64,000 bases of DNA from a virus. The stretch covers positions 1 through 64,000 of IMG/VR virus record IMGVR_UViG_3300027586_000003. The stretch is one strand, 5' to 3'. Position 1 is the first letter of the stretch, and every line of letters starts with the position of its first letter. A program made the position numbers and the translations under genes. The notes below the pieces were generated by a model, which made no database searches, was not told the origin of the DNA, and saw only the letters and a program-made list of their open reading frames with translations. Below are positions 1-64,000 of the stretch, in pieces.

Positions 1-135
1 GCTCTTGCCGACAGACTCTCGCATTTCCTTCGAGGCGCACACCCCGAACGTCGGTGGCGATTGCGCCGTGCGAATTGAGATTTGCTTGAAGTCGGTCATC
101 TGGCGTTCGTGTTGGAAGGCGGCAATGCGGTTCAC
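1..135 (-). CDS. hypothetical protein, truncated by window edge
   Basis: GTG at 135, 8 nt after a -10 box; frame open to position 1. Confidence 0.4.
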   Translation of the reverse strand, partial: MNRIAAFQHERQMTDFKQISIRTAQSPPTFGVCASKEMRESVGKS

Positions 136-143
136 TGGTAAGG

Positions 144-177
144 ACGGTAGCATAGGGTTTTCAGTGTGTCAAGTGTA
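144..177 (-). promoter_or_regulatory. sigma70-like promoter (ACACTTGAC family)
   Basis: TACAC-TTGACA-17 nt-TACCGT with extended TGn. Confidence 0.65.
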
Positions 178-184
178 GCCGCTA

Positions 185-565
185 TTATCTAGTGACGTGA
201 ATCTTGGTGAACCGGTAGTCCGGCAACCATTCCGGCGTCAGGTGCAACGTGAATCCGGTCACGGTGACAGTGCCGTAGCCGTCGCCCTTTTCATGTTTCA
301 CTTTGCACTTGGAATAGTCCACGGACACGACGACTTCACGCTCAGTTCCGATTTCATCATCTGCCGATGCAAAGTCTTTTACGGTGAGTTGAACCGTTGC
401 TGTGCCGAACGGAATCACCTCAACCGACTTCAATCCCCACGAACGGAATTCCATGTCCAGCGTGAAGTTCACCACTACTTTTTTCCGATACTCAACCTCA
501 CGATAAATCGGCTCGGAGGGGTGAACCCATGTCACCGTTAAGTCCACTTGGTTTATGCAGTTCAC
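185..565 (-). CDS. hypothetical phage protein
   Basis: 126-aa ORF, GTGA overlap with the upstream gene. Confidence 0.7.
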   Translation of the reverse strand: MNCINQVDLTVTWVHPSEPIYREVEYRKKVVVNFTLDMEFRSWGLKSVEVIPFGTATVQLTVKDFASADDEIGTEREVVVSVDYSKCKVKHEKGDGYGTVTVTGFTLHLTPEWLPDYRFTKIHVTR

Positions 566-897
566 AACGACGCCTCCCTCAATTCGGACGCCTTGAACTT
601 AACCGCCATGTAGCCGCTCCAGTTCCACTCGGAAACCGTGTCCAACGTGCCGAAGCGGTGGCCCAAGTGGACAACCCCGTAAGCCTTGATGGAGAAAATT
701 TCACGGGTGAGACGATTCACCATGTATTTGCCCGAATGCCCCACGTCCACACGGGCATATTTACTGCCCAGCTTGATGCTGGTTTTGGCGTTCTCCCGAT
801 TGGTGTCGCAGTCCACATGGTTGCGAATCAGGGCGGCAAGCTGACCGGCCTCGACCAAATTGGCGAGCGGTTGAATTTCGGCGACGGTGGCGAGCAT
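562..897 (-). CDS. hypothetical phage protein
   Basis: 111-aa ORF tightly packed in the operon. Confidence 0.75.
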   Translation of the reverse strand: MLATVAEIQPLANLVEAGQLAALIRNHVDCDTNRENAKTSIKLGSKYARVDVGHSGKYMVNRLTREIFSIKAYGVVHLGHRFGTLDTVSEWNWSGYMAVKFKASELREASL

Positions 898-902
898 AGT
901 GG

Positions 903-1220
903 TTAGGCGCAGAGGGCGGACGCCGGAATCTTCCCGGCAACTTCGGCGTGAATGCCGTTCAGGAAAGTAACCTTGTCAGCCCACCGCAGCCAAGCCTTGC
1001 AGTTGGCGACCTCTTTCGCCGTCATCCCAGCGAACCGGGGGTCGTTGGCCTCGACGGGAGCGTATGCGCCCCGCCCCTCAAGGCGGTCAATCGCATCCGC
1101 CACGTCCGTAGGGCGGGGGCCGGAGAAGTCCCCGCCGTCAATGACGAGGAATGGAAGCTCTTCGCAGGAGATGTGTGCGAAGTCGTGAAGCTCGTCGGGG
1201 ATGATTGCCAGTGCGTTCAT
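903..1220 (-). CDS. hypothetical phage protein
   Basis: 105 aa, preceded by a promoter and an ACAACGACA leader. Confidence 0.75.
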   Translation of the reverse strand: MNALAIIPDELHDFAHISCEELPFLVIDGGDFSGPRPTDVADAIDRLEGRGAYAPVEANDPRFAGMTAKEVANCKAWLRWADKVTFLNGIHAEVAGKIPASALCA

Positions 1221-1268
1221 TTTGTTTTTGTCGTTGTCTTGTTTAGGTGCTACTCAGATTACACATGG

Positions 1269-1297
1269 AGTATGCAGCCACAAACTCGCACAGTCAA
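1269..1297 (-). promoter_or_regulatory. sigma70-like promoter
   Basis: TTGACT-17 nt-CATACT. Confidence 0.65.
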
Positions 1298-1367
1298 CAA
1301 CTTTCGCAAAATAAAAAAGAGCGGTGCAATACAAAATCCAGAATCGCCAATGTTCACGGCCTGACCG

Positions 1368-1403
1368 TTCTGACACAGATTCCACGTTAAATCTGTGTCA
1401 GAA
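1368..1403. repeat. perfect 14-bp inverted repeat (hairpin)
   Basis: TTCTGACACAGATT-8 nt-AATCTGTGTCAGAA, intergenic. Confidence 0.85.
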
Positions 1404-1420
1404 GGTAGGCGATTGGTGTT

Positions 1421-1639
1421 TCAAGCCGCTTTCAAAATCGTTTCACCGCACTGCCTTGCCACTACCTGCGCTGTCTCCAGCGTGTTTCCGTCGGTCATTC
1501 TGCGCTGTATCACGATGGAGGTTTCAGGGGTGACAATTTCGGCGTAGGCAATCCAGCGACCGGCATAGAACGCCCCCACCGTCACCGTGCCCTCGCTGTT
1601 GCGCCAGTGCATCTGCCGCTCGTCGGTAGGTGTGTTCAC
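1421..1639 (-). CDS. hypothetical protein
   Basis: 72-aa ORF overlapping the stop of the upstream gene. Confidence 0.6.
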   Translation of the reverse strand: MNTPTDERQMHWRNSEGTVTVGAFYAGRWIAYAEIVTPETSIVIQRRMTDGNTLETAQVVARQCGETILKAA

Positions 1640-1917
1640 TCCGGGGTAATGCTGATGATGCGGCCCTTAGTCCAATCCCGGCTCACCCACGCACGCACGC
1701 GGTAGGTCTTTCCGCTCTTCTTGGCGGACGCGGATATGGTGTAGCCCTTCTCGTCTTCCGTCTTGGAGCCGTCAATGACCGCGTAGCCTTTAAGCTCATT
1801 GAACGCATCAACGAGACTGCCCCGCTCGATGAATCCCAAGTTCGTCCGGTCTCCCGGAACTGCGATGGCTGCGGCGGCTGTAATCAGGAACGCACAGATG
1901 ATGATGATGGTTTTCAT
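1636..1917 (-). CDS. small secreted protein
   Basis: signal peptide MKTIIIICAFLITAAAAIA. Confidence 0.7.
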   Translation of the reverse strand: MKTIIIICAFLITAAAAIAVPGDRTNLGFIERGSLVDAFNELKGYAVIDGSKTEDEKGYTISASAKKSGKTYRVRAWVSRDWTKGRIISITPE

Positions 1918-1952
1918 GTTTTTGCTTGGTTAGTTCTGCTTGGTTACTGCTG

Positions 1953-2825
1953 TTACTCAAATTTTGCCCTGTTTGCGTATGGAACTTCAAGGCTGCCCGT
2001 TTTGAGTTTGCCTTCTATGTTTGCTAGATAGCTTTCCATGTAATGATCCTTCAGGCTTTTCTCACCGATATGGCTCCAGAAGTCTGAGGCAGCGAACCTT
2101 TCCGCGTCGTGCTCTTCAAGATACGAATAGTGCTTTCCGTTTAACAGTAGCACTTCCCTCCCGAAGTGCCGGTATGTTCCGTGAATGGAGTCGAGGATGG
2201 TTGCCGGGGGACACAGTGGAACTAGGTCTTTTCTATCCACCACTCTTATCAGCGGAAGTTTTGCGTATTTAGCGGCTCCTGTCTTGTTTGTGACTTTGGG
2301 TTGTCCAAAATTTATGCTCTGGCCCACTTTGAATCCGTCCATTTCAAGCCTGACCATCAGTAGTGTTGAGATTGCCGCGCCCAAAGAGTGACCCGTGCAG
2401 ATTATGGTGAAGTCCTTATTTAAGAACGGCTTGACATCGTTATACACGTCTTTGGAGGTGGAGTCAAAGCCACGGTGGACATACACCCCAAGCTCCTTGT
2501 CCTTTACAGGCACATACTCTGCATCCTCTTTGGCGTTTTTGAGGTTTGCTGTTCCCCTGACTGCGATAATTTGAGTCCTGTTAGCGGCGTCCGTCTCCAA
2601 GAAGTATTGAACCGAGTTTTTAAGCTCTGCCACTCTAACTACGTTTGGCAGGCTTGCCCGAATGGCTTTTTCATCCGAGTAGGCTAGGCTCGCTCGCTTC
2701 GCGTGCCACAGGACGCGGTCAAAATCTACAGAGTGGCTTTCTAACTGTTGTTGTTTGAACGGTGCCCGACAAGCGGCCAGCGCGGTTAATACAAATAGAC
2801 TAACCAATTTCAGTATTTTTTTCAT
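1953..2825 (-). CDS. class 3 lipase (alpha/beta hydrolase), predicted lipoprotein
   Basis: GHSLG nucleophile, VRGT, VHRGF, FGQPKV, DLVP, C-terminal DH; lipobox LAAC. Confidence 0.9.
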   Translation of the reverse strand: MKKILKLVSLFVLTALAACRAPFKQQQLESHSVDFDRVLWHAKRASLAYSDEKAIRASLPNVVRVAELKNSVQYFLETDAANRTQIIAVRGTANLKNAKEDAEYVPVKDKELGVYVHRGFDSTSKDVYNDVKPFLNKDFTIICTGHSLGAAISTLLMVRLEMDGFKVGQSINFGQPKVTNKTGAAKYAKLPLIRVVDRKDLVPLCPPATILDSIHGTYRHFGREVLLLNGKHYSYLEEHDAERFAASDFWSHIGEKSLKDHYMESYLANIEGKLKTGSLEVPYANRAKFE

Positions 2826-2870
2826 ATCTTGTTCAGCAGTTTATCATGGAGTGTTTGGCGCGTCATACGG

Positions 2871-2903
2871 ATTACTCACTACACTGAGTTAAATTACTCA
2901 GTG
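2871..2903. promoter_or_regulatory. operator-like palindrome upstream of the lipase promoter
   Basis: CACTGAGT-6-ACTCAGTG plus an extra ATTACTCA half site. Confidence 0.45.
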
Positions 2904-2943
2904 CGGATACATTAAGTTTTATTTTTCAAAGTTTGCAATTTCA

Positions 2944-3162
2944 TCACCTCAAAACAACCTCGCTTTCGGTTTCAATCCACACCCTCGCCCCACACCCTAG
3001 CGGTTTGTCGGGACTGTAGAAAACCTTGCTCATTCCTTTGATCTCTACCGAGTGCGCGTAGCGATTGGACTTGTAGGTTTTCACCGTGATTACCGGCTTG
3101 CGCTCTCCGGTCTTCTGGTTTGAGCGTATTTTGTTTTGATTTACGTGGATGACGGTTTTCAA
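2944..3162 (-). CDS. conserved small phage protein (IHVNQ..I..N / CGARVWIET type)
   Basis: recognisable phage motif; TTG start overlaps the upstream TGA. Confidence 0.75.
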   Translation of the reverse strand: MKTVIHVNQNKIRSNQKTGERKPVITVKTYKSNRYAHSVEIKGMSKVFYSPDKPLGCGARVWIETESEVVLR

Positions 3163-3407
3163 AAAATTGTTACCCGTGTCTGTGTCTCTTCCGAGTCCGG
3201 CTTCTTGGGCCGCTGCGCGATTGGGCGGGCAGACACGTCCCACACCCCACGCCGCAACTTAGCCCCAGCCACCCGCGCCTTGCCTTCGACAGCCGCACGA
3301 AACGCAATAGCCTCCTGTCTCTGGTGTCGGCGGATGATACGCGCTGCCTGCTTTACCGCGTCTCTCGCACTTTTTTGGATTTGTGCCGGGGTTCGGGTGC
3401 GTTTCAA
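3159..3407 (-). CDS. basic hypothetical protein
   Basis: Arg/Lys-rich ORF with TTGA overlaps at both ends. Confidence 0.6.
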   Translation of the reverse strand: MKRTRTPAQIQKSARDAVKQAARIIRRHQRQEAIAFRAAVEGKARVAGAKLRRGVWDVSARPIAQRPKKPDSEETQTRVTIF

Positions 3408-4120
3408 GGTTGTCCTTTCAAAAGTTGCACACACTGGCAGATGTCGCAACCGCAATTTGTGTGACCGAAGTCATTGAAAATTTCTAAGGCGGCAGCAGCC
3501 CGCCTCTCCACCTCCCGCAGACGGGCAACCTCTGCCACAGAGTCTATTCCACTCCGCACGCACTGCGTCTCCCCGACGTGATTGAGAAGGTTTGGAGCGG
3601 TCTGCCCACGGTGTCCGTTTACCACATTGGGCGCATCTACCGCCGCAATAGCCTCAAAGAACGCACTGGTAACGCCCAGCGTGGCCCGCATGACATGGTA
3701 AGTGACCATACTCGCCGCCGCTCGTGCTTTGGCCGCTGATTCCAGCGTCTTGATGAAGGCGTCCGCCTCGTTCTGCGACGATGGCAGAAAGTAACCGCCC
3801 CGGTCAGACAGCACCGGGATTTGATGCTCAATCCGAAGCTGGCGTATGATTTCACGAACCTGCCGAGTCGTGGACTCGAACTCGTTCGACACCACATCAG
3901 CCTCATGCTTGGGGTGGCAGCCCAGCCACGCCGCTGACCGGGCGATGTCCCGCTGCGAAAGGCGTGCGTCGGGAGCGTGTGCGTCCTCTAGCAACGCCAA
4001 CACAGTATCTTGTTCGTGCGTCAGCTTGCCGGGAACCTTGCGGACGTTGGAAATGCGGGCCTTCGTTCCGATGGCAATGTCCACGCTGGCGACCGGCTTT
4101 GAGATTTGGAGTTGTTCCAT
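3404..4120 (-). CDS. winged-helix DNA-binding protein
   Basis: TTRQVREIIRQLR..IPVLSDRGGYFL wHTH pattern; start placed at the ATG after an ACGACA motif. Confidence 0.65.
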   Translation of the reverse strand: MEQLQISKPVASVDIAIGTKARISNVRKVPGKLTHEQDTVLALLEDAHAPDARLSQRDIARSAAWLGCHPKHEADVVSNEFESTTRQVREIIRQLRIEHQIPVLSDRGGYFLPSSQNEADAFIKTLESAAKARAAASMVTYHVMRATLGVTSAFFEAIAAVDAPNVVNGHRGQTAPNLLNHVGETQCVRSGIDSVAEVARLREVERRAAAALEIFNDFGHTNCGCDICQCVQLLKGQP

Positions 4121-4143
4121 TGTCGTTTGGTTGACCGCACAGC

Positions 4144-4365
4144 CTACATACAGCGGTAGGACTCGCTCTGCTGCCACTTGGCATACCATTCGTCGTGCGC
4201 CTCAACCACGTCCGCAATCGGCACCCGCTTGTGGTAAATCTTGCTGCCGAACACGGCGGCGAGGTTGATCGTTCCGGCGATGACAGCGGACACACGATGG
4301 TAGCCGCCTTGATACTTCACGATGGAAGACTTCTTAATCGGTCTGGCGGATTCGGTTGCGTTCAT
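4144..4365 (-). CDS. hypothetical protein (predicted leaderless mRNA)
   Basis: ATG 6 nt after a -10 box. Confidence 0.7.
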   Translation of the reverse strand: MNATESARPIKKSSIVKYQGGYHRVSAVIAGTINLAAVFGSKIYHKRVPIADVVEAHDEWYAKWQQSESYRCM

Positions 4366-4371
4366 GTGCGG

Positions 4372-4405
4372 AGTCTCGCACAGGTTTCTAAACCTGTCAA
4401 GTGTA
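4372..4405 (-). promoter_or_regulatory. promoter with palindromic spacer
   Basis: TACAC-TTGACA-17-GAGACT; ACAGGTTT-AG-AAACCTGT. Confidence 0.7.
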
Positions 4406-4509
4406 TTGCTTCACATCGGTCAGTCATTGTCGTTGTTCAACTAAGTTTAATAGCTTTTCCCGCAATTAAACGATTGCCGTGTTTTGTTTAATTGAGCAGG
4501 CGCAGTGTC

Positions 4510-4980
4510 TTAAAAAGGAATTGAATCTTCGCCGCTTTTATCGGCGACAGAAGCCGCCGCACCGCTCGGATGCGCTTCTGGCCCGGTCATCGGCCTCTGA
4601 CGTGCTGGCGAGGCTGTAGGACGCCCGGCTTGGCCTTCTTCTCCACTGTCTTTCCACTGGATGAAGTGCGCCTGCTCAACCACCAGCGACAGCTTGCTGC
4701 GGTTCTGGCCGGTCTGCTTGTCTTGCCACGTCTCGGTTTTCATGCGCCCCACGAGACACACGTTCAACCCCTTGGCTGTGTGCTTCGCCATGTTCTCGGC
4801 GGTCTTGTCGAAAGCGGTGTAGGGAATGAAGGAGGCTTCCTCTTTCTTCTCGCCGTCCGGCGTCATCCACTTGCGGTTGACTGCCAACTGCCCGCTGGCG
4901 ATTGCCATGCCCTTTGGCGTGTAGCGTAGTTCAGGGTCGGCGGTTAAATTTCCGGCAAAAGTGCATTGGTTCAAGTTCAT
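4510..4980 (-). CDS. ssb: single-stranded DNA-binding protein
   Basis: GNLTADPELRYTP, OB-fold motifs, acidic C-terminal IPF tail. Confidence 0.95.
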   Translation of the reverse strand: MNLNQCTFAGNLTADPELRYTPKGMAIASGQLAVNRKWMTPDGEKKEEASFIPYTAFDKTAENMAKHTAKGLNVCLVGRMKTETWQDKQTGQNRSKLSLVVEQAHFIQWKDSGEEGQAGRPTASPARQRPMTGPEAHPSGAAASVADKSGEDSIPF

Positions 4981-5014
4981 ATCAGTGTGTTTTTACCGCA
5001 GTTTTTATTTTAAG

Positions 5015-5821
5015 TTAGCGTTTCCAGTAGTCAGCCGCACAGATTGCGCCCGCTACGACAGGGTTTCTGCCGCAGTCGTCGGACTGCGTAGCCGGACGTG
5101 CTGCTTGGCGAGCCGGACGGTTGGCATAGTAGCCTTGCTCACGACGGCGACGGCGGGTAGCCCACGCACGGACAGCACCAAGGGAGCGGCGGCTTTGCAC
5201 GGGGGCAACTGGAGCAACCGGAGCCGTGGCTTGTGCGCCTTCCCATCGGGCGATTACCATTCGATGCCAATTTACGAACTGCGACAGCGTAGCTCCGGGC
5301 ACGTTGACCGCCCGCACGTTTGCCAAGTCGCCAGTGAGGATTGCCGCCTGAACGGCAGCGAGGAAGGCGGACGTGATCGGGAACGCAGCGGACACCGGAT
5401 AGTCGGCAGAAATTGTCCGACCGTTTTGCGTAGCCGGGAACACGGGAGGCGGAATCATTGCCGCCAGCCGTTCACGTTGCTCCTCTGACGCCGCACCGAC
5501 AACGGAGGGAGCGGAAGCGGGAGCGTTCTGCGCAACTCGAAACACCGTGTCACAACGGGCCACCACCCGGTAGCCTCTGGACTGCTTGGCCGCTTGCTTG
5601 CTGCTTACGTAGGCAAGTGCGGACGGCAGCGACGCACCGCTCAATTTTACGCTGCTTTGGGCGTATGGTGAAATCCCGTAGCTGCCGTAGGCACCGTCTC
5701 TGCGGCCCCACCGGGCCGTCACGATATGACTGAAGGCATTGCCAATTTCAGCCTGCGTAATTTCCAGCACGTAAATCTTGTCGTGCCCGTCCGCATTGTT
5801 GTGAAGAGTTATTGAGCGCAT
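5015..5821 (-). CDS. WGR-domain protein
   Basis: HDKIYVLEI...ARWGR...K.SRGY WGR signature followed by a low-complexity tail. Confidence 0.7.
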   Translation of the reverse strand: MRSITLHNNADGHDKIYVLEITQAEIGNAFSHIVTARWGRRDGAYGSYGISPYAQSSVKLSGASLPSALAYVSSKQAAKQSRGYRVVARCDTVFRVAQNAPASAPSVVGAASEEQRERLAAMIPPPVFPATQNGRTISADYPVSAAFPITSAFLAAVQAAILTGDLANVRAVNVPGATLSQFVNWHRMVIARWEGAQATAPVAPVAPVQSRRSLGAVRAWATRRRRREQGYYANRPARQAARPATQSDDCGRNPVVAGAICAADYWKR

Positions 5822-5846
5822 AGTGTTTGGTGTTAATTGCAACGCC

Positions 5847-5880
5847 AGCCTACTTCACAGGCAGGCTGGCGTCAAGTGTT
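5847..5880 (-). promoter_or_regulatory. promoter enclosed in a hairpin
   Basis: ACAC-TTGACG-17-TAGGCT; ACGCCAGCCT...AGGCTGGCGT. Confidence 0.7.
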
Positions 5881-5888
5881 TTCAAAAC

Positions 5889-6449
5889 TTAATTGTTAAT
5901 CAAGTTTTCGTCACAGTTACCGAGCGAGGCCAGTTGGGCCTCCACCGACTGCTGGATTGCGACCGGGGGCGGAACCACGCCGCTGCGAACCTGCTCAATC
6001 ACGTCGGCGAGACGCAGAGCGTTCGGATTTCCTTCCGCCAATTCCGGTCGCACGATGAACGGGCCGATGCAATACATCCGGCTCGCACTGAGCTTGAAGA
6101 ACCGGACGTAGAGGCTGGCTGACCACTTGTAGGCGGCGTGCCCGTTGCCGCCGGTCTGTGCGTAGCGGAAGCGGTTCAGGTAGTTCACCACCGACAGGTT
6201 TCCGAGAAGGTGAATCGTTCCGAAATCGTCGTTGACGTGAGCACCACCGGACAGCGCATCCCCGGCTTCGTCCATGTTCAGCTTGATGCTCTTGCCGTAG
6301 ATTGCGCAGAGCGCATCGTGCAGCGATTGAAACTTGGCCTTGCGCTCTTCGAGCGTTCCCTGCCACGGCTTCGAGTGGCGGAAGGTGCGGATTGCCGACA
6401 CCACGGCGGGCTTGAACTTGCGGTCGAGGTTTAGGAGTTGTGCCATCAT
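5889..6449 (-). CDS. hypothetical phage protein
   Basis: 186 aa, own promoter and A/C-rich leader. Confidence 0.75.
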   Translation of the reverse strand: MMAQLLNLDRKFKPAVVSAIRTFRHSKPWQGTLEERKAKFQSLHDALCAIYGKSIKLNMDEAGDALSGGAHVNDDFGTIHLLGNLSVVNYLNRFRYAQTGGNGHAAYKWSASLYVRFFKLSASRMYCIGPFIVRPELAEGNPNALRLADVIEQVRSGVVPPPVAIQQSVEAQLASLGNCDENLINN

Positions 6450-6491
6450 AGTTTTGTCTTTTTGTTGTGTGTTTGTGCTTTCAACATCGCC

Positions 6492-6525
6492 ATCCTCGCA
6501 CGGGTGAAATCATTCGTCAAGTGTA
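6492..6525 (-). promoter_or_regulatory. promoter (ACACTTGAC family)
   Basis: TACAC-TTGACG-17-GAGGAT, shares GTGCGAG with the promoters at 4372 and 11799. Confidence 0.6.
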
Positions 6526-6858
6526 TTCGTCTCCAGTCAACCCTTTTTCTTCTTCGGCTCTCTCTGCCCGTGATACCAGCGGTTCAACGTCGCCGCCAAA
6601 CTGACCGCCTCCGCCTCCGTCAAGTTGTCCTCCGGGTGATTCGGCACTCCCGCCAGTTCCAGACATCGCTTTCCCACATGACTCTTGAGCATCCACGTCT
6701 TCACCGACCAGCCGCTCTCGGTTTTCAGGGGGGCGAACATAAGGGATTTTCAACCATCGTTGACCGCCACCTGAGTCTGCCCACAACTGTTCGAGGACGC
6801 CGCCGTTCCATCTCAAGAACGACGACGGACGCAGTGTGCGCGGCTCAGTTGTAGTCAT
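6517..6858 (-). CDS. hypothetical protein starting inside an attC-like arm
   Basis: ATG in the repeat CTCTATGAC; LRW..VLEQLW..W..IP pattern in the N-terminal half. Confidence 0.5.
   Translation of the reverse strand: MTTTEPRTLRPSSFLRWNGGVLEQLWADSGGGQRWLKIPYVRPPENRERLVGEDVDAQESCGKAMSGTGGSAESPGGQLDGGGGGQFGGDVEPLVSRAERAEEEKGLTGDEYT
6537..6740 (-). CDS. hypothetical protein
   Basis: 67-aa protein-like ORF nested in another frame of 6517-6858. Confidence 0.5.
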   Translation of the reverse strand: MFAPLKTESGWSVKTWMLKSHVGKRCLELAGVPNHPEDNLTEAEAVSLAATLNRWYHGQREPKKKKG

Positions 6859-6891
6859 AGAGGGCGGCTGTAGCTCAGTTCTGCGTTGCCG
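6853..6891 (+). repeat. attC-like half site (L'-R'), direct repeat of 7634-7668
   Basis: 33/35 identity with 7634-7668; GCTCAG TTCTGC GTTGCCG. Confidence 0.7.
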
Positions 6892-6907
6892 GGGTCGGTT
6901 GTTATTT

Positions 6908-7639
6908 TCATCGTGGCGCGGCGACGCGCTTGGTTTGCCGATGCTTTTTCCTGCGCGTTTGATTCTCAAACAGGGCGAATGATTCGTTGCCGCTTATTGC
7001 CAGCCTGTCGTCGGTATCTATTTCGAGACTCATGCTTTCAGCCTCCTGCTTTGAATAGACCACCTTTGCAAACTTTAGCCCGTGCTGCTTTATCAGCGCA
7101 TCATGCTTGCCACCGTAGCTGGCTTGCAGACATAAGTTGGCGGGTATCTGGTCGCGGCGAACCATCCAGAACGGAATTGACTTCGTGAACGCCCAAAACT
7201 TTACAGACGGCTTTTGCCTACATACTTCCAGCCATCCGTCGAAGTAGTCCTGCGAGAAGAAATCGCCGCCAGCGTGGATTCGGACGTGGGTTGCTTTTTT
7301 CGGCCAGCACGCCAGCAGTGTCTCTGCCACAGCCTCCGGCGTTTTGCCGCGCACAGACTCAAAGTTGTGCCACGCCTTTTCGCGCACTGCTGGGTAGCGT
7401 TCGGTTGTTGCTGAATAGCATTTGAAAGTTTGGTGTTCTCCATTTTTTATCTTGCCGGTTTTGCGGTCTGCATACGCCAGACATTCCAGCGCACCGGGAC
7501 AAGTAAAGCCGGATGGAAGATTCCAAGTAAAAACAGGAAACCCGAAATACTTGTTGTTGTCAGTAAATCCAAACTTTACACCGAGCAAATCACTGGAGCG
7601 AACAGCCGCCCCGCACGTCGTTGGTGATTCGGCAGTCAT
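6908..7639 (-). CDS. Gp88-like phage protein (Cys-rich, radical-SAM-related fold)
   Basis: WNLPSGFTCPGA..C..CY, VRIHAGGDFFSQDY, FWAFTKS motifs. Confidence 0.75.
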   Translation of the reverse strand: MTAESPTTCGAAVRSSDLLGVKFGFTDNNKYFGFPVFTWNLPSGFTCPGALECLAYADRKTGKIKNGEHQTFKCYSATTERYPAVREKAWHNFESVRGKTPEAVAETLLACWPKKATHVRIHAGGDFFSQDYFDGWLEVCRQKPSVKFWAFTKSIPFWMVRRDQIPANLCLQASYGGKHDALIKQHGLKFAKVVYSKQEAESMSLEIDTDDRLAISGNESFALFENQTRRKKHRQTKRVAAPR

Positions 7640-7672
7640 AGAGGGCGGCGGTTGCTCAGTTCTGCGTTAGGC
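7580..7672 (+). mobile_element. integron attC-like site
   Basis: R'' ACCGAGC, 5 nt, L'' ACTGGAGC (extra G), GCCGCCC/GGGCGGC stem, L' GCTCAG, R' GTTAGGC. Confidence 0.7.
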
Positions 7673-7962
7673 AACAACAAAAACGCTGGCGTTCGCTCGC
7701 CCACCCAAGCACCGGCCTGATTGAACTCATGGAACTCCTCGGCTTCATCCTCCGTCATGCCGTCATTCATCAGCCGTGCAATTACTTTGGCGCGGTCGTA
7801 GATGATTACGGGTTCTTGACCGAAACGGATGCAGATTCCAGCGATGCAGTCGTCGTATCCGTCCATCGTCAGCATTTCCCCGTATATTTCCGCCATGTCG
7901 GCTAACCATGCGCTGCACCTAACCCGGCCATCGCACTTCGGTTTCAATTTGGGATTCTTCAT
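7636..7962 (-). CDS. conserved acidic phage protein (DGYDDCIAG / YDRAKV / EAEEFHEFN type)
   Basis: recognisable motif set; both ends encoded by attC-like arms; upstream in-frame start at 8001 also possible. Confidence 0.75.
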   Translation of the reverse strand: MKNPKLKPKCDGRVRCSAWLADMAEIYGEMLTMDGYDDCIAGICIRFGQEPVIIYDRAKVIARLMNDGMTEDEAEEFHEFNQAGAWVGERTPAFLLLPNAELSNRRPL

Positions 7963-8028
7963 TGGCCGGGTAGGTGAGGTGGATTTGGGAGTCATGTTCA
8001 AGCGTCTTGCGTGAGCTTTTCGTTAGAC
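7900..8028 (+). mobile_element. integron attC-like site with a 37-nt insertion
   Basis: R'' GGCTAAC, L'' GCTGCACC, stem ACCCGGCCA/TGGCCGGGT, duplicated GTGAG (7974, 8011), R' GTTAGAC. Confidence 0.7.
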
Positions 8029-8077
8029 ATGGTTGCTGCTAAACGTCTAAAACGGCGCATTGAGTCGGAAATCTGGG

Positions 8078-8329
8078 CTATTGCGCCTTGAAAGCAGCAC
8101 TAAGGCTATCTTTAGCCTCCAGCATCCGTTCGAGCGCAACGGCGAGATTCTTACCAAACCACCGGGCGCGATGGTGGTCGGTTTGTTCCACCACGCAAAA
8201 GCCCTGATGGTCTATTTGCAGGTAGGTGTTCCACTTGTCTCCAATTTTTACGGTGCGAACGTAGCGGCGACGAATGAGGCTAACCATGCGCTGCTGCAAA
8301 CGACGGGATTCAGTCTGAGTTTTTTTCAT
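8078..8329 (-). CDS. hypothetical cassette-like protein
   Basis: N-terminal RRLQQRMVS is encoded by an attC-like arm. Confidence 0.7.
   Translation of the reverse strand: MKKTQTESRRLQQRMVSLIRRRYVRTVKIGDKWNTYLQIDHQGFCVVEQTDHHRARWFGKNLAVALERMLEAKDSLSAAFKAQ
8278..8305 (+). repeat. attC-like half site (R''-L'')
   Basis: GGCTAACCATGCGCTGC identical to 7900-7916. Confidence 0.7.
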
Positions 8330-8333
8330 GTTG

Positions 8334-8624
8334 TCACATCTGGTAACTTAGGCTCGCCTTGTTGCGCTTCGTCCAGCCACGGAGCTTCCGCTGCCGCTCG
8401 CGTTCTAGCTTCGTGTGACGCAGGCACAGCGCACCAATGGCGGGCTGGCTGCACTTCCAGCACATCCCGGCAGCGCGTTGCCGCAATTGCCACGCCCGCT
8501 GGCGGCTTACTTTGCGCGGCTCCGCCACCGCTCCCTTGGCGAGCTTCTTGGGCTTCCAAGCGTGCTTCTTGTTTGCTGGGTTGGGCCGAGTGACGCGCTT
8601 ACGCGCTTTCTGCTTCTTCTTCAT
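8334..8624 (-). CDS. basic zinc-finger-like protein
   Basis: K/R-rich, CxxC...CxxH. Confidence 0.6.
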   Translation of the reverse strand: MKKKQKARKRVTRPNPANKKHAWKPKKLAKGAVAEPRKVSRQRAWQLRQRAAGMCWKCSQPAIGALCLRHTKLERERQRKLRGWTKRNKASLSYQM

Positions 8625-8626
8625 AA

Positions 8627-9136
8627 TTATGATTCCGTCGCTGCGATTTCGTTGCTGAACCTGCCGCACAAATCCATGTCCACATCCCACCACCCGTCAT
8701 GCTTCAGGTAGTAGCAAATCTCGAATGCGTCTGGTGGCGTGACACTCGTGGACTCGACTGCCGCTTTAATGCTTCTTTGCGTATCAGCGCGGTCATCTTC
8801 GTAGGCGTTGTTTCCTTTTAGCCACGCTATCGCAATGTCGGTCAGCCGCTCCTCCAGAGGAATCTTGCGCCGCGCAACGAACGCTTCCTGCCGCGCTTTC
8901 AGAGTTCCGTGGGCGCACTTCCCCAAGTTATCAACCACGTTGGCTCGCCACTCCTCGCGGGTGATGCGCTCGACTGCGAGGCCGGTGCGAATCCACTCCG
9001 CTACGTCGTCGGCGTTATGTTGGCGCGACCCCTCGTTGTCCACTGCTGACGCACAGACGCAGCCACATGGCATCTTGGCGATGTAGAAGTAGCCGGTCGG
9101 ACTGCGCAGCTTTTTCGGGTCAGTTACGATTCTCAC
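8627..9136 (-). CDS. hypothetical protein
   Basis: 169-aa ORF, GTGA overlap, PCGCVC motif. Confidence 0.7.
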   Translation of the reverse strand: MRIVTDPKKLRSPTGYFYIAKMPCGCVCASAVDNEGSRQHNADDVAEWIRTGLAVERITREEWRANVVDNLGKCAHGTLKARQEAFVARRKIPLEERLTDIAIAWLKGNNAYEDDRADTQRSIKAAVESTSVTPPDAFEICYYLKHDGWWDVDMDLCGRFSNEIAATES

Positions 9137-9549
9137 AGGTGAAAAAATCTATGCTGACCAACTGTCGCAACCTCTGTTCTGCCCTGCGCCCAACGTGGCG
9201 TCTTGAAGTGAACCGACTCAAAGTGGTTTGCCCCGCCCGTGTAGCGAGTCGTCACCGGGTTGCTCGCTATCCACAATGCCACAGGCCAAAGCCGATGCTG
9301 GCTTGACTTGGCAACCAAGGCTGACGGCGACACCCCGTTCAGGACGGAGAACTGCTTACGCTGTTGGACTACCTGAGCGTGCGACAAGCTGCGCTGGAAC
9401 GAGCGTGTGTTCACGACTTCCATTACGCAGCGCAAGCCCACCTCTCCGTCGCAGCCCGCCTCTGCAACAAGGACGGCGGCAACAATCTCGCGGTCGGTAA
9501 CGGCAAATGCGTTCACGGACAACAGCAATAGCAGTGCAATGGTTTTCAT
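9133..9549 (-). CDS. cell wall hydrolase, SleB/Hydrolase_2 family, with signal peptide
   Basis: AEA..D...G...V..VV.TR, QFS, TGGANHF, PRWA, GQHRFF. Confidence 0.88.
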   Translation of the reverse strand: MKTIALLLLLSVNAFAVTDREIVAAVLVAEAGCDGEVGLRCVMEVVNTRSFQRSLSHAQVVQQRKQFSVLNGVSPSALVAKSSQHRLWPVALWIASNPVTTRYTGGANHFESVHFKTPRWAQGRTEVATVGQHRFFHL

Positions 9550-10217
9550 AGGGAGACAGGCATCGCAGCTTTTACACGGGCAGCGTGCCGCTTCGTGAAG
9601 GCGTTGGAAATGGATTGCTCTTGGCTCGTTATCGCCTTTGCGCCGCCCACCATTACCATGTCACCGAACAGCTTTGGGGCCGGGGTCACGCTGTCATTGA
9701 ACAGCTTCTCCGCACCCCACACGGCGAGCTTCAAAGCCTCAACCACCACAGCTTCAGCCAGCGATGTCACGCCGGATTCAGATGTAGCTGACACGCTCAA
9801 CAACACAACCTCGCTGTCAACGTCTTGCACTACGGCTGAATGACGAATCTCAACCGGGTAGTCATTCTGAAACCATACCCGATGCAGGTCGGCCTCAATG
9901 AAGTCTAAACCCTGACGGTCAAGCTCAGGCGTCGGCAGTTGGTCGTTGATGAAGTTCGCCATCAGCGATGCGTCGCTCAGGCCCAGCTTCAGCTTCTCCA
10001 TTGCGTAGCTAGCGTGGACGTAGCTTGTGAACTTCCAGAAGCCCTGCCCCATGACGCCCACGAACAACGTCGGCCCGACCCGCTGGATGCTGACCTCGTA
10101 TTGCCGACCGTTGCCGAGTGCCACCCGGTAGAGGCCGTCCACCAGCCGTGGAAAGCACCCTGCCGAGTTAATTCGGATTGGCTCTGCTGCTGTCCCAATT
10201 GTTTTTAGTGTTTTCAT
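9546..10217 (-). CDS. hypothetical protein
   Basis: 223 aa after a promoter and an ACAACGACAACGAC leader. Confidence 0.7.
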   Translation of the reverse strand: MKTLKTIGTAAEPIRINSAGCFPRLVDGLYRVALGNGRQYEVSIQRVGPTLFVGVMGQGFWKFTSYVHASYAMEKLKLGLSDASLMANFINDQLPTPELDRQGLDFIEADLHRVWFQNDYPVEIRHSAVVQDVDSEVVLLSVSATSESGVTSLAEAVVVEALKLAVWGAEKLFNDSVTPAPKLFGDMVMVGGAKAITSQEQSISNAFTKRHAARVKAAMPVSL

Positions 10218-10240
10218 GTCGTTGTCGTTGTTGCTTGCGC

Positions 10241-10273
10241 ACCTTTGCTAGTTTTTTTAACCGCGTCAAGTGT
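10241..10273 (-). promoter_or_regulatory. promoter (ACACTTGAC family)
   Basis: ACAC-TTGACG-17-AAAGGT (weak -10). Confidence 0.5.
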
Positions 10274-10299
10274 TTGTTTTGTTATTTTAACGGTTTTTG

Positions 10300-10390
10300 A
10301 AAGTGTCCCGGCGAAGGTTCTCAGGCTACCTTGCCGGGCGAAGCGGGCACCTAACGGGGACACTGGTTCCCCGGCCTGTTCCGCTAAAGC
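10300..10390 (-). ncRNA. candidate structured RNA / terminator switch
   Basis: several overlapping complementary blocks in about 90 nt of intergenic DNA. Confidence 0.35.
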
Positions 10391-10392
10391 GT

Positions 10393-11136
10393 TCAGTCGT
10401 TATGCACGTCGCTCCATCCGTCTCGACGGGCATTGTCTAACTCTTCCTGCCACCAAGGAGTGTAAGCCTTGTGTTCCTTGGGCACGTCCGACTTCTTGTG
10501 ACTGCCGTTCGTCTTGAAGCCAAGCTGCGTCGCCGTGTTACCGAGTCCGTGACCGTGCTTTGGCTTGTCGTGAAGCGGGTTGCAGGACAGACCGTGCGCC
10601 CAGTTCGTGTTGGAGAACATCGCACCGTCAAGCTCCACGAAGCCGCCAAACAGCTTCACTTCGCCATTGGAGTGCATGACTGCAAACTTGCCCGCCCCAC
10701 GCTTTACAAACTCCTGTAGGCAAGCCTCGCCACGGTGAGCTACAATGCGTGCGATGACTTGCGAATCCGATGCGTCTGGCGGGTAGCCGACACCCGCCAT
10801 GCTTGCGTAGAATTCCCAGCCGGAGCAGTGACCGTTGTGATACAGAACGGATTTTGCCGCTCCGTTTAGTTCGTCGTTCTTTGTGGTCTTGATTACGAAC
10901 GGGTGACACCGGGAGGGTTGCACGCCGCCCGCAGTCGCAATGCGGAAGTGGACAACGTGTGGCAACGGCTTGTCTTTGAGAAGTTCGTGAATCTGGTTTG
11001 CGCTCACGTCTTTCTGCCAGCGGACTAGGCCGCTCTCAATCCACGAGCAGCCGCCCCCGTGCGGGTTGGAACTCTGGCACGCCCGGAGGATGTTCAACGG
11101 AATGGACGACTTGATTGCAATTGCGATAACGCACAT
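10393..11136 (-). CDS. class II (Ntn) glutamine amidotransferase
   Basis: Met-Cys start, NPHGGG, HFRIAT.G, CHPF, HNG, SDS, FSN. Confidence 0.9.
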   Translation of the reverse strand: MCVIAIAIKSSIPLNILRACQSSNPHGGGCSWIESGLVRWQKDVSANQIHELLKDKPLPHVVHFRIATAGGVQPSRCHPFVIKTTKNDELNGAAKSVLYHNGHCSGWEFYASMAGVGYPPDASDSQVIARIVAHRGEACLQEFVKRGAGKFAVMHSNGEVKLFGGFVELDGAMFSNTNWAHGLSCNPLHDKPKHGHGLGNTATQLGFKTNGSHKKSDVPKEHKAYTPWWQEELDNARRDGWSDVHND

Positions 11137-11156
11137 AGTTTGTTTTGTGTTTGGTG

Positions 11157-11762
11157 TTAGTCTTCGAGAACCGCAACGACTTCGACAGCATCGGGAGCCT
11201 TGTCTAGCCACTCCTCGACAATGGACAGCACTTCACGAATCGCCTTGACCGCAACGTGCGGCTTTTTGAACGTCGGCAGCAGTCGGCACTCAGCCGTGGT
11301 GTGCTGTAGGTAGCAGAAATTCCAATGTGCATAGCGCACACTGTCTTTGAAAGTGGCGTCCGCCTGCTTGTCGGGATTCCACGCCTTAGTGCAAAAACGA
11401 TTGTCGCCACGGAGCCGGTTCCAAAATTCAGAATTCTGAATGTCGTGCGTCTTACCCCACGCCTCCATGCGTGCGAGGAAAAAGTCGTAAAACCGTTTAT
11501 CCATCAGCGACGCATACAGGTGCGTGTTCCTAAGACTAACATGGACGTGGAAGCCGCAAGTGCGGTCAGTGTGCGTCGGCCAGTTCGCAGTCACATAGGA
11601 TTCGATGGTATCCCACCGGGCCAGCGGTCGGCTGCGCATTTCACCACGGATGGGAGCGGCTACCGTGACGCTTATATCATGTCCAATAGGCCCGCCGGGA
11701 GGCGCAATATCCCATCCCCCCTCAATTTCCACGCCGACCTTGTCTATGTAGTTGAAGTTCAT
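11157..11762 (-). CDS. putative amidoligase (COOH-NH2 ligase, glutamine-synthetase-like fold)
   Basis: GVEIEG, D.SV, E.RSRP, TCGFHVHVS, RY...N, T.E.R. Confidence 0.82.
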   Translation of the reverse strand: MNFNYIDKVGVEIEGGWDIAPPGGPIGHDISVTVAAPIRGEMRSRPLARWDTIESYVTANWPTHTDRTCGFHVHVSLRNTHLYASLMDKRFYDFFLARMEAWGKTHDIQNSEFWNRLRGDNRFCTKAWNPDKQADATFKDSVRYAHWNFCYLQHTTAECRLLPTFKKPHVAVKAIREVLSIVEEWLDKAPDAVEVVAVLED

Positions 11763-11798
11763 TTCAGTGTTTGGTGTTTGGTGTTTCTAACTGCGCTG

Positions 11799-11832
11799 AG
11801 TCTCGCACGGCTGCGTAGCCGTGTCAAGGGTA
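11799..11832 (-). promoter_or_regulatory. promoter with palindromic spacer
   Basis: TACCC-TTGACA-17-GAGACT; CACGGCT-ACGC-AGCCGTG. Confidence 0.7.
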
Positions 11833-12261
11833 TTAAATCACTTCCTGCTCTGACACGGTGAGAGTGCAAACCATGTTGACGGGCTTCAGGTGTTCGACAT
11901 AGACCGCCTTAGCGAACTGGCGAAGCTGCGTGGTGAACAGCTTCATTTTGTCCAACGACACAGGGCCGTCCAGACGGAACATGACACCGTTGCGGATGTC
12001 GTGAGCCAGCAGGAATGAAATGTTGAGTTGATCCTGAATGAACAACTTTGCCGTCGTGCCCGGTCGCACAACGAATGGCAGGCTGGTTGGAAGCGATGCC
12101 GTGATAGGGTTGTGGCAAGCCACCCCAGCGATGAGGAACGTCGCATTGGCGTCCGTTGGGTTTTGAGTGATTGGCGTCCAACTAATCTCACTGCGAATCG
12201 AGAGGTAGCAGCCGCCCATGTCCCGCCCTACTTTAATTTCTAGGATTTGTTTTGCAGCCAT
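11833..12261 (-). CDS. hypothetical protein next to the amidoligase
   Basis: own promoter; ACACCAAACACT-ATG leader. Confidence 0.7.
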   Translation of the reverse strand: MAAKQILEIKVGRDMGGCYLSIRSEISWTPITQNPTDANATFLIAGVACHNPITASLPTSLPFVVRPGTTAKLFIQDQLNISFLLAHDIRNGVMFRLDGPVSLDKMKLFTTQLRQFAKAVYVEHLKPVNMVCTLTVSEQEVI

Positions 12262-12296
12262 AGTGTTTGGTGTTTGGTGTTTTAGACTACGCACGG

Positions 12297-12330
12297 AGAC
12301 TAGCAGTAGCCGCCGGGCGTGTCAAGTGTA
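12297..12330 (-). promoter_or_regulatory. promoter (ACACTTGAC family)
   Basis: TACAC-TTGACA-17-TAGTCT, extended TGn. Confidence 0.7.
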
Positions 12331-12343
12331 TTCAACTCACGGC

Positions 12344-12793
12344 TTACGCCGCCACCGCAAGGGTGATGACGTTGCTGGCCGACGCCGTTTCAACTACCTT
12401 GGCCGTCGCCTTGACCTTCGTGGCACCGCTACGGGCCGCACGGGGCAGCTTGGCGATGACACGGGCCTCAAGTTCGGCGAGCTTGGCGGCGACCGCCGGG
12501 TTAAGAACCTCGTCGGCAACTTCGCCGCCGTTCGTGAGGACTTCCAACGCCGCCTTCTCCAAGGCCACAAGGAAGTTGTCCCATTGGAATCCAGCGATGC
12601 TGCCGAGCTTGGCGATGACCGCCTTGCTCAAGATGTTGCACGTCGGCGGCACGTCGTAGTCCGCCGCTTTCACGAGCGAGTAGTCAATCTCGACCGTGAA
12701 CTTGCCGCTGTAGGAGCCGGGGCTGATTTCGTCCGCCTTGCCCTTCACCGCTTTGGTGAGGGCCACCGCTTCAATGTTGCTCAGTGTGTTCAT
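12344..12793 (-). CDS. Ala-rich hypothetical protein
   Basis: 149 aa, biased codon use, ACAACGACA leader. Confidence 0.75.
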   Translation of the reverse strand: MNTLSNIEAVALTKAVKGKADEISPGSYSGKFTVEIDYSLVKAADYDVPPTCNILSKAVIAKLGSIAGFQWDNFLVALEKAALEVLTNGGEVADEVLNPAVAAKLAELEARVIAKLPRAARSGATKVKATAKVVETASASNVITLAVAA

Positions 12794-12842
12794 GGTGTTG
12801 TCTTTGTCGTTGTCTTGTTAAACCGCATCCGAATCTGTAGCC

Positions 12843-12870
12843 ACAATAACACAGCACAGCACTGAGTCAA
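12843..12870 (-). promoter_or_regulatory. sigma70-like promoter
   Basis: TTGACT-16-TATTGT. Confidence 0.55.
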
Positions 12871-12890
12871 TGTTTTTTCTGAAAATCTTT

Positions 12891-14390
12891 TTAGCCTGTC
12901 AACGCCCGCTCCCGTCGCTGCGCCATCGCTCGGTGAAGTCGGTCGTGGACGTTGACCGACGCCGGGAGGTTGAACACAGTCCGCAGCATCATCCAGCAGC
13001 CCGATACCGCATCAACGCCATCGTCCAATTTACCCGACGGGAACTGTTCCGCTTGCATGATGAAGTCCATGTTCCAAGACCCCCGCACCAACGCCACTTT
13101 GCCTCGGTCAACCAAAGCGATCCACGGCAGCGCACGGGTCAGCTTGTCCCGGTCTGCCCCATACTCACGGCAGGTTATGTGCGGCGGCAGCACTTCGATG
13201 AGGTTTGCGAACGCCGTTTTGAATCCGGCAACCGCCTCGATACCAACCGGAATTCCCTCAAGCTCGGCAGTTTGTTTGATACGCCGCCGTGACTCCGGCC
13301 ATTCCCATTGCCCGTCAATCCAGTCACGCAGGTAAAGCGTGCCTTCCGTGTCTAATGCGGCGGCGAAACTGGAGGTGTGGTCAGAGGTCTTCTTCTCGCT
13401 TGTCGCCAAATCCCAGAAGCGCACCCAGCGCAGTCCGTCTGGCGCGGCGTCCACGATTTGCAGGTTGGCGACCGGGATGTAGTTGCCGCCACGCACCACA
13501 GGTGAGCCGTCATACAATGCCGACCAAACATAGCTCCCGACGCTGGCACGGATACTCCGTAACCGCTCCACCGGATACCGTTCAGGAAACAGCGCGTCAC
13601 CGGGCGCACGACCCAGCGGGTCATCGTCATGCGCCATCGCTGGCAAGTTGATGATTTCCCACTTCTCGTCTGTCGCAACGTCGGCTTCGTTGCATCGCGC
13701 CGGGTCAAGCAACCGCCCAACCAAATCGTCGGTGTGCCATCTCGTTTGCAGCACGATTACCGATGCGCCCGGATGCAACCGTGTCAGCGCGACGGCTTGG
13801 AACCAGTTCCACACATTGTCGCGGATGGTTGCGCTATGGGCCTCCTGAAAGTCCTTCGTGCTGTCGTCAACCAGCAGGCAGTTGCAACCCCTGCCGGTGA
13901 GTCCGCCGCCAACACCGACCGCCTTATACATTCCGCCGTGAGAAGTCTTCCATTCGTTAGCTGCCGCCTCGCCATCTGCAATGCGTGTGTTGAAAATGGC
14001 AGCGTATTCTTCGCTTGCTAACCGTGCGCGGGCTTGCTTGGAATGGCTCATTGACAAGTCCTGAGCGTAGGACGCCAGCACGATTTCAGTCTCAGGTTTC
14101 CTGCCTAGAAGCCACGTCGGAAACTCGACGGCTATCAATCTGCTTTTACCCACGCGGGGCGGGCAAGTCACGATGAGCCGCTTGATTTTTCCCTCTGCAA
14201 CCTGCTGCAACTTGTTTGCAAGGAAGATGTGGAATTTTGACGCGATGTAGTCTGGGTTGCACGCCTGCGTGTAGAAAAGAAGGTCGTTGCGAGCTTCCTC
14301 CAGCATCGCGCTGACTTCTGTATCGTTGTCGGTTGTCGTTGTCTCGTCTGACATCCGCGCCACCGTATCAGCGAGGCTATTTATGTTCAA
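12891..14390 (-). CDS. terL: terminase large subunit
   Basis: Walker A PPRVGKS, LTGRG, Walker B LLVDD, QTRWH.DDL.G, nuclease WDLA and DDGVDA. Confidence 0.95.
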   Translation of the reverse strand: MNINSLADTVARMSDETTTTDNDTEVSAMLEEARNDLLFYTQACNPDYIASKFHIFLANKLQQVAEGKIKRLIVTCPPRVGKSRLIAVEFPTWLLGRKPETEIVLASYAQDLSMSHSKQARARLASEEYAAIFNTRIADGEAAANEWKTSHGGMYKAVGVGGGLTGRGCNCLLVDDSTKDFQEAHSATIRDNVWNWFQAVALTRLHPGASVIVLQTRWHTDDLVGRLLDPARCNEADVATDEKWEIINLPAMAHDDDPLGRAPGDALFPERYPVERLRSIRASVGSYVWSALYDGSPVVRGGNYIPVANLQIVDAAPDGLRWVRFWDLATSEKKTSDHTSSFAAALDTEGTLYLRDWIDGQWEWPESRRRIKQTAELEGIPVGIEAVAGFKTAFANLIEVLPPHITCREYGADRDKLTRALPWIALVDRGKVALVRGSWNMDFIMQAEQFPSGKLDDGVDAVSGCWMMLRTVFNLPASVNVHDRLHRAMAQRRERALTG

Positions 14391-14796
14391 GGTAGCTCTT
14401 TACCATCGGTGGGATAACCCAACTAAAAGCGGTTACGACAACTGCCAGCAAGACTCCCTTGCGTCCGAACCAAGTCTTACGCCACTCTCCAATCTCAAGA
14501 ATCTTGGTCTGTGTAACTGCTACTTGCGCAGTTATTCTGTCAAAGTTAAGCGTGTTCTGCGCCTCATGCGACCTGAATTCAGCCGCCGACTGTTGCAGGA
14601 TTTCAAATATATTATTGCGCCCTTCCCGCGCCTCAAACTGGCCGTCCATCACGTCGTCCAACTTTTGGTTGATGATGTTTTGCTCTTCGTAGTTTCTGCG
14701 AACATCAGCGGGGAGTCCTTCGAGAAGCTGAGTAGGCAGGTTGCAAACGTATTTTCTTCGGATACGCTTTGTGGTGTCGCTCGTCATGTCGGTCAT
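14377..14796 (-). CDS. coiled-coil protein with a C-terminal TM helix (holin-like?)
   Basis: single hydrophobic segment GVLLAVVVTAFSWVI; lies between the terminase subunits. Confidence 0.55.
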   Translation of the reverse strand: MTDMTSDTTKRIRRKYVCNLPTQLLEGLPADVRRNYEEQNIINQKLDDVMDGQFEAREGRNNIFEILQQSAAEFRSHEAQNTLNFDRITAQVAVTQTKILEIGEWRKTWFGRKGVLLAVVVTAFSWVIPPMVKSYLEHK

Positions 14797-14817
14797 GCGA
14801 TTGCTGATTAGTCAAAA

Positions 14818-15735
14818 TCACGCTGATTGCAAGCGCGGAGTCTGCGCGTGCGCTGCGGCATCAGCATCGGCAAGCATTTTAGCCTCCCGCTCCTTAGCTG
14901 CGTGGTCGCGCAATACCTTAGCCGCAAACGCCTTGCGAATCGAATCAAATCGAGCCTGCTTGGATGAGTCAGCGACCTCCGTGGCTTCCACGACGTTGTT
15001 AAAGCCCAGCAATCGCGCACGATGCTCGCTGATTTTCAGCAGCAGTAACAGCGGCCCAACCTCGCCGTCCCGCTGCGCTTTGGCTACCGTCTTTGTAATG
15101 TTCACCGAACGGCCTGTTGCGCGGTCTGCTGCCGCATTAACTTCCGCTGCCGTTCCGCTTGTCACTTGAGAGCCGCTTTGGTCGTCACGCAGCGTCCGGG
15201 AATACACCTCCCATGCCTCTCGCTCAATCCGGTCAAGGAACGCAAGCTCGGCTGCCTTTCGCATTTTGGCCGTGCCACCCACAAACTCCTCTGTCCAGCG
15301 ACGTTGAACCTCTTTTCCGTCACTCCGAACTTGGGCGTAGGAAAGCTCGTAGGGCGCGTTGTTGTTTCTGAGCCGGTTGTTTATCAGCCGCTTCGTCTCG
15401 GTCGCCGTCATACGCTTCAGCAGGCACTCGGCAATCTCTAACAGGTCAACCTCACGTTGCCACTTAGTCCGACGTGAGGCATACTTGCTCGGAGTGATGT
15501 TTAGCATCGCATCGGTCAACGGCTCTTCGCCCGGCTCCGGTGGAATAAGGTCGTGGGCGTCGTGCATCACCTCAACACGCCCGTCAATTGCACCAGCCAC
15601 GGGTTGACCATGCGGCGCACTTTCAGATTCCACATCTTTGGCGACAGGTTCCGCAACCAGCATCACGTTTTCCGTCGCGGCGGTAGCCAGCGTAAAAACG
15701 GTTAAGAAAGACACGCCACTCTTTCCCGCAGCCAC
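14818..15735 (-). CDS. putative terminase small subunit
   Basis: HTH-like segment, EL..LDRIEREAW and LKISEHRARLLG motifs, upstream of terL; start uncertain. Confidence 0.6.
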   Translation of the reverse strand: MAAGKSGVSFLTVFTLATAATENVMLVAEPVAKDVESESAPHGQPVAGAIDGRVEVMHDAHDLIPPEPGEEPLTDAMLNITPSKYASRRTKWQREVDLLEIAECLLKRMTATETKRLINNRLRNNNAPYELSYAQVRSDGKEVQRRWTEEFVGGTAKMRKAAELAFLDRIEREAWEVYSRTLRDDQSGSQVTSGTAAEVNAAADRATGRSVNITKTVAKAQRDGEVGPLLLLLKISEHRARLLGFNNVVEATEVADSSKQARFDSIRKAFAAKVLRDHAAKEREAKMLADADAAAHAQTPRLQSA

Positions 15736-16130
15736 TTAGCTGCGTCCTTGAAGTGTTCTGCTTTGTAGCCAGCCCGAATTGCGTCACCACCCATGCGGTG
15801 AAGGTTCCCCTCAACCGCATCTGAGTTTTGCTTGTAGAACTCCGCGAGTTCCGCTGCGTGCGAATCCAAGGCATTCGCCGCCACCAAAAGTGGCGACTCA
15901 GCAGCGTTCGCCAGCGCAATCGTGCCTTGAAGCATCTTCAACGACTCACCGTTGGCATCGAAAGCGAGCATCGAGATGCGATAAAAACGGTCGCGGTCTT
16001 CGGCGACGGCAGCCAGCGCGGCCTCGGCGTCGTCTGCGCGGTTCTTCTGAATCCTCCACTCACGTTGAAGCTCGTTGTGAGTAGTCCCTGACACGTCGCC
16101 GTAAAGCTCATCGCTCATACTTTTAACCAT
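15702..16130 (-). CDS. coiled-coil hypothetical protein
   Basis: 142-aa ORF in a packed operon. Confidence 0.65.
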   Translation of the reverse strand: MVKSMSDELYGDVSGTTHNELQREWRIQKNRADDAEAALAAVAEDRDRFYRISMLAFDANGESLKMLQGTIALANAAESPLLVAANALDSHAAELAEFYKQNSDAVEGNLHRMGGDAIRAGYKAEHFKDAAKWLRERVACLS

Positions 16131-16276
16131 CCTATTTTTTTACAAATTGCCGTTACACATCCGCCAATCACCCATGCTGTCGGCAACCACATCGCCGCAA
16201 GCAGGAACATAATCAGGTCAAAGGCAAGCGTTGCCACGCTGCCAATTGCGCTAGAAACGCAACCGATTGGTTTCAT
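16115..16276 (-). CDS. small membrane protein
   Basis: MKPIGC... hydrophobic, ATGA overlap. Confidence 0.55.
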   Translation of the reverse strand: MKPIGCVSSAIGSVATLAFDLIMFLLAAMWLPTAWVIGGCVTAICKKIGWLKV

Positions 16277-16374
16277 TCTTTGCCGCAGATTCGGCATACG
16301 AACCGGCAAGGTTTGTTGGTGTTGACCCAATCGTGACCGCGCCAGAAGCAGAACAGTGCAAGTAAGAATTTCAT
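16273..16374 (-). CDS. tiny Cys/His zinc-ribbon-like protein
   Basis: C...GHDW...C.ICGKE, ATGA overlap. Confidence 0.55.
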   Translation of the reverse strand: MKFLLALFCFWRGHDWVNTNKPCRFVCRICGKE

Positions 16375-16568
16375 CGCAACACAAACCGCAATTCCGATTC
16401 GTAACACCGCTCGCACACGCGCCAGCCCAGCGCGATTAACTGTTTCGTTTCGGGCGGATTTTCGCCTTGATACGTCTCGTCCGTGATGCACGCACAATCG
16501 TATCGCCAGCGATGGAAGCCGCACTTGCAGGCTACGAGGCCCGCCAGTTCAAAGATGCGCTCTTTCAC
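16371..16568 (-). CDS. small Cys/His zinc-ribbon-like protein
   Basis: CKCGFHRW...VCERC, GTGA overlap. Confidence 0.55.
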   Translation of the reverse strand: MKERIFELAGLVACKCGFHRWRYDCACITDETYQGENPPETKQLIALGWRVCERCYESELRFVLR

Positions 16569-16852
16569 GCTGCCGCCCCTTCGCACTGTGCGTCCACCAA
16601 GTCCGACAGGTGAATCTGCTCCTCGCCTACCGTAAGGGCAAGTCGGTCGAAAGCCTGCCGCAGCATCAGCACTTCCGCCAGCGTGGACGTGTAGGCGTAG
16701 GCACCCGGCTTCAGCACGTCGTTGCCATTCATGCCTCCGTTGACAGCGATGGACACTGCCGCCAGTTGCATCTGCGCACGCTCGGCTTCTGACCGCCAAA
16801 AAGCGGCGTCAGCTTGGCCCACCTCAACTGCTGGTTTCGTGTATGTGTTCAT
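16565..16852 (-). CDS. hypothetical protein
   Basis: ATG at 16852 downstream of a promoter. Confidence 0.65.
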   Translation of the reverse strand: MNTYTKPAVEVGQADAAFWRSEAERAQMQLAAVSIAVNGGMNGNDVLKPGAYAYTSTLAEVLMLRQAFDRLALTVGEEQIHLSDLVDAQCEGAAA

Positions 16853-16880
16853 AGACGTATCGGGTTGCCGTATCGCTTGC

Positions 16881-16915
16881 ACTATTGCGCTTCCAATCAA
16901 AGATTGTCAAGTGTT
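16881..16915 (-). promoter_or_regulatory. promoter (ACACTTGAC family)
   Basis: ACAC-TTGACA-18-AATAGT; CAATC-TTT-GATTG. Confidence 0.55.
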
Positions 16916-16921
16916 TCTTGG

Positions 16922-17203
16922 TTATTTTGTTGCAACTGGTTGTAGCTGTTCGGGTTGCCTATGTTTGGACTTTTCGGATAATTGTTTGGTTTTTGTAGCC
17001 GCAAGGTCTTCTTGCATGGCTGTAATGAGCAGGTTGTTGAAGCGTAGGACGTAAGACTTGCCGGTGACACGCTCGACAACGGCCCGATTTCCGAATTGCA
17101 AGATGAAGCCTTCGGTGAAGCCGAAGCTGTGGCCTACGGATGCGTTGCCAGTTGACTGCTTCACGGTTACGGTGTCGCCCACAGTGCAGACTTGAGCGGT
17201 CAC
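16922..17203 (-). CDS. small beta-rich (SH3/KOW-like) hypothetical protein
   Basis: VGDTVTV pattern, GTGA overlap. Confidence 0.55.
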   Translation of the reverse strand: MTAQVCTVGDTVTVKQSTGNASVGHSFGFTEGFILQFGNRAVVERVTGKSYVLRFNNLLITAMQEDLAATKTKQLSEKSKHRQPEQLQPVATK

Positions 17204-17679
17204 GTTGCGGCAATCGGTTCGGGCGGTAGTCCGGCTGCGGCACGGCGACCGGCTTGCGAGGCGAGTCCAGCGTTACGTGCGATTTCACGGCGGCGGTCTG
17301 GCGACAGGGCGGCGGCACGGGCTGGGCCACCACGGAGGCCACCCTTCCTGCCCATCAGCGAGGCGGCACGGGAGATTGCAGAGCGAGCGTCGTCGGTTTC
17401 CCGCTGCGCCTGTTCGGGGGCTGCTGCGTGCGTGAAGGTTTGCGACGGGGCTTCGACGCACAGCATGGCCCGGATGAAGGCGCACCGATTCATCAGCCGG
17501 TCAACCTCCTCGTCGCTGTCCGCTCCCGGCACAATTTCATAAATCCGTGCGGTATGGAGGTGCATCTCCTCCCGCAACCCGGCTTGCCATTGTTCGTGCG
17601 GCTCGGCGTTCTCAGCAGAGAAGACTTCATGCAACGGGCGTCCACGTTCTCTCAGGTCTTCAAGATGGTCATTCGGCAT
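17200..17679 (-). CDS. protein with C-terminal KGG-type motif
   Basis: AASLMGRKGG..GG.ARAAALS..RRREIAR. Confidence 0.7.
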   Translation of the reverse strand: MPNDHLEDLRERGRPLHEVFSAENAEPHEQWQAGLREEMHLHTARIYEIVPGADSDEEVDRLMNRCAFIRAMLCVEAPSQTFTHAAAPEQAQRETDDARSAISRAASLMGRKGGLRGGPARAAALSPDRRREIARNAGLASQAGRRAAAGLPPEPIAAT

Positions 17680-17810
17680 TGTCGTCTTGTCCGTTCAAGA
17701 CTCTGACTTGAGCGGACAGGTTACGCAACGCAAATCTTCGCCATAGACTATCTACCGTAGCGATTCTACCCGTTTATAGTGCTCTCTAGTTGAAAACCGC
17801 TATACACCCT

Positions 17811-17840
17811 TATAAATGGTTATAAATGGTTAGAGATGGT
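17811..17840. repeat. 3 x 10-nt tandem repeat
   Basis: TATAAATGGT TATAAATGGT TAGAGATGGT. Confidence 0.7.
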
Positions 17841-18049
17841 CATTTGTGAGCCGCTGCAAACCGTGCGTTGTGCTCTTTGGCGATGGCTCTTATCGCATCT
17901 GCTATCTCGCGCAAAAACTTGTCGCGGGCCGCGCCGTTGCGCTTGAATTCGACCGGAAATGCAAACTGGACGGGAAACACTTCGGCCATTCGGTCGGTTT
18001 CTCCGCGAGAGGGGTCGGAGTGGCTAGTTAGTTGAACGGTTATGTGCAT
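17840..18049 (-). CDS. hypothetical protein
   Basis: 69-aa ORF. Confidence 0.55.
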   Translation of the reverse strand: MHITVQLTSHSDPSRGETDRMAEVFPVQFAFPVEFKRNGAARDKFLREIADAIRAIAKEHNARFAAAHK

Positions 18050-18093
18050 AGGGACGGCAAAGCTTGGCGTTGACTGTGGTAGATTTTTTGAAA

Positions 18094-18345
18094 CTACTTT
18101 CCGCTCTTCTTTTCGATAGGGCGGAAATGGGAGACGAGGGCGGTGGTGCGGTTGAGCTTGACCAAAAATCGCTTCCTCTCGACCACTCCGCCGCGCACCC
18201 CGATGGCTAGTGCACGCCTCGACGCAAAAGTGCTAGTTTTCCATAGCGAGGCCCACTGTTTAGCGGACAACCAGCCGGGCGGGATCACGTCAGGTTTGCG
18301 GCACGCAACGTCTCGTATGCGTTTCAAAAGTTCGTTCGCGGTCAC
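18094..18345 (-). CDS. small basic HTH-like protein
   Basis: PPGWLSAKQWASLW pattern; GTGA overlap with the phosphoesterase. Confidence 0.6.
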   Translation of the reverse strand: MTANELLKRIRDVACRKPDVIPPGWLSAKQWASLWKTSTFASRRALAIGVRGGVVERKRFLVKLNRTTALVSHFRPIEKKSGK

Positions 18346-19082
18346 GATGGAAGTCTCCACACTGCCGCGTTGCTGGGCTGCTCGTGCAGCCACAGCACGC
18401 TAGTCTCGCCGCTGTATTCCCCCCAGACAAAACCTTGCGACCACGACAGCGTAGATTTGCGGGTCTTGGCGAACTCCATCGCTTTTTTGCGAGTCAAAGT
18501 GCCAACGCAATACCCTGTAGGGTTGTCGGAACGCCTGCCTTTAGCTACACCGGCTCTGTGGGTGTGTGCGTGAACGGTGTTGCCGAAGGCTTCCGCGTGG
18601 TCTCTAATAGCGTTTTCGGAGTAAAAAACACCATGCATATATCGGAACCCTCCAATCATTTTTCCCTGATAGATACCGTCGTATGGAACAAATTCCGCCT
18701 TTAACTTTTTGCAAGTGTCCACGATTTCACCCAACACTGCCGACGCGCAATGCGAAATGATGGCGTTCGGGCTTTTGGCAAGGCGATAAAGTCGGTCTTC
18801 ATGGTTTCCAGCCAATACCAGCGTGGGCCGAAGCTGTTCCAAAAAATCTAAACCGCCTTCCACGTCAGGCTGGATTGGCTCGGCCTCGTCTGCGCTACCT
18901 TTTGCTCCAGCGCGGAACGCGGTCGTGTCGCAAAAATCCCCTAAATGGACGCAGGTATCAGGCTTGTAGCTGGCTCGGAACGAAAGCACGGCCTTTAGAG
19001 CCAGCGGGTCTGCGTGTAACCCGTGGCTGCAACCGATAGCGAGGATGCGTTTCCATTTACGGGTAATATTCATAACTCGCAT
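18342..19082 (-). CDS. calcineurin-like metallophosphoesterase
   Basis: CSHG (variant DxH), LGDFCD, GNHE, MHG, AHTH. Confidence 0.88.
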   Translation of the reverse strand: MRVMNITRKWKRILAIGCSHGLHADPLALKAVLSFRASYKPDTCVHLGDFCDTTAFRAGAKGSADEAEPIQPDVEGGLDFLEQLRPTLVLAGNHEDRLYRLAKSPNAIISHCASAVLGEIVDTCKKLKAEFVPYDGIYQGKMIGGFRYMHGVFYSENAIRDHAEAFGNTVHAHTHRAGVAKGRRSDNPTGYCVGTLTRKKAMEFAKTRKSTLSWSQGFVWGEYSGETSVLWLHEQPSNAAVWRLPS

Positions 19083-19315
19083 TTCCTATAACCTTGTTTC
19101 CAGACAATGCGAGAAACAAAAGTAGCGGCAACGGAAATGGCTTCTTCATTAAGGTCTGGCAGCGCAAGGTGCATTCCTTCGTGAATCAACGTATCGAGGT
19201 ATTCGGTTGCGCTTTGCCTTGGGTCAATCGCAATTTCGTTCTCCCCGAAATATGCCTCACCGACACACCGCTCACGGCCCAACTTTTTTACGATAACTTT
19301 GGTGGTGCGCGGCAT
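19070..19315 (-). CDS. minimal HExxH zincin-like protein
   Basis: IAIDPRQ...LDTLIHEGMH...E. Confidence 0.7.
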   Translation of the reverse strand: MPRTTKVIVKKLGRERCVGEAYFGENEIAIDPRQSATEYLDTLIHEGMHLALPDLNEEAISVAATFVSRIVWKQGYRKCEL

Positions 19316-19492
19316 ACATTAACTATAAATAAAAGTCAACGGAGGCTGCGCGGGAAATATGCACCGCACCAGCTACTTACAAAGCAAAAGAACATCGATG
19401 CTGAACTGTCGCCGGTTTTTTTATTTCGGCTGAAAAAACCGTAAAGAATTCTTTGAAAACGTCAAGCCAAAACTCGCCCATGACACCCACGG

Positions 19493-19609
19493 CTACGTTC
19501 TCACGGCGGCTGCCACGGCTTCGGGATGCGTGATGTAGGGCGTCACGCTGTCACGCCGGAACTGACCGGCGTGCGCCTTGCGAGCGATGGACTAGGCAAT
19601 CTCAATCAT
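19493..19609 (-). pseudogene. remnant of an HD-domain (p)ppGpp hydrolase (Mesh1/SAH-like)
   Basis: MIEIA*SIARKAHAGQFRRDSVTPYITHPEAVA; internal TAG, ends before the HD motif. Confidence 0.75.
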
Positions 19610-19788
19610 TGGGCGTCCCCGTAAACCTCGTTGGCCTCCGCTTCGGCGAGAAGGTTCGAGTTGGCATCTTCGGCGGCGTCCGCTGCCTGCTGCGCTTGCA
19701 TCTTGGCGGCGAACACCGCCCGCTCGCTGTCCCGTGTGGCAGCTTGGTTCGCTTCACTGTCAGGGTCATTGCGTGCGTGCTGGCTCAC
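19606..19788 (-). CDS. acidic Ala-rich small protein
   Basis: GTGA and ATGA overlaps at its ends. Confidence 0.55.
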   Translation of the reverse strand: MSQHARNDPDSEANQAATRDSERAVFAAKMQAQQAADAAEDANSNLLAEAEANEVYGDAQ

Positions 19789-19940
19789 AGCTTTACTCCT
19801 TTGGTAAGAGCGTAGGCGGCGGCGTCGGCAAACGAACTGAAGGTGCCAACCGACATGGCGGCACCGTGGCTCTGCTGGCCGTCCACCGTCTTGCCGACCC
19901 ACAGTTCGCCCGTATCTGCGTTGTAGTATCCGTATTTCAT
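19785..19940 (-). CDS. small protein (predicted leaderless)
   Basis: MKYGYYNAD..., ATG 6 nt after a -10 box. Confidence 0.6.
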   Translation of the reverse strand: MKYGYYNADTGELWVGKTVDGQQSHGAAMSVGTFSSFADAAAYALTKGVKL

Positions 19941-19946
19941 GGCGTG

Positions 19947-19980
19947 ACTATGCGGCATGAATCCGCCGCTGTCAAGTGTA
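19947..19980 (-). promoter_or_regulatory. promoter with hairpin spacer
   Basis: TACAC-TTGACA-17-CATAGT; GCGGC-8-GCCGC. Confidence 0.7.
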
Positions 19981-20850
19981 TTAAAACGGAGCGGGCCGCT
20001 CGTCACCCCTCTCGTTTGGCGAAGGCCACGGAATCCGCTGCGGTGCGTTGTCACGTCGTAGCTGGTTGTAAGCGTGCTGCGTTGACCGATACAGCCTTCC
20101 ACGCTGACGGTTGCCGATGCCGGGGCGACGCCAGCGGTAAGACATGACTCCGACTTCACTGTGCCCCAGTGGAGGAACCTGCGTCCAGCCGTAGGCCCGC
20201 AATGCACCGACCTGAAAAATGGCGTCTCTCGTCGTCACAAGTCCCGGCCTCGGCGTCACTTGCTGCGGCCCCTCGGACGGCACTGCCACGCCGCCAAGGT
20301 AGGCTTGATACGCCTCTTGGGTGTTGAAGTAGTGGACTGGTGAAATAGGCCGACCGTCTGGAGTTTGCCACTCAGATTGATACTCATGCCAGCCGTCCGC
20401 TGCTAAAATCACCACCATGTCCGCACGGCTTCGCGGCGGCACGGTCAGTATTGCGTTAGGAAGCCGCTCAAATTGACGATGCGCCTCTTGGGTGTTGCGA
20501 AAGAGCGTTGCGTCCGCGCCGTGTTCAGACGGTCGCCGCCACAGCCAAAGGTGAGCAAACACGAACTCAGCTTCGAGACTGCTCTGCGGGCGATACCTGC
20601 GCCAACCGCCGTTCAGCAAGGCTGTCATTTGCAAGAAAGCGTCCGAATTTCCTCTTTGTATTTCCAGTGCAGGCGTAAAACCGACGAATTCTGTTACGCG
20701 ACTTGCCGTTCTCCGCCGTGGCGAAGCGGGGAGCGGTGTTCCGGTAGCCGGTCGCAGCGAAGGCTTGTCTGACTCGTGGACATGACCCGGCAGCGGGTGC
20801 AGGAACTCCAATACCGACGGGATTCGGATTTCAACTTTGGGCATGGTCAA
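19981..20850 (-). CDS. protein with three internal GW..W.P..TQ.A repeats
   Basis: three copies of the motif visible in the translation. Confidence 0.7.
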   Translation of the reverse strand: MTMPKVEIRIPSVLEFLHPLPGHVHESDKPSLRPATGTPLPASPRRRTASRVTEFVGFTPALEIQRGNSDAFLQMTALLNGGWRRYRPQSSLEAEFVFAHLWLWRRPSEHGADATLFRNTQEAHRQFERLPNAILTVPPRSRADMVVILAADGWHEYQSEWQTPDGRPISPVHYFNTQEAYQAYLGGVAVPSEGPQQVTPRPGLVTTRDAIFQVGALRAYGWTQVPPLGHSEVGVMSYRWRRPGIGNRQRGRLYRSTQHAYNQLRRDNAPQRIPWPSPNERGDERPAPF

Positions 20851-20918
20851 CGGGTGCGTCGTTAAGCATACTTGGTTTTAAGTTTTTCTGCGGCGTCGAG
20901 TGCGGCGAACAGTTCTAT

Positions 20919-21194
20919 TTACGAACGGTGGCTAAAAACAATTGCCTCAAGCAACTTCGCACTGAACATTTTTGACCCCGGCACAAAGTTTTCCTTGTGC
21001 TTACCGTCCGCAAAATGCGGCTGCTCCCCGGTGGGGCAGTCCACGATGAACGGAACGGTAGGGAGCTTTTGAATCAGCGTTTCAGGGTCAGTTGGGTTGC
21101 CTATACGGTCTATATGGTCGGCGAGTTCCAACAGCGTCCTTGCTCCTACAACGGACACAGTGCCGTTAGGCCATTTTACGAGGTAGTGTTTCAT
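20919..21194 (-). CDS. hypothetical protein
   Basis: 91-aa ORF. Confidence 0.7.
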   Translation of the reverse strand: MKHYLVKWPNGTVSVVGARTLLELADHIDRIGNPTDPETLIQKLPTVPFIVDCPTGEQPHFADGKHKENFVPGSKMFSAKLLEAIVFSHRS

Positions 21195-21198
21195 GGTT

Positions 21199-21513
21199 TC
21201 ATGCGGCAGCGGCGAGGGCGGTTGGTTGCATGGCGTCCAGTTCAGACCGGAGCCGACAGTTAGTGAGGTCGGCCTGTTTCAAGGCTTCGTGCAGCAACGG
21301 CAGGTTTTCCAGCGAGTAGATGATTTCTACCCGTGCATTCATCAGGCTCGCCAGCGTGCCAGCGTTGGCCTCTGCCTGCCACTCAGTCGCACCGGGGGCG
21401 GCGGTGAACATCGGAACACCATCGCAGCACAGAACGCCGCCTTTGGCCGTCCAGACGCCGTAAGTGACGCCCATTGACTTGCGGGCGATGGTTTCGATTT
21501 CCTTGGCCTTCAC
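21199..21513 (-). CDS. hypothetical protein
   Basis: 104-aa ORF. Confidence 0.65.
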   Translation of the reverse strand: MKAKEIETIARKSMGVTYGVWTAKGGVLCCDGVPMFTAAPGATEWQAEANAGTLASLMNARVEIIYSLENLPLLHEALKQADLTNCRLRSELDAMQPTALAAAA

Positions 21514-21665
21514 TTATCTCCCTTCACGGTGAGGCAGAACCCCCCGGCAAGTCCGGTCAATAGGAGGATGGCCCCGCCTGCGAACTCGTAACCAATGCGG
21601 TCACAGTTCAGGGCGAGGGCGGCGATGGCGACGGCGAGGGCGGCGGTTGCGAGTAGTCGTTTCAT
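21510..21665 (-). CDS. 51-aa two-helix membrane peptide (not in the ORF track)
   Basis: MKRLLATAALAVAIAALALNCDRIGYEFAGGAILLLTGLAGGFCLTVKGDK; ACAACGACA leader; GTGA overlap. Confidence 0.65.
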   Translation of the reverse strand: MKRLLATAALAVAIAALALNCDRIGYEFAGGAILLLTGLAGGFCLTVKGDK

Positions 21666-21700
21666 ATTGTCGTTGTCGTTGTTGACCGAGAGTTTCCGAA

Positions 21701-21904
21701 TCAGGAATGGCGTGCGTCGGCGTCGGCGTCGGCGGCAGCCCGCTGAAACGCTTGAAGCTCATGCGCCTTCTCGTCTAACGTGTAGCGTGCCGTGACATAC
21801 CACGCAGAAGGACGGAGCGGGACATCATTGCTCAACAGCGTGCGAAGAACAGCAAGCTCACTGTCGTTAAGCTGTATGCCGGATTGTTTCAGGAATGCGT
21901 TCAT
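21701..21904 (-). CDS. hypothetical protein
   Basis: ATG after an ACACCAAAACACT leader and a promoter. Confidence 0.6.
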   Translation of the reverse strand: MNAFLKQSGIQLNDSELAVLRTLLSNDVPLRPSAWYVTARYTLDEKAHELQAFQRAAADADADARHS

Positions 21905-21938
21905 AGTGTTTTGGTGTTTGCGTTGTCTAACTGTTACG

Positions 21939-21970
21939 ACTCTACACCACCACAACGTCACGTCAAGGGT
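21939..21970 (-). promoter_or_regulatory. promoter (ACCCTTGAC variant)
   Basis: TTGACG-16-TAGAGT. Confidence 0.6.
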
Positions 21971-21973
21971 TTT

Positions 21974-22234
21974 TTAATCGTGATGACCGTTTGTATCCGT
22001 CTTCCATTCTGGAGGGAACATGATGGACAGGTGCTTGCGTGCGAACTTTCCACCCACGCAGTCCATGCTGGCAATCTCTTCCAAGGCCCGCAACGCAAGC
22101 GACTCACGGCTCGCCAGCGCACCCACGATAGCGTGAACCGTTTTGCAGTGCGGACAGGCAGTCATCCCAGCAGCCGCTTCACTAGCCGCCGCAGCCAATT
22201 CAATTCCGTAGGAGCGTTTTCGGTTGGCTGACAT
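21974..22234 (-). CDS. hypothetical protein with CPHC
   Basis: 86-aa ORF. Confidence 0.5.
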   Translation of the reverse strand: MSANRKRSYGIELAAAASEAAAGMTACPHCKTVHAIVGALASRESLALRALEEIASMDCVGGKFARKHLSIMFPPEWKTDTNGHHD

Positions 22235-22359
22235 GGTTTGGGCTTTTCGAGTCGGTTCAACTCCCGCTTTCGTTCACGCTTGGCGGAATCAAGCATGGCT
22301 TTCTGAAGCGCAGCGGTCTCACTAGACTGGGTTAGCAAATTTTTGAGCTTTAGCTTCAC
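22162..22359 (-). CDS. basic hypothetical protein
   Basis: 65-aa ORF partly overlapping the next gene. Confidence 0.45.
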   Translation of the reverse strand: MKLKLKNLLTQSSETAALQKAMLDSAKRERKRELNRLEKPKPCQPTENAPTELNWLRRLVKRLLG

Positions 22360-22393
22360 ATTAAAGATGCTCTCTGATTGCCATTCATCTTGT

Positions 22394-22693
22394 TTAACTC
22401 ACCGGGGAAGAATCAGCAATGACATTCTTAGCTTCGCAACTGGAGCAGAACAGCGACGATTGACCGTCAACGAATCGCACCTTCCACAACGGCTTGCGCA
22501 GGTTGAAACCAAGGCTTTCCAACTGAACTTCAACCGCCGTGAGCCTATGCTGCGTAGCCTCTTTGCACATCCTAGTCTCTGCAAGCGCAACAGCGAGTTC
22601 GGCCTCCAGCTTACCAATCGGCAGACTACACCGCTCGCAAGCCCCACCACGGCGTCGGAACGCCTGCATTTTCTGAGCGTGTGTCACAATCAA
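22394..22693 (-). CDS. hypothetical protein with two CxxC motifs
   Basis: CERC and CSSC. Confidence 0.5.
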   Translation of the reverse strand: MIVTHAQKMQAFRRRGGACERCSLPIGKLEAELAVALAETRMCKEATQHRLTAVEVQLESLGFNLRKPLWKVRFVDGQSSLFCSSCEAKNVIADSSPVS

Positions 22694-22732
22694 TCGCGGC
22701 TTCAGTGGTTTCTTTTGGCGGCAGCTTTGATG

Positions 22733-23908
22733 TTACACACCTGACTCTGCTTCTGCTTCTTTGACTTTAGCCGTCGCTCTTACCAGTTTTACGACGGCTT
22801 TCTCGCCGTCGGTCATCTTGCGAAGAAACTCGCGCCTTAATGTGGAATCTTTGCCGTCTTCATCTTTGAGCGGGATGGCATCAAGGTCAACCTTGTCCAG
22901 TAGCTTCGACTGCTTTTCAAACGCGGTTCTTTTCATGGCGTCACGCCGTTCGTGCCACAGGTAAAACCCGCCGCCGATGCACGCGACGCCAATGCACGTT
23001 CCAAAGATGATGTCGAAAAGCGGGTGGCTTATGACGGACGCCAAGCCGATGCACAATGCCCCCGCACCGGCCAGCATAAGCGACTTCAACAGCATTGTGC
23101 CGCTTGTGATAACTCCGAGCGCGATGCCAGCAACTATGCACGAGATACCAAGCCCAAGCAGTGACCGGAAAATTAACTTGTGCCGCTCGCTCTTGGCCCT
23201 TTCCTCTGCGGCGTCAGCCCTCGCTTCGGCGGCGTCCAGCAATGCTTGATTAGCTGCCCGATTGCGCTCCAATGCGGCAAGGTTGGACTTTTCGGCAGTG
23301 CTTAGTGCGGCCTGAGCGGATTCAGCCTTTAGAACGGCAATCTTGGCCTCCTGCTGGGCTGTGGCGGCGTCGGTGCGGAGCTTCGCGGCTTCCGTCTTCA
23401 TTTGCTCTGACTCGCTTCTGGCGGACTTGTAGAGAGCTTCCGCCTCGGCTGCCTTCCCCGCCTCAATCGCCGTCCTTCGCTTTGCTGCCTCAAGCTCCTC
23501 CTTTACGTCAGGCGGTGGCAGATTCCCAAGAGCAAGGCCAGTTTCACCGGCGACGATTTCCCTTGCTGGCCCAACCGGCGCGTTGGTGTTTGCGAATTGT
23601 GCGGCCCTGACTTGTGCGGCTGCGACAGCACTTCGTTTTTCGATTGCCGCAAGCTGCGCCTCCGCTGCGATTACCTTTTGCTCCACGGCTAAAAGTGCGG
23701 TCTGCGCTTCTGCCTTGGCGGTGGCGATTGCTTCTGACACTGGGGAGGCTGCTCCTGTCTTGGCTGTAGCCTTGGCTTCCGGCTTCGGCGGCGCGGTGTT
23801 ACACGCCACGCCAAGGCACATGGCGGCAACGGTAAGAAAGCCAACGCCACGGCACACTAGCTTGCGGCGAGTGGTGATGCCAAAGAGCGCGTAGAGGATG
23901 GTAAGCAT
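22733..23908 (-). CDS. membrane-anchored coiled-coil protein (spanin-like topology)
   Basis: hydrophobic N-terminus ending LGVAC, long Ala/Glu/Lys coiled coil, 3 C-terminal TM helices. Confidence 0.6.
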   Translation of the reverse strand: MLTILYALFGITTRRKLVCRGVGFLTVAAMCLGVACNTAPPKPEAKATAKTGAASPVSEAIATAKAEAQTALLAVEQKVIAAEAQLAAIEKRSAVAAAQVRAAQFANTNAPVGPAREIVAGETGLALGNLPPPDVKEELEAAKRRTAIEAGKAAEAEALYKSARSESEQMKTEAAKLRTDAATAQQEAKIAVLKAESAQAALSTAEKSNLAALERNRAANQALLDAAEARADAAEERAKSERHKLIFRSLLGLGISCIVAGIALGVITSGTMLLKSLMLAGAGALCIGLASVISHPLFDIIFGTCIGVACIGGGFYLWHERRDAMKRTAFEKQSKLLDKVDLDAIPLKDEDGKDSTLRREFLRKMTDGEKAVVKLVRATAKVKEAEAESGV

Positions 23909-23918
23909 GGCGACGTGT

Positions 23919-23951
23919 AGTTGCTGCCAAATCTTTTCGGCTGTCAAGGGT
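23919..23951 (-). promoter_or_regulatory. promoter (ACCCTTGAC variant)
   Basis: TTGACA-17-GCAACT, 10 nt before ATG 23908. Confidence 0.45.
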
Positions 23952-23966
23952 TTTAAGAAAAACGGT

Positions 23967-24272
23967 TTATTGTTTTTCACAACAGTCTGATCTGGAAATT
24001 CCTGAAACAGCCTTCGTGACCGACGCTTCGGGAGTCGCGTCCGCCGTAGCCAGCCACTTCCCTACCGGGCATGACTCGGAGGCTAATTTGGCTTTTACAT
24101 AGAAAAAACAGCCGCACTTTCCGCAGGTGTTTCCATCTCTGAATTCGCACGCCTCACAGAGCGCGACAATTTGCGAATGAAGAAGCTTCGGACGCAGCGG
24201 AAGTCCCTGCGAAGTCCAATCGTAGAAAGCCCGGTAAAACTTCGCTGCGACTTCCAAGTGCGGCTTCACCAC
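23967..24272 (-). CDS. Cys-rich small protein next to the tail tip
   Basis: CxxC...CxxCGC...K......CPxGKW. Confidence 0.75.
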   Translation of the reverse strand: MVKPHLEVAAKFYRAFYDWTSQGLPLRPKLLHSQIVALCEACEFRDGNTCGKCGCFFYVKAKLASESCPVGKWLATADATPEASVTKAVSGISRSDCCEKQ

Positions 24273-27127
24273 TCCACCTCGTATGTTCCGGCTGCGATTC
24301 TGTAGTCGCCGTTGGTTGGCCTAGAATCTACGCGCACAAGCCTCGCGTATGGCAAGTTAATGTTGCCGGGCTGTTGGGAGGGCACCCCGTCCACCCGCCG
24401 CTTGTCCTTTATCCATGAAAAAAACGTCATATATTCTTCATCGGAGATAGTTGGGTTTGGGGACGCGAGCGTGATGTGCTCTCGGTAAGTAGTCACGGCA
24501 TCTCCGTGATAAAATCCGTAATCTACATCCTCTGTTGTAAAGGTGTGTAGGATTTGACCGGCTGCGTTTCGCAGAATTAACTCGTTTCCTCCAAGCGGAG
24601 TCTCCTTTACGCACGCAACTCCAGATTGAAAAATCGGCGCAGGAAGTCCTGTAAGTCCATTTGCAACGAAGGTCAGCTTTGGCTTGACCATTTCGATCGG
24701 AGCGTAAATATACCTTGAATCGATGTAGTAAATTGGGTTGCCAAAAACACCACTAAGGTTTTTCGCCTTTACTGCATAAAAACCGTTTGTTGGTGAATCA
24801 TCCAAGTAACGGCAGCCCCAATAAATTGAATTGAAAAGGGTTCCGTTTTGAACAGTTGCAACGACAGGAAGGCTCTCCCAAGGCTGCGCCGGAATGTAAC
24901 GGCGAATCTCAAAAGAAATGTCTTTTTCCCAGCCTCCAAGGATTATAACGCACCCAGTATCGCTTAGACGACTGATAGCGTATACAGTAATAGAAGGGCC
25001 AGCTATCATTGATTGAAATTGCTCAATCGTAGGGGGACTGGCAAATGCGAAATCCACCGTTCCAGTTTCCGCGTCCACGTCGGATTCATCTGTTCCGGTG
25101 CCATTAAGCCAATCCCTTGAACCGTTGATATAAGGCCCACTTGCTCTCACATTACCCGTTGTTGTGGCATACCTAAGCGATGTTCCCAAACCAGCTTTGC
25201 CTGAATAAATATCGCCAATGTTTACATCGTTTCCGCCGCACTCGTAATTGACTGTTCCGGGCCTATTAACAAACCCTCCCGGCGAAAGAAGCACAACCTC
25301 CTGTGGCCCGGCTGTGATGTTTTCGTTATTTCCAATTGGAGCAACAGAAACCACTGTCGAATTTGACGGCAATTGCCCCGTGTAAGTTGAGTGTTCTGGC
25401 ACTCTTATGACAACTTTGTAAACATCCGATCCGCCCAAAAGAATGTAGTTGTCCCGCACGTCACGTCCAATGAGCGGGCATTCAGCACTCTGAACCAGTC
25501 TGTTTCCGGCGAATCCGAAAAGGCTGGGCTGATGATTTTGGATTCCAACGATAAAATGTCCAAGCGTGTTATCCTTAGTGAACGTGTCGTAATAAGTGAC
25601 GCCACCCACCACAAAAGGGTTTCCTAAAAATGAGTAAAGGTTATACCAGCGTCCCACAATAGCCTGCATATCAAAATTGCCCATTTGCAGGGATGAGGAA
25701 TCCAATGGAAGCTGCGTAGGGTCAGGGCCGGGAATAGGGCCACTCCTGCCCGGACACCACCAAGGAAACACTGCTCCTTGCGGGTGAAAGTATCCGCGCC
25801 GCTGTTGCCCCTGAAACATCATTAGCTGAGTTGACGGAAGCCGGGTTAGGCAAGATTCCAAAACGCTTCTTGCCGAAATAGGCGAGCCGGGAGTCACCAA
25901 ATCGCCATTTGGAAGTTTTGGAGTTTCCGTCAGCGTCGCTCCAGTAAAACCGCAATACACGAAGTTCATTCGCGCCATGAAAACCCCTCCGTCTGGAATC
26001 GCTGCGGCGAGCAGTGGTAGCAAATTGTTAGAATCGTAAAACAAGTTTGAAAGCCAACCGTCAGAGGAATATACGGGAGGCCCGTCAGACAGTAATCCGT
26101 TGTAGGCAACCCCTCCCGTAAGCTTGTAGAACCGACCGGCCACCGTTGGAAATCCGGTGCTGAGTGTAAAACTGCCACCGCTCGCTTCCCGAAAACTGGT
26201 ATGAACAGGCGAGGCTGTGTATTGAGTTGCGTAGTAATAATTCCCAACAGGGAGCACTGGCTGCGAGCAGTCAAGCCGAAGCGGGCTGCCATTCCACAGC
26301 ATCTCCTCAAACGCATACCTCCGCGTCATTAGTATTCTACCTGCGTGCTTAGACGTGAGCAACTGCCGCGATACAATTGATTTATACGTAGTGTGTTCAT
26401 CTCGCGTTTCACACATATCGTCATCCCACTCATCAACAATTTGCAACTTTCTTACAAAGTTCACGGCGACAACCCCACTCACACCGGAAGACCCCGGCGT
26501 AATTGAATTACCGGGTATAATTTCGTAATTTTGGTTCAAACCCGAAGGCGCGAGCGGAGCGGCAGGGTCAAAGCCCCCCAGAACATTTGGCTTTTTTGTA
26601 AATGTAGGGATAAATCTAGGCCCGCCAAGTGAAGAAGCCGTGTTCTGATGTGTTCTGCACAATTTTACATACCCGCTTCCTTCTGTCTGGATTGGTGACG
26701 AAATACTGCCCGGAGGAGGGATTACCATTGCAACCGGAGGGTCTCCAGTTGCGGATTCAGCGGCTTGGAATGTTGCGTTTGGTGCGTATGACACGCCATC
26801 AAGCAGCAACGTGTAGCCAGCAGTTCCGAAAAACTTCCCCTTCGCGTTGGTTTGCAATGTAATATAACCACCTTGGACGGGTTCCAGAGTCAGTGTGTAG
26901 TCATCATCATTTCTTGGGGATGCGCGTGAGATACTTTCGTGCCAACTGGCATTCTGTGGCGCGTAAAAACGCTGATTGATAGTTGGGGTGCCAATGGCCG
27001 TAGCCACATAGTAATCACAAGAAAAAAACGTGAGTCCAACCTGCGTTCCGGGGTCAGCGTTGTCTGGCGGTGGCGGCGGTGGTGTGTTACACGGGCCGCA
27101 GCAATTTCCTATAAGTCCAAGGCTCAT
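24266..27127 (-). CDS. putative tail tip / receptor-binding structural protein
   Basis: 953 aa, beta-rich, N-terminal CCGPC plus poly-Pro, downstream of the hub. Confidence 0.6.
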   Translation of the reverse strand: MSLGLIGNCCGPCNTPPPPPPDNADPGTQVGLTFFSCDYYVATAIGTPTINQRFYAPQNASWHESISRASPRNDDDYTLTLEPVQGGYITLQTNAKGKFFGTAGYTLLLDGVSYAPNATFQAAESATGDPPVAMVIPPPGSISSPIQTEGSGYVKLCRTHQNTASSLGGPRFIPTFTKKPNVLGGFDPAAPLAPSGLNQNYEIIPGNSITPGSSGVSGVVAVNFVRKLQIVDEWDDDMCETRDEHTTYKSIVSRQLLTSKHAGRILMTRRYAFEEMLWNGSPLRLDCSQPVLPVGNYYYATQYTASPVHTSFREASGGSFTLSTGFPTVAGRFYKLTGGVAYNGLLSDGPPVYSSDGWLSNLFYDSNNLLPLLAAAIPDGGVFMARMNFVYCGFTGATLTETPKLPNGDLVTPGSPISARSVLESCLTRLPSTQLMMFQGQQRRGYFHPQGAVFPWWCPGRSGPIPGPDPTQLPLDSSSLQMGNFDMQAIVGRWYNLYSFLGNPFVVGGVTYYDTFTKDNTLGHFIVGIQNHQPSLFGFAGNRLVQSAECPLIGRDVRDNYILLGGSDVYKVVIRVPEHSTYTGQLPSNSTVVSVAPIGNNENITAGPQEVVLLSPGGFVNRPGTVNYECGGNDVNIGDIYSGKAGLGTSLRYATTTGNVRASGPYINGSRDWLNGTGTDESDVDAETGTVDFAFASPPTIEQFQSMIAGPSITVYAISRLSDTGCVIILGGWEKDISFEIRRYIPAQPWESLPVVATVQNGTLFNSIYWGCRYLDDSPTNGFYAVKAKNLSGVFGNPIYYIDSRYIYAPIEMVKPKLTFVANGLTGLPAPIFQSGVACVKETPLGGNELILRNAAGQILHTFTTEDVDYGFYHGDAVTTYREHITLASPNPTISDEEYMTFFSWIKDKRRVDGVPSQQPGNINLPYARLVRVDSRPTNGDYRIAAGTYEVEW

Positions 27128-27129
27128 AA

Positions 27130-29199
27130 TTAGTATGGAGCCGAACCTAAAAGCAACACTTTCTTAGTTACATTGTTGACGCAGATGGTGTATTCTCTTA
27201 CTGATAGCTCCTTGCCATTACAGGCTGACAGTAACATCGAAATTGCAGAACCCGACGCGACCGTTACTCCTAATGAATTGTTTTGCGATGTTCCCCCTAC
27301 TGATTCCATTTTGAAACTGCCCGCTTCGGCGTTCACCACTACTTTTAAGTGCGTTGTTGGCAAAGTGTTATTTACCGGAGCGGCTGATATGAATGTCTGA
27401 ACATTGTGTATCGAGTGGCCTCCAACACTGTTGTCAGCGTTGGTGTTCTTCGGCAGCGCGTTGGCCGTGCCCCCCGCCCCTTGCCCGGTCTGAACTGTGT
27501 CAGGTGCGATGAAGCGTTGGCGGAAGCGGGTGACTCGAAGGAGTTCAACCAAATCGCCTGCTGACAGGTAACGCGGCACTCCAACCGACACGGTGACGGA
27601 GGCCGTATCAACAGATTCTTCAACCGTCTGAATCATCATGTTTTGCCAATAAGAACTCCCGCCTGCTATGCTCAACTTGTTTCCAATCCATACCTTTGAT
27701 GGATCAATTTCTTGGCTTTTAATTGTCACACTTCCGTCGTGCTGCAAGATTTTCAAACCGTCGTAAAGGCTTTGCGCCAGACCTGAAGGTATCGGGTCGC
27801 CGCTGCTTGACGACTGCAAGCCTGAGTAGGTTCCTGAACTGGCGTTTGTGGCTGTAAATTTTATCGTCTGCGTCTCAGACTTGCTGTTTTTGGTTCCAGC
27901 AATAGTTTGTTGGTGGTCAAGCGCGTAAATTGCAGTGTATTGCTGTGCTATTAACGGGTTGCCGTTGGCGAACTTGAGTCCATCTACGACCGATCCGGTA
28001 AGCACGTCGTTGAGGAGATAACCCCCCACTTGGCTGCCATCTTGGTTGAGCACCTGTTGTAACCCATAGCTGGTCAGAGATGATCCGGTTGCACGAAGAA
28101 ACGGTAGCTTCCGCCTTAACCAATTTGCTGAACCCCACGGCATTGTTTCGATTGTGGCAGATACATAGCTGCTCACCCAACCAACCATATTTACCGACAA
28201 CAAGAGTTCTTTGAATGTGTTCTCTGGTGCGGTTGGTGGTGCGGGAATTACGCCTGTTACTCCGTTGAGCGGAGGCGTATTTGACTTGACAATGGTTCCC
28301 GCTGGTGAGATATAGTAGTAGCCGCCCCCAACCGCTTCTGCGAGAAACGTGCCGCTTCCATTTGGAGGAACTGGATAAATATCCCACACGTCATAAATCC
28401 ACGCCCTTCCATTCGTGTTGTTCTGCTGCGCATATTTTATTCGCACCCGGTCAACTACACGATCATTGCGAGGAGTCAGGTTTACGGTTCCAATCACATC
28501 GTCGGCAAGGTTTATAGTAAGTGGGACAAGCACCTTTTTGATGTTCAATGTCGGCGGCGTCGTGGTGTAGTCGAACGCTGTCACCGCATCTGGCGTCCAT
28601 CGCATCTGATGCTTGACCGCCTCACCCACCGTGATGTCGTTTACGTCGCTCCACGGCGGCGTTGTGACTGGGCAGACACCAAGCTGAAGCAAGTCGCCAA
28701 TCCCCTCGGCGGTTGCCATTTGGTTCACAAACGCAACAATTTCTGTCATCTGCTGCGAGATTGTCTGGTGGCTTCCGTTAAATCCCATGTTCAGAATCAT
28801 CTTTGAGCGGTAGCCGCCGATGAGTGAAGAGTCTGCGGAAGCCGGATTAACGGCGCGATACCAAATTTTTTGAAAAACGATCTGGTCAAACCATTTCCAA
28901 GCGTTCTTGGCCTTGTAGTTGCGACGTTCTTGTGTGCCAGAAAGCGATTGAGACGGGTCGCCAATCCATCCAACAAACCATATCGTTGAAATCCCGTTCT
29001 TCACCGCAGTCACAGTCACCTTTCCATCGTAAGCGAACTGAGGGTCTGTGGTGGATTTCTCGGCAGTGGTGAAGCTGATTTCATCGGGAGCCTGAGAGAC
29101 GCGCTTGCGCTTGAAGTTGGTGATGCCCCAAGCAGCTAATGTTTTCGTGACCACCGCGCTTGTCGGAGTCGCTTGGTATGTCAGATTCCAGATAATCAT
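27130..29199 (-). CDS. putative tail hub / baseplate protein
   Basis: 689 aa directly after the tape measure (ATGA overlap), beta-rich. Confidence 0.65.
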   Translation of the reverse strand: MIIWNLTYQATPTSAVVTKTLAAWGITNFKRKRVSQAPDEISFTTAEKSTTDPQFAYDGKVTVTAVKNGISTIWFVGWIGDPSQSLSGTQERRNYKAKNAWKWFDQIVFQKIWYRAVNPASADSSLIGGYRSKMILNMGFNGSHQTISQQMTEIVAFVNQMATAEGIGDLLQLGVCPVTTPPWSDVNDITVGEAVKHQMRWTPDAVTAFDYTTTPPTLNIKKVLVPLTINLADDVIGTVNLTPRNDRVVDRVRIKYAQQNNTNGRAWIYDVWDIYPVPPNGSGTFLAEAVGGGYYYISPAGTIVKSNTPPLNGVTGVIPAPPTAPENTFKELLLSVNMVGWVSSYVSATIETMPWGSANWLRRKLPFLRATGSSLTSYGLQQVLNQDGSQVGGYLLNDVLTGSVVDGLKFANGNPLIAQQYTAIYALDHQQTIAGTKNSKSETQTIKFTATNASSGTYSGLQSSSSGDPIPSGLAQSLYDGLKILQHDGSVTIKSQEIDPSKVWIGNKLSIAGGSSYWQNMMIQTVEESVDTASVTVSVGVPRYLSAGDLVELLRVTRFRQRFIAPDTVQTGQGAGGTANALPKNTNADNSVGGHSIHNVQTFISAAPVNNTLPTTHLKVVVNAEAGSFKMESVGGTSQNNSLGVTVASGSAISMLLSACNGKELSVREYTICVNNVTKKVLLLGSAPY

Positions 29200-32100
29200 C
29201 TTCCGTTCCTCACGTAAGCACGAAGCTCTTCCAACTCTCTGCTTTGAGCCTGCTGCATGGAAACAAACTCGCGTATGGACAAGAGCGTTTCGGTGTTCGA
29301 CTGCATAGCTGCTTTGTTCATGTCAATCATGCCCTTAGTTACCGATGCGTTGGACTGTCGCACGAATTCTGAACTTTGTGCAACCCCGTCATAAAGCTCA
29401 TCATTGGGAACTATGCTGCCGTCCTGTTTAGGGACGAACAGTTCTGGGCCTTTTTCGCCAACGACATGAGTTACACCCGACTCGACATCGCCGCCGTCTT
29501 CGCGTGCGGGGAGAGTCGGATCAAACGAGAAGCCGCCGCGATTGCCGAACATATCAATCGGGCCAGCCCCAGTGCCGCCCACGCCATGAAAACGGGCTTT
29601 CTTATACTCATCCCGAGTCGGGCCACCGCTGCGGAGCCTCTTTCGATCTTCCTCCTGCCTGAGTCTCTCTTTCTCCGCATCTGCGTAGAAATCATAAGAA
29701 ATACTGCCCGCCGTTGCGAGTGTTCTAATGGGTGCAGAGAACCCTGTAATCCCTCCTTTTGCGACGCGCAGATTATCATGCCAACTTTCAGGGGTATTAT
29801 TTGTTACAAACTCAGGCAAAATTGATATTCCATCTTCGATTTTTTTTATCTGCCCCTTGGGGTCGCTGGCAAGAATTGCCGCATCAATAGCCATCAATAC
29901 TGGGCCAAGTTTAGGCACCTTGCTGAGTAGGCTGTGCGCGTATCCTCCAGCCGTTCCAACAAGACTAGCTGCTGCTGGTGCTACATTCGCCAAAAAAGGC
30001 TTGGCCTTAGCTAAAACTCCAGCAGCGTGTAGAGCCGTTTCACCCTTATGAACAATACCAGATATAGCATCTACCTTATCTACAATGTTTGTAGCGGTGT
30101 TCGGATTTGGAACAATTTTTCCGTCCTCGTTGGGAACAAAAACCTCCTTACCCTTCTCGCCAACAACGATAGGCTCTCCAGCCGTAACCTCTCCGCCTTC
30201 GGAAAAGTGTGGCAATCCAGCCGCCGCCCGATCCGCCTCGTCACGCCGCTTCTTCTCGTCGGCGAAAGCCTGCGCGTTGTCAGCGGAAGGCTCCGGCGTG
30301 ATTGTGGGCGTGACCGGGGCCGCTGCTGGTTGCTCTGGCGCAACTGTTGGCGGCGCGGCAGCTACGACCGGATTGGGTGCGGTAGCGGGGGTTACGGGCG
30401 GGGCCGCTGGCGGTTCTGGCTTCGGTGCGTTGCGTGCGGCCCACGCTGCGGAACTCCGATACGCCGCATCTAACTTGGCTTGCTCGATCCTCTCTTTCTC
30501 AGCTTGCTGCTTCTCCTTGTTTTTCGCAAGCGTCTTGCGACCGAGTATGACCTGTGCATATTTCTTCGGGTTGTTCTTTTTAAGACCGGCCAAATACGAT
30601 GCGTCATCGGCCTCGTCCAGCACAGTCTTTTCAGCGGCTTCCCTGTCTTTACGCGCACTTGCAATATCCGCCTCGCTTACTCCGCGTTTTCTGGCTTCCT
30701 CGTCATCAAGGTCGTTTCTCTGTTTGCTCGCTGAGTCGCCTTGCCTGCGTTGCAAGACACGCTCCTGCGTTGACAGAAACTCTTCGTAGTAAGCCCGCTG
30801 CTCTGGCGTCAGCTTCGACTTCATCGCCTCGAACTTTTCACGCCGGGCGGCAATGTCAGCGGCCTGCTCTTCAAACGGTTTTGCACGCTGGGCTGCGGCA
30901 GCGTCATCAACTTTTTGCTTATCTGCCTTGTCTTGCTTCTCGCGTTGTTTGACGGCAAAAGTTTTCCCGTTTACGAGACGTTTGTTTTCTGGGTCAATGA
31001 CTAATCCATTCTTGGCAATGAAATCTCGGTTGTCCGGGTCACGCATGAACTCAGTCAAAGCGTCACCGCTTAAAGATGCTGCCTGCTGCAACCTTTTCGT
31101 TTCTCCTGCGCGGCCTTCTGTGGAACCGATACGGCCACGAAGCGCGAAGTTTTCAAATGCACTAGCACCGCGCTCATCCATAATATCGTGAGCAGCATCA
31201 AAGAAGCCAGAGAACACGCTTGCAGATTTTCCAACAACTCTAGCTGGAATACTAAGCAGGTTGAAAGCATTGCCGAGGACGTTGTTGAAAATGTCACCGG
31301 CTCCTGCTCCACCATACCAACCAAAGCCAAGTTGATCCGCTTTAGCCTTGAAGCCGTCCCTTTGACCGCCGCGCCCTTGAACTTTGAAAATATCGGAAGC
31401 AAAGTTTTTTTGCGCTTCCGCTGAATTTCCCGCTTCTGTGCCTGTTTGAAGGATTTTTTCTGTGTCAGAATCAAACGTCTTTTTGTCGAGTGCGTAATCC
31501 ACCAGAAGCGAAGCAGGGCCAGCCGCTTTGCCGAGCGCACCAAGCACAGGCTTCGCTGCCGTTCCTATCGCGCCAACCGCATTGGTCAATGTTGGGGTTG
31601 CAGTCTTGGTTGCTGCCAAAGCCTTTCCGCCAGCGTTAATGACCTTCCCAATCATTTCTCCACCCGGCAACGACTTAGCCATCGTTGTCGCCACTTTCAC
31701 TAGGGGCTTCGCGCTGCTGAGTCCTGCGTTGGCCGCAGCCCGTGCCGCCAAAGCCTCCGCTTCCATCGCTGATTTTGAAAGTTGGCTTGCCGCAGCGTAA
31801 CGACCAGCCTGCATCCCAGAATTGCTACCAAGAGCCGTTTTAGCCGCGTTCGCCGCATCCCGCGCCGTAGCCGCCGTGCCTGCCGCTGCGGCTGCCCTGC
31901 CGTCAAGGATAGCTTTGCCAGCCGCGCCGACGTTCGCAGCACCAGCAGCCCCACCCGCCATCGCGGAATCTAATGGAGACGGCTTATCCTTGTCTTTCGC
32001 ACCACCATGCTCGCCCGGCGCAGCCCCCGGCGTGCTTGCGTCATCACCCGTAGGTTCACCACCCGTAGGTTCACCACCCGTAGGTGAGCCACCCGTAGGT

Positions 32101-34868
32101 GAGCCACCCGTAGGTGAGCCACCCGTAGGTGAGCCACCCGTAGGTGAGCCACCCGTAGGTGAGCCGCCTGAGCCGCTTGGTTGTCCACCGCCACCGCCAC
32201 CACCACTACCACCCGACCCTGCGAACGGGTATCCACCGCCGCCGCCTCCGCCACCCCCGCTAGTCGTGTATCCGCCTCCGCCCGGCCCGCCACTGCCACC
32301 GCCACGATAACCTCCGCCACCACCTCCGCCCGGCCCTCCGGCCATCACCGGCCCGCCGCCGACACCAGTGACCGGGAAGACCCCGCCTGTCACCCCCACA
32401 ATAATCACCGGAAGTGGGACTGGAATTCCACCAACCCCAGCAACCCCTTGGCCCACAACCGGCATTCCCGCTCTTGGTTGGCCCACAGGGACGCCGGAAG
32501 CTGTCTGGGTTGCTGGAACTGTAGGGCCGACACCCGGAACGATTGGCTGGCCGCTTGGAGCCGCCGGAACCACAGGAACCGGCTGGCCCACGACAGGCGT
32601 TACCCGTGGATACAACTGTGGGTTAGCCCCCGTATAAGGTGCGACCGGGGTTGTTGCGGGGGGCGCAAACTGACCCGTGGTGAAATCCACATCACCGCGC
32701 TGGCGACCGACAGCATTGTTGGCGGCTGTTACGCCTCCTTCAAGCTCTGTCTGAGCAAGCCGTAACGCTGCTGGCGAACCGCTGGATTTAGCACCCGCTA
32801 CGGCAGATTGTTTCTTTAACAACTCAATCTGTTGCTGGTTGGCGAAAATAGCCCTGTCCAAACTCTGCCGTTGGAAGTTGGTAGCGTTTCTCTTCTGAAG
32901 AGAAAGCTCTGCGTTCTTAGCCTCAAGTGATTTCGCAGCTTCGTCCGGCGTGAAGCTGGCGTTCATTTGATCCATCTTCGACTGGTCGCCGATACGGTCA
33001 GCCTCCGCAGTCAAGCCGCGCACCCGTGGCATATTGGACATTTCTTTCGACTTGCGGGAATACTCGTTGCTGGCCTTGTCCAAAGCCTTCTTCAGTTCCC
33101 GCGTGCGCTTGCCGTTCTTATCCTCTTCCTCGATGCCGCTCGCCTTTGCCTTAGTCAAGCTCACCGCTCCATCATTCTCCAAATCCTGATTTTCCCCTCT
33201 GCTTAAACCGAACTCGGCATACACATCCGAAATTTTTGGCTCTTTAACATCCGCACCGCCACGCCCCTGAACAATTGCCGCAATCTTTGCCGCAGCATCC
33301 CGCCTCCGTTGCGCAAGAGACTTCTCAGCATGGAAATCGTCAGATTCTTTCTTGGCCTGCTGGTAGTTTTCTCCGGCCTCGAAAACCTCTGTGTCTTTTT
33401 TAGCAACCTTCAACTGATACTTTTCATTGTCAGCCTTGGCTCGCGCCCCCTGCCGCTGCTGCTCCGCCTGAACCTTGTTGATTTTGCCGCCTTTTTCATC
33501 GGCATCAATCTGAGCAAGCTTCAATTTAAGCTCGGCATCCACCAACTCCATCTGGGCTGAAATCTCTGCATTTAGCTCAGAAACGTATTCTTTGGTTGCT
33601 GCCGCCGCTTCCTCGGCTGCTACCTTGTTGTTTTTAAGTTGCTCCGTGCGGGCCTGCTCCGCCTCCTTGACCTTGGCTGCCGACGCTGCGTTGCGGTCGT
33701 TCTCAATCGTGATTTGTTCAAGTGACGGAATCAAATCTTGAATCCACTTCGGCAACGACTTCCAAGCATTGCCTAAATCGTCAACTTTTTTGTTTAACCA
33801 CTCCATCGCCGTAGCCGTCCCATAGAATATCTTGTCTAAGAGGAGGAAGCCCGCAACGAACTCGCCGACCTTTTCCTTTAGGTTGGAGAACTGAACGCCC
33901 ACCTTGTTAGTCATCCCAGAGAGCGTCTTGCCAGCCGCTTCCGCCAGCGGTGCGCCCTTGGTGTTAATCAGCGCAATGGCTTCCGCCAGTTCAGCGGCTT
34001 TGTTGCCAGACTGCGAAACGTCAATGCCCCACTTCTTGAGCATCCGACTGTTCCCCTCCATCACCCTCGAAAACATCATTGCGGCGCGTTCCGGCGATGT
34101 CCCCATAATCGCAGCGAGGTTTCTCACCGCCTCGCCGTAGCTCTCAATTGATTCGGTGGGAGCACCATGCTGCGTCAGCCGCGTCAAGACGCCCAACCAC
34201 CGCTCGCCGCCAATGCCAGAAGCGTTTGCAAGACTATCAGCAAGCCCCCTGTATCGCTGGCTCGTCTCCTCGGTGAGCGTGCCGTTGGCAGCCAGCGCGG
34301 AGTCCAGACGCACCACCGCTTGTTGCAACTGCTCGAATTCCGCAACCGCTTCTCGCCCAATGTCCACGCTCTTCTTGGCCGCATAACCCCACGCCAACCA
34401 AGAGCCTGCCCCGGCCTCCAGTGCCCCGTGCAGACCAGACAGCCCGCCGCCCGCATTCTTGTAGGCTGCCGTGAACTGACCGAGAGATTCCTTGGCCCGT
34501 GCAAGCGGCCCATCCACGTCTTGACCGAGTTGACGCCCGATGTCGCGGGCTTGATTGGTGTGGACGCTGGCCGCTGCTTGCTGGGATGCGCCGCCGCCCC
34601 TCGACAGCGTTGCCGCCATCTGCTTGTGCTGCTCTTGGGCGTAAATCAGCGCAGAAGCCTGCTCTGCGAGCTTGCGGTTGAGGGTGTCAACGGCTCCGGC
34701 AGCGTTGCGGTAGGCGTCACTTCCTTGGGCGAGGTTCTGTTGCTGGGCAGTGAGTTGCGCCCGCAGCTTCACCACCGCTTCATACTGCGCGATGGTTTCA
34801 ATCTTGAGAGCCTGAAGAGGCCCAAGATTTGCAGTGGTTAAGATGTCAACCGTGTATTGCTGCGACAT
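29196..34868 (-). CDS. tape measure protein with long Gly/Pro-rich insert
   Basis: Ala/Lys/Glu helical composition; two copies of the GG.V......VGEKG.E.FVP..DG.IVPN motif. Confidence 0.8.
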   Translation of the reverse strand: MSQQYTVDILTTANLGPLQALKIETIAQYEAVVKLRAQLTAQQQNLAQGSDAYRNAAGAVDTLNRKLAEQASALIYAQEQHKQMAATLSRGGGASQQAAASVHTNQARDIGRQLGQDVDGPLARAKESLGQFTAAYKNAGGGLSGLHGALEAGAGSWLAWGYAAKKSVDIGREAVAEFEQLQQAVVRLDSALAANGTLTEETSQRYRGLADSLANASGIGGERWLGVLTRLTQHGAPTESIESYGEAVRNLAAIMGTSPERAAMMFSRVMEGNSRMLKKWGIDVSQSGNKAAELAEAIALINTKGAPLAEAAGKTLSGMTNKVGVQFSNLKEKVGEFVAGFLLLDKIFYGTATAMEWLNKKVDDLGNAWKSLPKWIQDLIPSLEQITIENDRNAASAAKVKEAEQARTEQLKNNKVAAEEAAAATKEYVSELNAEISAQMELVDAELKLKLAQIDADEKGGKINKVQAEQQRQGARAKADNEKYQLKVAKKDTEVFEAGENYQQAKKESDDFHAEKSLAQRRRDAAAKIAAIVQGRGGADVKEPKISDVYAEFGLSRGENQDLENDGAVSLTKAKASGIEEEDKNGKRTRELKKALDKASNEYSRKSKEMSNMPRVRGLTAEADRIGDQSKMDQMNASFTPDEAAKSLEAKNAELSLQKRNATNFQRQSLDRAIFANQQQIELLKKQSAVAGAKSSGSPAALRLAQTELEGGVTAANNAVGRQRGDVDFTTGQFAPPATTPVAPYTGANPQLYPRVTPVVGQPVPVVPAAPSGQPIVPGVGPTVPATQTASGVPVGQPRAGMPVVGQGVAGVGGIPVPLPVIIVGVTGGVFPVTGVGGGPVMAGGPGGGGGGGYRGGGSGGPGGGGYTTSGGGGGGGGGYPFAGSGGSGGGGGGGQPSGSGGSPTGGSPTGGSPTGGSPTGGSPTGGSPTGGEPTGGEPTGDDASTPGAAPGEHGGAKDKDKPSPLDSAMAGGAAGAANVGAAGKAILDGRAAAAAGTAATARDAANAAKTALGSNSGMQAGRYAAASQLSKSAMEAEALAARAAANAGLSSAKPLVKVATTMAKSLPGGEMIGKVINAGGKALAATKTATPTLTNAVGAIGTAAKPVLGALGKAAGPASLLVDYALDKKTFDSDTEKILQTGTEAGNSAEAQKNFASDIFKVQGRGGQRDGFKAKADQLGFGWYGGAGAGDIFNNVLGNAFNLLSIPARVVGKSASVFSGFFDAAHDIMDERGASAFENFALRGRIGSTEGRAGETKRLQQAASLSGDALTEFMRDPDNRDFIAKNGLVIDPENKRLVNGKTFAVKQREKQDKADKQKVDDAAAAQRAKPFEEQAADIAARREKFEAMKSKLTPEQRAYYEEFLSTQERVLQRRQGDSASKQRNDLDDEEARKRGVSEADIASARKDREAAEKTVLDEADDASYLAGLKKNNPKKYAQVILGRKTLAKNKEKQQAEKERIEQAKLDAAYRSSAAWAARNAPKPEPPAAPPVTPATAPNPVVAAAPPTVAPEQPAAAPVTPTITPEPSADNAQAFADEKKRRDEADRAAAGLPHFSEGGEVTAGEPIVVGEKGKEVFVPNEDGKIVPNPNTATNIVDKVDAISGIVHKGETALHAAGVLAKAKPFLANVAPAAASLVGTAGGYAHSLLSKVPKLGPVLMAIDAAILASDPKGQIKKIEDGISILPEFVTNNTPESWHDNLRVAKGGITGFSAPIRTLATAGSISYDFYADAEKERLRQEEDRKRLRSGGPTRDEYKKARFHGVGGTGAGPIDMFGNRGGFSFDPTLPAREDGGDVESGVTHVVGEKGPELFVPKQDGSIVPNDELYDGVAQSSEFVRQSNASVTKGMIDMNKAAMQSNTETLLSIREFVSMQQAQSRELEELRAYVRNGR
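32046..32165 (-). repeat. 8 x 15-nt tandem repeat encoding GGSPT/GGEPT
   Basis: ACCCGTAGGTGAGCC x6 and ACCCGTAGGTTCACC x2 on the + strand. Confidence 0.95.
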
Positions 34869-34874
34869 GGCTGC

Positions 34875-34902
34875 TTGTTACCACAACGGCCAGCGTTAGC
34901 AA
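34875..34902 (-). promoter_or_regulatory. possible leaderless promoter of the tape measure gene
   Basis: TTGCTA-16-TAACAA-6 nt-ATG. Confidence 0.35.
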
Positions 34903-34948
34903 GAAAACGAACAAAAGCCCGGCTGCCGAATCAATCGGAAGCCGGGCT
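34903..34948 (-). terminator. intrinsic terminator
   Basis: AGCCCGGCT...AGCCGGGCT stem followed by TTTGTTCGTTTTC. Confidence 0.75.
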
Positions 34949-34989
34949 GCTCGCACCAATGGGCGTTTTCAGCCCGCAGAGGAACCTGT

Positions 34990-35394
34990 TCAGTCCACCG
35001 ACTCGGACAGGCTCGCAGCGTTGAAGCGAGGGCCGGGGTCGCCGCTGCTGATGGTTTTTGCGACTGTCAATGAGCCGTATTCGAGGCAGTTAGTAGCCCC
35101 CGTCGCAGCATCCCACTTTGAGTAGTGGGTAATGATTCCCCAGTTCGCTGTGGCGTCCGGGAACTGAACCGCGAGCTTGTTGGTAGCCGCGCCAGAAGCC
35201 GCCGTATTGAAGCCTACCGTGCTGTTCGCCAGCGAAGCCCGTGCGTAAGCTCCGCCCGTCACTTCGACTTGCGTTCCATTTTCACCGGGGTCGCCCGTAT
35301 GAAGGCCAAAATAAACGATGGCGGGGGGCGTGTAGGTAGCGACGCCGTTGATGTGGTCACGGATTTTGTTTTCGAGGTAGTTTGATGCGCTCAT
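34990..35394 (-). CDS. conserved small virion structural protein
   Basis: MSASNYLENK..., LHTGDP, EVTGGAYAR, FP.AT.NWG motifs. Confidence 0.8.
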   Translation of the reverse strand: MSASNYLENKIRDHINGVATYTPPAIVYFGLHTGDPGENGTQVEVTGGAYARASLANSTVGFNTAASGAATNKLAVQFPDATANWGIITHYSKWDAATGATNCLEYGSLTVAKTISSGDPGPRFNAASLSESVD

Positions 35395-35424
35395 ATTTTT
35401 GTTTTTTTAACTGTTTCAAAATGG

Positions 35425-38400
35425 TTAGCCAGATGTGTGAATTTGTCCAGTGTAATTTATTGCCTGATTAAAATTGTGTTCAACATTAACCCCAAGGGCG
35501 GATGTGCAAGCCGCAATTTTCATGCCGTCCGCCGACATGGCGATGGAACGCCAATTCCGGTTACTGTCCCGCGCCTTCCATGTCGCGCCGTAGTCGGTAG
35601 AAGTGTAAATTAGGCCGTTAGAAGACTCTTGTATTCCGAAGCTGTTTGTTATGTTCCCGACCACCGCCGCCAACCGCTTTCCATCCGCAGACATGGTGAT
35701 TGACTTCCAATTCCGGCGGGCGTCGGTCATACGCGCAACCCACGTAACACCGTAGTTGTTCGAGGTGTAAATGTAGCCGTCCAAAACGCCGCTACCGACC
35801 ACCGTCGTTATTGCCAAATATTTTCCGTCCGACGACATGACGATTGAACTTGCACCGGAAACCCCATTAATTAACCCACTTGGAGTCCAAGTCTCACCAG
35901 CGTTGTTAGAAGTCCAAACGGCAGAATGCATCAAAAGCATCGAATTAGTAAAAGCCGCAAGATATTGCCCGCTCGAAGACGAGGCGACGGCTTTCCAATT
36001 CATTAGGAGATATGCAGTAGAAGCATTACCCCCGCTATATATACGCGGATAAAAATTAGCACCGTAGTCTTTCGAGATGTAAATTAAGCCGGGATGATGC
36101 ACTGCCACCACAAGCCTCCCGTCCGCCGACGAGGCGATGCCAGTCCAATTACGGTTTCGTAATTCAATTATGCCTGTCCTTGCTTCATCCACTCGCTGAA
36201 TCCATGCTTGGTTCCAAGTCGCGCCAGAGTCAGACGAATACCAAATATTGCCGCCGAAGCCCGCCGGTTCGCCGACGCCGCCGTAGTGCGCCGCCACCAG
36301 CCTAGTGCCTCCCCACGACGTTGCGATGCAAGACCAATTCCGAGGCGCGTCGGCCATGCGCTGCACTAAACTAGAGCCTTTCAAAGTCCAAATATATCCA
36401 TTCCAAGAAGTCGCCGCAAATTGTGACCCGTCCGCAGAAGAGGTGATTGAACTCCAAATTTGAGACTGGAAGAAAGGCCCAGCCCATTCAACGCAAACCC
36501 CGACGCTAAGAACGGGAATTGCTACAAACGAAATACTCGACACCGAATTGAGAAGAAATTGCGAATTGAGTTTGCTTGCAGTTGCTCTAAGCTCAATGCG
36601 CGAATTCGCCGAAAGTTCCCAGCGGGTTGGGGCCGGGCCACCAGAGGTGTAAATCCGATCTCCGTAAGCCACCGCCGCCAGACTTTTCCAATTGGGTGTC
36701 GAAGCGATGCTAACCCAAAACCGAAGGGCGTCGGTCATACGCGCAACCCACGTCGCGCCGTAGTTTGTTGATGTGTAAATGTAGCCGTAATCAACCCCCG
36801 CCGCAAGCCTCGCCCCGTCCGGCGACATGGCAATGCTAGACCATCGCCGGACAGTCTCACGAGGAAGCCACGTCACGCCATAGTTGGTTGATGTGTAAAT
36901 CCGGTCGTTGTAAGCTACCGCAGCCAGATTTTTCCCGCCTTCCGACATGACAATGCTACGCCAATCTTTGTTGGCTGTAGGCATACTATCTATCCACGTC
37001 TCACCGTAGTTGTTTGATATGTAAATCGTTCCGTTGTGACTCCCCGCCGCCAAAACTTGTCCGTCAGACGAAGATGCGACGCATTGCAAATACCCTTGGG
37101 GTGTAGCACTGGCTGTATGCTCGACCCATGTCGCACCGTAGTTAGTCGAAGTCCAAATATGTCCATTTCCAACCGCTACCAGCCTGTCTCCTTTATCAGA
37201 CGATAAAATGGACTTCCAATTCCGGGCGATGCCGTCCACACGTCGAGTCCATGTAAAGCCAAAGTCAGTCGAGGTGTGAATGTAGCCATACATATTCGCC
37301 ATTACCAGATATTGCCCGGTTGACGAAGATGCGATGATTAAAGAGGCTCCTTCAGAATATTGAAAACTTTGAACACGCGCCGTCCACGCAATTCCCGCTT
37401 CGTTTGATGTGTAAACTTGACCGGAGATTGACGCAGTTGCCGCCAGACTTCTTCCGTCCTCTGACAAGGCTATACCTGTCCACAACCGTTCCTCGGTTGT
37501 CTGGTTTTTATAAACATTACGCTCAATCCAATCAAGTCCAGTTCCGGCACTTAATTTGGCGAATGATGAGAGATTAAAATCTACTCCAAGCGCAACAATA
37601 GAAGCTGGCGAAATATTGCTGCCAGCGGAAAGATTAAAATTTGCTCTAAGCTCAATGCGCGAATTCGTCGAAATATACGGACGGGTTGGGGCCGGGCCAC
37701 CAGAGGTGTAAATCTGTCCGTTCTCAACCACCGCTGCTAGATTCGTCCCGTCCGCCGACATGGCAATGCTAGACCATCGCCGGACAGTCTCACGCGCCAC
37801 CCATGTCACCCCGTAGTCGTTAGAAATGTAAATCTGGCTGTTCACACTCACCGCAGCCAGCCTTCTGCCGTCTGCTGACGAGTAGATAGAACGCCAATCC
37901 CGGTTGCTCTCCCGCGCCGTCCAATACTGGCCCGAGTCGGTCGATGTGTAAATCTGGCCGAGTTGAACCACCACCGCCAGCTTTCTTCCGTCTGCCGACG
38001 AGGCGACGGAAATCCAATTATAGCGGAGAGTCGTCCTCTGAAACCACGTCACACCCGAATCGGTCGAAGTCCAAATCGCGCCGTCGTAAACCACCGCCAC
38101 CAGCTTCGTCCCGTCCGCCGACGAGGCGATGCTCCTCCAGTTCCGGGTGTAAGCCCGCGCCGTCCAATACTCGCCCGAGTCGGTCGAGGTGTAAATATAG
38201 CTGTCGCTACCCACCGCAGCTAACATCTTCCCATCCTCCGACGATGTGATGGATTTCCAATTTCCGCCTATCTGACGCTCCACCCATGTCGCGCCGTAGT
38301 TGATCGAGGTGTAAATAAATCCAGCGTAATTTACTGCCGCTAAATTTTTGCCGTCTGCTGAAGAAGCGATAGAATTCCAATTTCGGATGCCGCTCGCCCG

Positions 38401-41400
38401 CGCTGCCCACGTCTCCCCGTAGTCGCTCGATGTGTAAATAAACGTATTTGGGCCAGCCGTCGCTAGGTATTTTCCGGTTTCATCAGATGCGACATAACTT
38501 GTAGAAGCGTTAATCCGAGGCGTCCATACTACACCACCTCCATGCGAAAGGTCTGCTTGTAATACACACTCAATGCTGCTCGACGTTGACACAAGCCTAG
38601 TCCGAGGAGTTAGGATTGCAGTTTCTTGAAAAACAATGCTCGCCGCTGTAGCAAGCTTTGCGCGGGCGGTTAGATTGGCGGTTGCTCTAAGCTCAACGAG
38701 CGATGAAGAGAGGGCTGTATTTAGCCCAGATCGAAAGGTTAGGTTTGAGGTTGCTCTAAGCGAAAACATCGAAGCTGTCGCAAAAATATCTCGGGTGGTG
38801 AGTCTGGCATGACTATACTGATAAAATTGATCTATTCTTGATTCTGCCTGAAGCTGATTTTTCCACGAGTTTGCTGTGTAAATCTGGCCGTCGTAAACCA
38901 CAGCAACCACAGCTAAACCATCCGCCGAAGAGGCGACGGCTTCCCAGTTTCGATTTCCGCTTGGCTTCGCCGCCCACGTCTCAGCGTAGTCGTTAGAAAT
39001 GTAAATCTCGCCATTTCTAGCTAACGCTACCAACCTTTGTCCATCACTAGACGACGCAATGGCAGACCAATCTCCCGACATCATACTTCTCCAGTCAATT
39101 CCGTAGTTTATCGAGATGAAAATTCCGCCTGATCCATATTCGTTAGAAGCCACCGCCGCCAAAACTTGTCCGGTTGAGGAAGACGCAATAGAACGAAATT
39201 TTGCACCATATGTTCGCCTCACCCATGTCAATCCGTAGTCCGTCGAAGTAAGAATCCCTCCCTGCCCAATACTAGAACTGGTTGCAGCTAAATTTTTACC
39301 GTCTGACGACGAGGCGATGGAAGTGTAATCCAAATAGGACGTGTAAATCTGAGAGGAGAACTGCCTTTGGATGCTTAAATCATAACTCAGAGCGATGTTG
39401 TAAATTTTTTCTGTCAATTGCCGAACCCACGTAACACCGTAGTTGTTTGAAGTCCAAATGCTTCCAGATGTAAGCCATACCGGGTGATAATATCCAATCG
39501 TAACTGCTGCCAGATATTGTCCGCTCGACGACGAAACAACGGTCTTAATATACTGTTGCCTAACGATCTCTGTCCCAGAATTGTAACTGTATTCACTAGC
39601 TTGAAGGAAACCTAATTGAACCCAGTTCAATCCCCCGTTAATGGAAGTGTAAATCGCGCCCATAGTCCCTGCCACCAACCTCTGCCCGTCCGACGAAGAG
39701 GCGACAGAAGTCCAATTCTCACCATTCCCATAACTTAGCTGCCACGTATCACCGTAGTTTTTCGATGTGTAAACCCCACCGCTTGCGCCTCCATTAACCG
39801 TTGCCGCCAGCTTTCTTCCGTCTGCCGACGAAGCAACGGAACTCCAATTCCGGTTCCTGTCTTCCGCACGAATCGCCCATTCCATGCCAACTCCGCTGAT
39901 AAAACTGCCAGTTGCTCCAAATGAAATGCTCGACTGCGTAAAAAGACTCGCTCTTCTGTATACCGGATAGCCGGATGTGTAAATAGCTCCCGCGATATGG
40001 CTTGTAGCAGCTAGAACATTTCCCTCTGTCGAATAGGCGACAGAAGTCCAACGGCTATTGCTTTCTCGAACCGTCCATGTTAGCCCGTAGTCGTTTGAAG
40101 TAAGAATGCTTTTCTGTCCAACATTGCTAAAAGGACTCCCAGAAACAGCAGCCATTTTCTTTCCATCGCCCGACGATGTGACGCCTGAAAAAGCGTGATT
40201 AACATCGTAGAATCTTGTTTCCCAGCTTAAACCATAATCGTTTGATACAAAAATGTGACCGTCACGAGTTGCTGCCACCAAACTTGCTCCGTCAAAAGAT
40301 GATGCTATTGAGCTATAATGCAGATAAGCAAATAGGGAAATCTTCCACGTTTTGCCGTAGTCATTCGAGGTGTAGATATATTCGGCTACTGCCGCCAAGA
40401 ACTGCCCGCCACCAGACGAGGCTATGGATGCCCAATAGTTGCTTTCGCCCACCTCTTTCCAATAAAGTCCTGAATTTTCCGAGATGTAAATTTTTCCGGG
40501 AGATTGAGCCGCAGCCATGTGAAGCCCATTGTGAGAAACTGCCACTTGACTCCAGTTTCCCGTTAGCAATATCTCATATCTGTTATCTACAATTACTTTA
40601 CCTATTGGAGACCACTCTTGATTTCCTCCTCTGTAAAGTTGGTTTCCCGCTGCTGCCAAAGACAGGTTTCCTTCATACGTAATAGCGATGTCAGTCCAAT
40701 TCAGAGCAGCGAGTTGGAATTTTGAGCTTACTTGCATTGTCCAAGTCACGCCGTAGTCGTTTGATTGATAAATACTGTCACCGTATGCCACAGCGGTCAT
40801 TGTTCTTCCATCCCCCGAACAAGCGATAGAAGTCCAATTCTTGTTTCCGCTCTGCTGCCCAGTCCATTCAACGCCAACCCCGGTGCCAAGAACTGCAATT
40901 TCACCAAACGAAAAGCTCGACACCGAATTGAGAAACAATTGAGATGCGAGAGGGGCAATTGCTCTAATCGAAACGCCCGACACCGACTCAAAATCTGAAA
41001 CCATACGGCCCCCATCGCCTGTTGTGTAAATCTTTCCAGCGTTGACTGTCCCAGACAACTTGACGCCATCCGACGACATGGCAATGCTAGTCCAATTCCG
41101 GTCGCTTTCTTCCGCCGCCCATGTCACTCCAAAGTCGCCAGAGGCGTAAATTCGACCGCCGTAAACCGTCGCTAACAGCTTTCCTCCGCTTGGCGATGAG
41201 GCGATGGAACGCCAATTGCGGTTGTTCTCACGCGGAAACCATGTCGCACCGTAGTTGCTTGATGTGTAAATTTGGCCGCCCTCAACCACTGCCGCTAGAT
41301 ATTGTCCGGTTGACGATGAGGCGATGGAACGCCAATTGCGGTTGTTCTCACGCTGAAGCCATGTCGCACCGTAGGTGCTTGATGTGTAAATTTGGCCGTT

Positions 41401-44400
41401 CCGGTCTGTCGCCGCTAGATATTGTCCGGTTGACGATGAGGCGATGGAAGACCAGTAAAAAGCTGCGTTCCCAGTCTGTGGGTGCCAGAAGACGCTTTGT
41501 TTCCATGTTACACCCGAATCGGTAGAGGTGAAAACCCCGCCATACCAAACCACTGCTGCCAGTTTTTCTCCGTCATCAGATGAAGCTATGCCAGACCAGT
41601 TCTCATTTGAATTTGAACCGTGAAAAGGCAAAACCCGCTCTGTCCACGTCGCGCCGTAGTTGATAGAGGTTATGATTTTACCGGGAAAAATAACAAGCAA
41701 TCCATACTTCAATCCGCTATCCACAGCCGCCAACTTTTGTCCACTCACAGACGATGCTACTAACCAATATCCATTGGAGCCGGTCATTCGAGGTGTCCAG
41801 CCTCTTCCAAAATCGTTTGAAGTGTAAATATAGCCTTCATAAACCCCTGCCACTTTATACTGTCCGGTTGACGAAGATGCGATGGAAAGCCAACTGCGGC
41901 TACTGTCACGCTCCGACCATAATAAAATAAGTTCGACAGTTGATCCGAGCAAAATTATAGACGCTGACTTAAAATTAGAGGCGGCGTAGAGATTAAAATT
42001 TACTCCAAGCGCAATAATAGAAGCTGACGAAATATTGCTGCCAGAGGAAAGATTGAAGTTTGCTCTAAGCTCAATGCGCGAATTCGTCTCTAGTTGACTA
42101 GGAGTGATTGGGTTTCCAGAAGTGAACACGTTGCCGTCACTTAACGCCACAAGCAGACCGTTTGCCTCCGCCGAAGAGGCTATATTTCTCCAAGCTTTGA
42201 TGTCTCCAAACCCTCTCCAAGTCAAACCTTCGTCGTTAGAAATGTAAATCTGCCCGCCGTCAATCGTTGCCGCCAGTCTTTTCCAATCTTTCGACGAGGC
42301 GATGTTGCTCCAATTCCGGTTGGCGTCGGTCATTCGCGCTGTCCACGTCGCGCCGTAATCTGCGGACGTGTAAATGTAGGCGTCGCCCCAAGCTGTGTGA
42401 ACCACCGCCGCAAGTTTCGACCCATCCCATGACGAGGTGATAGACTTCCATAACCGGTTGCTATCCCGCGCCGTCCACGTCACGCCGTAGTCGGTAGAAG
42501 TGTAAATCTGACCGCCCCGTGCCGTCGCTGCAATATTTTGTCCATTCCACGACGAGGTGATGGAATTCCACTGTCGGGCAATTTCACGCGCCGTCCACGT
42601 CACGCCAGAGTCGTTCGACGTGTAAATCCTTTCTAAGTAACCCGCCGCTACTAGATTAGTCCCGTCCCACGAAGATGCGAATGGCTCCCAATTCCGGTTG
42701 CTGTCCCGCGCCGTCCACGTCGCGCCCGCGTTGGTCGAGGTGTAAATCTGGCCGCCCCAAGCCCCTGCCACCAGCTTCTTCCCGTCCGCCGACGAGGCGA
42801 TGCCCCGCCAGTATTGGTTTGGTAAATATTGATTCCAGCCCTCGCCTGAGTTGGCAGAAGCCCAAATCGTCCCGCCCCAAGTCCCTGCCGCCAAATTTTT
42901 ACCAGTATGTGAAGATGCAATGCAGGTTAATCCTGTTCCACCATAAGAACGAGCCGACCACACCTTTCCGGCTCCATCCAAAAGACTTACTTGTGTTGGC
43001 AAAAACCAAATAAATGACAACCCAGTTAATTTCGCCCCCGCAACCAAAACGCCACCGTTTCCGATGGAAGCTCTTGACGCTACCCCCATTCCAACCCCCG
43101 CATTAAGGCTCCCGATTTCGGAAACAAGAATTTCGGATGAAAACGACAGCCCTTTCGGCGTTATAGTTTCTCCACTGTTCCCAATGGTGATTCCAGACAC
43201 CGCCGAGAAAAGTTGCGGCACCCCAATTACACCGCTGTTTCCGAAGGTGATTCCAGACACCGACGAGAAAAGTTTCGGCACTCCAATTACGCCACTGTTT
43301 CCGATGATAATTCCAGATGCCGATGAAATGATTTGCGGCAATCTAATTACACCAATGTTTCCGATGATAATTCCAGATGCCGAAGAAAGCTGCGATGGAA
43401 CGAGCGGGTCGCTTCCAGTTGTGTAAATCTTTTCTCCGTAAACCGTTGCCGCCAACTTGACGCCATCCGACGACATGGCAATGCTAGTCCAACTCCTGTC
43501 GCTTTCATCCGCTACCCATGTCTCGCCAGCGTTAGTCGAAGTCCAAATCTGTCCGTTCAGAACCACCGCCGCTAGATATTGTCCGGTTGACGATGAGGCG
43601 ATGGAACGCCAATTGCGGTTGTTCTCACGCGGAAACCATGTCGCACCGTAGTTGCTTGATGTGTAAATTTGGCTGCCCTCAACCACTGCCGCTAGATATT
43701 GTCCGGTTGACGATGAGGCGATGGAACGCCAATTGCGGTTAGGCTCACGCGGAAACCACGTATCGCCGTAGTTGGTCGAAGTCCAAATCTGTCCGTTCTC
43801 AACCACCGCCGCTAGATATTGTCCGGTTGACGATGATGCAACAGCAATCCAATTACGGCTACTCTCTTTCGCTGCCCACGATTGGCCGAAATTTATGGAT
43901 GTATAAATCTGCCCTCCGCGAGCCGTCGCTACTAGATATTGAAGGTTTGAGGACGAGGCGACGGAAGACCAAGCCCTGCTCACGTCGGTCTGCACGTTTA
44001 TCCAGCTAATTCCGTAGTCATGTGATATGTAAATAAAACCGTTATCAACCGTTGCTACCAGAGATTGTCCAGTTGAAGATGAAGCAATGCCGCTCCAATT
44101 CCGGTAGCTGCTTGCCTGAGCCGTCCAGCCTGAGCCGTAGTTGGTCGAGGTGTAAATCCGAGCGTTTTTATCCACCGCAGCAAGTCGTGCCCCGTCCGCC
44201 GAAGAAGCGATACTCCACCAACTGTGGGGCCAATCAGGTCTATCCAGAGGTGTTAAGCGGGCTTTCCATGACTTAAAAAGTCCGCTATTGTTATTGGTGG
44301 CGACTGCCAGCACGTTTCTTCCAGATGCCCCTTCAAATACTTGCCCAACATTCAGCACACCACCGTTTCCAATGGCGGTTTCAGACGCTACCTCCATTCC

Positions 44401-45480
44401 AACCCCCGCATTAAGGCTCCCGATTTCGGAAACAAGAATTTCGGATGAAGACGACAGCCCTTCTGGCGTTATAGTTTCTCCACTGTTCCCAATGGTGATT
44501 CCAGATGAAGACCAGAAAAGTTTAGCTACCCCAGTGTTGCCATTGTTTCCGGTGATAATCCCAGACACCGACGAGAAAAGTTTCGGCACTCCAATTACGC
44601 CACTGTTTCCGATGATAATTCCAGATGCCGATGAAATGATTTGCGGCAATCTAATTAAACCACTGTTTCCGATGGTGATTCCAGATGAAGACGATATAAG
44701 TTTAGGTTCATCAGTGTTTCCTTTGTTTTCAATGGAAATTCCAGACGTTGCCTCCACGCTCAACCCCGCATTTAGGCCACCACCGTTTCCGATGCTAATT
44801 CCAGACACCCCTTGAAAGGGTTGCCCAACATTCAGCACACCACCGTTTCCGATGATAAATCCTAACGCCGACGAGAGGGGTTGCGGCGTTACAATTACGC
44901 CACTGTTTCCGATGATAATTCCAGATGCCGATGAAATGATTTGCGGCAATCCAATTACACCAATGTTTCCGATGATAATCCCAGATGCCGATGAAATGAT
45001 TTGCGGCAATCCAATTACACCAATGTTTCCGATGGTGATTCCAGATGAAGACGATATAAGTTTAGGTTCATCCGTGTTTCCGTTGTTTTCAATGGAAATT
45101 CCAGACGTAGACGATAAGAATTTCGCCAACCCAAGAGCACTATTGTTTCCGATGGTAATTCCAGACACCACTTCAAAGACTTGTCCAACATTCAGCACGC
45201 CACTGTTTCCGATGATAATTCCAGATGCCGATGAAATGATTTGCGGCAATCTAATTAAACCACTGTTTCCGAAGGTGATTCCAGATGCCGAAGCAAGATG
45301 CTCCGAAGCGTTAAGGTTTGGAGCCGATGGAATCGTTATTGAAGACGCCGCTCTGAACTCAGCTACAAAGCTTAGTGCTATGGCGGACGCTATACCGCTG
45401 GCAATAGCAATAGAAGACACTGCGGACAGTGTAGCCGCTTTGGCAATCCCACGCCCGAAGATGAATGTGTTTAATGCCAC
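35425..45480 (-). CDS. giant adhesin with eight 7-bladed Asp-box (BNR) beta-propellers
   Basis: about 56 W.SIASS.DG..LAA / IYTS.(D/N).G.TW blades grouped in sevens, separated by about 21-aa S.S.I repeats. Confidence 0.85.
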   Translation of the reverse strand: MALNTFIFGRGIAKAATLSAVSSIAIASGIASAIALSFVAEFRAASSITIPSAPNLNASEHLASASGITFGNSGLIRLPQIISSASGIIIGNSGVLNVGQVFEVVSGITIGNNSALGLAKFLSSTSGISIENNGNTDEPKLISSSSGITIGNIGVIGLPQIISSASGIIIGNIGVIGLPQIISSASGIIIGNSGVIVTPQPLSSALGFIIGNGGVLNVGQPFQGVSGISIGNGGGLNAGLSVEATSGISIENKGNTDEPKLISSSSGITIGNSGLIRLPQIISSASGIIIGNSGVIGVPKLFSSVSGIITGNNGNTGVAKLFWSSSGITIGNSGETITPEGLSSSSEILVSEIGSLNAGVGMEVASETAIGNGGVLNVGQVFEGASGRNVLAVATNNNSGLFKSWKARLTPLDRPDWPHSWWSIASSADGARLAAVDKNARIYTSTNYGSGWTAQASSYRNWSGIASSSTGQSLVATVDNGFIYISHDYGISWINVQTDVSRAWSSVASSSNLQYLVATARGGQIYTSINFGQSWAAKESSRNWIAVASSSTGQYLAAVVENGQIWTSTNYGDTWFPREPNRNWRSIASSSTGQYLAAVVEGSQIYTSSNYGATWFPRENNRNWRSIASSSTGQYLAAVVLNGQIWTSTNAGETWVADESDRSWTSIAMSSDGVKLAATVYGEKIYTTGSDPLVPSQLSSASGIIIGNIGVIRLPQIISSASGIIIGNSGVIGVPKLFSSVSGITFGNSGVIGVPQLFSAVSGITIGNSGETITPKGLSFSSEILVSEIGSLNAGVGMGVASRASIGNGGVLVAGAKLTGLSFIWFLPTQVSLLDGAGKVWSARSYGGTGLTCIASSHTGKNLAAGTWGGTIWASANSGEGWNQYLPNQYWRGIASSADGKKLVAGAWGGQIYTSTNAGATWTARDSNRNWEPFASSWDGTNLVAAGYLERIYTSNDSGVTWTAREIARQWNSITSSWNGQNIAATARGGQIYTSTDYGVTWTARDSNRLWKSITSSWDGSKLAAVVHTAWGDAYIYTSADYGATWTARMTDANRNWSNIASSKDWKRLAATIDGGQIYISNDEGLTWRGFGDIKAWRNIASSAEANGLLVALSDGNVFTSGNPITPSQLETNSRIELRANFNLSSGSNISSASIIALGVNFNLYAASNFKSASIILLGSTVELILLWSERDSSRSWLSIASSSTGQYKVAGVYEGYIYTSNDFGRGWTPRMTGSNGYWLVASSVSGQKLAAVDSGLKYGLLVIFPGKIITSINYGATWTERVLPFHGSNSNENWSGIASSDDGEKLAAVVWYGGVFTSTDSGVTWKQSVFWHPQTGNAAFYWSSIASSSTGQYLAATDRNGQIYTSSTYGATWLQRENNRNWRSIASSSTGQYLAAVVEGGQIYTSSNYGATWFPRENNRNWRSIASSPSGGKLLATVYGGRIYASGDFGVTWAAEESDRNWTSIAMSSDGVKLSGTVNAGKIYTTGDGGRMVSDFESVSGVSIRAIAPLASQLFLNSVSSFSFGEIAVLGTGVGVEWTGQQSGNKNWTSIACSGDGRTMTAVAYGDSIYQSNDYGVTWTMQVSSKFQLAALNWTDIAITYEGNLSLAAAGNQLYRGGNQEWSPIGKVIVDNRYEILLTGNWSQVAVSHNGLHMAAAQSPGKIYISENSGLYWKEVGESNYWASIASSGGGQFLAAVAEYIYTSNDYGKTWKISLFAYLHYSSIASSFDGASLVAATRDGHIFVSNDYGLSWETRFYDVNHAFSGVTSSGDGKKMAAVSGSPFSNVGQKSILTSNDYGLTWTVRESNSRWTSVAYSTEGNVLAATSHIAGAIYTSGYPVYRRASLFTQSSISFGATGSFISGVGMEWAIRAEDRNRNWSSVASSADGRKLAATVNGGASGGVYTSKNYGDTWQLSYGNGENWTSVASSSDGQRLVAGTMGAIYTSINGGLNWVQLGFLQASEYSYNSGTEIVRQQYIKTVVSSSSGQYLAAVTIGYYHPVWLTSGSIWTSNNYGVTWVRQLTEKIYNIALSYDLSIQRQFSSQIYTSYLDYTSIASSSDGKNLAATSSSIGQGGILTSTDYGLTWVRRTYGAKFRSIASSSTGQVLAAVASNEYGSGGIFISINYGIDWRSMMSGDWSAIASSSDGQRLVALARNGEIYISNDYAETWAAKPSGNRNWEAVASSADGLAVVAVVYDGQIYTANSWKNQLQAESRIDQFYQYSHARLTTRDIFATASMFSLRATSNLTFRSGLNTALSSSLVELRATANLTARAKLATAASIVFQETAILTPRTRLVSTSSSIECVLQADLSHGGGVVWTPRINASTSYVASDETGKYLATAGPNTFIYTSSDYGETWAARASGIRNWNSIASSADGKNLAAVNYAGFIYTSINYGATWVERQIGGNWKSITSSEDGKMLAAVGSDSYIYTSTDSGEYWTARAYTRNWRSIASSADGTKLVAVVYDGAIWTSTDSGVTWFQRTTLRYNWISVASSADGRKLAVVVQLGQIYTSTDSGQYWTARESNRDWRSIYSSADGRRLAAVSVNSQIYISNDYGVTWVARETVRRWSSIAMSADGTNLAAVVENGQIYTSGGPAPTRPYISTNSRIELRANFNLSAGSNISPASIVALGVDFNLSSFAKLSAGTGLDWIERNVYKNQTTEERLWTGIALSEDGRSLAATASISGQVYTSNEAGIAWTARVQSFQYSEGASLIIASSSTGQYLVMANMYGYIHTSTDFGFTWTRRVDGIARNWKSILSSDKGDRLVAVGNGHIWTSTNYGATWVEHTASATPQGYLQCVASSSDGQVLAAGSHNGTIYISNNYGETWIDSMPTANKDWRSIVMSEGGKNLAAVAYNDRIYTSTNYGVTWLPRETVRRWSSIAMSPDGARLAAGVDYGYIYTSTNYGATWVARMTDALRFWVSIASTPNWKSLAAVAYGDRIYTSGGPAPTRWELSANSRIELRATASKLNSQFLLNSVSSISFVAIPVLSVGVCVEWAGPFFQSQIWSSITSSADGSQFAATSWNGYIWTLKGSSLVQRMADAPRNWSCIATSWGGTRLVAAHYGGVGEPAGFGGNIWYSSDSGATWNQAWIQRVDEARTGIIELRNRNWTGIASSADGRLVVAVHHPGLIYISKDYGANFYPRIYSGGNASTAYLLMNWKAVASSSSGQYLAAFTNSMLLMHSAVWTSNNAGETWTPSGLINGVSGASSIVMSSDGKYLAITTVVGSGVLDGYIYTSNNYGVTWVARMTDARRNWKSITMSADGKRLAAVVGNITNSFGIQESSNGLIYTSTDYGATWKARDSNRNWRSIAMSADGMKIAACTSALGVNVEHNFNQAINYTGQIHTSG

Positions 45481-45486
45481 AACAGC

Positions 45487-47469
<1,983 letters not shown>

Positions 47470-47471
47470 AG

Positions 47472-47879
47472 TTATTTTTGCTTGGCGTCCGAATCGCTGT
47501 CGTCAATGAGCCAGAACAGCGGCAGTAGGAGCGCGGGTTTAACCAGACTGTCGAACTCAACAATCTTCACTGACTTGACCGAAGGCGGAAGCGAAACCTC
47601 CTCGTCAAGTAGAGTCTTGAAAGCTGCTGCAAACTCCGCTTCCTTGCCTCCAAACTGGACGTTGTTTCCAACCACTGCCAACTTGCCGTCCGTGTCTTTT
47701 TCTCCGAACTGGTCGAGCAGTTTTTTGCGGGCCTCGTCGAAGTCAGTAACTTCACCGCTTACAAACTTGATGGCCTTCGCTATCCTGAACGCAACTACGG
47801 GTCGTTGCGGCATTCCAGCAAGTTCGTTAAGGGCTGCGGTGGATTCTACGATGTCTTTGAGTGTTGTCATTCTTGGCAA
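47472..47879 (-). CDS. small fibre-associated protein (chaperone-like)
   Basis: AL..LA.....V.AFRIAK...R.KLL.Q.GEKD.DG pattern, located among fibre genes. Confidence 0.6.
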
Positions 47880-47914
47880 TGGTGTGCTGCTTTTGGTAAG
47901 GAAAACAACTTATT

Positions 47915-48232
47915 TCAACCAATCTGCGACTTGATGACTGAAATTAGTGCCTTGCGGTCAGCGTAGGACATGGTTTTGGACGCCGTGGACAGCGACATAA
48001 CCGAGCGGTCAAATGCCTGCCGAGCATAGCTGGCAACCGCCTGCTGCACCATTGCGAGCAGATAGCTCTCCGGGGTCACTGCCGGGAGCGGTTCGGACGG
48101 AGGAACTTCGTGGGCGGCACGGAAAGCAACAGCCGAGTCAATAGCGGCCTGTGCGTCAGCGACCACGCCGAGTAGCGCGTCGTGTTCCTCGTCGTTGGTT
48201 TGAATGTCCGAGATAATGATTTCTAGTTTCAT
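47915..48232 (-). CDS. hypothetical fibre-associated protein
   Basis: 105-aa ORF. Confidence 0.65.
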   Translation of the reverse strand: MKLEIIISDIQTNDEEHDALLGVVADAQAAIDSAVAFRAAHEVPPSEPLPAVTPESYLLAMVQQAVASYARQAFDRSVMSLSTASKTMSYADRKALISVIKSQIG

Positions 48233-48252
48233 GGTGTTATGTTATCAACAAG

Positions 48253-48597
48253 TTACAGGTTTTGTTTCCGCAAAGTGAGGCCGAGGCTTGCCAACGAGCT
48301 TTCCATGAACTCGTATTCTGGCAGCCCCTCGCTCTCCATAATTACAAGATTCGGAAAGTAGTTCTCAAAATCCTTCAACCACACAAAGGCAGCGTCCGAT
48401 ACGTTATGGAAGTGTCGCGTGTAGTAGGCAGGAACCAACTGCTCAGAGTCGCCTACGGAGAACGCTGGTGCGGTTAGGAAGTCCTCATCATCAAAGACTA
48501 GGGGGTTGTTTAGCCATTCGTTCAGGGATGCTCGCTCCCCGGCTGGTATAAAGATTCGGATTTCTCTCACGATGCTGGTTGTGCTGGAGTTGCCCAC
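48253..48597 (-). CDS. acidic hypothetical protein
   Basis: 114-aa ORF; start may be GTG near 48570. Confidence 0.6.
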   Translation of the reverse strand: MGNSSTTSIVREIRIFIPAGERASLNEWLNNPLVFDDEDFLTAPAFSVGDSEQLVPAYYTRHFHNVSDAAFVWLKDFENYFPNLVIMESEGLPEYEFMESSLASLGLTLRKQNL

Positions 48598-49316
48598 TTG
48601 CTGCGAAGATATGTTTCAACCAATTGGCGGTTGGTGGTGCCTAGTGCGGAGTTGTAAATAATAATCTCGCACACGTCTGAGTTTGAACCTTCAGTGCCGT
48701 AGCTGGGGGAGGTCGCTCCTAAGCCGAGACTTGTTATGCTAGTAGCAGCAGACACCGAGCCTCGTTGAAACCCGTCCACGAAGTAGGTCATTACGGAACC
48801 AGTCGCTACCAAGCATCCTTGGTGAACGGAAGCCAGCGGCGTAGCCTGATAGCTTGCGATGTTCGTGCCACCAATGTAGCAGTTATTGCCCGAATTCCTC
48901 GCTGCAAGGTTGATGCAGGTTTCTGAACCGCCACCGTTGTTTATGGTTCTCGCATACGTCACGGAAGTAACGCCTTTCTCCACCAAGAAAATCGTGAAAG
49001 CACCGGAGACCGTGTATCCCGTCGTCATCTTGTGCGTAGTGGCGTCGAACCGAACGACAGGCAAACTGTTAATCAAATTCGCCGAGTTGTAGTAGGTTGG
49101 CCGCGTGGTTGTTACTCCGGTGGCGTGACGCGCTGCCCCGCTCAAATCCGTAAATGTCGTCAAAGCGGCGGCGTTGGCAAGGCCGGTAAGTTGTGAGGCG
49201 TCCATCCACAACTGACATCCAGCAATGGACGTGAGGACGTTGAACAGCGGCGAGGCATACGAATCCACAGGGCCGGGGATTCGGCTGCGTTGCCTACTTT
49301 GTGTCGCAACACTCAT
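48567..49316 (-). CDS. LamG/concanavalin-like virion protein
   Basis: LWMDAS, DLSG..RHA, EIIIYNSAL....Q.VE.YL.SKW. Confidence 0.8.
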   Translation of the reverse strand: MSVATQSRQRSRIPGPVDSYASPLFNVLTSIAGCQLWMDASQLTGLANAAALTTFTDLSGAARHATGVTTTRPTYYNSANLINSLPVVRFDATTHKMTTGYTVSGAFTIFLVEKGVTSVTYARTINNGGGSETCINLAARNSGNNCYIGGTNIASYQATPLASVHQGCLVATGSVMTYFVDGFQRGSVSAATSITSLGLGATSPSYGTEGSNSDVCEIIIYNSALGTTNRQLVETYLRSKWATPAQPAS

Positions 49317-49663
49317 GTCGTGTAATTGTTCACGTTCACAAAAAGGCTAATCACGTTTGTGGTTGAGGCCGCAGCCTTTACAAAAAGCCCGCCATTCAGC
49401 CTAATCCCCGGCACGACGAGATAAAGGCCGCTCTTGAACGCGATTGTAGCCTTAATACACTCTCCGGGGTCAACCACACCGCCCCACCCAATCACTAAAT
49501 CTACATTAACGGTGTGGTTGTTTTGCGCCCAAATCCAGATTTCGTCTATGTTTGCTGCTCCAGCGGTTGCGGTGTGAATGGTCGTGCCGGATGCAATGGC
49601 GGTAGCGACTACCAAAACAGGCTTATTGCTGGTGCCGAAAGTGACGGGGAGGAATGAGGCCAT
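49313..49663 (-). CDS. conserved small virion protein
   Basis: GTTIHTA..., DEIWIWA.N, SGL.LVVPG motifs. Confidence 0.75.
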   Translation of the reverse strand: MASFLPVTFGTSNKPVLVVATAIASGTTIHTATAGAANIDEIWIWAQNNHTVNVDLVIGWGGVVDPGECIKATIAFKSGLYLVVPGIRLNGGLFVKAAASTTNVISLFVNVNNYTT

Positions 49664-49667
49664 AAAG

Positions 49668-52600
49668 TTAGTTCATCATTGAGTTGTAGATTGCTTCCAA
49701 ATTGGTCAGGCCGGTAATCCGAGCGACGGGAACGGTTCCGGCGGTCAAAAGTCCCGCACTACTGACAATAAAGCCACCTAAATTTGAGTCGCCGACAACG
49801 TGCAGAGTAGATGTGGGGATTGTGATGCCGATGCCGACTTTGCCGGTGTTAAATATCGCAGCCGGGTTTGTTCCATCCCCGACAACGTAAAGGCGAGCAG
49901 GGATTGTTACTGTCGCTGGAGCATCTGCGCCGATTATTTGGACATTTCCTCTACCGAGATTTAAGCTGGCGGCATCTAAACCAGCAGCAACAACAGCGTT
50001 ATTTGCACTATTTAAGAATTGCCAATAGGGAGAATTAGACACGTTGGCTAATTGCACATTGTGTCCACCAGACTTTTCAAACCTCGCGGGGAATCCGCTT
50101 GAAAAAACGTGGAGCGTATTCGCAGGACTCGTCGTCCCGATGCCGACTTTGCCCGTCCCGGCAGGGGCAATTATCACGTCAATGTTCGCCGCCCCCGTTC
50201 CCGCAGTCTCCGCTGCCAGAGTGAATGAGTTAGCTGTTTGATTTATGGAGAATCGCTGGTAGTTGCTCGCGTTAGTGTAGGCGTAGTAACTGCGAATAAC
50301 ACCCGTGTTTTCAATCGTGAAAACCTTTCTGCCGCTGCCTCCTGACGTGGTGAAGTCGAAGTTTTGGTATGCAACTAGATTAAGTGCTGCTGGCCCCGTC
50401 ATGCTGCATCCTGTGCCAGCCCAGTAAAATGTTTTTGCTGCCCCCATCGCAACGTCAATCAGGAACGTCGCGCTCGTATTGTCCGTCGTAAGCACATTGG
50501 TTCCGGTCTGCGGGGAGTAGAATATGAAGCCTGTGTATGGGGCCGATAGCACCATGTAGTTGCTGTATTCCTCAATCGTTCCGCCACCAGAAAACTTCAA
50601 GCCGTAGTTGTCACCTGTCGCAACAGTTAGTGCCTTGCTTGCGGCCATCGCCACCGCATTGGCGAAGGTGAAACTAGGCGCACTCCCCGCCGCCGTGAAC
50701 GTAGTAAGCCCCACACTGGAAACCGTCGTGTCCATGTAAGTCGTTGCGCTGCCGTTCGCATCGTTGTAGGTCAGGCGCAGAGCCGATGACGGGCCGAGGT
50801 TGATTTCACAAACCTTGTCGGGAGCGGTGGTGCCGATGCCGACGTTGCCGGAGGAAGTGATTCGCATCTTTTCCGTAACCGTTGCCAGCACGCTCTGTCC
50901 TGCGGTCGTGCTTTGTGTTCCAAAGACTAAAGCTCCGAGACTGTTCATGTATGTGGAGTTCTCCTTAACCCCTCCAATGCTGGCGAATGTGGTGTCCACA
51001 GCACCTTGACCAGCAGTGCTACCTCCAAAAACAATTGTGCCGCCGTTGCCTGCCGCATAAACTCCGTTCGTGGGGTTTTCGCCGACGAACAGATTCCCGA
51101 GCGTTGAACTCTTGGTGCTTCGCGTGTTAATGACACCTTGGACGAGAGTGTCTCCTGTGATGTCCACTGCCCCAACCACCATCAGTCCATAATTCGAGCT
51201 TGCACCTATGGAGGAGAAGTAGCCTGCGACCAAATTGTTGTTTGCTCCTCCTGTCAGGACGCTCCTTATCCCATAAACTGTCCCAGTGTTGTCGGGTGGG
51301 GAGATGGCAATGTGCAGGCTTCCCGCCGAGTTAATCTTCGCCAGCACAGTTCCGCTGCTGTTCTGCACTTCCAGTGCGTTCGCCGTTGCCGAGGCTGCGA
51401 GTTTGATTATTGAACCAATGGTTCCTGCTGCTCCAGCGTTGACCTGCAACTGTGCGCCGGGAGACGCCGTGCCGATGCCGACTTTGCGCGTGCTTCCATC
51501 AAAAAATGCTATCGCGTTTTGTTTACCATCAAAAACAGTCAAGCTTCTGAACCGAGTAGTGCCGCCATTATATCCGGTATAGTTTATGCCACCCGAATTA
51601 CCAGAAGTTGTATCAGCATCTAGCCCATAATCAAAATTTAATTGATTGCGGTTACCTATATATATACCGTATCCTGACTGGTCGGTTACTTTTAATGGAA
51701 TTGGAACAGTGGGGAAACTGCTGGAAATATCCAACTTCGCCCCCGGACTCGTCGTCCCGATGCCGACGTTGCCCGTCGCCGCAGATATTACAAGCCGCCT
51801 TAAAGCTGCCGCCTCATCGTGGATGTAGAATTGGGCGTCGTCAGTTCCGAGCCGGTAATGCTTAGTGCCGCCATTAAAATTCAGTTTCAGATAAGGCCCA
51901 CCGCCGCCTTGCCCGATAGTAAAGATGCCAGACGAAAGGCCATTGGAACCAGAAAATGAGCCATCAGCACCAACCTGAAAGTATGCGTTTCCAACAGAGT
52001 CCTCCACCGCGAATACCGGAGCAACGACTTGGGCGACTGCTGACCTTCGCACCAATAAACCTTTACCATTAAACGAGCCATCTTGAGTTATAAAAACAGA
52101 GGCTTCACTGGCAGCTACTGGTGTGTTAACACTAAGTTTATTTCCCGGACTCGTCGTGCCGATGCCGACGTTTCCTGCATGATACATCTTTGCATTAGCA
52201 TCAACGGAGTAAATGCTGAATGGCAGATTGGTCTGTGTGCCTGCTGTTTGAGAGCCTATGTAGAGGCCATAGGTGTCCGTTATGGTTCCACCGCTACTTA
52301 GGGCACTAATGTGGATTGCACGCCTGTCGGCGGTTGTTCCTCCAACGCTGGTGGAGCGATTTGCGGCGATGTGGAGGCCGGTTTGATTAGTGACTCCGCT
52401 AGATGCTTGGGCCGAAGCATTGACTATTGCTCCTACCAAAGTGGTAACGGCTCCCGCGCCCAAGGCTTGTGCTGCCAAGGAATAGGTTCCGTAACAATTT
52501 TGGAGGGTGCCAGTTCCATAGTGGTAGTTATACATCAACGAGGCATAAACCGCGTTGAGATTTTCACTATTGGTCGCAGGCACAACCGTTTGAATCCACT

Positions 52601-55600
52601 TGCCGTAGTAATTGTGTGAGCCGCCAGTCCCCAGTGTGGCCGCCACTGTCACCATTTCAACAAGACCTGTGCTGGTGCTATTTGTTACTGGGCCTGTGAT
52701 TGTGTAATTCAGCTTTGTGATGGCTGCACGGGTATTTCCCAAAAGGTCAACAAAAGAGGTTGGGATGGCTGACTGTGTAAGCGGGAGGTAATCAGTCGCG
52801 GCAGCCGTAGCTATTGTGCCGAGGCCAAGCGCAGTCCTCGCACCAGAATCAGTGGAGGCATTCGTGCCGCCGTTGGCTATGGGGAGGACACCCGTTACCT
52901 TGGTGGTGAGGTCTATAGAACCGGCCAACTGCGCGTTGGTGATGGTTCCGGTCAGGAGCGTGGTCGGGATTTCCCCTGCGGAGAGAGTGCCCACGGTGGA
53001 GATGTCCGTCCCTACCAGCTTGCTCGCTGCAATGCTCCCTGCGAGGTCGGCATCGAGAATCTCACCCGTAAGCACCAACTTTGAGTAGGCGATGGAACCC
53101 TCCAGCATCGCATTCGTAACCTTCAACGCACCAATGGTGGTCGCGTTTCCAACAGAGGTAACGTCACCAGTAAGGTTGGCGTTAGTAGTGACATTTCCGG
53201 CAGTTAGTCCTGAAGCTGTTCCGGTGAGGTTGGTTGCTGTGCCGCCAGATGGGGTGCCGAGTGCGCCACCGGAAAATAGCAGCGTGCTGCTCGCGTCCGG
53301 CAGGGTGAAAATCTTAGTGCTGGTGATTGGGCCTGTGAATTGAACGAAGTCACTGCCAGCAGCAAGTGCGGTGAGGGCGGCATCTAAAGGCTGTTTTGCA
53401 TCAAGTGCCGACTGCAATCCAGAGGTTTTGGCGATGGACAGCGCAGCATCGGCAATGGCCGTAGCCCCATCGGCGGTGCTGGTCACAACGCCTGAGTGAT
53501 TCGGGTGGACGTAGAGGTTAGCCCCAGTTGCAATGCCGTCTAATTTGGTCATGGCCGCAGCCGTCATGTGGCCCGCTACGGCTGCTGTGGCGGCTGGAAT
53601 GCTGATGGCTGGTGTAGTGCCGCCGGAGGAGACGACGGGGGCGGTGCCAGTAACACCTGTCACCGCGTCGCCGACATAGAGGATATTGCCGTCAGAAACG
53701 GCGGTATCGAATTGAGCCTTCGTGCCGGTGATGCCAACAATCGTTGTCTGGTCGCCTGAGTTTGTTCCAGTCAAGCCGAGGTCAGTCTTCAGCGTAGCCA
53801 GCGTGTTCACTTCAGGCGCACCCGCGTTTGCCGTCTTGCGATAGAAGACGCTCGCCGTCGCTACATCTGCCATCTTCGCCAAGCTCACCGCTGAGTTTGC
53901 AATGGTGGTTGCCACAGCCCCGGCAACGGTCGTTACATCCCCCGTAAGGGCTGGCATCCGTGCCGCAGGCAGCGTTCCAGAAGCGATGTTCGTCGCGTTG
54001 AGGGCGGTGAGGTTCACGCCGCTGAGAGCAGGCAACGTCGCCGGGAAGCGTGCATCTGCCAACGTGCCAGTGACGTGCGTGCCGCTCAGGTTGACAGCAG
54101 CGGCGGTGATGACTTGAGCGGAAATGCTCAGGTAGTTTTCGCCCGCCAGCGTCACGTCGCCCGTGTTTGTGTTAGAGGATGTCCCGCTGAAAGTTCCGCT
54201 CTGTGTTGCAAGCGTGCCGAGGCCAAGGTTGCTTCGTGCCGAGCTTGCGCTTGCCACGTCACTCAAGTTGTTCGCCGACAGCAGTGCGCCAACGAGGTTG
54301 TGTTCAAGTATGAACCAACTCGCGCCCACCGCCGACTGCGTGCCTCCGGCGTTGTCAGTCTGGCAAATGTATGTGTCTCCTATGTCAACGACTATCCCGC
54401 TCGCTCCGCCAATCTTTCCCGCAACTGTAACGTAGTAAGTGTCGCCCACGCTGCCTGCCGGGTAGTATGGATTGGTCGAGCAGTCTGCGCTCCCTTTCAG
54501 TTCCAGCAGTCCCGTCACGGCAAGGCTCACCGCCGCGCCCACGAAGGCCGTCGTAGCGATTTGAGTCGTGTTAGTGCCTCCGATAGCCGTAGGAGCGGTC
54601 GGGGTTCCTGTGAAGGTTCCACCGTTTATAGTCGGTGACGTGAGCGTTAGTCCTGCAACTGTGGCAGCGGTTGCGCCGAGTGAGACTGCGGTTGAGCCAA
54701 TCGTGACTGCGCTGTTGGAAAGTTTTGCGTTGGCAATCGAACCGTCGAGCATTGAGTTGGTGACTTTTCCTGCTCCAATGGCTGTGACGCCTGCGTTCGT
54801 GATGGTCACGTCACCAGAAACGGCTACTGAAGCAGCGACGTTGCTCCCGCTGCCAACTAAAATGTTGGCTGAAGTGAGAGCGGTTCCAACGGGGGTGCGG
54901 GCGTCTGATAGGCGCGAGTCGTTGCCCACGCAAGCCGTAGCTCCACTTGTTCCAAAGCCGGGGAATGTGATAATACCGCTGTAAAGCGAGTTCGCCGAAT
55001 TGTCGCCTGTGTTTGTGCCGGAGGATGTGCCGCTGAAGTTGCCGTTGATGTCCGAGTTGCCGGACACGGTCAGTTCACGGTTGGCGTTTCCGAGGAACAC
55101 CGCCAGCTTTCGATGTCCGGTGAGCGTTTCATCGCTTCCAATTTGAAGGTCGAAGCTGGCTGCACTAGAGCGTATGTCCAAACGCCTTACCCACGTTCTC
55201 AAGGCGGTGACTTCCATCGCCTCAATTGGGGCGTTGTCTGCGGTTCCTGAACTGGAGCCGGGCGCAGCAGAAAAGGCGAGTCCACTGACGCCCGTGCCTG
55301 TCGAGATTCCGCCGGACAAGGTCAGCCAGCCGCCGTGCTTGTTCGTCGCGCCGTTGCTCGCGCCACCGGCCTTCATGGTGAGCGAGTTTCCAGCCGTGTC
55401 GCTGGTGGTGTGGCGATTCATCCCAACTGTTTTTGCAGCGTTGCCGCCGAACGCCAGAGAGGAGCGCAGCCAGATGTCTTGCTCCGTCGTGCCGTCTTGC
55501 CCGTAGGCGGTCAACCAGCCCGCCTGCCAGTTCAACTCGTAGTCAATGGAGCAACGAAGCGAAATTCCCTTGTTGGCCCCGATTCCGAGGTCTGTAGTTC

Positions 55601-57167
55601 CCATCATTAGCCGCGAGCCATTCTGAAAAACGATTCCCGTCGGCTTTACTAACAGGTGGTTTGCCCCGTCATAAGTATCTATGCCGTCGAAAATCACCAT
55701 CGTCCCCTTGGAATGGTCGGCGGATAGTTGCACGCCAAGTCCCCAACCCGAAAGCTCGGAGTCGTGGCCGCCAGTGGATTCGGCTATAGTGACCGATGCG
55801 TCGGCGGCCATTGCACCGCCTGAAAGTTTTAGGTATCTTGCATCACCAAGGCTGTTGAAGTCGGTGATTCCGTATCCGCTGATGGTGGTGGGCGTGCCAG
55901 TGAGAGTTGCCCACGCCTGCGTGCCTGTGTGGTTTGCGCGGTCAAGCAGGTTCCCCACAGTGCTGCCTCCGTCCGACACCAGCTTGCCGGTGGTTCCATT
56001 AAAAACCACAACCCGAAGATTTACTGCCGATGAAGGCCCAACAATGTCTCCGGCCCCGTCGCCGGTTGCCCAAACACCATCACCACGGAGGTATGTGTTT
56101 GATGTCGGCGTCCCAGTGCCAAGTCGCGCCACGGCAATCACTCCGCTCACAACGTCCGCAGCCGCGTGCGTGTGGCTTGCTGCCGCAAAATCACCAGCGG
56201 CATTGAGTGCGGCACTGCCAAGGCCCAAGGTCGTTCTCGCAGCCGTCGCGCTCGTCAGGTCGGAGAGATTGTTTGCAGCCGCAAGGTAGCTCGAAGTCGC
56301 CGCCGTTGCGATTGTGCCGAGTCCAAGATTGGTTCGCGCCGTGGACGCACTTGCCAAATCTGAAAGGTTGTTAGTTACCGCAAGGTAGCTGGAAGCCGCT
56401 GCCACCGCTATCGTTCCGAGTCCAAGGTTTGTCCGAGCCGTGGACGCGCTCGCCAAGTTAGAAAGATTGTTTGCCGCTGACAAATAATCCTCCGCCGCCG
56501 CCCTAGCCATCGTTCCGAGTCCAAGGTTTGTCCTCGCATCTGACGCGCTGGTTGCACCAGTGCCGCCTTTAGCTATCGCAATCGCTGTTGCAGACCAAAC
56601 TCCGGTTAAAACAGTGCCAAGCGTTGCAACTTGCGTTGTGCCAGTCCAAGTCGAAAGTGCGGTGTTTTCAACATCGCTAAGGCTCAGGTCGCTTTTGGTG
56701 AGCGATACTGCCCCGATGTAGCCGTTGACCGACGAAACTTTGTCGGTGTTGTCCACCTTCTGCCAAGTTGATCCGCTGAAGATAATCCAGTCGCCGACAG
56801 ACCAATCGCTCTCGCCGTCAATCGTGGTGGCTCCAGCAACCGATACCTTGTAGTAGTAACCTGCCGTTCCGGTTGCTGAAACGATGGCCGGGCTGTTCGT
56901 GTTGGCGTTCCAAGCTCCACGGTAGTTCAAACCGCCAAGTGCCGCCGCTGGCAACTGAGCCGTCGCAATTTTACCGTCAGCGTCAAGCCCGCATAGACCG
57001 CCAGCCACATTCCTTTGAGCCTCCGCTGGAAACTGAACCGATAAAACCTTCCCGTCGCTGTCGAGTCCGCAAATGCCACCAGCCACATTACGCTTCGCGT
57101 CAATGCGGGCATCAGCCTGCGTTGAAAAATCAAAAATCTGCCTAGCGAGCGGTTTGGTTTCAGCCAT
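49668..57167 (-). CDS. long mosaic tail fibre
   Basis: 2499 aa, Gly/Thr/Ala-rich; NNLSDLAS..ARTNLGLG, SGTNTGD, RANHTGTQ and GNVGIGTTSP repeats. Confidence 0.85.
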   Translation of the reverse strand: MAETKPLARQIFDFSTQADARIDAKRNVAGGICGLDSDGKVLSVQFPAEAQRNVAGGLCGLDADGKIATAQLPAAALGGLNYRGAWNANTNSPAIVSATGTAGYYYKVSVAGATTIDGESDWSVGDWIIFSGSTWQKVDNTDKVSSVNGYIGAVSLTKSDLSLSDVENTALSTWTGTTQVATLGTVLTGVWSATAIAIAKGGTGATSASDARTNLGLGTMARAAAEDYLSAANNLSNLASASTARTNLGLGTIAVAAASSYLAVTNNLSDLASASTARTNLGLGTIATAATSSYLAAANNLSDLTSATAARTTLGLGSAALNAAGDFAAASHTHAAADVVSGVIAVARLGTGTPTSNTYLRGDGVWATGDGAGDIVGPSSAVNLRVVVFNGTTGKLVSDGGSTVGNLLDRANHTGTQAWATLTGTPTTISGYGITDFNSLGDARYLKLSGGAMAADASVTIAESTGGHDSELSGWGLGVQLSADHSKGTMVIFDGIDTYDGANHLLVKPTGIVFQNGSRLMMGTTDLGIGANKGISLRCSIDYELNWQAGWLTAYGQDGTTEQDIWLRSSLAFGGNAAKTVGMNRHTTSDTAGNSLTMKAGGASNGATNKHGGWLTLSGGISTGTGVSGLAFSAAPGSSSGTADNAPIEAMEVTALRTWVRRLDIRSSAASFDLQIGSDETLTGHRKLAVFLGNANRELTVSGNSDINGNFSGTSSGTNTGDNSANSLYSGIITFPGFGTSGATACVGNDSRLSDARTPVGTALTSANILVGSGSNVAASVAVSGDVTITNAGVTAIGAGKVTNSMLDGSIANAKLSNSAVTIGSTAVSLGATAATVAGLTLTSPTINGGTFTGTPTAPTAIGGTNTTQIATTAFVGAAVSLAVTGLLELKGSADCSTNPYYPAGSVGDTYYVTVAGKIGGASGIVVDIGDTYICQTDNAGGTQSAVGASWFILEHNLVGALLSANNLSDVASASSARSNLGLGTLATQSGTFSGTSSNTNTGDVTLAGENYLSISAQVITAAAVNLSGTHVTGTLADARFPATLPALSGVNLTALNATNIASGTLPAARMPALTGDVTTVAGAVATTIANSAVSLAKMADVATASVFYRKTANAGAPEVNTLATLKTDLGLTGTNSGDQTTIVGITGTKAQFDTAVSDGNILYVGDAVTGVTGTAPVVSSGGTTPAISIPAATAAVAGHMTAAAMTKLDGIATGANLYVHPNHSGVVTSTADGATAIADAALSIAKTSGLQSALDAKQPLDAALTALAAGSDFVQFTGPITSTKIFTLPDASSTLLFSGGALGTPSGGTATNLTGTASGLTAGNVTTNANLTGDVTSVGNATTIGALKVTNAMLEGSIAYSKLVLTGEILDADLAGSIAASKLVGTDISTVGTLSAGEIPTTLLTGTITNAQLAGSIDLTTKVTGVLPIANGGTNASTDSGARTALGLGTIATAAATDYLPLTQSAIPTSFVDLLGNTRAAITKLNYTITGPVTNSTSTGLVEMVTVAATLGTGGSHNYYGKWIQTVVPATNSENLNAVYASLMYNYHYGTGTLQNCYGTYSLAAQALGAGAVTTLVGAIVNASAQASSGVTNQTGLHIAANRSTSVGGTTADRRAIHISALSSGGTITDTYGLYIGSQTAGTQTNLPFSIYSVDANAKMYHAGNVGIGTTSPGNKLSVNTPVAASEASVFITQDGSFNGKGLLVRRSAVAQVVAPVFAVEDSVGNAYFQVGADGSFSGSNGLSSGIFTIGQGGGGPYLKLNFNGGTKHYRLGTDDAQFYIHDEAAALRRLVISAATGNVGIGTTSPGAKLDISSSFPTVPIPLKVTDQSGYGIYIGNRNQLNFDYGLDADTTSGNSGGINYTGYNGGTTRFRSLTVFDGKQNAIAFFDGSTRKVGIGTASPGAQLQVNAGAAGTIGSIIKLAASATANALEVQNSSGTVLAKINSAGSLHIAISPPDNTGTVYGIRSVLTGGANNNLVAGYFSSIGASSNYGLMVVGAVDITGDTLVQGVINTRSTKSSTLGNLFVGENPTNGVYAAGNGGTIVFGGSTAGQGAVDTTFASIGGVKENSTYMNSLGALVFGTQSTTAGQSVLATVTEKMRITSSGNVGIGTTAPDKVCEINLGPSSALRLTYNDANGSATTYMDTTVSSVGLTTFTAAGSAPSFTFANAVAMAASKALTVATGDNYGLKFSGGGTIEEYSNYMVLSAPYTGFIFYSPQTGTNVLTTDNTSATFLIDVAMGAAKTFYWAGTGCSMTGPAALNLVAYQNFDFTTSGGSGRKVFTIENTGVIRSYYAYTNASNYQRFSINQTANSFTLAAETAGTGAANIDVIIAPAGTGKVGIGTTSPANTLHVFSSGFPARFEKSGGHNVQLANVSNSPYWQFLNSANNAVVAAGLDAASLNLGRGNVQIIGADAPATVTIPARLYVVGDGTNPAAIFNTGKVGIGITIPTSTLHVVGDSNLGGFIVSSAGLLTAGTVPVARITGLTNLEAIYNSMMN

Positions 57168-57168
57168 A

Positions 57169-58503
57169 TTACGCCTTCACATAGTCAATTTTAGGAGCAT
57201 CGCCAATTAGCGGAGCAGTTGAAAAAACAATGCCGCTGGTTCCTGACTCTGAATAGCTTCCTGCAACTCTTGACTGCCGAATTCCACGGATATAGACCGC
57301 CGTTGAACCTGCCTTGAAGTCGTAAGCCGTGGTGTAAATCGTGTTTGAACCGTCAACCGTTCCCGTCACAAGCTCGTCCGTCACCAGAGTCCCGTTTTCA
57401 CCGGATTCAATTAGGACGCCACGATAATTCATCACTAGCCCCTTGGCGTCGGTGAGTCCAATCAAGACCGGCTTGGATACCTGACCATCCGCCGCCGGTT
57501 CCGTGGTGGTAATAAACCCCGCTATATCCTCCGAAAGAAAGTAAACCGTTCCAGACTCAAGACCGGACACGCCACGAAGCAATCCGCCGTTGCGAACCAA
57601 GATAAAATCGTTTCCATCAACGCGCTCCACAATCCCGACAGCCTCCGCGTTCACAACAGAGTTCGCTTGCGCCTTTACGTAATTTGCTCCGTCAAACCGC
57701 ACCACATTCATCGCCGTCAACCCGTGACCGGCCTGCGTCACTGTCTGCCGGTCGCTAAAGTAGCGGGCGTCCAACTCATCCGCTGAAAGGTAAATGTCGC
57801 CTCGCAAAACCGCCGTAACCAGTGCGGCGGGAGTTCCGTGAAGCGTGATGGTTCCGCCCTGAGCGTCCAGCACGCCGCTTGCGGTCAACGTCTCAGCCCC
57901 GTTCGTAACGGTGACCTCATTCGCTCCAAAGGCGATGCGATACGCCTTACCCATCGTCACCGAAACCGCGTAGTCTCCCGCGCCGTCATACACTGCCCCA
58001 ACTCCAATCAGGTTCCCGCCTTGAACCGGATAGTCAGAGTCTTTTGGGGTGCCGGGGTTAAAAACTGTGACGGTTGCGTAACCAGCAATAATCCACTTTC
58101 CAGACGTAGTGCGAAGCGAGCAAACGAGGAAGTAGCTTACGCTCACTTCACTTCCTAAATCAAAGTTTGTTTCGCTGTGTGGAAACTCAAAAACGCAGTG
58201 TTGAGCTATCCCGGCCTGCCAGTCCGCCAGCGTAACGGTTCCAACAATTCCACTAGCATCAACGGAGGCTGTCGCCAGCGCAGCCCCAGAGCGATTTGAA
58301 GTCGGCATGATTTCGATTTTAGCCGACTCGTAAATCGAAGCGTCAACCATCGCGTCGTTGAATGAGAAGCCGCATTCAAAACGCCAGTCGGTCTGCCGCC
58401 ACAAATCAACCCCCTTGCGCGTAATCTCATCACGACTGTCCGCGACGCTGTTCATTGAGAACATCAACCGAACTCTCTCACTGGTGTAAAATGGGGCTGG
58501 CAT
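57169..58503 (-). CDS. fibre-attachment / upper-baseplate-like protein
   Basis: Ig-like N-terminus; QAGHGL, KAQANS..AEAVG, G.VDGSN modules common in virion proteins. Confidence 0.6.
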   Translation of the reverse strand: MPAPFYTSERVRLMFSMNSVADSRDEITRKGVDLWRQTDWRFECGFSFNDAMVDASIYESAKIEIMPTSNRSGAALATASVDASGIVGTVTLADWQAGIAQHCVFEFPHSETNFDLGSEVSVSYFLVCSLRTTSGKWIIAGYATVTVFNPGTPKDSDYPVQGGNLIGVGAVYDGAGDYAVSVTMGKAYRIAFGANEVTVTNGAETLTASGVLDAQGGTITLHGTPAALVTAVLRGDIYLSADELDARYFSDRQTVTQAGHGLTAMNVVRFDGANYVKAQANSVVNAEAVGIVERVDGNDFILVRNGGLLRGVSGLESGTVYFLSEDIAGFITTTEPAADGQVSKPVLIGLTDAKGLVMNYRGVLIESGENGTLVTDELVTGTVDGSNTIYTTAYDFKAGSTAVYIRGIRQSRVAGSYSESGTSGIVFSTAPLIGDAPKIDYVKA

Positions 58504-58505
58504 AG

Positions 58506-58952
58506 TTATTTGGGGTCAGGGATGAGAACCGAACTTGACGGTTTCCCGCCAACAAATGCAAAAGTGGAGATGGTGGTTGCTCCAATAATTTTAACTTGAG
58601 TGTTCGTGAAGCCGCCTTTGATGTAAGCCCACTGAGAGCCATTCGGAGCGTCATCCACATTTCCCTTCCATAAGACTCCAACTCCAGACGTGCCAACCGC
58701 AAGCAGCATCGCGTGCGTGTTCGCGTCGGCTCCGGTGGCGTGAAGTTTTGTTACCACAAAGCCAATTTCGCTTTGATGGTTTCCACGGTTGAAAACCTTA
58801 ACTTCGCTGGCGTAAGTCGGCTGGAAAATATCCAGCACGTTCTTTCCACCAACTCCGGTCAGTTGCAGGGCGTCAGCGTTGCCGCAGATTTCAAGCTCCG
58901 CAGTAGTTGGCGGAGTAGCTGAACTGGTCGCATATCTGAACAAGACAAGCAC
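58506..58952 (-). CDS. tail-associated structural protein
   Basis: 148 aa immediately after the tube gene. Confidence 0.55.
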   Translation of the reverse strand: MLVLFRYATSSATPPTTAELEICGNADALQLTGVGGKNVLDIFQPTYASEVKVFNRGNHQSEIGFVVTKLHATGADANTHAMLLAVGTSGVGVLWKGNVDDAPNGSQWAYIKGGFTNTQVKIIGATTISTFAFVGGKPSSSVLIPDPK

Positions 58953-58973
58953 ACACGCAGGCTGTTGTTAAGT

Positions 58974-59951
58974 TTACACTGTCCCTATGACGAACAGTGG
59001 ATCGGGAAGACCAGCGGTGAAATTCCGCGTTGCCACAAACGAGAGTCCGCCGATGCGAGGCGTTGCCGCGCCGAACGCCATGCCGCCCTGCTTAATGGCA
59101 GCTTTGGTGATCGTCACTTTGGGGTCGCCAGCTACGTAGCCTCCAATTACAAGGTCGTTACCAGCAGCAGAAAAGCTTCCGCCGCGCTTTGTAGTGGTTT
59201 CCTGAAGCCCGGTTGCGACAAGAAGCTGCGCCTCCGTTAAGCCAAGCGGCATACAGCTTGCCGACGCATTCAAGTCGGCGAAAACCATGTCTACCACACC
59301 CAGTTCGTCCGTCTCAATCGGCTTCAAGGACATATCGAAGCTCACTTTGAACCCGTTGGATGAATTGAAATTAGTAAAACCGGCCACCGTTCCCCACGTC
59401 GCTTGGTAGCCAACGGTTTTAATGTCGGTGAGCAATAGGGTGCCAAGGTCGGCATCAGTGAACGCGCCTGCGGCTATTGTCATCAAGTTGTTGGCATCGT
59501 TCCAGTCCGTGTTGTCTTCACCGATTCCAGTGAACGTGACCGAGCCGATAGAAGTCTTCGTAGCGGACAACTCCAAGTCAGGCATTTTGGTGATAGCGGC
59601 GGACTTGAGCGTAATCACAGTGCCAGCAAGCGTGTTAATGACTAGCGGAAAGTCCGTGCCTGAGTTGGGCGTGGCGTAACTGGCCGGGTGGAAGATTGAT
59701 TTTCCGAGCCGCATTGCAGAGAACGGCCAAAGCACGTTAATGAAGTCTGTCGTAAGCGCACCAACCGGGGTGAACGAAACCTCTACCTTGCGGGCGGTAA
59801 TACGCTCGTCCAGCTTGCCGTGCGCGGAGGACTCCACGTTGAACGTGTCAAGCGAAGTGGAAAGCTGAATGTCATCCTTGGCGAAAAACTTCTGGCCGCG
59901 ATACGTGACCATCGCTGGCCCTTTGATGATATTATTGCGGATAATTGGCAT
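58974..59951 (-). CDS. major tail tube protein
   Basis: start MPIIRNNIIKGPA; beta-rich, appears to be a duplicated tube fold; follows the tail terminator. Confidence 0.7.
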   Translation of the reverse strand: MPIIRNNIIKGPAMVTYRGQKFFAKDDIQLSTSLDTFNVESSAHGKLDERITARKVEVSFTPVGALTTDFINVLWPFSAMRLGKSIFHPASYATPNSGTDFPLVINTLAGTVITLKSAAITKMPDLELSATKTSIGSVTFTGIGEDNTDWNDANNLMTIAAGAFTDADLGTLLLTDIKTVGYQATWGTVAGFTNFNSSNGFKVSFDMSLKPIETDELGVVDMVFADLNASASCMPLGLTEAQLLVATGLQETTTKRGGSFSAAGNDLVIGGYVAGDPKVTITKAAIKQGGMAFGAATPRIGGLSFVATRNFTAGLPDPLFVIGTV

Positions 59952-59962
59952 ATTTTTTTTAG

Positions 59963-60685
59963 TTAAGTGAACACTGCACGAACAACATCGCTTGCAATCC
60001 AGCCTGCTTTGAACGCGCAAGCTCGTATGCTTTTTGAGTTCGTAACAGAAAAAGGAACGCTGTAAAGAGAAGAGTTCACATTCCCGGCATAGGGATGCGA
60101 GCCGTCCATAGTGTAATAAATTGCCGCCCCGGACGTGCTACAAGTCAGCGTCACGGTCTGAGGTGCAGCCCCCTCTTTTGGACTGGCTACCGGCTGCGAC
60201 ACTTTTAGGTAGGGTTCGCTGTCCGCTTCGTCCGTCTCAAACCTTACCTCGAAAGCGACTGGGGCCAAAGGGTCGTCCACAGGGATGATGCAACTCGACA
60301 GCGGTCGGAACGGCTGGCCGAAGCCATGCGGGCGGAAACCTGCAAGCAAGTCGAACAGTCGGCGCACGATAGCCGTAGCTGACATCAGTGTGCCGGTTGC
60401 GCCTTGATTCACCACTGGGTCTTCCAGCACGCGAAAGGCAAGCCCGATGGTCAATGGCGCACCCGGAACCCCAATCAGTCCGGGGTCTAGCTTCGCCGTC
60501 GGGGCCAGCACGATGATGCACGCGCCCACCTTGCTGCCGCGCTCGTTAAACGTGCCGAGCGAGGAAACCACATCATTCAGAATGTCGCCTTTGCGCTGAT
60601 TGATGACCGCCACCTGAGCAAGTCCGGCGTCAGCAACTACCCGGTAGTAGCCTTCATCTTGAAGATTTGTAATGCTGTCACTCAT
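59963..60685 (-). CDS. tail terminator-like protein fused to an Fn3-associated (chitobiase C-terminal) domain
   Basis: C-terminal P..SP..G....TVTL.....GA.IYYT.DGS.P...LY..PF; position before the tube. Confidence 0.7.
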   Translation of the reverse strand: MSDSITNLQDEGYYRVVADAGLAQVAVINQRKGDILNDVVSSLGTFNERGSKVGACIIVLAPTAKLDPGLIGVPGAPLTIGLAFRVLEDPVVNQGATGTLMSATAIVRRLFDLLAGFRPHGFGQPFRPLSSCIIPVDDPLAPVAFEVRFETDEADSEPYLKVSQPVASPKEGAAPQTVTLTCSTSGAAIYYTMDGSHPYAGNVNSSLYSVPFSVTNSKSIRACAFKAGWIASDVVRAVFT

Positions 60686-61227
60686 GCTAACGCCTTCCCA
60701 ACTGCATCGTTAATTACTTCTTCAAACCGGTCAGCAGACGGCACCACTGCCGGGTCGCCAGCCTGTCGGACTGACTCTTTCATCACGAACATTCGCCTAC
60801 CTGTCATTGGTTCAGCCAAGGCCACCATGCGTGGGCTGCCGTTGATGTAGCGGATGACCGGCTCAAGATTCATGCTGCGCGGTGACTTGCCGTGCGCAAG
60901 GGCGTCAACCGGGATAGCGAGGTAGCGGCCATTTTTCGCAGTGATTACACCGCCGTAAATCCGCTGATTCACGCCCGGCCCGGTCGTCGTGACTCTTGCC
61001 CCCTCCTGCGTTTCAGAGGCCACCGTGTTTCCAGCGAGCTTTTGGTAATAACCAGTCGTAGTCCCGCCCAACTTGTTTGGGTGCGAGCCTCCGTAGCTGA
61101 CCAAGTGCTGCTTTATCTCATCCCTAACTGCCTTCGCTGCAATCATCGCAACCGCCTTCGGATTGAGCTTAGATTTGACGCGCTCAATCTCGGCGAGAAT
61201 GTCACCCTTGATGGTGATGGTGGTCAC
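60682..61227 (-). CDS. neck / tail-completion protein
   Basis: YGGVITAKNGRYLAIP motif, position; GTG start just after the upstream stop. Confidence 0.65.
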   Translation of the reverse strand: MTTITIKGDILAEIERVKSKLNPKAVAMIAAKAVRDEIKQHLVSYGGSHPNKLGGTTTGYYQKLAGNTVASETQEGARVTTTGPGVNQRIYGGVITAKNGRYLAIPVDALAHGKSPRSMNLEPVIRYINGSPRMVALAEPMTGRRMFVMKESVRQAGDPAVVPSADRFEEVINDAVGKALA

Positions 61228-61232
61228 GATAA

Positions 61233-61664
61233 CTACACTGTTCGCGGCCCGAACTTGGCATCCAACTCTTTCAGATACGCCTCCATCTCCGGTGACTGCT
61301 CCCACACCGTCCCGTCATCCGGCACAAGGCGGCGGTCAACATCCTTCGGAAACTGCGTGAAGCTCGCTACGTCATTCGGCGTTGGCAACAATTCGACAGC
61401 CCGCGCCGGGTCATCCATCGGCACCACGGACAGATTGTAGTTTCCGCACAGCCTGATAAGGCTGTCGCAGAACAACTCCGGCTCGTCGGTGATGTCCACG
61501 CTCCGCTCGCTCTCCGGGTCAAAAAAGTCCTGCTTGACGACCATTTCCGTCGCGGCGGTGTCCGTCCAGCGCATCCTGCCGTCCGGCAGAAACTCAATCT
61601 CACCAGCCCAAATTCTCGCCTGTGTTTCACGCGAAAACTCCTGAATTTGAATGTGACGGCTCAT
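61233..61664 (-). CDS. acidic protein coupled to the kinase (candidate immunity protein)
   Basis: ATGA overlap with the kinase stop, D/E-rich. Confidence 0.6.
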   Translation of the reverse strand: MSRHIQIQEFSRETQARIWAGEIEFLPDGRMRWTDTAATEMVVKQDFFDPESERSVDITDEPELFCDSLIRLCGNYNLSVVPMDDPARAVELLPTPNDVASFTQFPKDVDRRLVPDDGTVWEQSPEMEAYLKELDAKFGPRTV

Positions 61665-63385
61665 GGTGCTCTCAGTCTAGCAAGGAAATTATCCGCATCT
61701 TTCGTCCCATGCGCCGACTTGCGCATCGCCTTGAAAAAAGTCGGGTTTGCGCCGCCGCTGGCATGAAGCATGGGTTGCAGATTAGCCGCACGCTGTTTCA
61801 TTGTCGAGACTGAACCGGGCAACAATCCATGCGTTGCTCCAAAGGTGTCAAGCCACGTTGCGAATTCTGGAGAATTTACTTTTCTTGAAAGCTCTGAAAC
61901 TCTCCGGTCTGCCGCTGCATCCATCTGAACCTCGTGCGCAAAAACCATCGCCGTAGAGACGTTGCCCCCAACAAGCCCGGTGTGCTCGTAGGTGTGGTGG
62001 CTCTCTGGCAACGTCAATCCGTGGTCAATTGGATGAAGCCTTCCAACCTTGTCAACCATCATGTTGCCACTATGTCGGTCAGTGTTTCCAGTGATGTAGT
62101 CAAGCACTGCCAACTCCGCCAACCTAGACTTGTCATTATCCCAAAGTTTCGGCCAAAACTTCTTTGCGCGAACCTCATCCCCGTAAGCGTTTTTGGTAGG
62201 CACTGAATCAGGATCGAAGTCAATCAACGATTGCAGTGAGCCTTTCTTGCCGTCCACTATCACCATCGCTGTTATGGAATGCTCAATCCCAAGTTGTTTT
62301 GCAATATCGTAGGAGGCAACCTCACGCTTCGCGCCGCTAACTGCACGATCATCAATGTTCGATCTGGCACCCTTACCTTCACCCGATTCCGGCTTGAAGA
62401 CGCCTTTCGTAACGGTTCCGTCGGCTGCGGTAGCCTTCAGAATGAAAGACTGGCTGTAGTTTTGCCTGCCGCCCAACTTGTCCAATTTTCTTGTGGTTGA
62501 AGTTGCAATATCGCCCGCCACTTTCTGCTGTTCGGCGTGAATGTTGGATTGGAAATTTCCGGGTGTGACTGGCGCAATTGGCTGCGCTGCCGGGGCGGCT
62601 TGGGCTACGGGGGCCACGGGGCGCATCGAATTTCGCTCCATGTGCGCTATCACGTCCTGCTGCCACCTTTTAATCCGTGGGGCAGCACCGTTCAGATTCA
62701 CGCCGCGCACAGCAGCCACGTCGTTGCGATAAATCGCCTGATTGATTGCGGCGATTCCAGCCCTTCCGATTGGTGCGTGTGCCTGTGGCCTAATGACTGG
62801 CGCACGCGGTGGCAGATGTTGCGCCGCTGCTTGCCGTGCAATAATCGCCGCTTGGCCTCGCAACGGGCCAGCCGCCGGGGGTTGCACTGCTGCCTGCCGT
62901 GCGATGTCCGCCGCGATTTTAGCGTCACGGACGGCCTGTGCGTTGGCTTCGGCGGCACGGGCGTTGTGTTCGGCCACAATGACCGCCCGGCGGGCGTCCT
63001 CTGGCGACGGAACTGGCAATGGGGCCGGTCGCTGAATCGCCGGGCGTGCGGCCTGCGGCGGTGGAGCCGTGTCCGGTCTGCCGGGGAGCGCACGGCGAGG
63101 GGGCCACTCGGCTGACATCGGATTCGGTTTCTCAACATCCGCCACCCGTTGCAGCCTGCCGCCGACCTTGGCGTAGTGCTTCCTGCCAAACTTGGGTATC
63201 TTCCCAATATCGCCTTGATTACCAGCCCCAGCCCCGACGTGGCACTTCAGGTCGCCTGCGATGAATCCGTCGCCGCACGCCTTACCACCACGCACACGGG
63301 CGTTTGCCAGCGTGCGTGCCGTGCGAACAATCTCGGCGTATGCTTGGTTGAGCATTTTTTGGAAATTAACTAAGCCGCTTGCCAT
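61661..63385 (-). CDS. PI3K/PI4K/HipA-like kinase with N-terminal CG...I.....C motif and Pro/Ala linker
   Basis: VFKP, REVA.Y, GSLQ, LDY..GN.DRH.GN, IDHG. Confidence 0.85.
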   Translation of the reverse strand: MASGLVNFQKMLNQAYAEIVRTARTLANARVRGGKACGDGFIAGDLKCHVGAGAGNQGDIGKIPKFGRKHYAKVGGRLQRVADVEKPNPMSAEWPPRRALPGRPDTAPPPQAARPAIQRPAPLPVPSPEDARRAVIVAEHNARAAEANAQAVRDAKIAADIARQAAVQPPAAGPLRGQAAIIARQAAAQHLPPRAPVIRPQAHAPIGRAGIAAINQAIYRNDVAAVRGVNLNGAAPRIKRWQQDVIAHMERNSMRPVAPVAQAAPAAQPIAPVTPGNFQSNIHAEQQKVAGDIATSTTRKLDKLGGRQNYSQSFILKATAADGTVTKGVFKPESGEGKGARSNIDDRAVSGAKREVASYDIAKQLGIEHSITAMVIVDGKKGSLQSLIDFDPDSVPTKNAYGDEVRAKKFWPKLWDNDKSRLAELAVLDYITGNTDRHSGNMMVDKVGRLHPIDHGLTLPESHHTYEHTGLVGGNVSTAMVFAHEVQMDAAADRRVSELSRKVNSPEFATWLDTFGATHGLLPGSVSTMKQRAANLQPMLHASGGANPTFFKAMRKSAHGTKDADNFLARLRAP

Positions 63386-63416
63386 GTCAATAGCGATGCT
63401 TTTTAGTTTGCGGCAA

Positions 63417-64000
63417 CTATGTCACCATGCGACTGACTCTTGCAGCCGCCCATGTTTGCCCCGCGTCTCCGCCCCACAATGCCCACGCAATGCGGCCTGC
63501 GGAGGGAAAGCCATCTTCATTAGGCGTAAAACCTTGCCCCTTTTTATCAACTTCGTGTCGCGCAAAAAACGAGTGCATCCGCTTAACGGTGTCGTCGGAA
63601 AGATTTGATTCGTTGCTAATGTCCCTAGCGCGAGCAACCCCGACCTCGGTTCCTCCTCGGTTGTGTTCTCTGCGCCAAGCCAGACCGCGAGCGGCTTCCT
63701 CAATCATGTCTTTGCTCGGCTTGTTCTGAGATTTCTCAAACTCGGCAGAGTTGTTGAATGACTCGCCGCACGGTTGCCCGCTGTTCGCCAAGGCAACCGG
63801 CCCGTCGCACGCCGCCATCAATTCATCGAAGCTGAACTTGCCACGGTTCCGTAGCTGAACGTCCCGCTCAGTGACGCCGCCGACCAAGTTCTTAACCTGC
63901 TTGGCGAAGTGCAACATCTCGTCGAATCCGCGACTCGCCGCGTCCTTGATTGAGTCGTAGCTGTTGTGGAACATGGCTTTTGGAATCTCGTCCACGACCT
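63417..64000 (-). CDS. head-associated protein (AWALWGGDAG type), N-terminus beyond the window
   Basis: A.RGL.WR, GGT.VG.ARA, RM.SFFARH, PSAG.IAWALWGG. Confidence 0.8.
   Translation of the reverse strand, partial: VVDEIPKAMFHNSYDSIKDAASRGFDEMLHFAKQVKNLVGGVTERDVQLRNRGKFSFDELMAACDGPVALANSGQPCGESFNNSAEFEKSQNKPSKDMIEEAARGLAWRREHNRGGTEVGVARARDISNESNLSDDTVKRMHSFFARHEVDKKGQGFTPNEDGFPSAGRIAWALWGGDAGQTWAAARVSRMVT

Follow-up and report, generated by a model that had tools for sequence, protein, structure and literature searches.

Integrons are regarded as bacterial gene-capture devices, with cassettes read from a promoter beside the integrase. The Vibrio cholerae repeats are an example of a uniform attC family, and the usual spacing of the extrahelical attC bases is T-N6-G. 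In an attC site, the inverse core RYYYAAC and the core GTTRRRY enclose an imperfect palindrome some 57-141 bp long, and IntI1 excises T-N6-C substrates efficiently and T-N5-C substrates weakly (15%) (PMC3053210). According to the 2023 article by Qi et al. (PMC9892861), attC clusters without integrase (CALINs) occur in virulent and temperate phages, and IntI1 recombined five of the six phage sites tested. The arrays illustrated and tested in it are short, such as the TJE1 cluster with its 3 attC sites, two of them are described with the orientation typical of bacterial arrays, and a text search for start codons inside sites gave nothing. Gene junctions of T4-like phages carry PeSL, promoter-terminator composites which are thought to act by homologous recombination (PMC2839356, PMC4122927).

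The DNA analyzed here is a stretch of 64,000 nt, referred to as the window, from a 105-kb phage record. We read one of its regions, with a probability of roughly 70%, as a small and partly eroded integron-type cassette array without an integrase of its own (a CALIN), in which the hairpins are homologous to host attC sites and the polarity is reversed. The phage arrays share with sedentary chromosomal integrons the RYYYAAC/GTTRRRY boxes and the L boxes, an unpaired spacer of 5 nt, a pair of extrahelical bases confined to one arm, and a terminal loop that varies. In both, mostly small genes follow one another on one strand between near-uniform sites, and the same sequence family adjoins IntI in Verrucomicrobiota. 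Unlike in those integrons, it is the attC bottom strand that carries the phage genes, with the start codon in the loop, the arms are translated, the crossover AAC is in frame, intI and attI are missing, and the extrahelical spacing of the main subtype is T-N4/5-C. The CALINs of Qi et al. resemble the present arrays in being attC clusters without integrase and in carrying DNA methyltransferases, whereas the family described here reaches 11-17 sites per phage and has reversed, translationally coupled genes. PeSL are also short conserved motifs between small accessory phage genes and mark points of gene insertion, loss or replacement between close relatives. The present elements differ from them in having no sigma-70-like promoter or terminator, in holding start and stop codons and in being attC homologues; the early promoter and terminator-like stem-loop between genes that would identify a PeSL were not found in 6000-10500 by a simple sigma-70 consensus scan. 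No paper describing the reversed, translated attC layout was found.

Sites and half-sites in the window

Four attC-related elements lie within positions 6851-8301, all read on the minus strand. Site A (7578-7674) is a near-intact attC whose bottom strand is read here, site B (7898-8028) is an attC of a second subtype interrupted by 37 nt, site C (8278-8301) is a half-site left from a B-type site, and site D (6851-6892) is half an attC. The initial annotation had counted four attC-like elements; all four are indeed related, but they are not equal. The motifs on which it had relied were each located in the sequence, namely GGCTAAC at 7900 and 8278, ACCGAGC at 7580, GTTAGGC at 7667, GTTAGAC at 8022 and GTTGCCG at 6885 on the plus strand, and ATG codons at 6858, 7639 and 7962 with an ATGA overlap at 7636-7639 on the minus strand.

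A covariance model was built from 21 family members. Site A (7578-7673) scores 80.9 bits with it (E 1e-18), partly by construction, since this site is one of the members. Its R' box GCCTAAC (GTTAGGC on the plus strand, 7667-7673) is followed by the spacer, the bulged stem and the L'' arm, and its 28-nt loop holds ATG 7639 and TGA 7636-7638. The R'' box at 7580-7586, already described as degenerate in the initial annotation, reads ACCGAGC and lacks GTT; with this exception, the 93 nt of plus strand from 7580 to GTTAGGC conform to the attC palindrome. The fold z-score is only -0.9, lowered by two stem mismatches. Copies in unrelated viral contigs are 90-95% identical to site A, and the copy in metagenome contig L134, with an intact GTTAGGG box, reaches 89.2 bits.

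Site B scores 22.2 bits with the same model (7898-7991, E 0.0016). Its true outer R' box is GTCTAAC at 8022-8028, with spacer GAAAA and L' GCTCAC, and an insertion of 37 nt (7974-8010) has CTCAC repeats on its flanks. Folding without this insertion gave a canonical bulged hairpin. The stem has extrahelical T and C with T-N6-C spacing, the loop carries ATG 7962, the inner spacer is GCATG and the R'' box is GTTAGCC (GGCTAAC on the plus strand, 7900-7906). From GGCTAAC at 7900 to GTTAGAC at 8022-8028, 129 nt of plus strand, site B also conforms to the attC palindrome, and its L''/R'' end matches the site ends of other arrays.

The two half-sites correspond to repeats. Site C consists only of an L'' arm, spacer GCATG and R'' GTTAGCC and is a copy of 7900-7923 (24-nt repeat with 8278-8301, 17 nt exact); it gave no model match, and a partner arm sought upstream by eye was not found. 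Site D keeps the R' box CGGCAAC (GTTGCCG on the plus strand, 6885-6891), the 5-nt spacer, the L' arm, the 5' stem arm and the loop ATG 6858, while the other arm has decayed. It is a 35-38 nt copy of site A, scores merely 9.7 bits once extended to 6779 (6779-6892), and is carried as the same half-site by L134. The corresponding 35-nt repeat (6853-6887 versus 7634-7668) is 94% identical and was matched in 0 of 100 shuffles. One stretch of this repeat, GCTCAGTT, is D-arm-like; a tRNA fragment was dropped as an explanation, as the likeness stops after 8 nt and lies on the antisense strand.

Over the 64 kb the covariance model found nothing significant besides sites A and B, and an Rfam search of 6400-8500 gave no match at E up to 10; Rfam does not include the reference attC models of IntegronFinder and HattCI. 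A CALIN needs at least two close attC sites with no integrase nearby, and sites A and B, 224 nt apart and joined by two half-sites, satisfy this; site B is weak (22 bits) owing to the insertion. Only site A is close to functional in the window. Ongoing IntI recombination at these sites is doubtful, because C and D are halves, B is interrupted, and A lacks the R'' GTT and has two uncompensated stem mismatches.

An attC family common to phages and Verrucomicrobiota

The family layout is RYYYAAC, 5 unpaired nt, a stem with two extrahelical bases, a variable loop and GTTAG. AAC and GTT are invariant across the 21 aligned copies. The 18-bp stem is 93% paired, with compensatory double changes at 10 pairs, values unreached by any shuffle, and one-sided G-U changes are nearly missing. 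Neither the length nor the sequence of the loops is constant; the arms stay conserved even when read in another frame. The 5-nt spacers are non-complementary, and a T and a C are unpaired on the gene-sense 3' arm in all aligned copies, followed on that strand by 3-4 bp, 5 unpaired nt and GTTAG; their spacing is T-N4/5-C in the main (A) subtype and T-N6-C in site B. This geometry, in which the spacer is unpaired and both extrahelical bases fall on one side, agrees with a folded attC bottom strand (PMC3053210).

The family is conserved in dozens of contigs. Arrays of 11-17 sites were found in other viral contigs, and near-identical copies (90-95%) sit amid unrelated flanking genes. Viral contigs L025, L026, L028, L029 and L030, which match the 17-mer of the second repeat, have sites of the same family, while none was found in L031, which also matches; a chance origin of these matches was considered and overturned, as most of the contigs hold family sites. 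Intact sites occur in L134 and L040, and host IntI gene sequences in L127, where the gene codes for 427 aa, and in L128. Among 50,697 phage records, blastn with 5800-9600 or with the L040 array as query brought up nothing relevant, and a synteny search with the window proteins in viral contigs revealed no close relative.

The link to a host comes from a 20-mer of the 3' arm: of the 86 MAG contig stretches that contain it, nearly all are from Verrucomicrobiota. In an exact scan of bacterial genomes the window-type 5' pattern was not found. Of five genomes carrying the 20-mer, three have integrases that score above the TIGR02249 cut-off (341-390 bits, cut-off 265; one gene is split). Model matches lie 0.65-2 kb from the integrase genes at four loci of three Verrucomicrobiota genomes, on the 5' side of the integrase and on the same strand (G010 C6, G010 C4, G007 C4 and G009 C23). 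An array beside an integrase exists for the family, but not in the window. At both G010 loci, the only two for which host cassette ORFs were listed, these ORFs are on the opposite strand from the model matches and end at the sites. The phage hairpins are thus homologous to host attC sites in canonical orientation next to integron integrases, which bears out their description as attC-like, and the phage host is probably a member of Verrucomicrobiota.

The gene strand is reversed in the phages. A top-strand ORF ends at 111 of the 128 host sites, whereas a bottom-strand ORF starts in the loop at 25 of 28 sites in two phage arrays and at 29 of 42 sites in other viral contigs. The canonical cassette, a top-strand ORF upstream of its attC, is not what the window and related phages have, their ORFs being on the bottom strand. 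The opposite orientation of the genes, proposed earlier, holds when real host integrons are the reference, and the phage genes start in the loop, as had also been proposed.

Genes and reading frames across the sites

All genes of the array lie on the minus strand. A 108-aa gene (7636-7962; phrog_13182, E 3e-23) starts at the site B loop ATG and ends with 10 residues encoded by site A; phage homologues exist for a core of about 87 aa, and 86-aa homologues begin near MAEIY. The cargo between sites A and D is a GP88-family gene of 243 aa (6908-7639; Pfam PF17338, E 4.5e-34; phrog_1392), whose residues 1-19 are encoded by site A. An 18-codon relay ORF (6855-6911, MKITTDPGNAELSYSRPL) has an ATG overlapping the GP88 TGA and a TGA overlapping ATG 6858, and reads the site D AAC in frame; its actual translation is inferred. 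The 83-aa gene at 8078-8329, taken from the ORF list, has codons 10-17 from the site C remnant and no Pfam or PHROG match. The idea that the GP88 and 87-aa genes are habitual cassettes was rejected, their homologues being found at 18 other loci without adjacent sites, and no such sites lie beside the GP88 homologues of other phages. In 6000-10500, a scan limited to a simple sigma-70 consensus gave no promoter-like sites on either strand, and nothing terminator-like was seen on the gene strand.

The junctions are phase-locked. At 23 of 27, AAC is a codon of the long upstream frame, which in most cases terminates at the TGA of an ATGA, and longer phage loops carry a purine-rich ribosome-binding stretch of the AAAGGA type. 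This fits the proposal of the initial annotation that the sites supply translational coupling, as the frame includes the crossover AAC and is closed by the TGA within the loop ATGA. In intact arrays, each gene starts at the variable-loop ATG, reads the L''/R'' arm as a part of about 10 residues of an N-terminal leader, crosses the cassette boundary with AAC as an in-frame Asn codon, and stops at the TGA overlapping the next loop ATG. Since AAC is in frame and TGA overlaps ATG at the junctions, any cassette order is in frame and coupled within one phage transcript. Enforcement of this coupling by the hairpin at the RNA level is inferred.

Gene exchange and its possible agents

Contig L134, which came from a single metagenome scan, is 99.9% identical to 9808-7586 of the window and 98.5% identical to 6887-6222. 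Between these segments, a 252-aa N6_N4 DNA methyltransferase replaces the GP88 gene, with the junctions at the site edges and site A almost unchanged (1 mismatch in 81 nt). Contigs L035 and L039 are 97% identical over 2 kb and diverge directly after the GGCTAAC of the first site. Near-identical phages thus differ in gene content exactly at site edges, the outcome that had been proposed as a check. Neither PF00589 nor TIGR02249 matched the 105-kb record, estimated to be about 77% complete, which therefore has no detected integrase, and a complete integron, with intI, attI and promoter beside the array, is not present. No integron integrase was found either in four further viral records that bear the elements, of which one is complete. 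A phage-encoded recombinase was considered and rejected: the tyrosine recombinases of two related records are generic, at least 10 kb from the arrays, and not IntI. Of the earlier suggestion that the enzyme is encoded outside the window or by the host, the first part found no support in the 105-kb record, but the host lineage does have IntI.

A possible, still tentative model is that Verrucomicrobiota phages run a reverse-polarity integron on borrowed host IntI, with cassettes moved at AA|C, each order expressed at once, and counter-defence genes shuffled. During infection, phage cassettes would be cut out and inserted at AA|C by host IntI, and transcription may assist, since the coding strand that it exposes is the recombinogenic bottom strand. 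A new gene order would reach expression immediately, as a chain of coupled genes, because AAC is an in-frame codon and the loop supplies stop and start (with a ribosome-binding stretch in longer loops). The action of host IntI on folded bottom strands is inferred, as is a counter-defence role of the cargo, which includes several DNA methyltransferases in related arrays; the breakpoints at the boxes are indirect evidence for IntI recombination at G|TT, but that the exchanges were made by IntI rather than by homologous recombination has not been shown.

It is also conceivable, though we consider it unlikely, that the attC-derived hairpins are now only RNA-level coupling devices and portable homology, with no integrase involved. 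The stem would hide or frame the start region, with translation only after an upstream ribosome opens it, and co-infecting phages would swap genes by homologous recombination in the conserved 40-90 nt, as with the PeSL of T4-like phages, whose shuffling is a precedent (PMC2839356, PMC4122927). Start and stop codons in the loops of nearly all phage copies, the fixed junction phase and viral records without integrase are all as expected from this. The junctions between the window and L134 are the ends of shared element sequence, with site A nearly identical in both, while a canonical cassette swap should import a different attC copy; homologous recombination fits at least as well here, and half-sites C and D resemble products of recombination within sites. 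However, the phage copies keep features whose only known role is for IntI (the invariant AAC/GTT, an unpaired spacer of 5 nt and a pair of extrahelical bases on a single arm), the near absence of one-sided G-U changes is unusual for a purely RNA helix, and L035 and L039 break at the AA|C box and no deeper in the site. The integron-type reading has its own difficulty in the T-N4/5-C spacing of the main subtype, which departs from the usual T-N6-G.

Convergence on an attC-like form by unrelated miniature palindromic transposable elements (MITE, REP or RPE-like) lying in gene junctions is very improbable. Rickettsia palindromic elements are palindromic and translated, as the present elements are, and copies 90-95% identical between unrelated flanking genes would suit such an origin. 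This is largely refuted by the IntI adjacency, since canonical arrays found with the same model adjoin genuine integron integrases and their cassette ORFs stop at the sites; moreover, the arms covary while the loops vary freely, and no associated transposase was seen. Chance matches to the loose RYYYAAC/GTTRRRY consensus in a GC-rich phage genome deserve almost no weight. Sites C and D alone would be unconvincing, and the 17-mer of the second repeat gave 2 matches in 4 of 100 shuffles, but the 80.9 bits of site A, a 33-nt repeat pattern never found in shuffles and a family spread across dozens of contigs already refute chance for sites A and B.

The integron-type reading touches two open questions, the origin of cassettes and the coexistence of sites with coding sequence. 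It implies an attC family common to bacteria and their phages, with the phage version turned round and fused to translation signals. The variable loop can hold a start codon, and in longer loops a ribosome-binding stretch, and the crossover point can sit in a reading frame. Should the sites be active, phages could both take from the host cassette pool and add to it, and anti-restriction genes could be reshuffled without a phage enzyme. A reverse-polarity integron, if it exists, would allow rapid shuffling of counter-defence genes such as DNA methyltransferases.

attC-related elements of the window

The window is phage DNA. It carries a large terminase (12891-14390) and tail-fibre proteins, and its parent IMG/VR record has 105 kb and a completeness estimate of 77%. 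The structural half of the phage includes two very long ORFs, of 3351 and 2499 aa (35425-45480 and 49668-57167). From 4 to 12 kb, every plausible gene lies on the minus strand, which corresponds to the attC bottom strand in our site descriptions. Between 6 and 10.5 kb, neither strand has promoter-like sites and the gene strand has no terminator-like ones. A 35-nt direct repeat (6853-6887 and 7634-7668, 94% identity) flanks the GP88-family gene on both sides, and its 33-nt pattern had no match in 100 shuffles. A second direct repeat of 24 nt (7900-7923 and 8278-8301) is exact over 17 nt.

Every motif quoted in the initial annotation was found at its position, but the four attC-like elements claimed there are not equivalent. 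Two are significant matches to R1, a covariance model made from the hairpin family described below: site A (7578-7674), which is near-intact (80.9 bits over 7578-7673), and site B (7898-8028), with good R boxes (22.2 bits over 7898-7991). The others are only partial; site C (8278-8301) is solely the L''/spacer/R'' end of a B-type site, and site D (6851-6892) solely an R'/L' arm with ATG 6858. Site A has an altered inner R'' box (GCTCGGT in place of GTTAGNC) and, with two stem positions mismatched, folds no better than shuffles. An insertion of 37 nt (7974-8010) between CTCAC repeats breaks the 5' arm of site B; without it, the site folds to a bulged hairpin, T-N6-C. Present activity of sites so damaged cannot be assumed.

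The loop ATG of site B (7962) is in the same frame as an 87-aa core protein; elsewhere, homologues of this protein begin near MAEIY. Just downstream of one homologue, in a 303-kb viral contig (L004), there is a 400-aa ORF (L004:4667-5869). On inspection, without a family scan, it resembles TnpB/IS605 OrfB and has a C-terminal CxxC..CxxC zinc motif. The GP88 reading frame stops short of site D. An 18-codon ORF on the minus strand (6855-6911) links the stop of GP88 to the next start through an ATGA overlap at each end: it begins with an ATG that overlaps this stop, reads the site D AAC in frame, and ends on ATG 6858. It looks like a relay restoring coupling after a gene without the usual end phase.

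The hairpin family and its arrays in other phages

Searching viral contigs with the repeat core turned up four others. They share about 89 nt with the window (7586-7674) at 90-95% identity, between unrelated flanks. The unit extends beyond the 35-nt repeat. The other arm found five further contigs, where the arms are the same and the loops differ in length and sequence. On the gene strand the layout is [RYYY]AAC, 5 unpaired nt, ACTG-AGCG-ACAGCCGCCC, a loop of 28 to about 90 nt, then GGGGCGGCTGT-T-CGCT-C-CAGT, 5 unpaired nt and GTTAG. Aligning 21 copies shows invariant AAC and GTT and an 18-bp stem with 93% pairing. Ten stem pairs have compensatory two-sided changes, with nearly no one-sided ones; neither shuffled nor slid controls came near these pairing and covariation values. 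The constraint on the arms acts on nucleic acid rather than on a peptide, since a viral contig (L032) translates the conserved arm in other frames.

Long arrays were detected with R1: 17 sites in 6.2 kb of a 46.6-kb viral record, and 11 in 3.3 kb of a complete 41.6-kb genome with terminal repeats, each array on one strand. In these two arrays, a loop-started ORF of at least 60 aa passes through the 3' arm at 25 of 28 sites. The AAC of the next site is a codon in the long upstream frame at 23 of 27 junctions (tails such as ..PNDQAERQPP), and this frame usually terminates at the TGA of the loop ATGA. At 29 of 42 sites in other viral contigs, an ORF reads through from a loop ATG. The cargo is mainly small unknown proteins, with several DNA methyltransferases (N6_N4, MT-A70 and C5-like kinds) and a DUF4326 protein. 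In the complete phage (L039), the first and last cassettes (L039:2021-2764 and L039:5229-5942) share a nearly identical site-encoded leader, MSAP.TSD.NQDAARAHGSSLQRLV, and run on into different methyltransferases, one C5-like and one N6_N4.

Gene exchange and host integrons

Gene change at the sites was found in two independent comparisons. The only close relative of the window compared, a 3.6-kb metagenome contig (L134), shares 99.9% identity with window 9808-7586 and 98.5% with 6887-6222, and between them has a 252-aa N6_N4 DNA methyltransferase at the place of GP88. The left junction falls at G|TT in the inner box of site A (GATTTG-TTAGGGC in L134, GATTTG-CTCGGTG in the window) and the right one at the AAC of site D, which the methyltransferase reads in frame. 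Site A is intact in L134 (89.2 bits, R1). Two other viral contigs, L035 and L039, are 97% identical over 2 kb and split directly after GGCTAAC of the first site. Both comparisons, of the kind that the initial annotation had called for, put the breakpoints at the boxes.

Bacterial MAG contigs contain a 20-mer of the 3' arm in 86 stretches, almost all of them from Verrucomicrobiota and often on several contigs of one genome; 80 of these stretches hold 222 R1 matches, many as arrays. Three of five genomes tested encode integron integrases (341-402 bits; NCBIfam TIGR02249 cut-off, 265 bits). Four intI genes have an R1 match 0.65-2 kb from their 5' end, on the same strand. At the two of these loci for which ORFs were listed (L127 and L128), cassette ORFs lie on the strand opposite to intI and the model match and terminate at each site or a few bases inside it; products include a ParE toxin, an MFS-like membrane protein and a hydrolase-like protein. 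This is the canonical integron layout, and the modelled strand, the phage gene strand, is therefore the attC bottom strand. The phage genes are indeed inverted relative to normal cassettes, as had been proposed: 111 of 128 host sites lie at the end of a top-strand ORF of 60 aa or more, and only 14 of 128 have a longer loop-started bottom-strand ORF. Arms and outer loop are common to host and phage sites, but in the host loops inspected the purine-rich stretch and the in-frame ATG seen in phage loops are missing.

One host cassette recurs in many Verrucomicrobiota MAGs (L060:2265-2921, L064:2643-3326, L081:5812-6498, L045:6272-6940, L097:179-835 and L082:298-981). It encodes a secreted protein of about 220 aa and is followed by a 141-nt attC of the hairpin family, with the ORF stop 7-8 nt into the site. 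Its C-terminus (VPEPSTWALL..WFRRKRN) resembles a PEP-CTERM sorting signal by eye, without a family-model check. In one genome (G006), near-identical tyrosine-recombinase-like genes of about 293 aa occur by the dozen over many contigs, often paired a few kb apart. Each partly matches the integron-integrase model (about 104 bits), suggesting a multicopy mobile element.

Known systems and cassette movement

The geometry of the hairpin family agrees with that given in a study of attC sites (PMC3053210), where the folded bottom strand carries extrahelical bases on its 3' arm, followed by a short L box, an unpaired spacer and an R box. T-N6-G is typical there; IntI1 excises T-N6-C efficiently and T-N5-C weakly. 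attC clusters lacking an integrase are already on record from both virulent and temperate phages, and IntI1 recombined some of their sites (Qi et al. 2023, PMC9892861). Methyltransferases are in the cargo there as here, but two of those arrays are described as having the orientation typical of bacterial arrays, whereas ours are reversed. A term search of that paper gave nothing on start codons inside sites, and a full-text literature search found no description of reversed, translated attC arrays or of Verrucomicrobiota phage arrays.

The absence of an integrase from the window holds for its whole 105-kb record (77% complete by estimate) and for four related records. Host IntI is the obvious candidate for the enzyme moving the cassettes, although our results do not show the mover. 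By analogy with the promoter-early stem-loop motifs (PeSL) of T4-like phages, for which it has been proposed (PMC2839356, PMC4122927), homologous recombination between conserved sites is a serious rival or a parallel route, since site A is nearly unchanged in the GP88/methyltransferase swap and half-sites C and D resemble products of recombination within sites. The results agree with a cassette array on host-type attC sites, in which each site would also supply the stop, the start and the reading phase.
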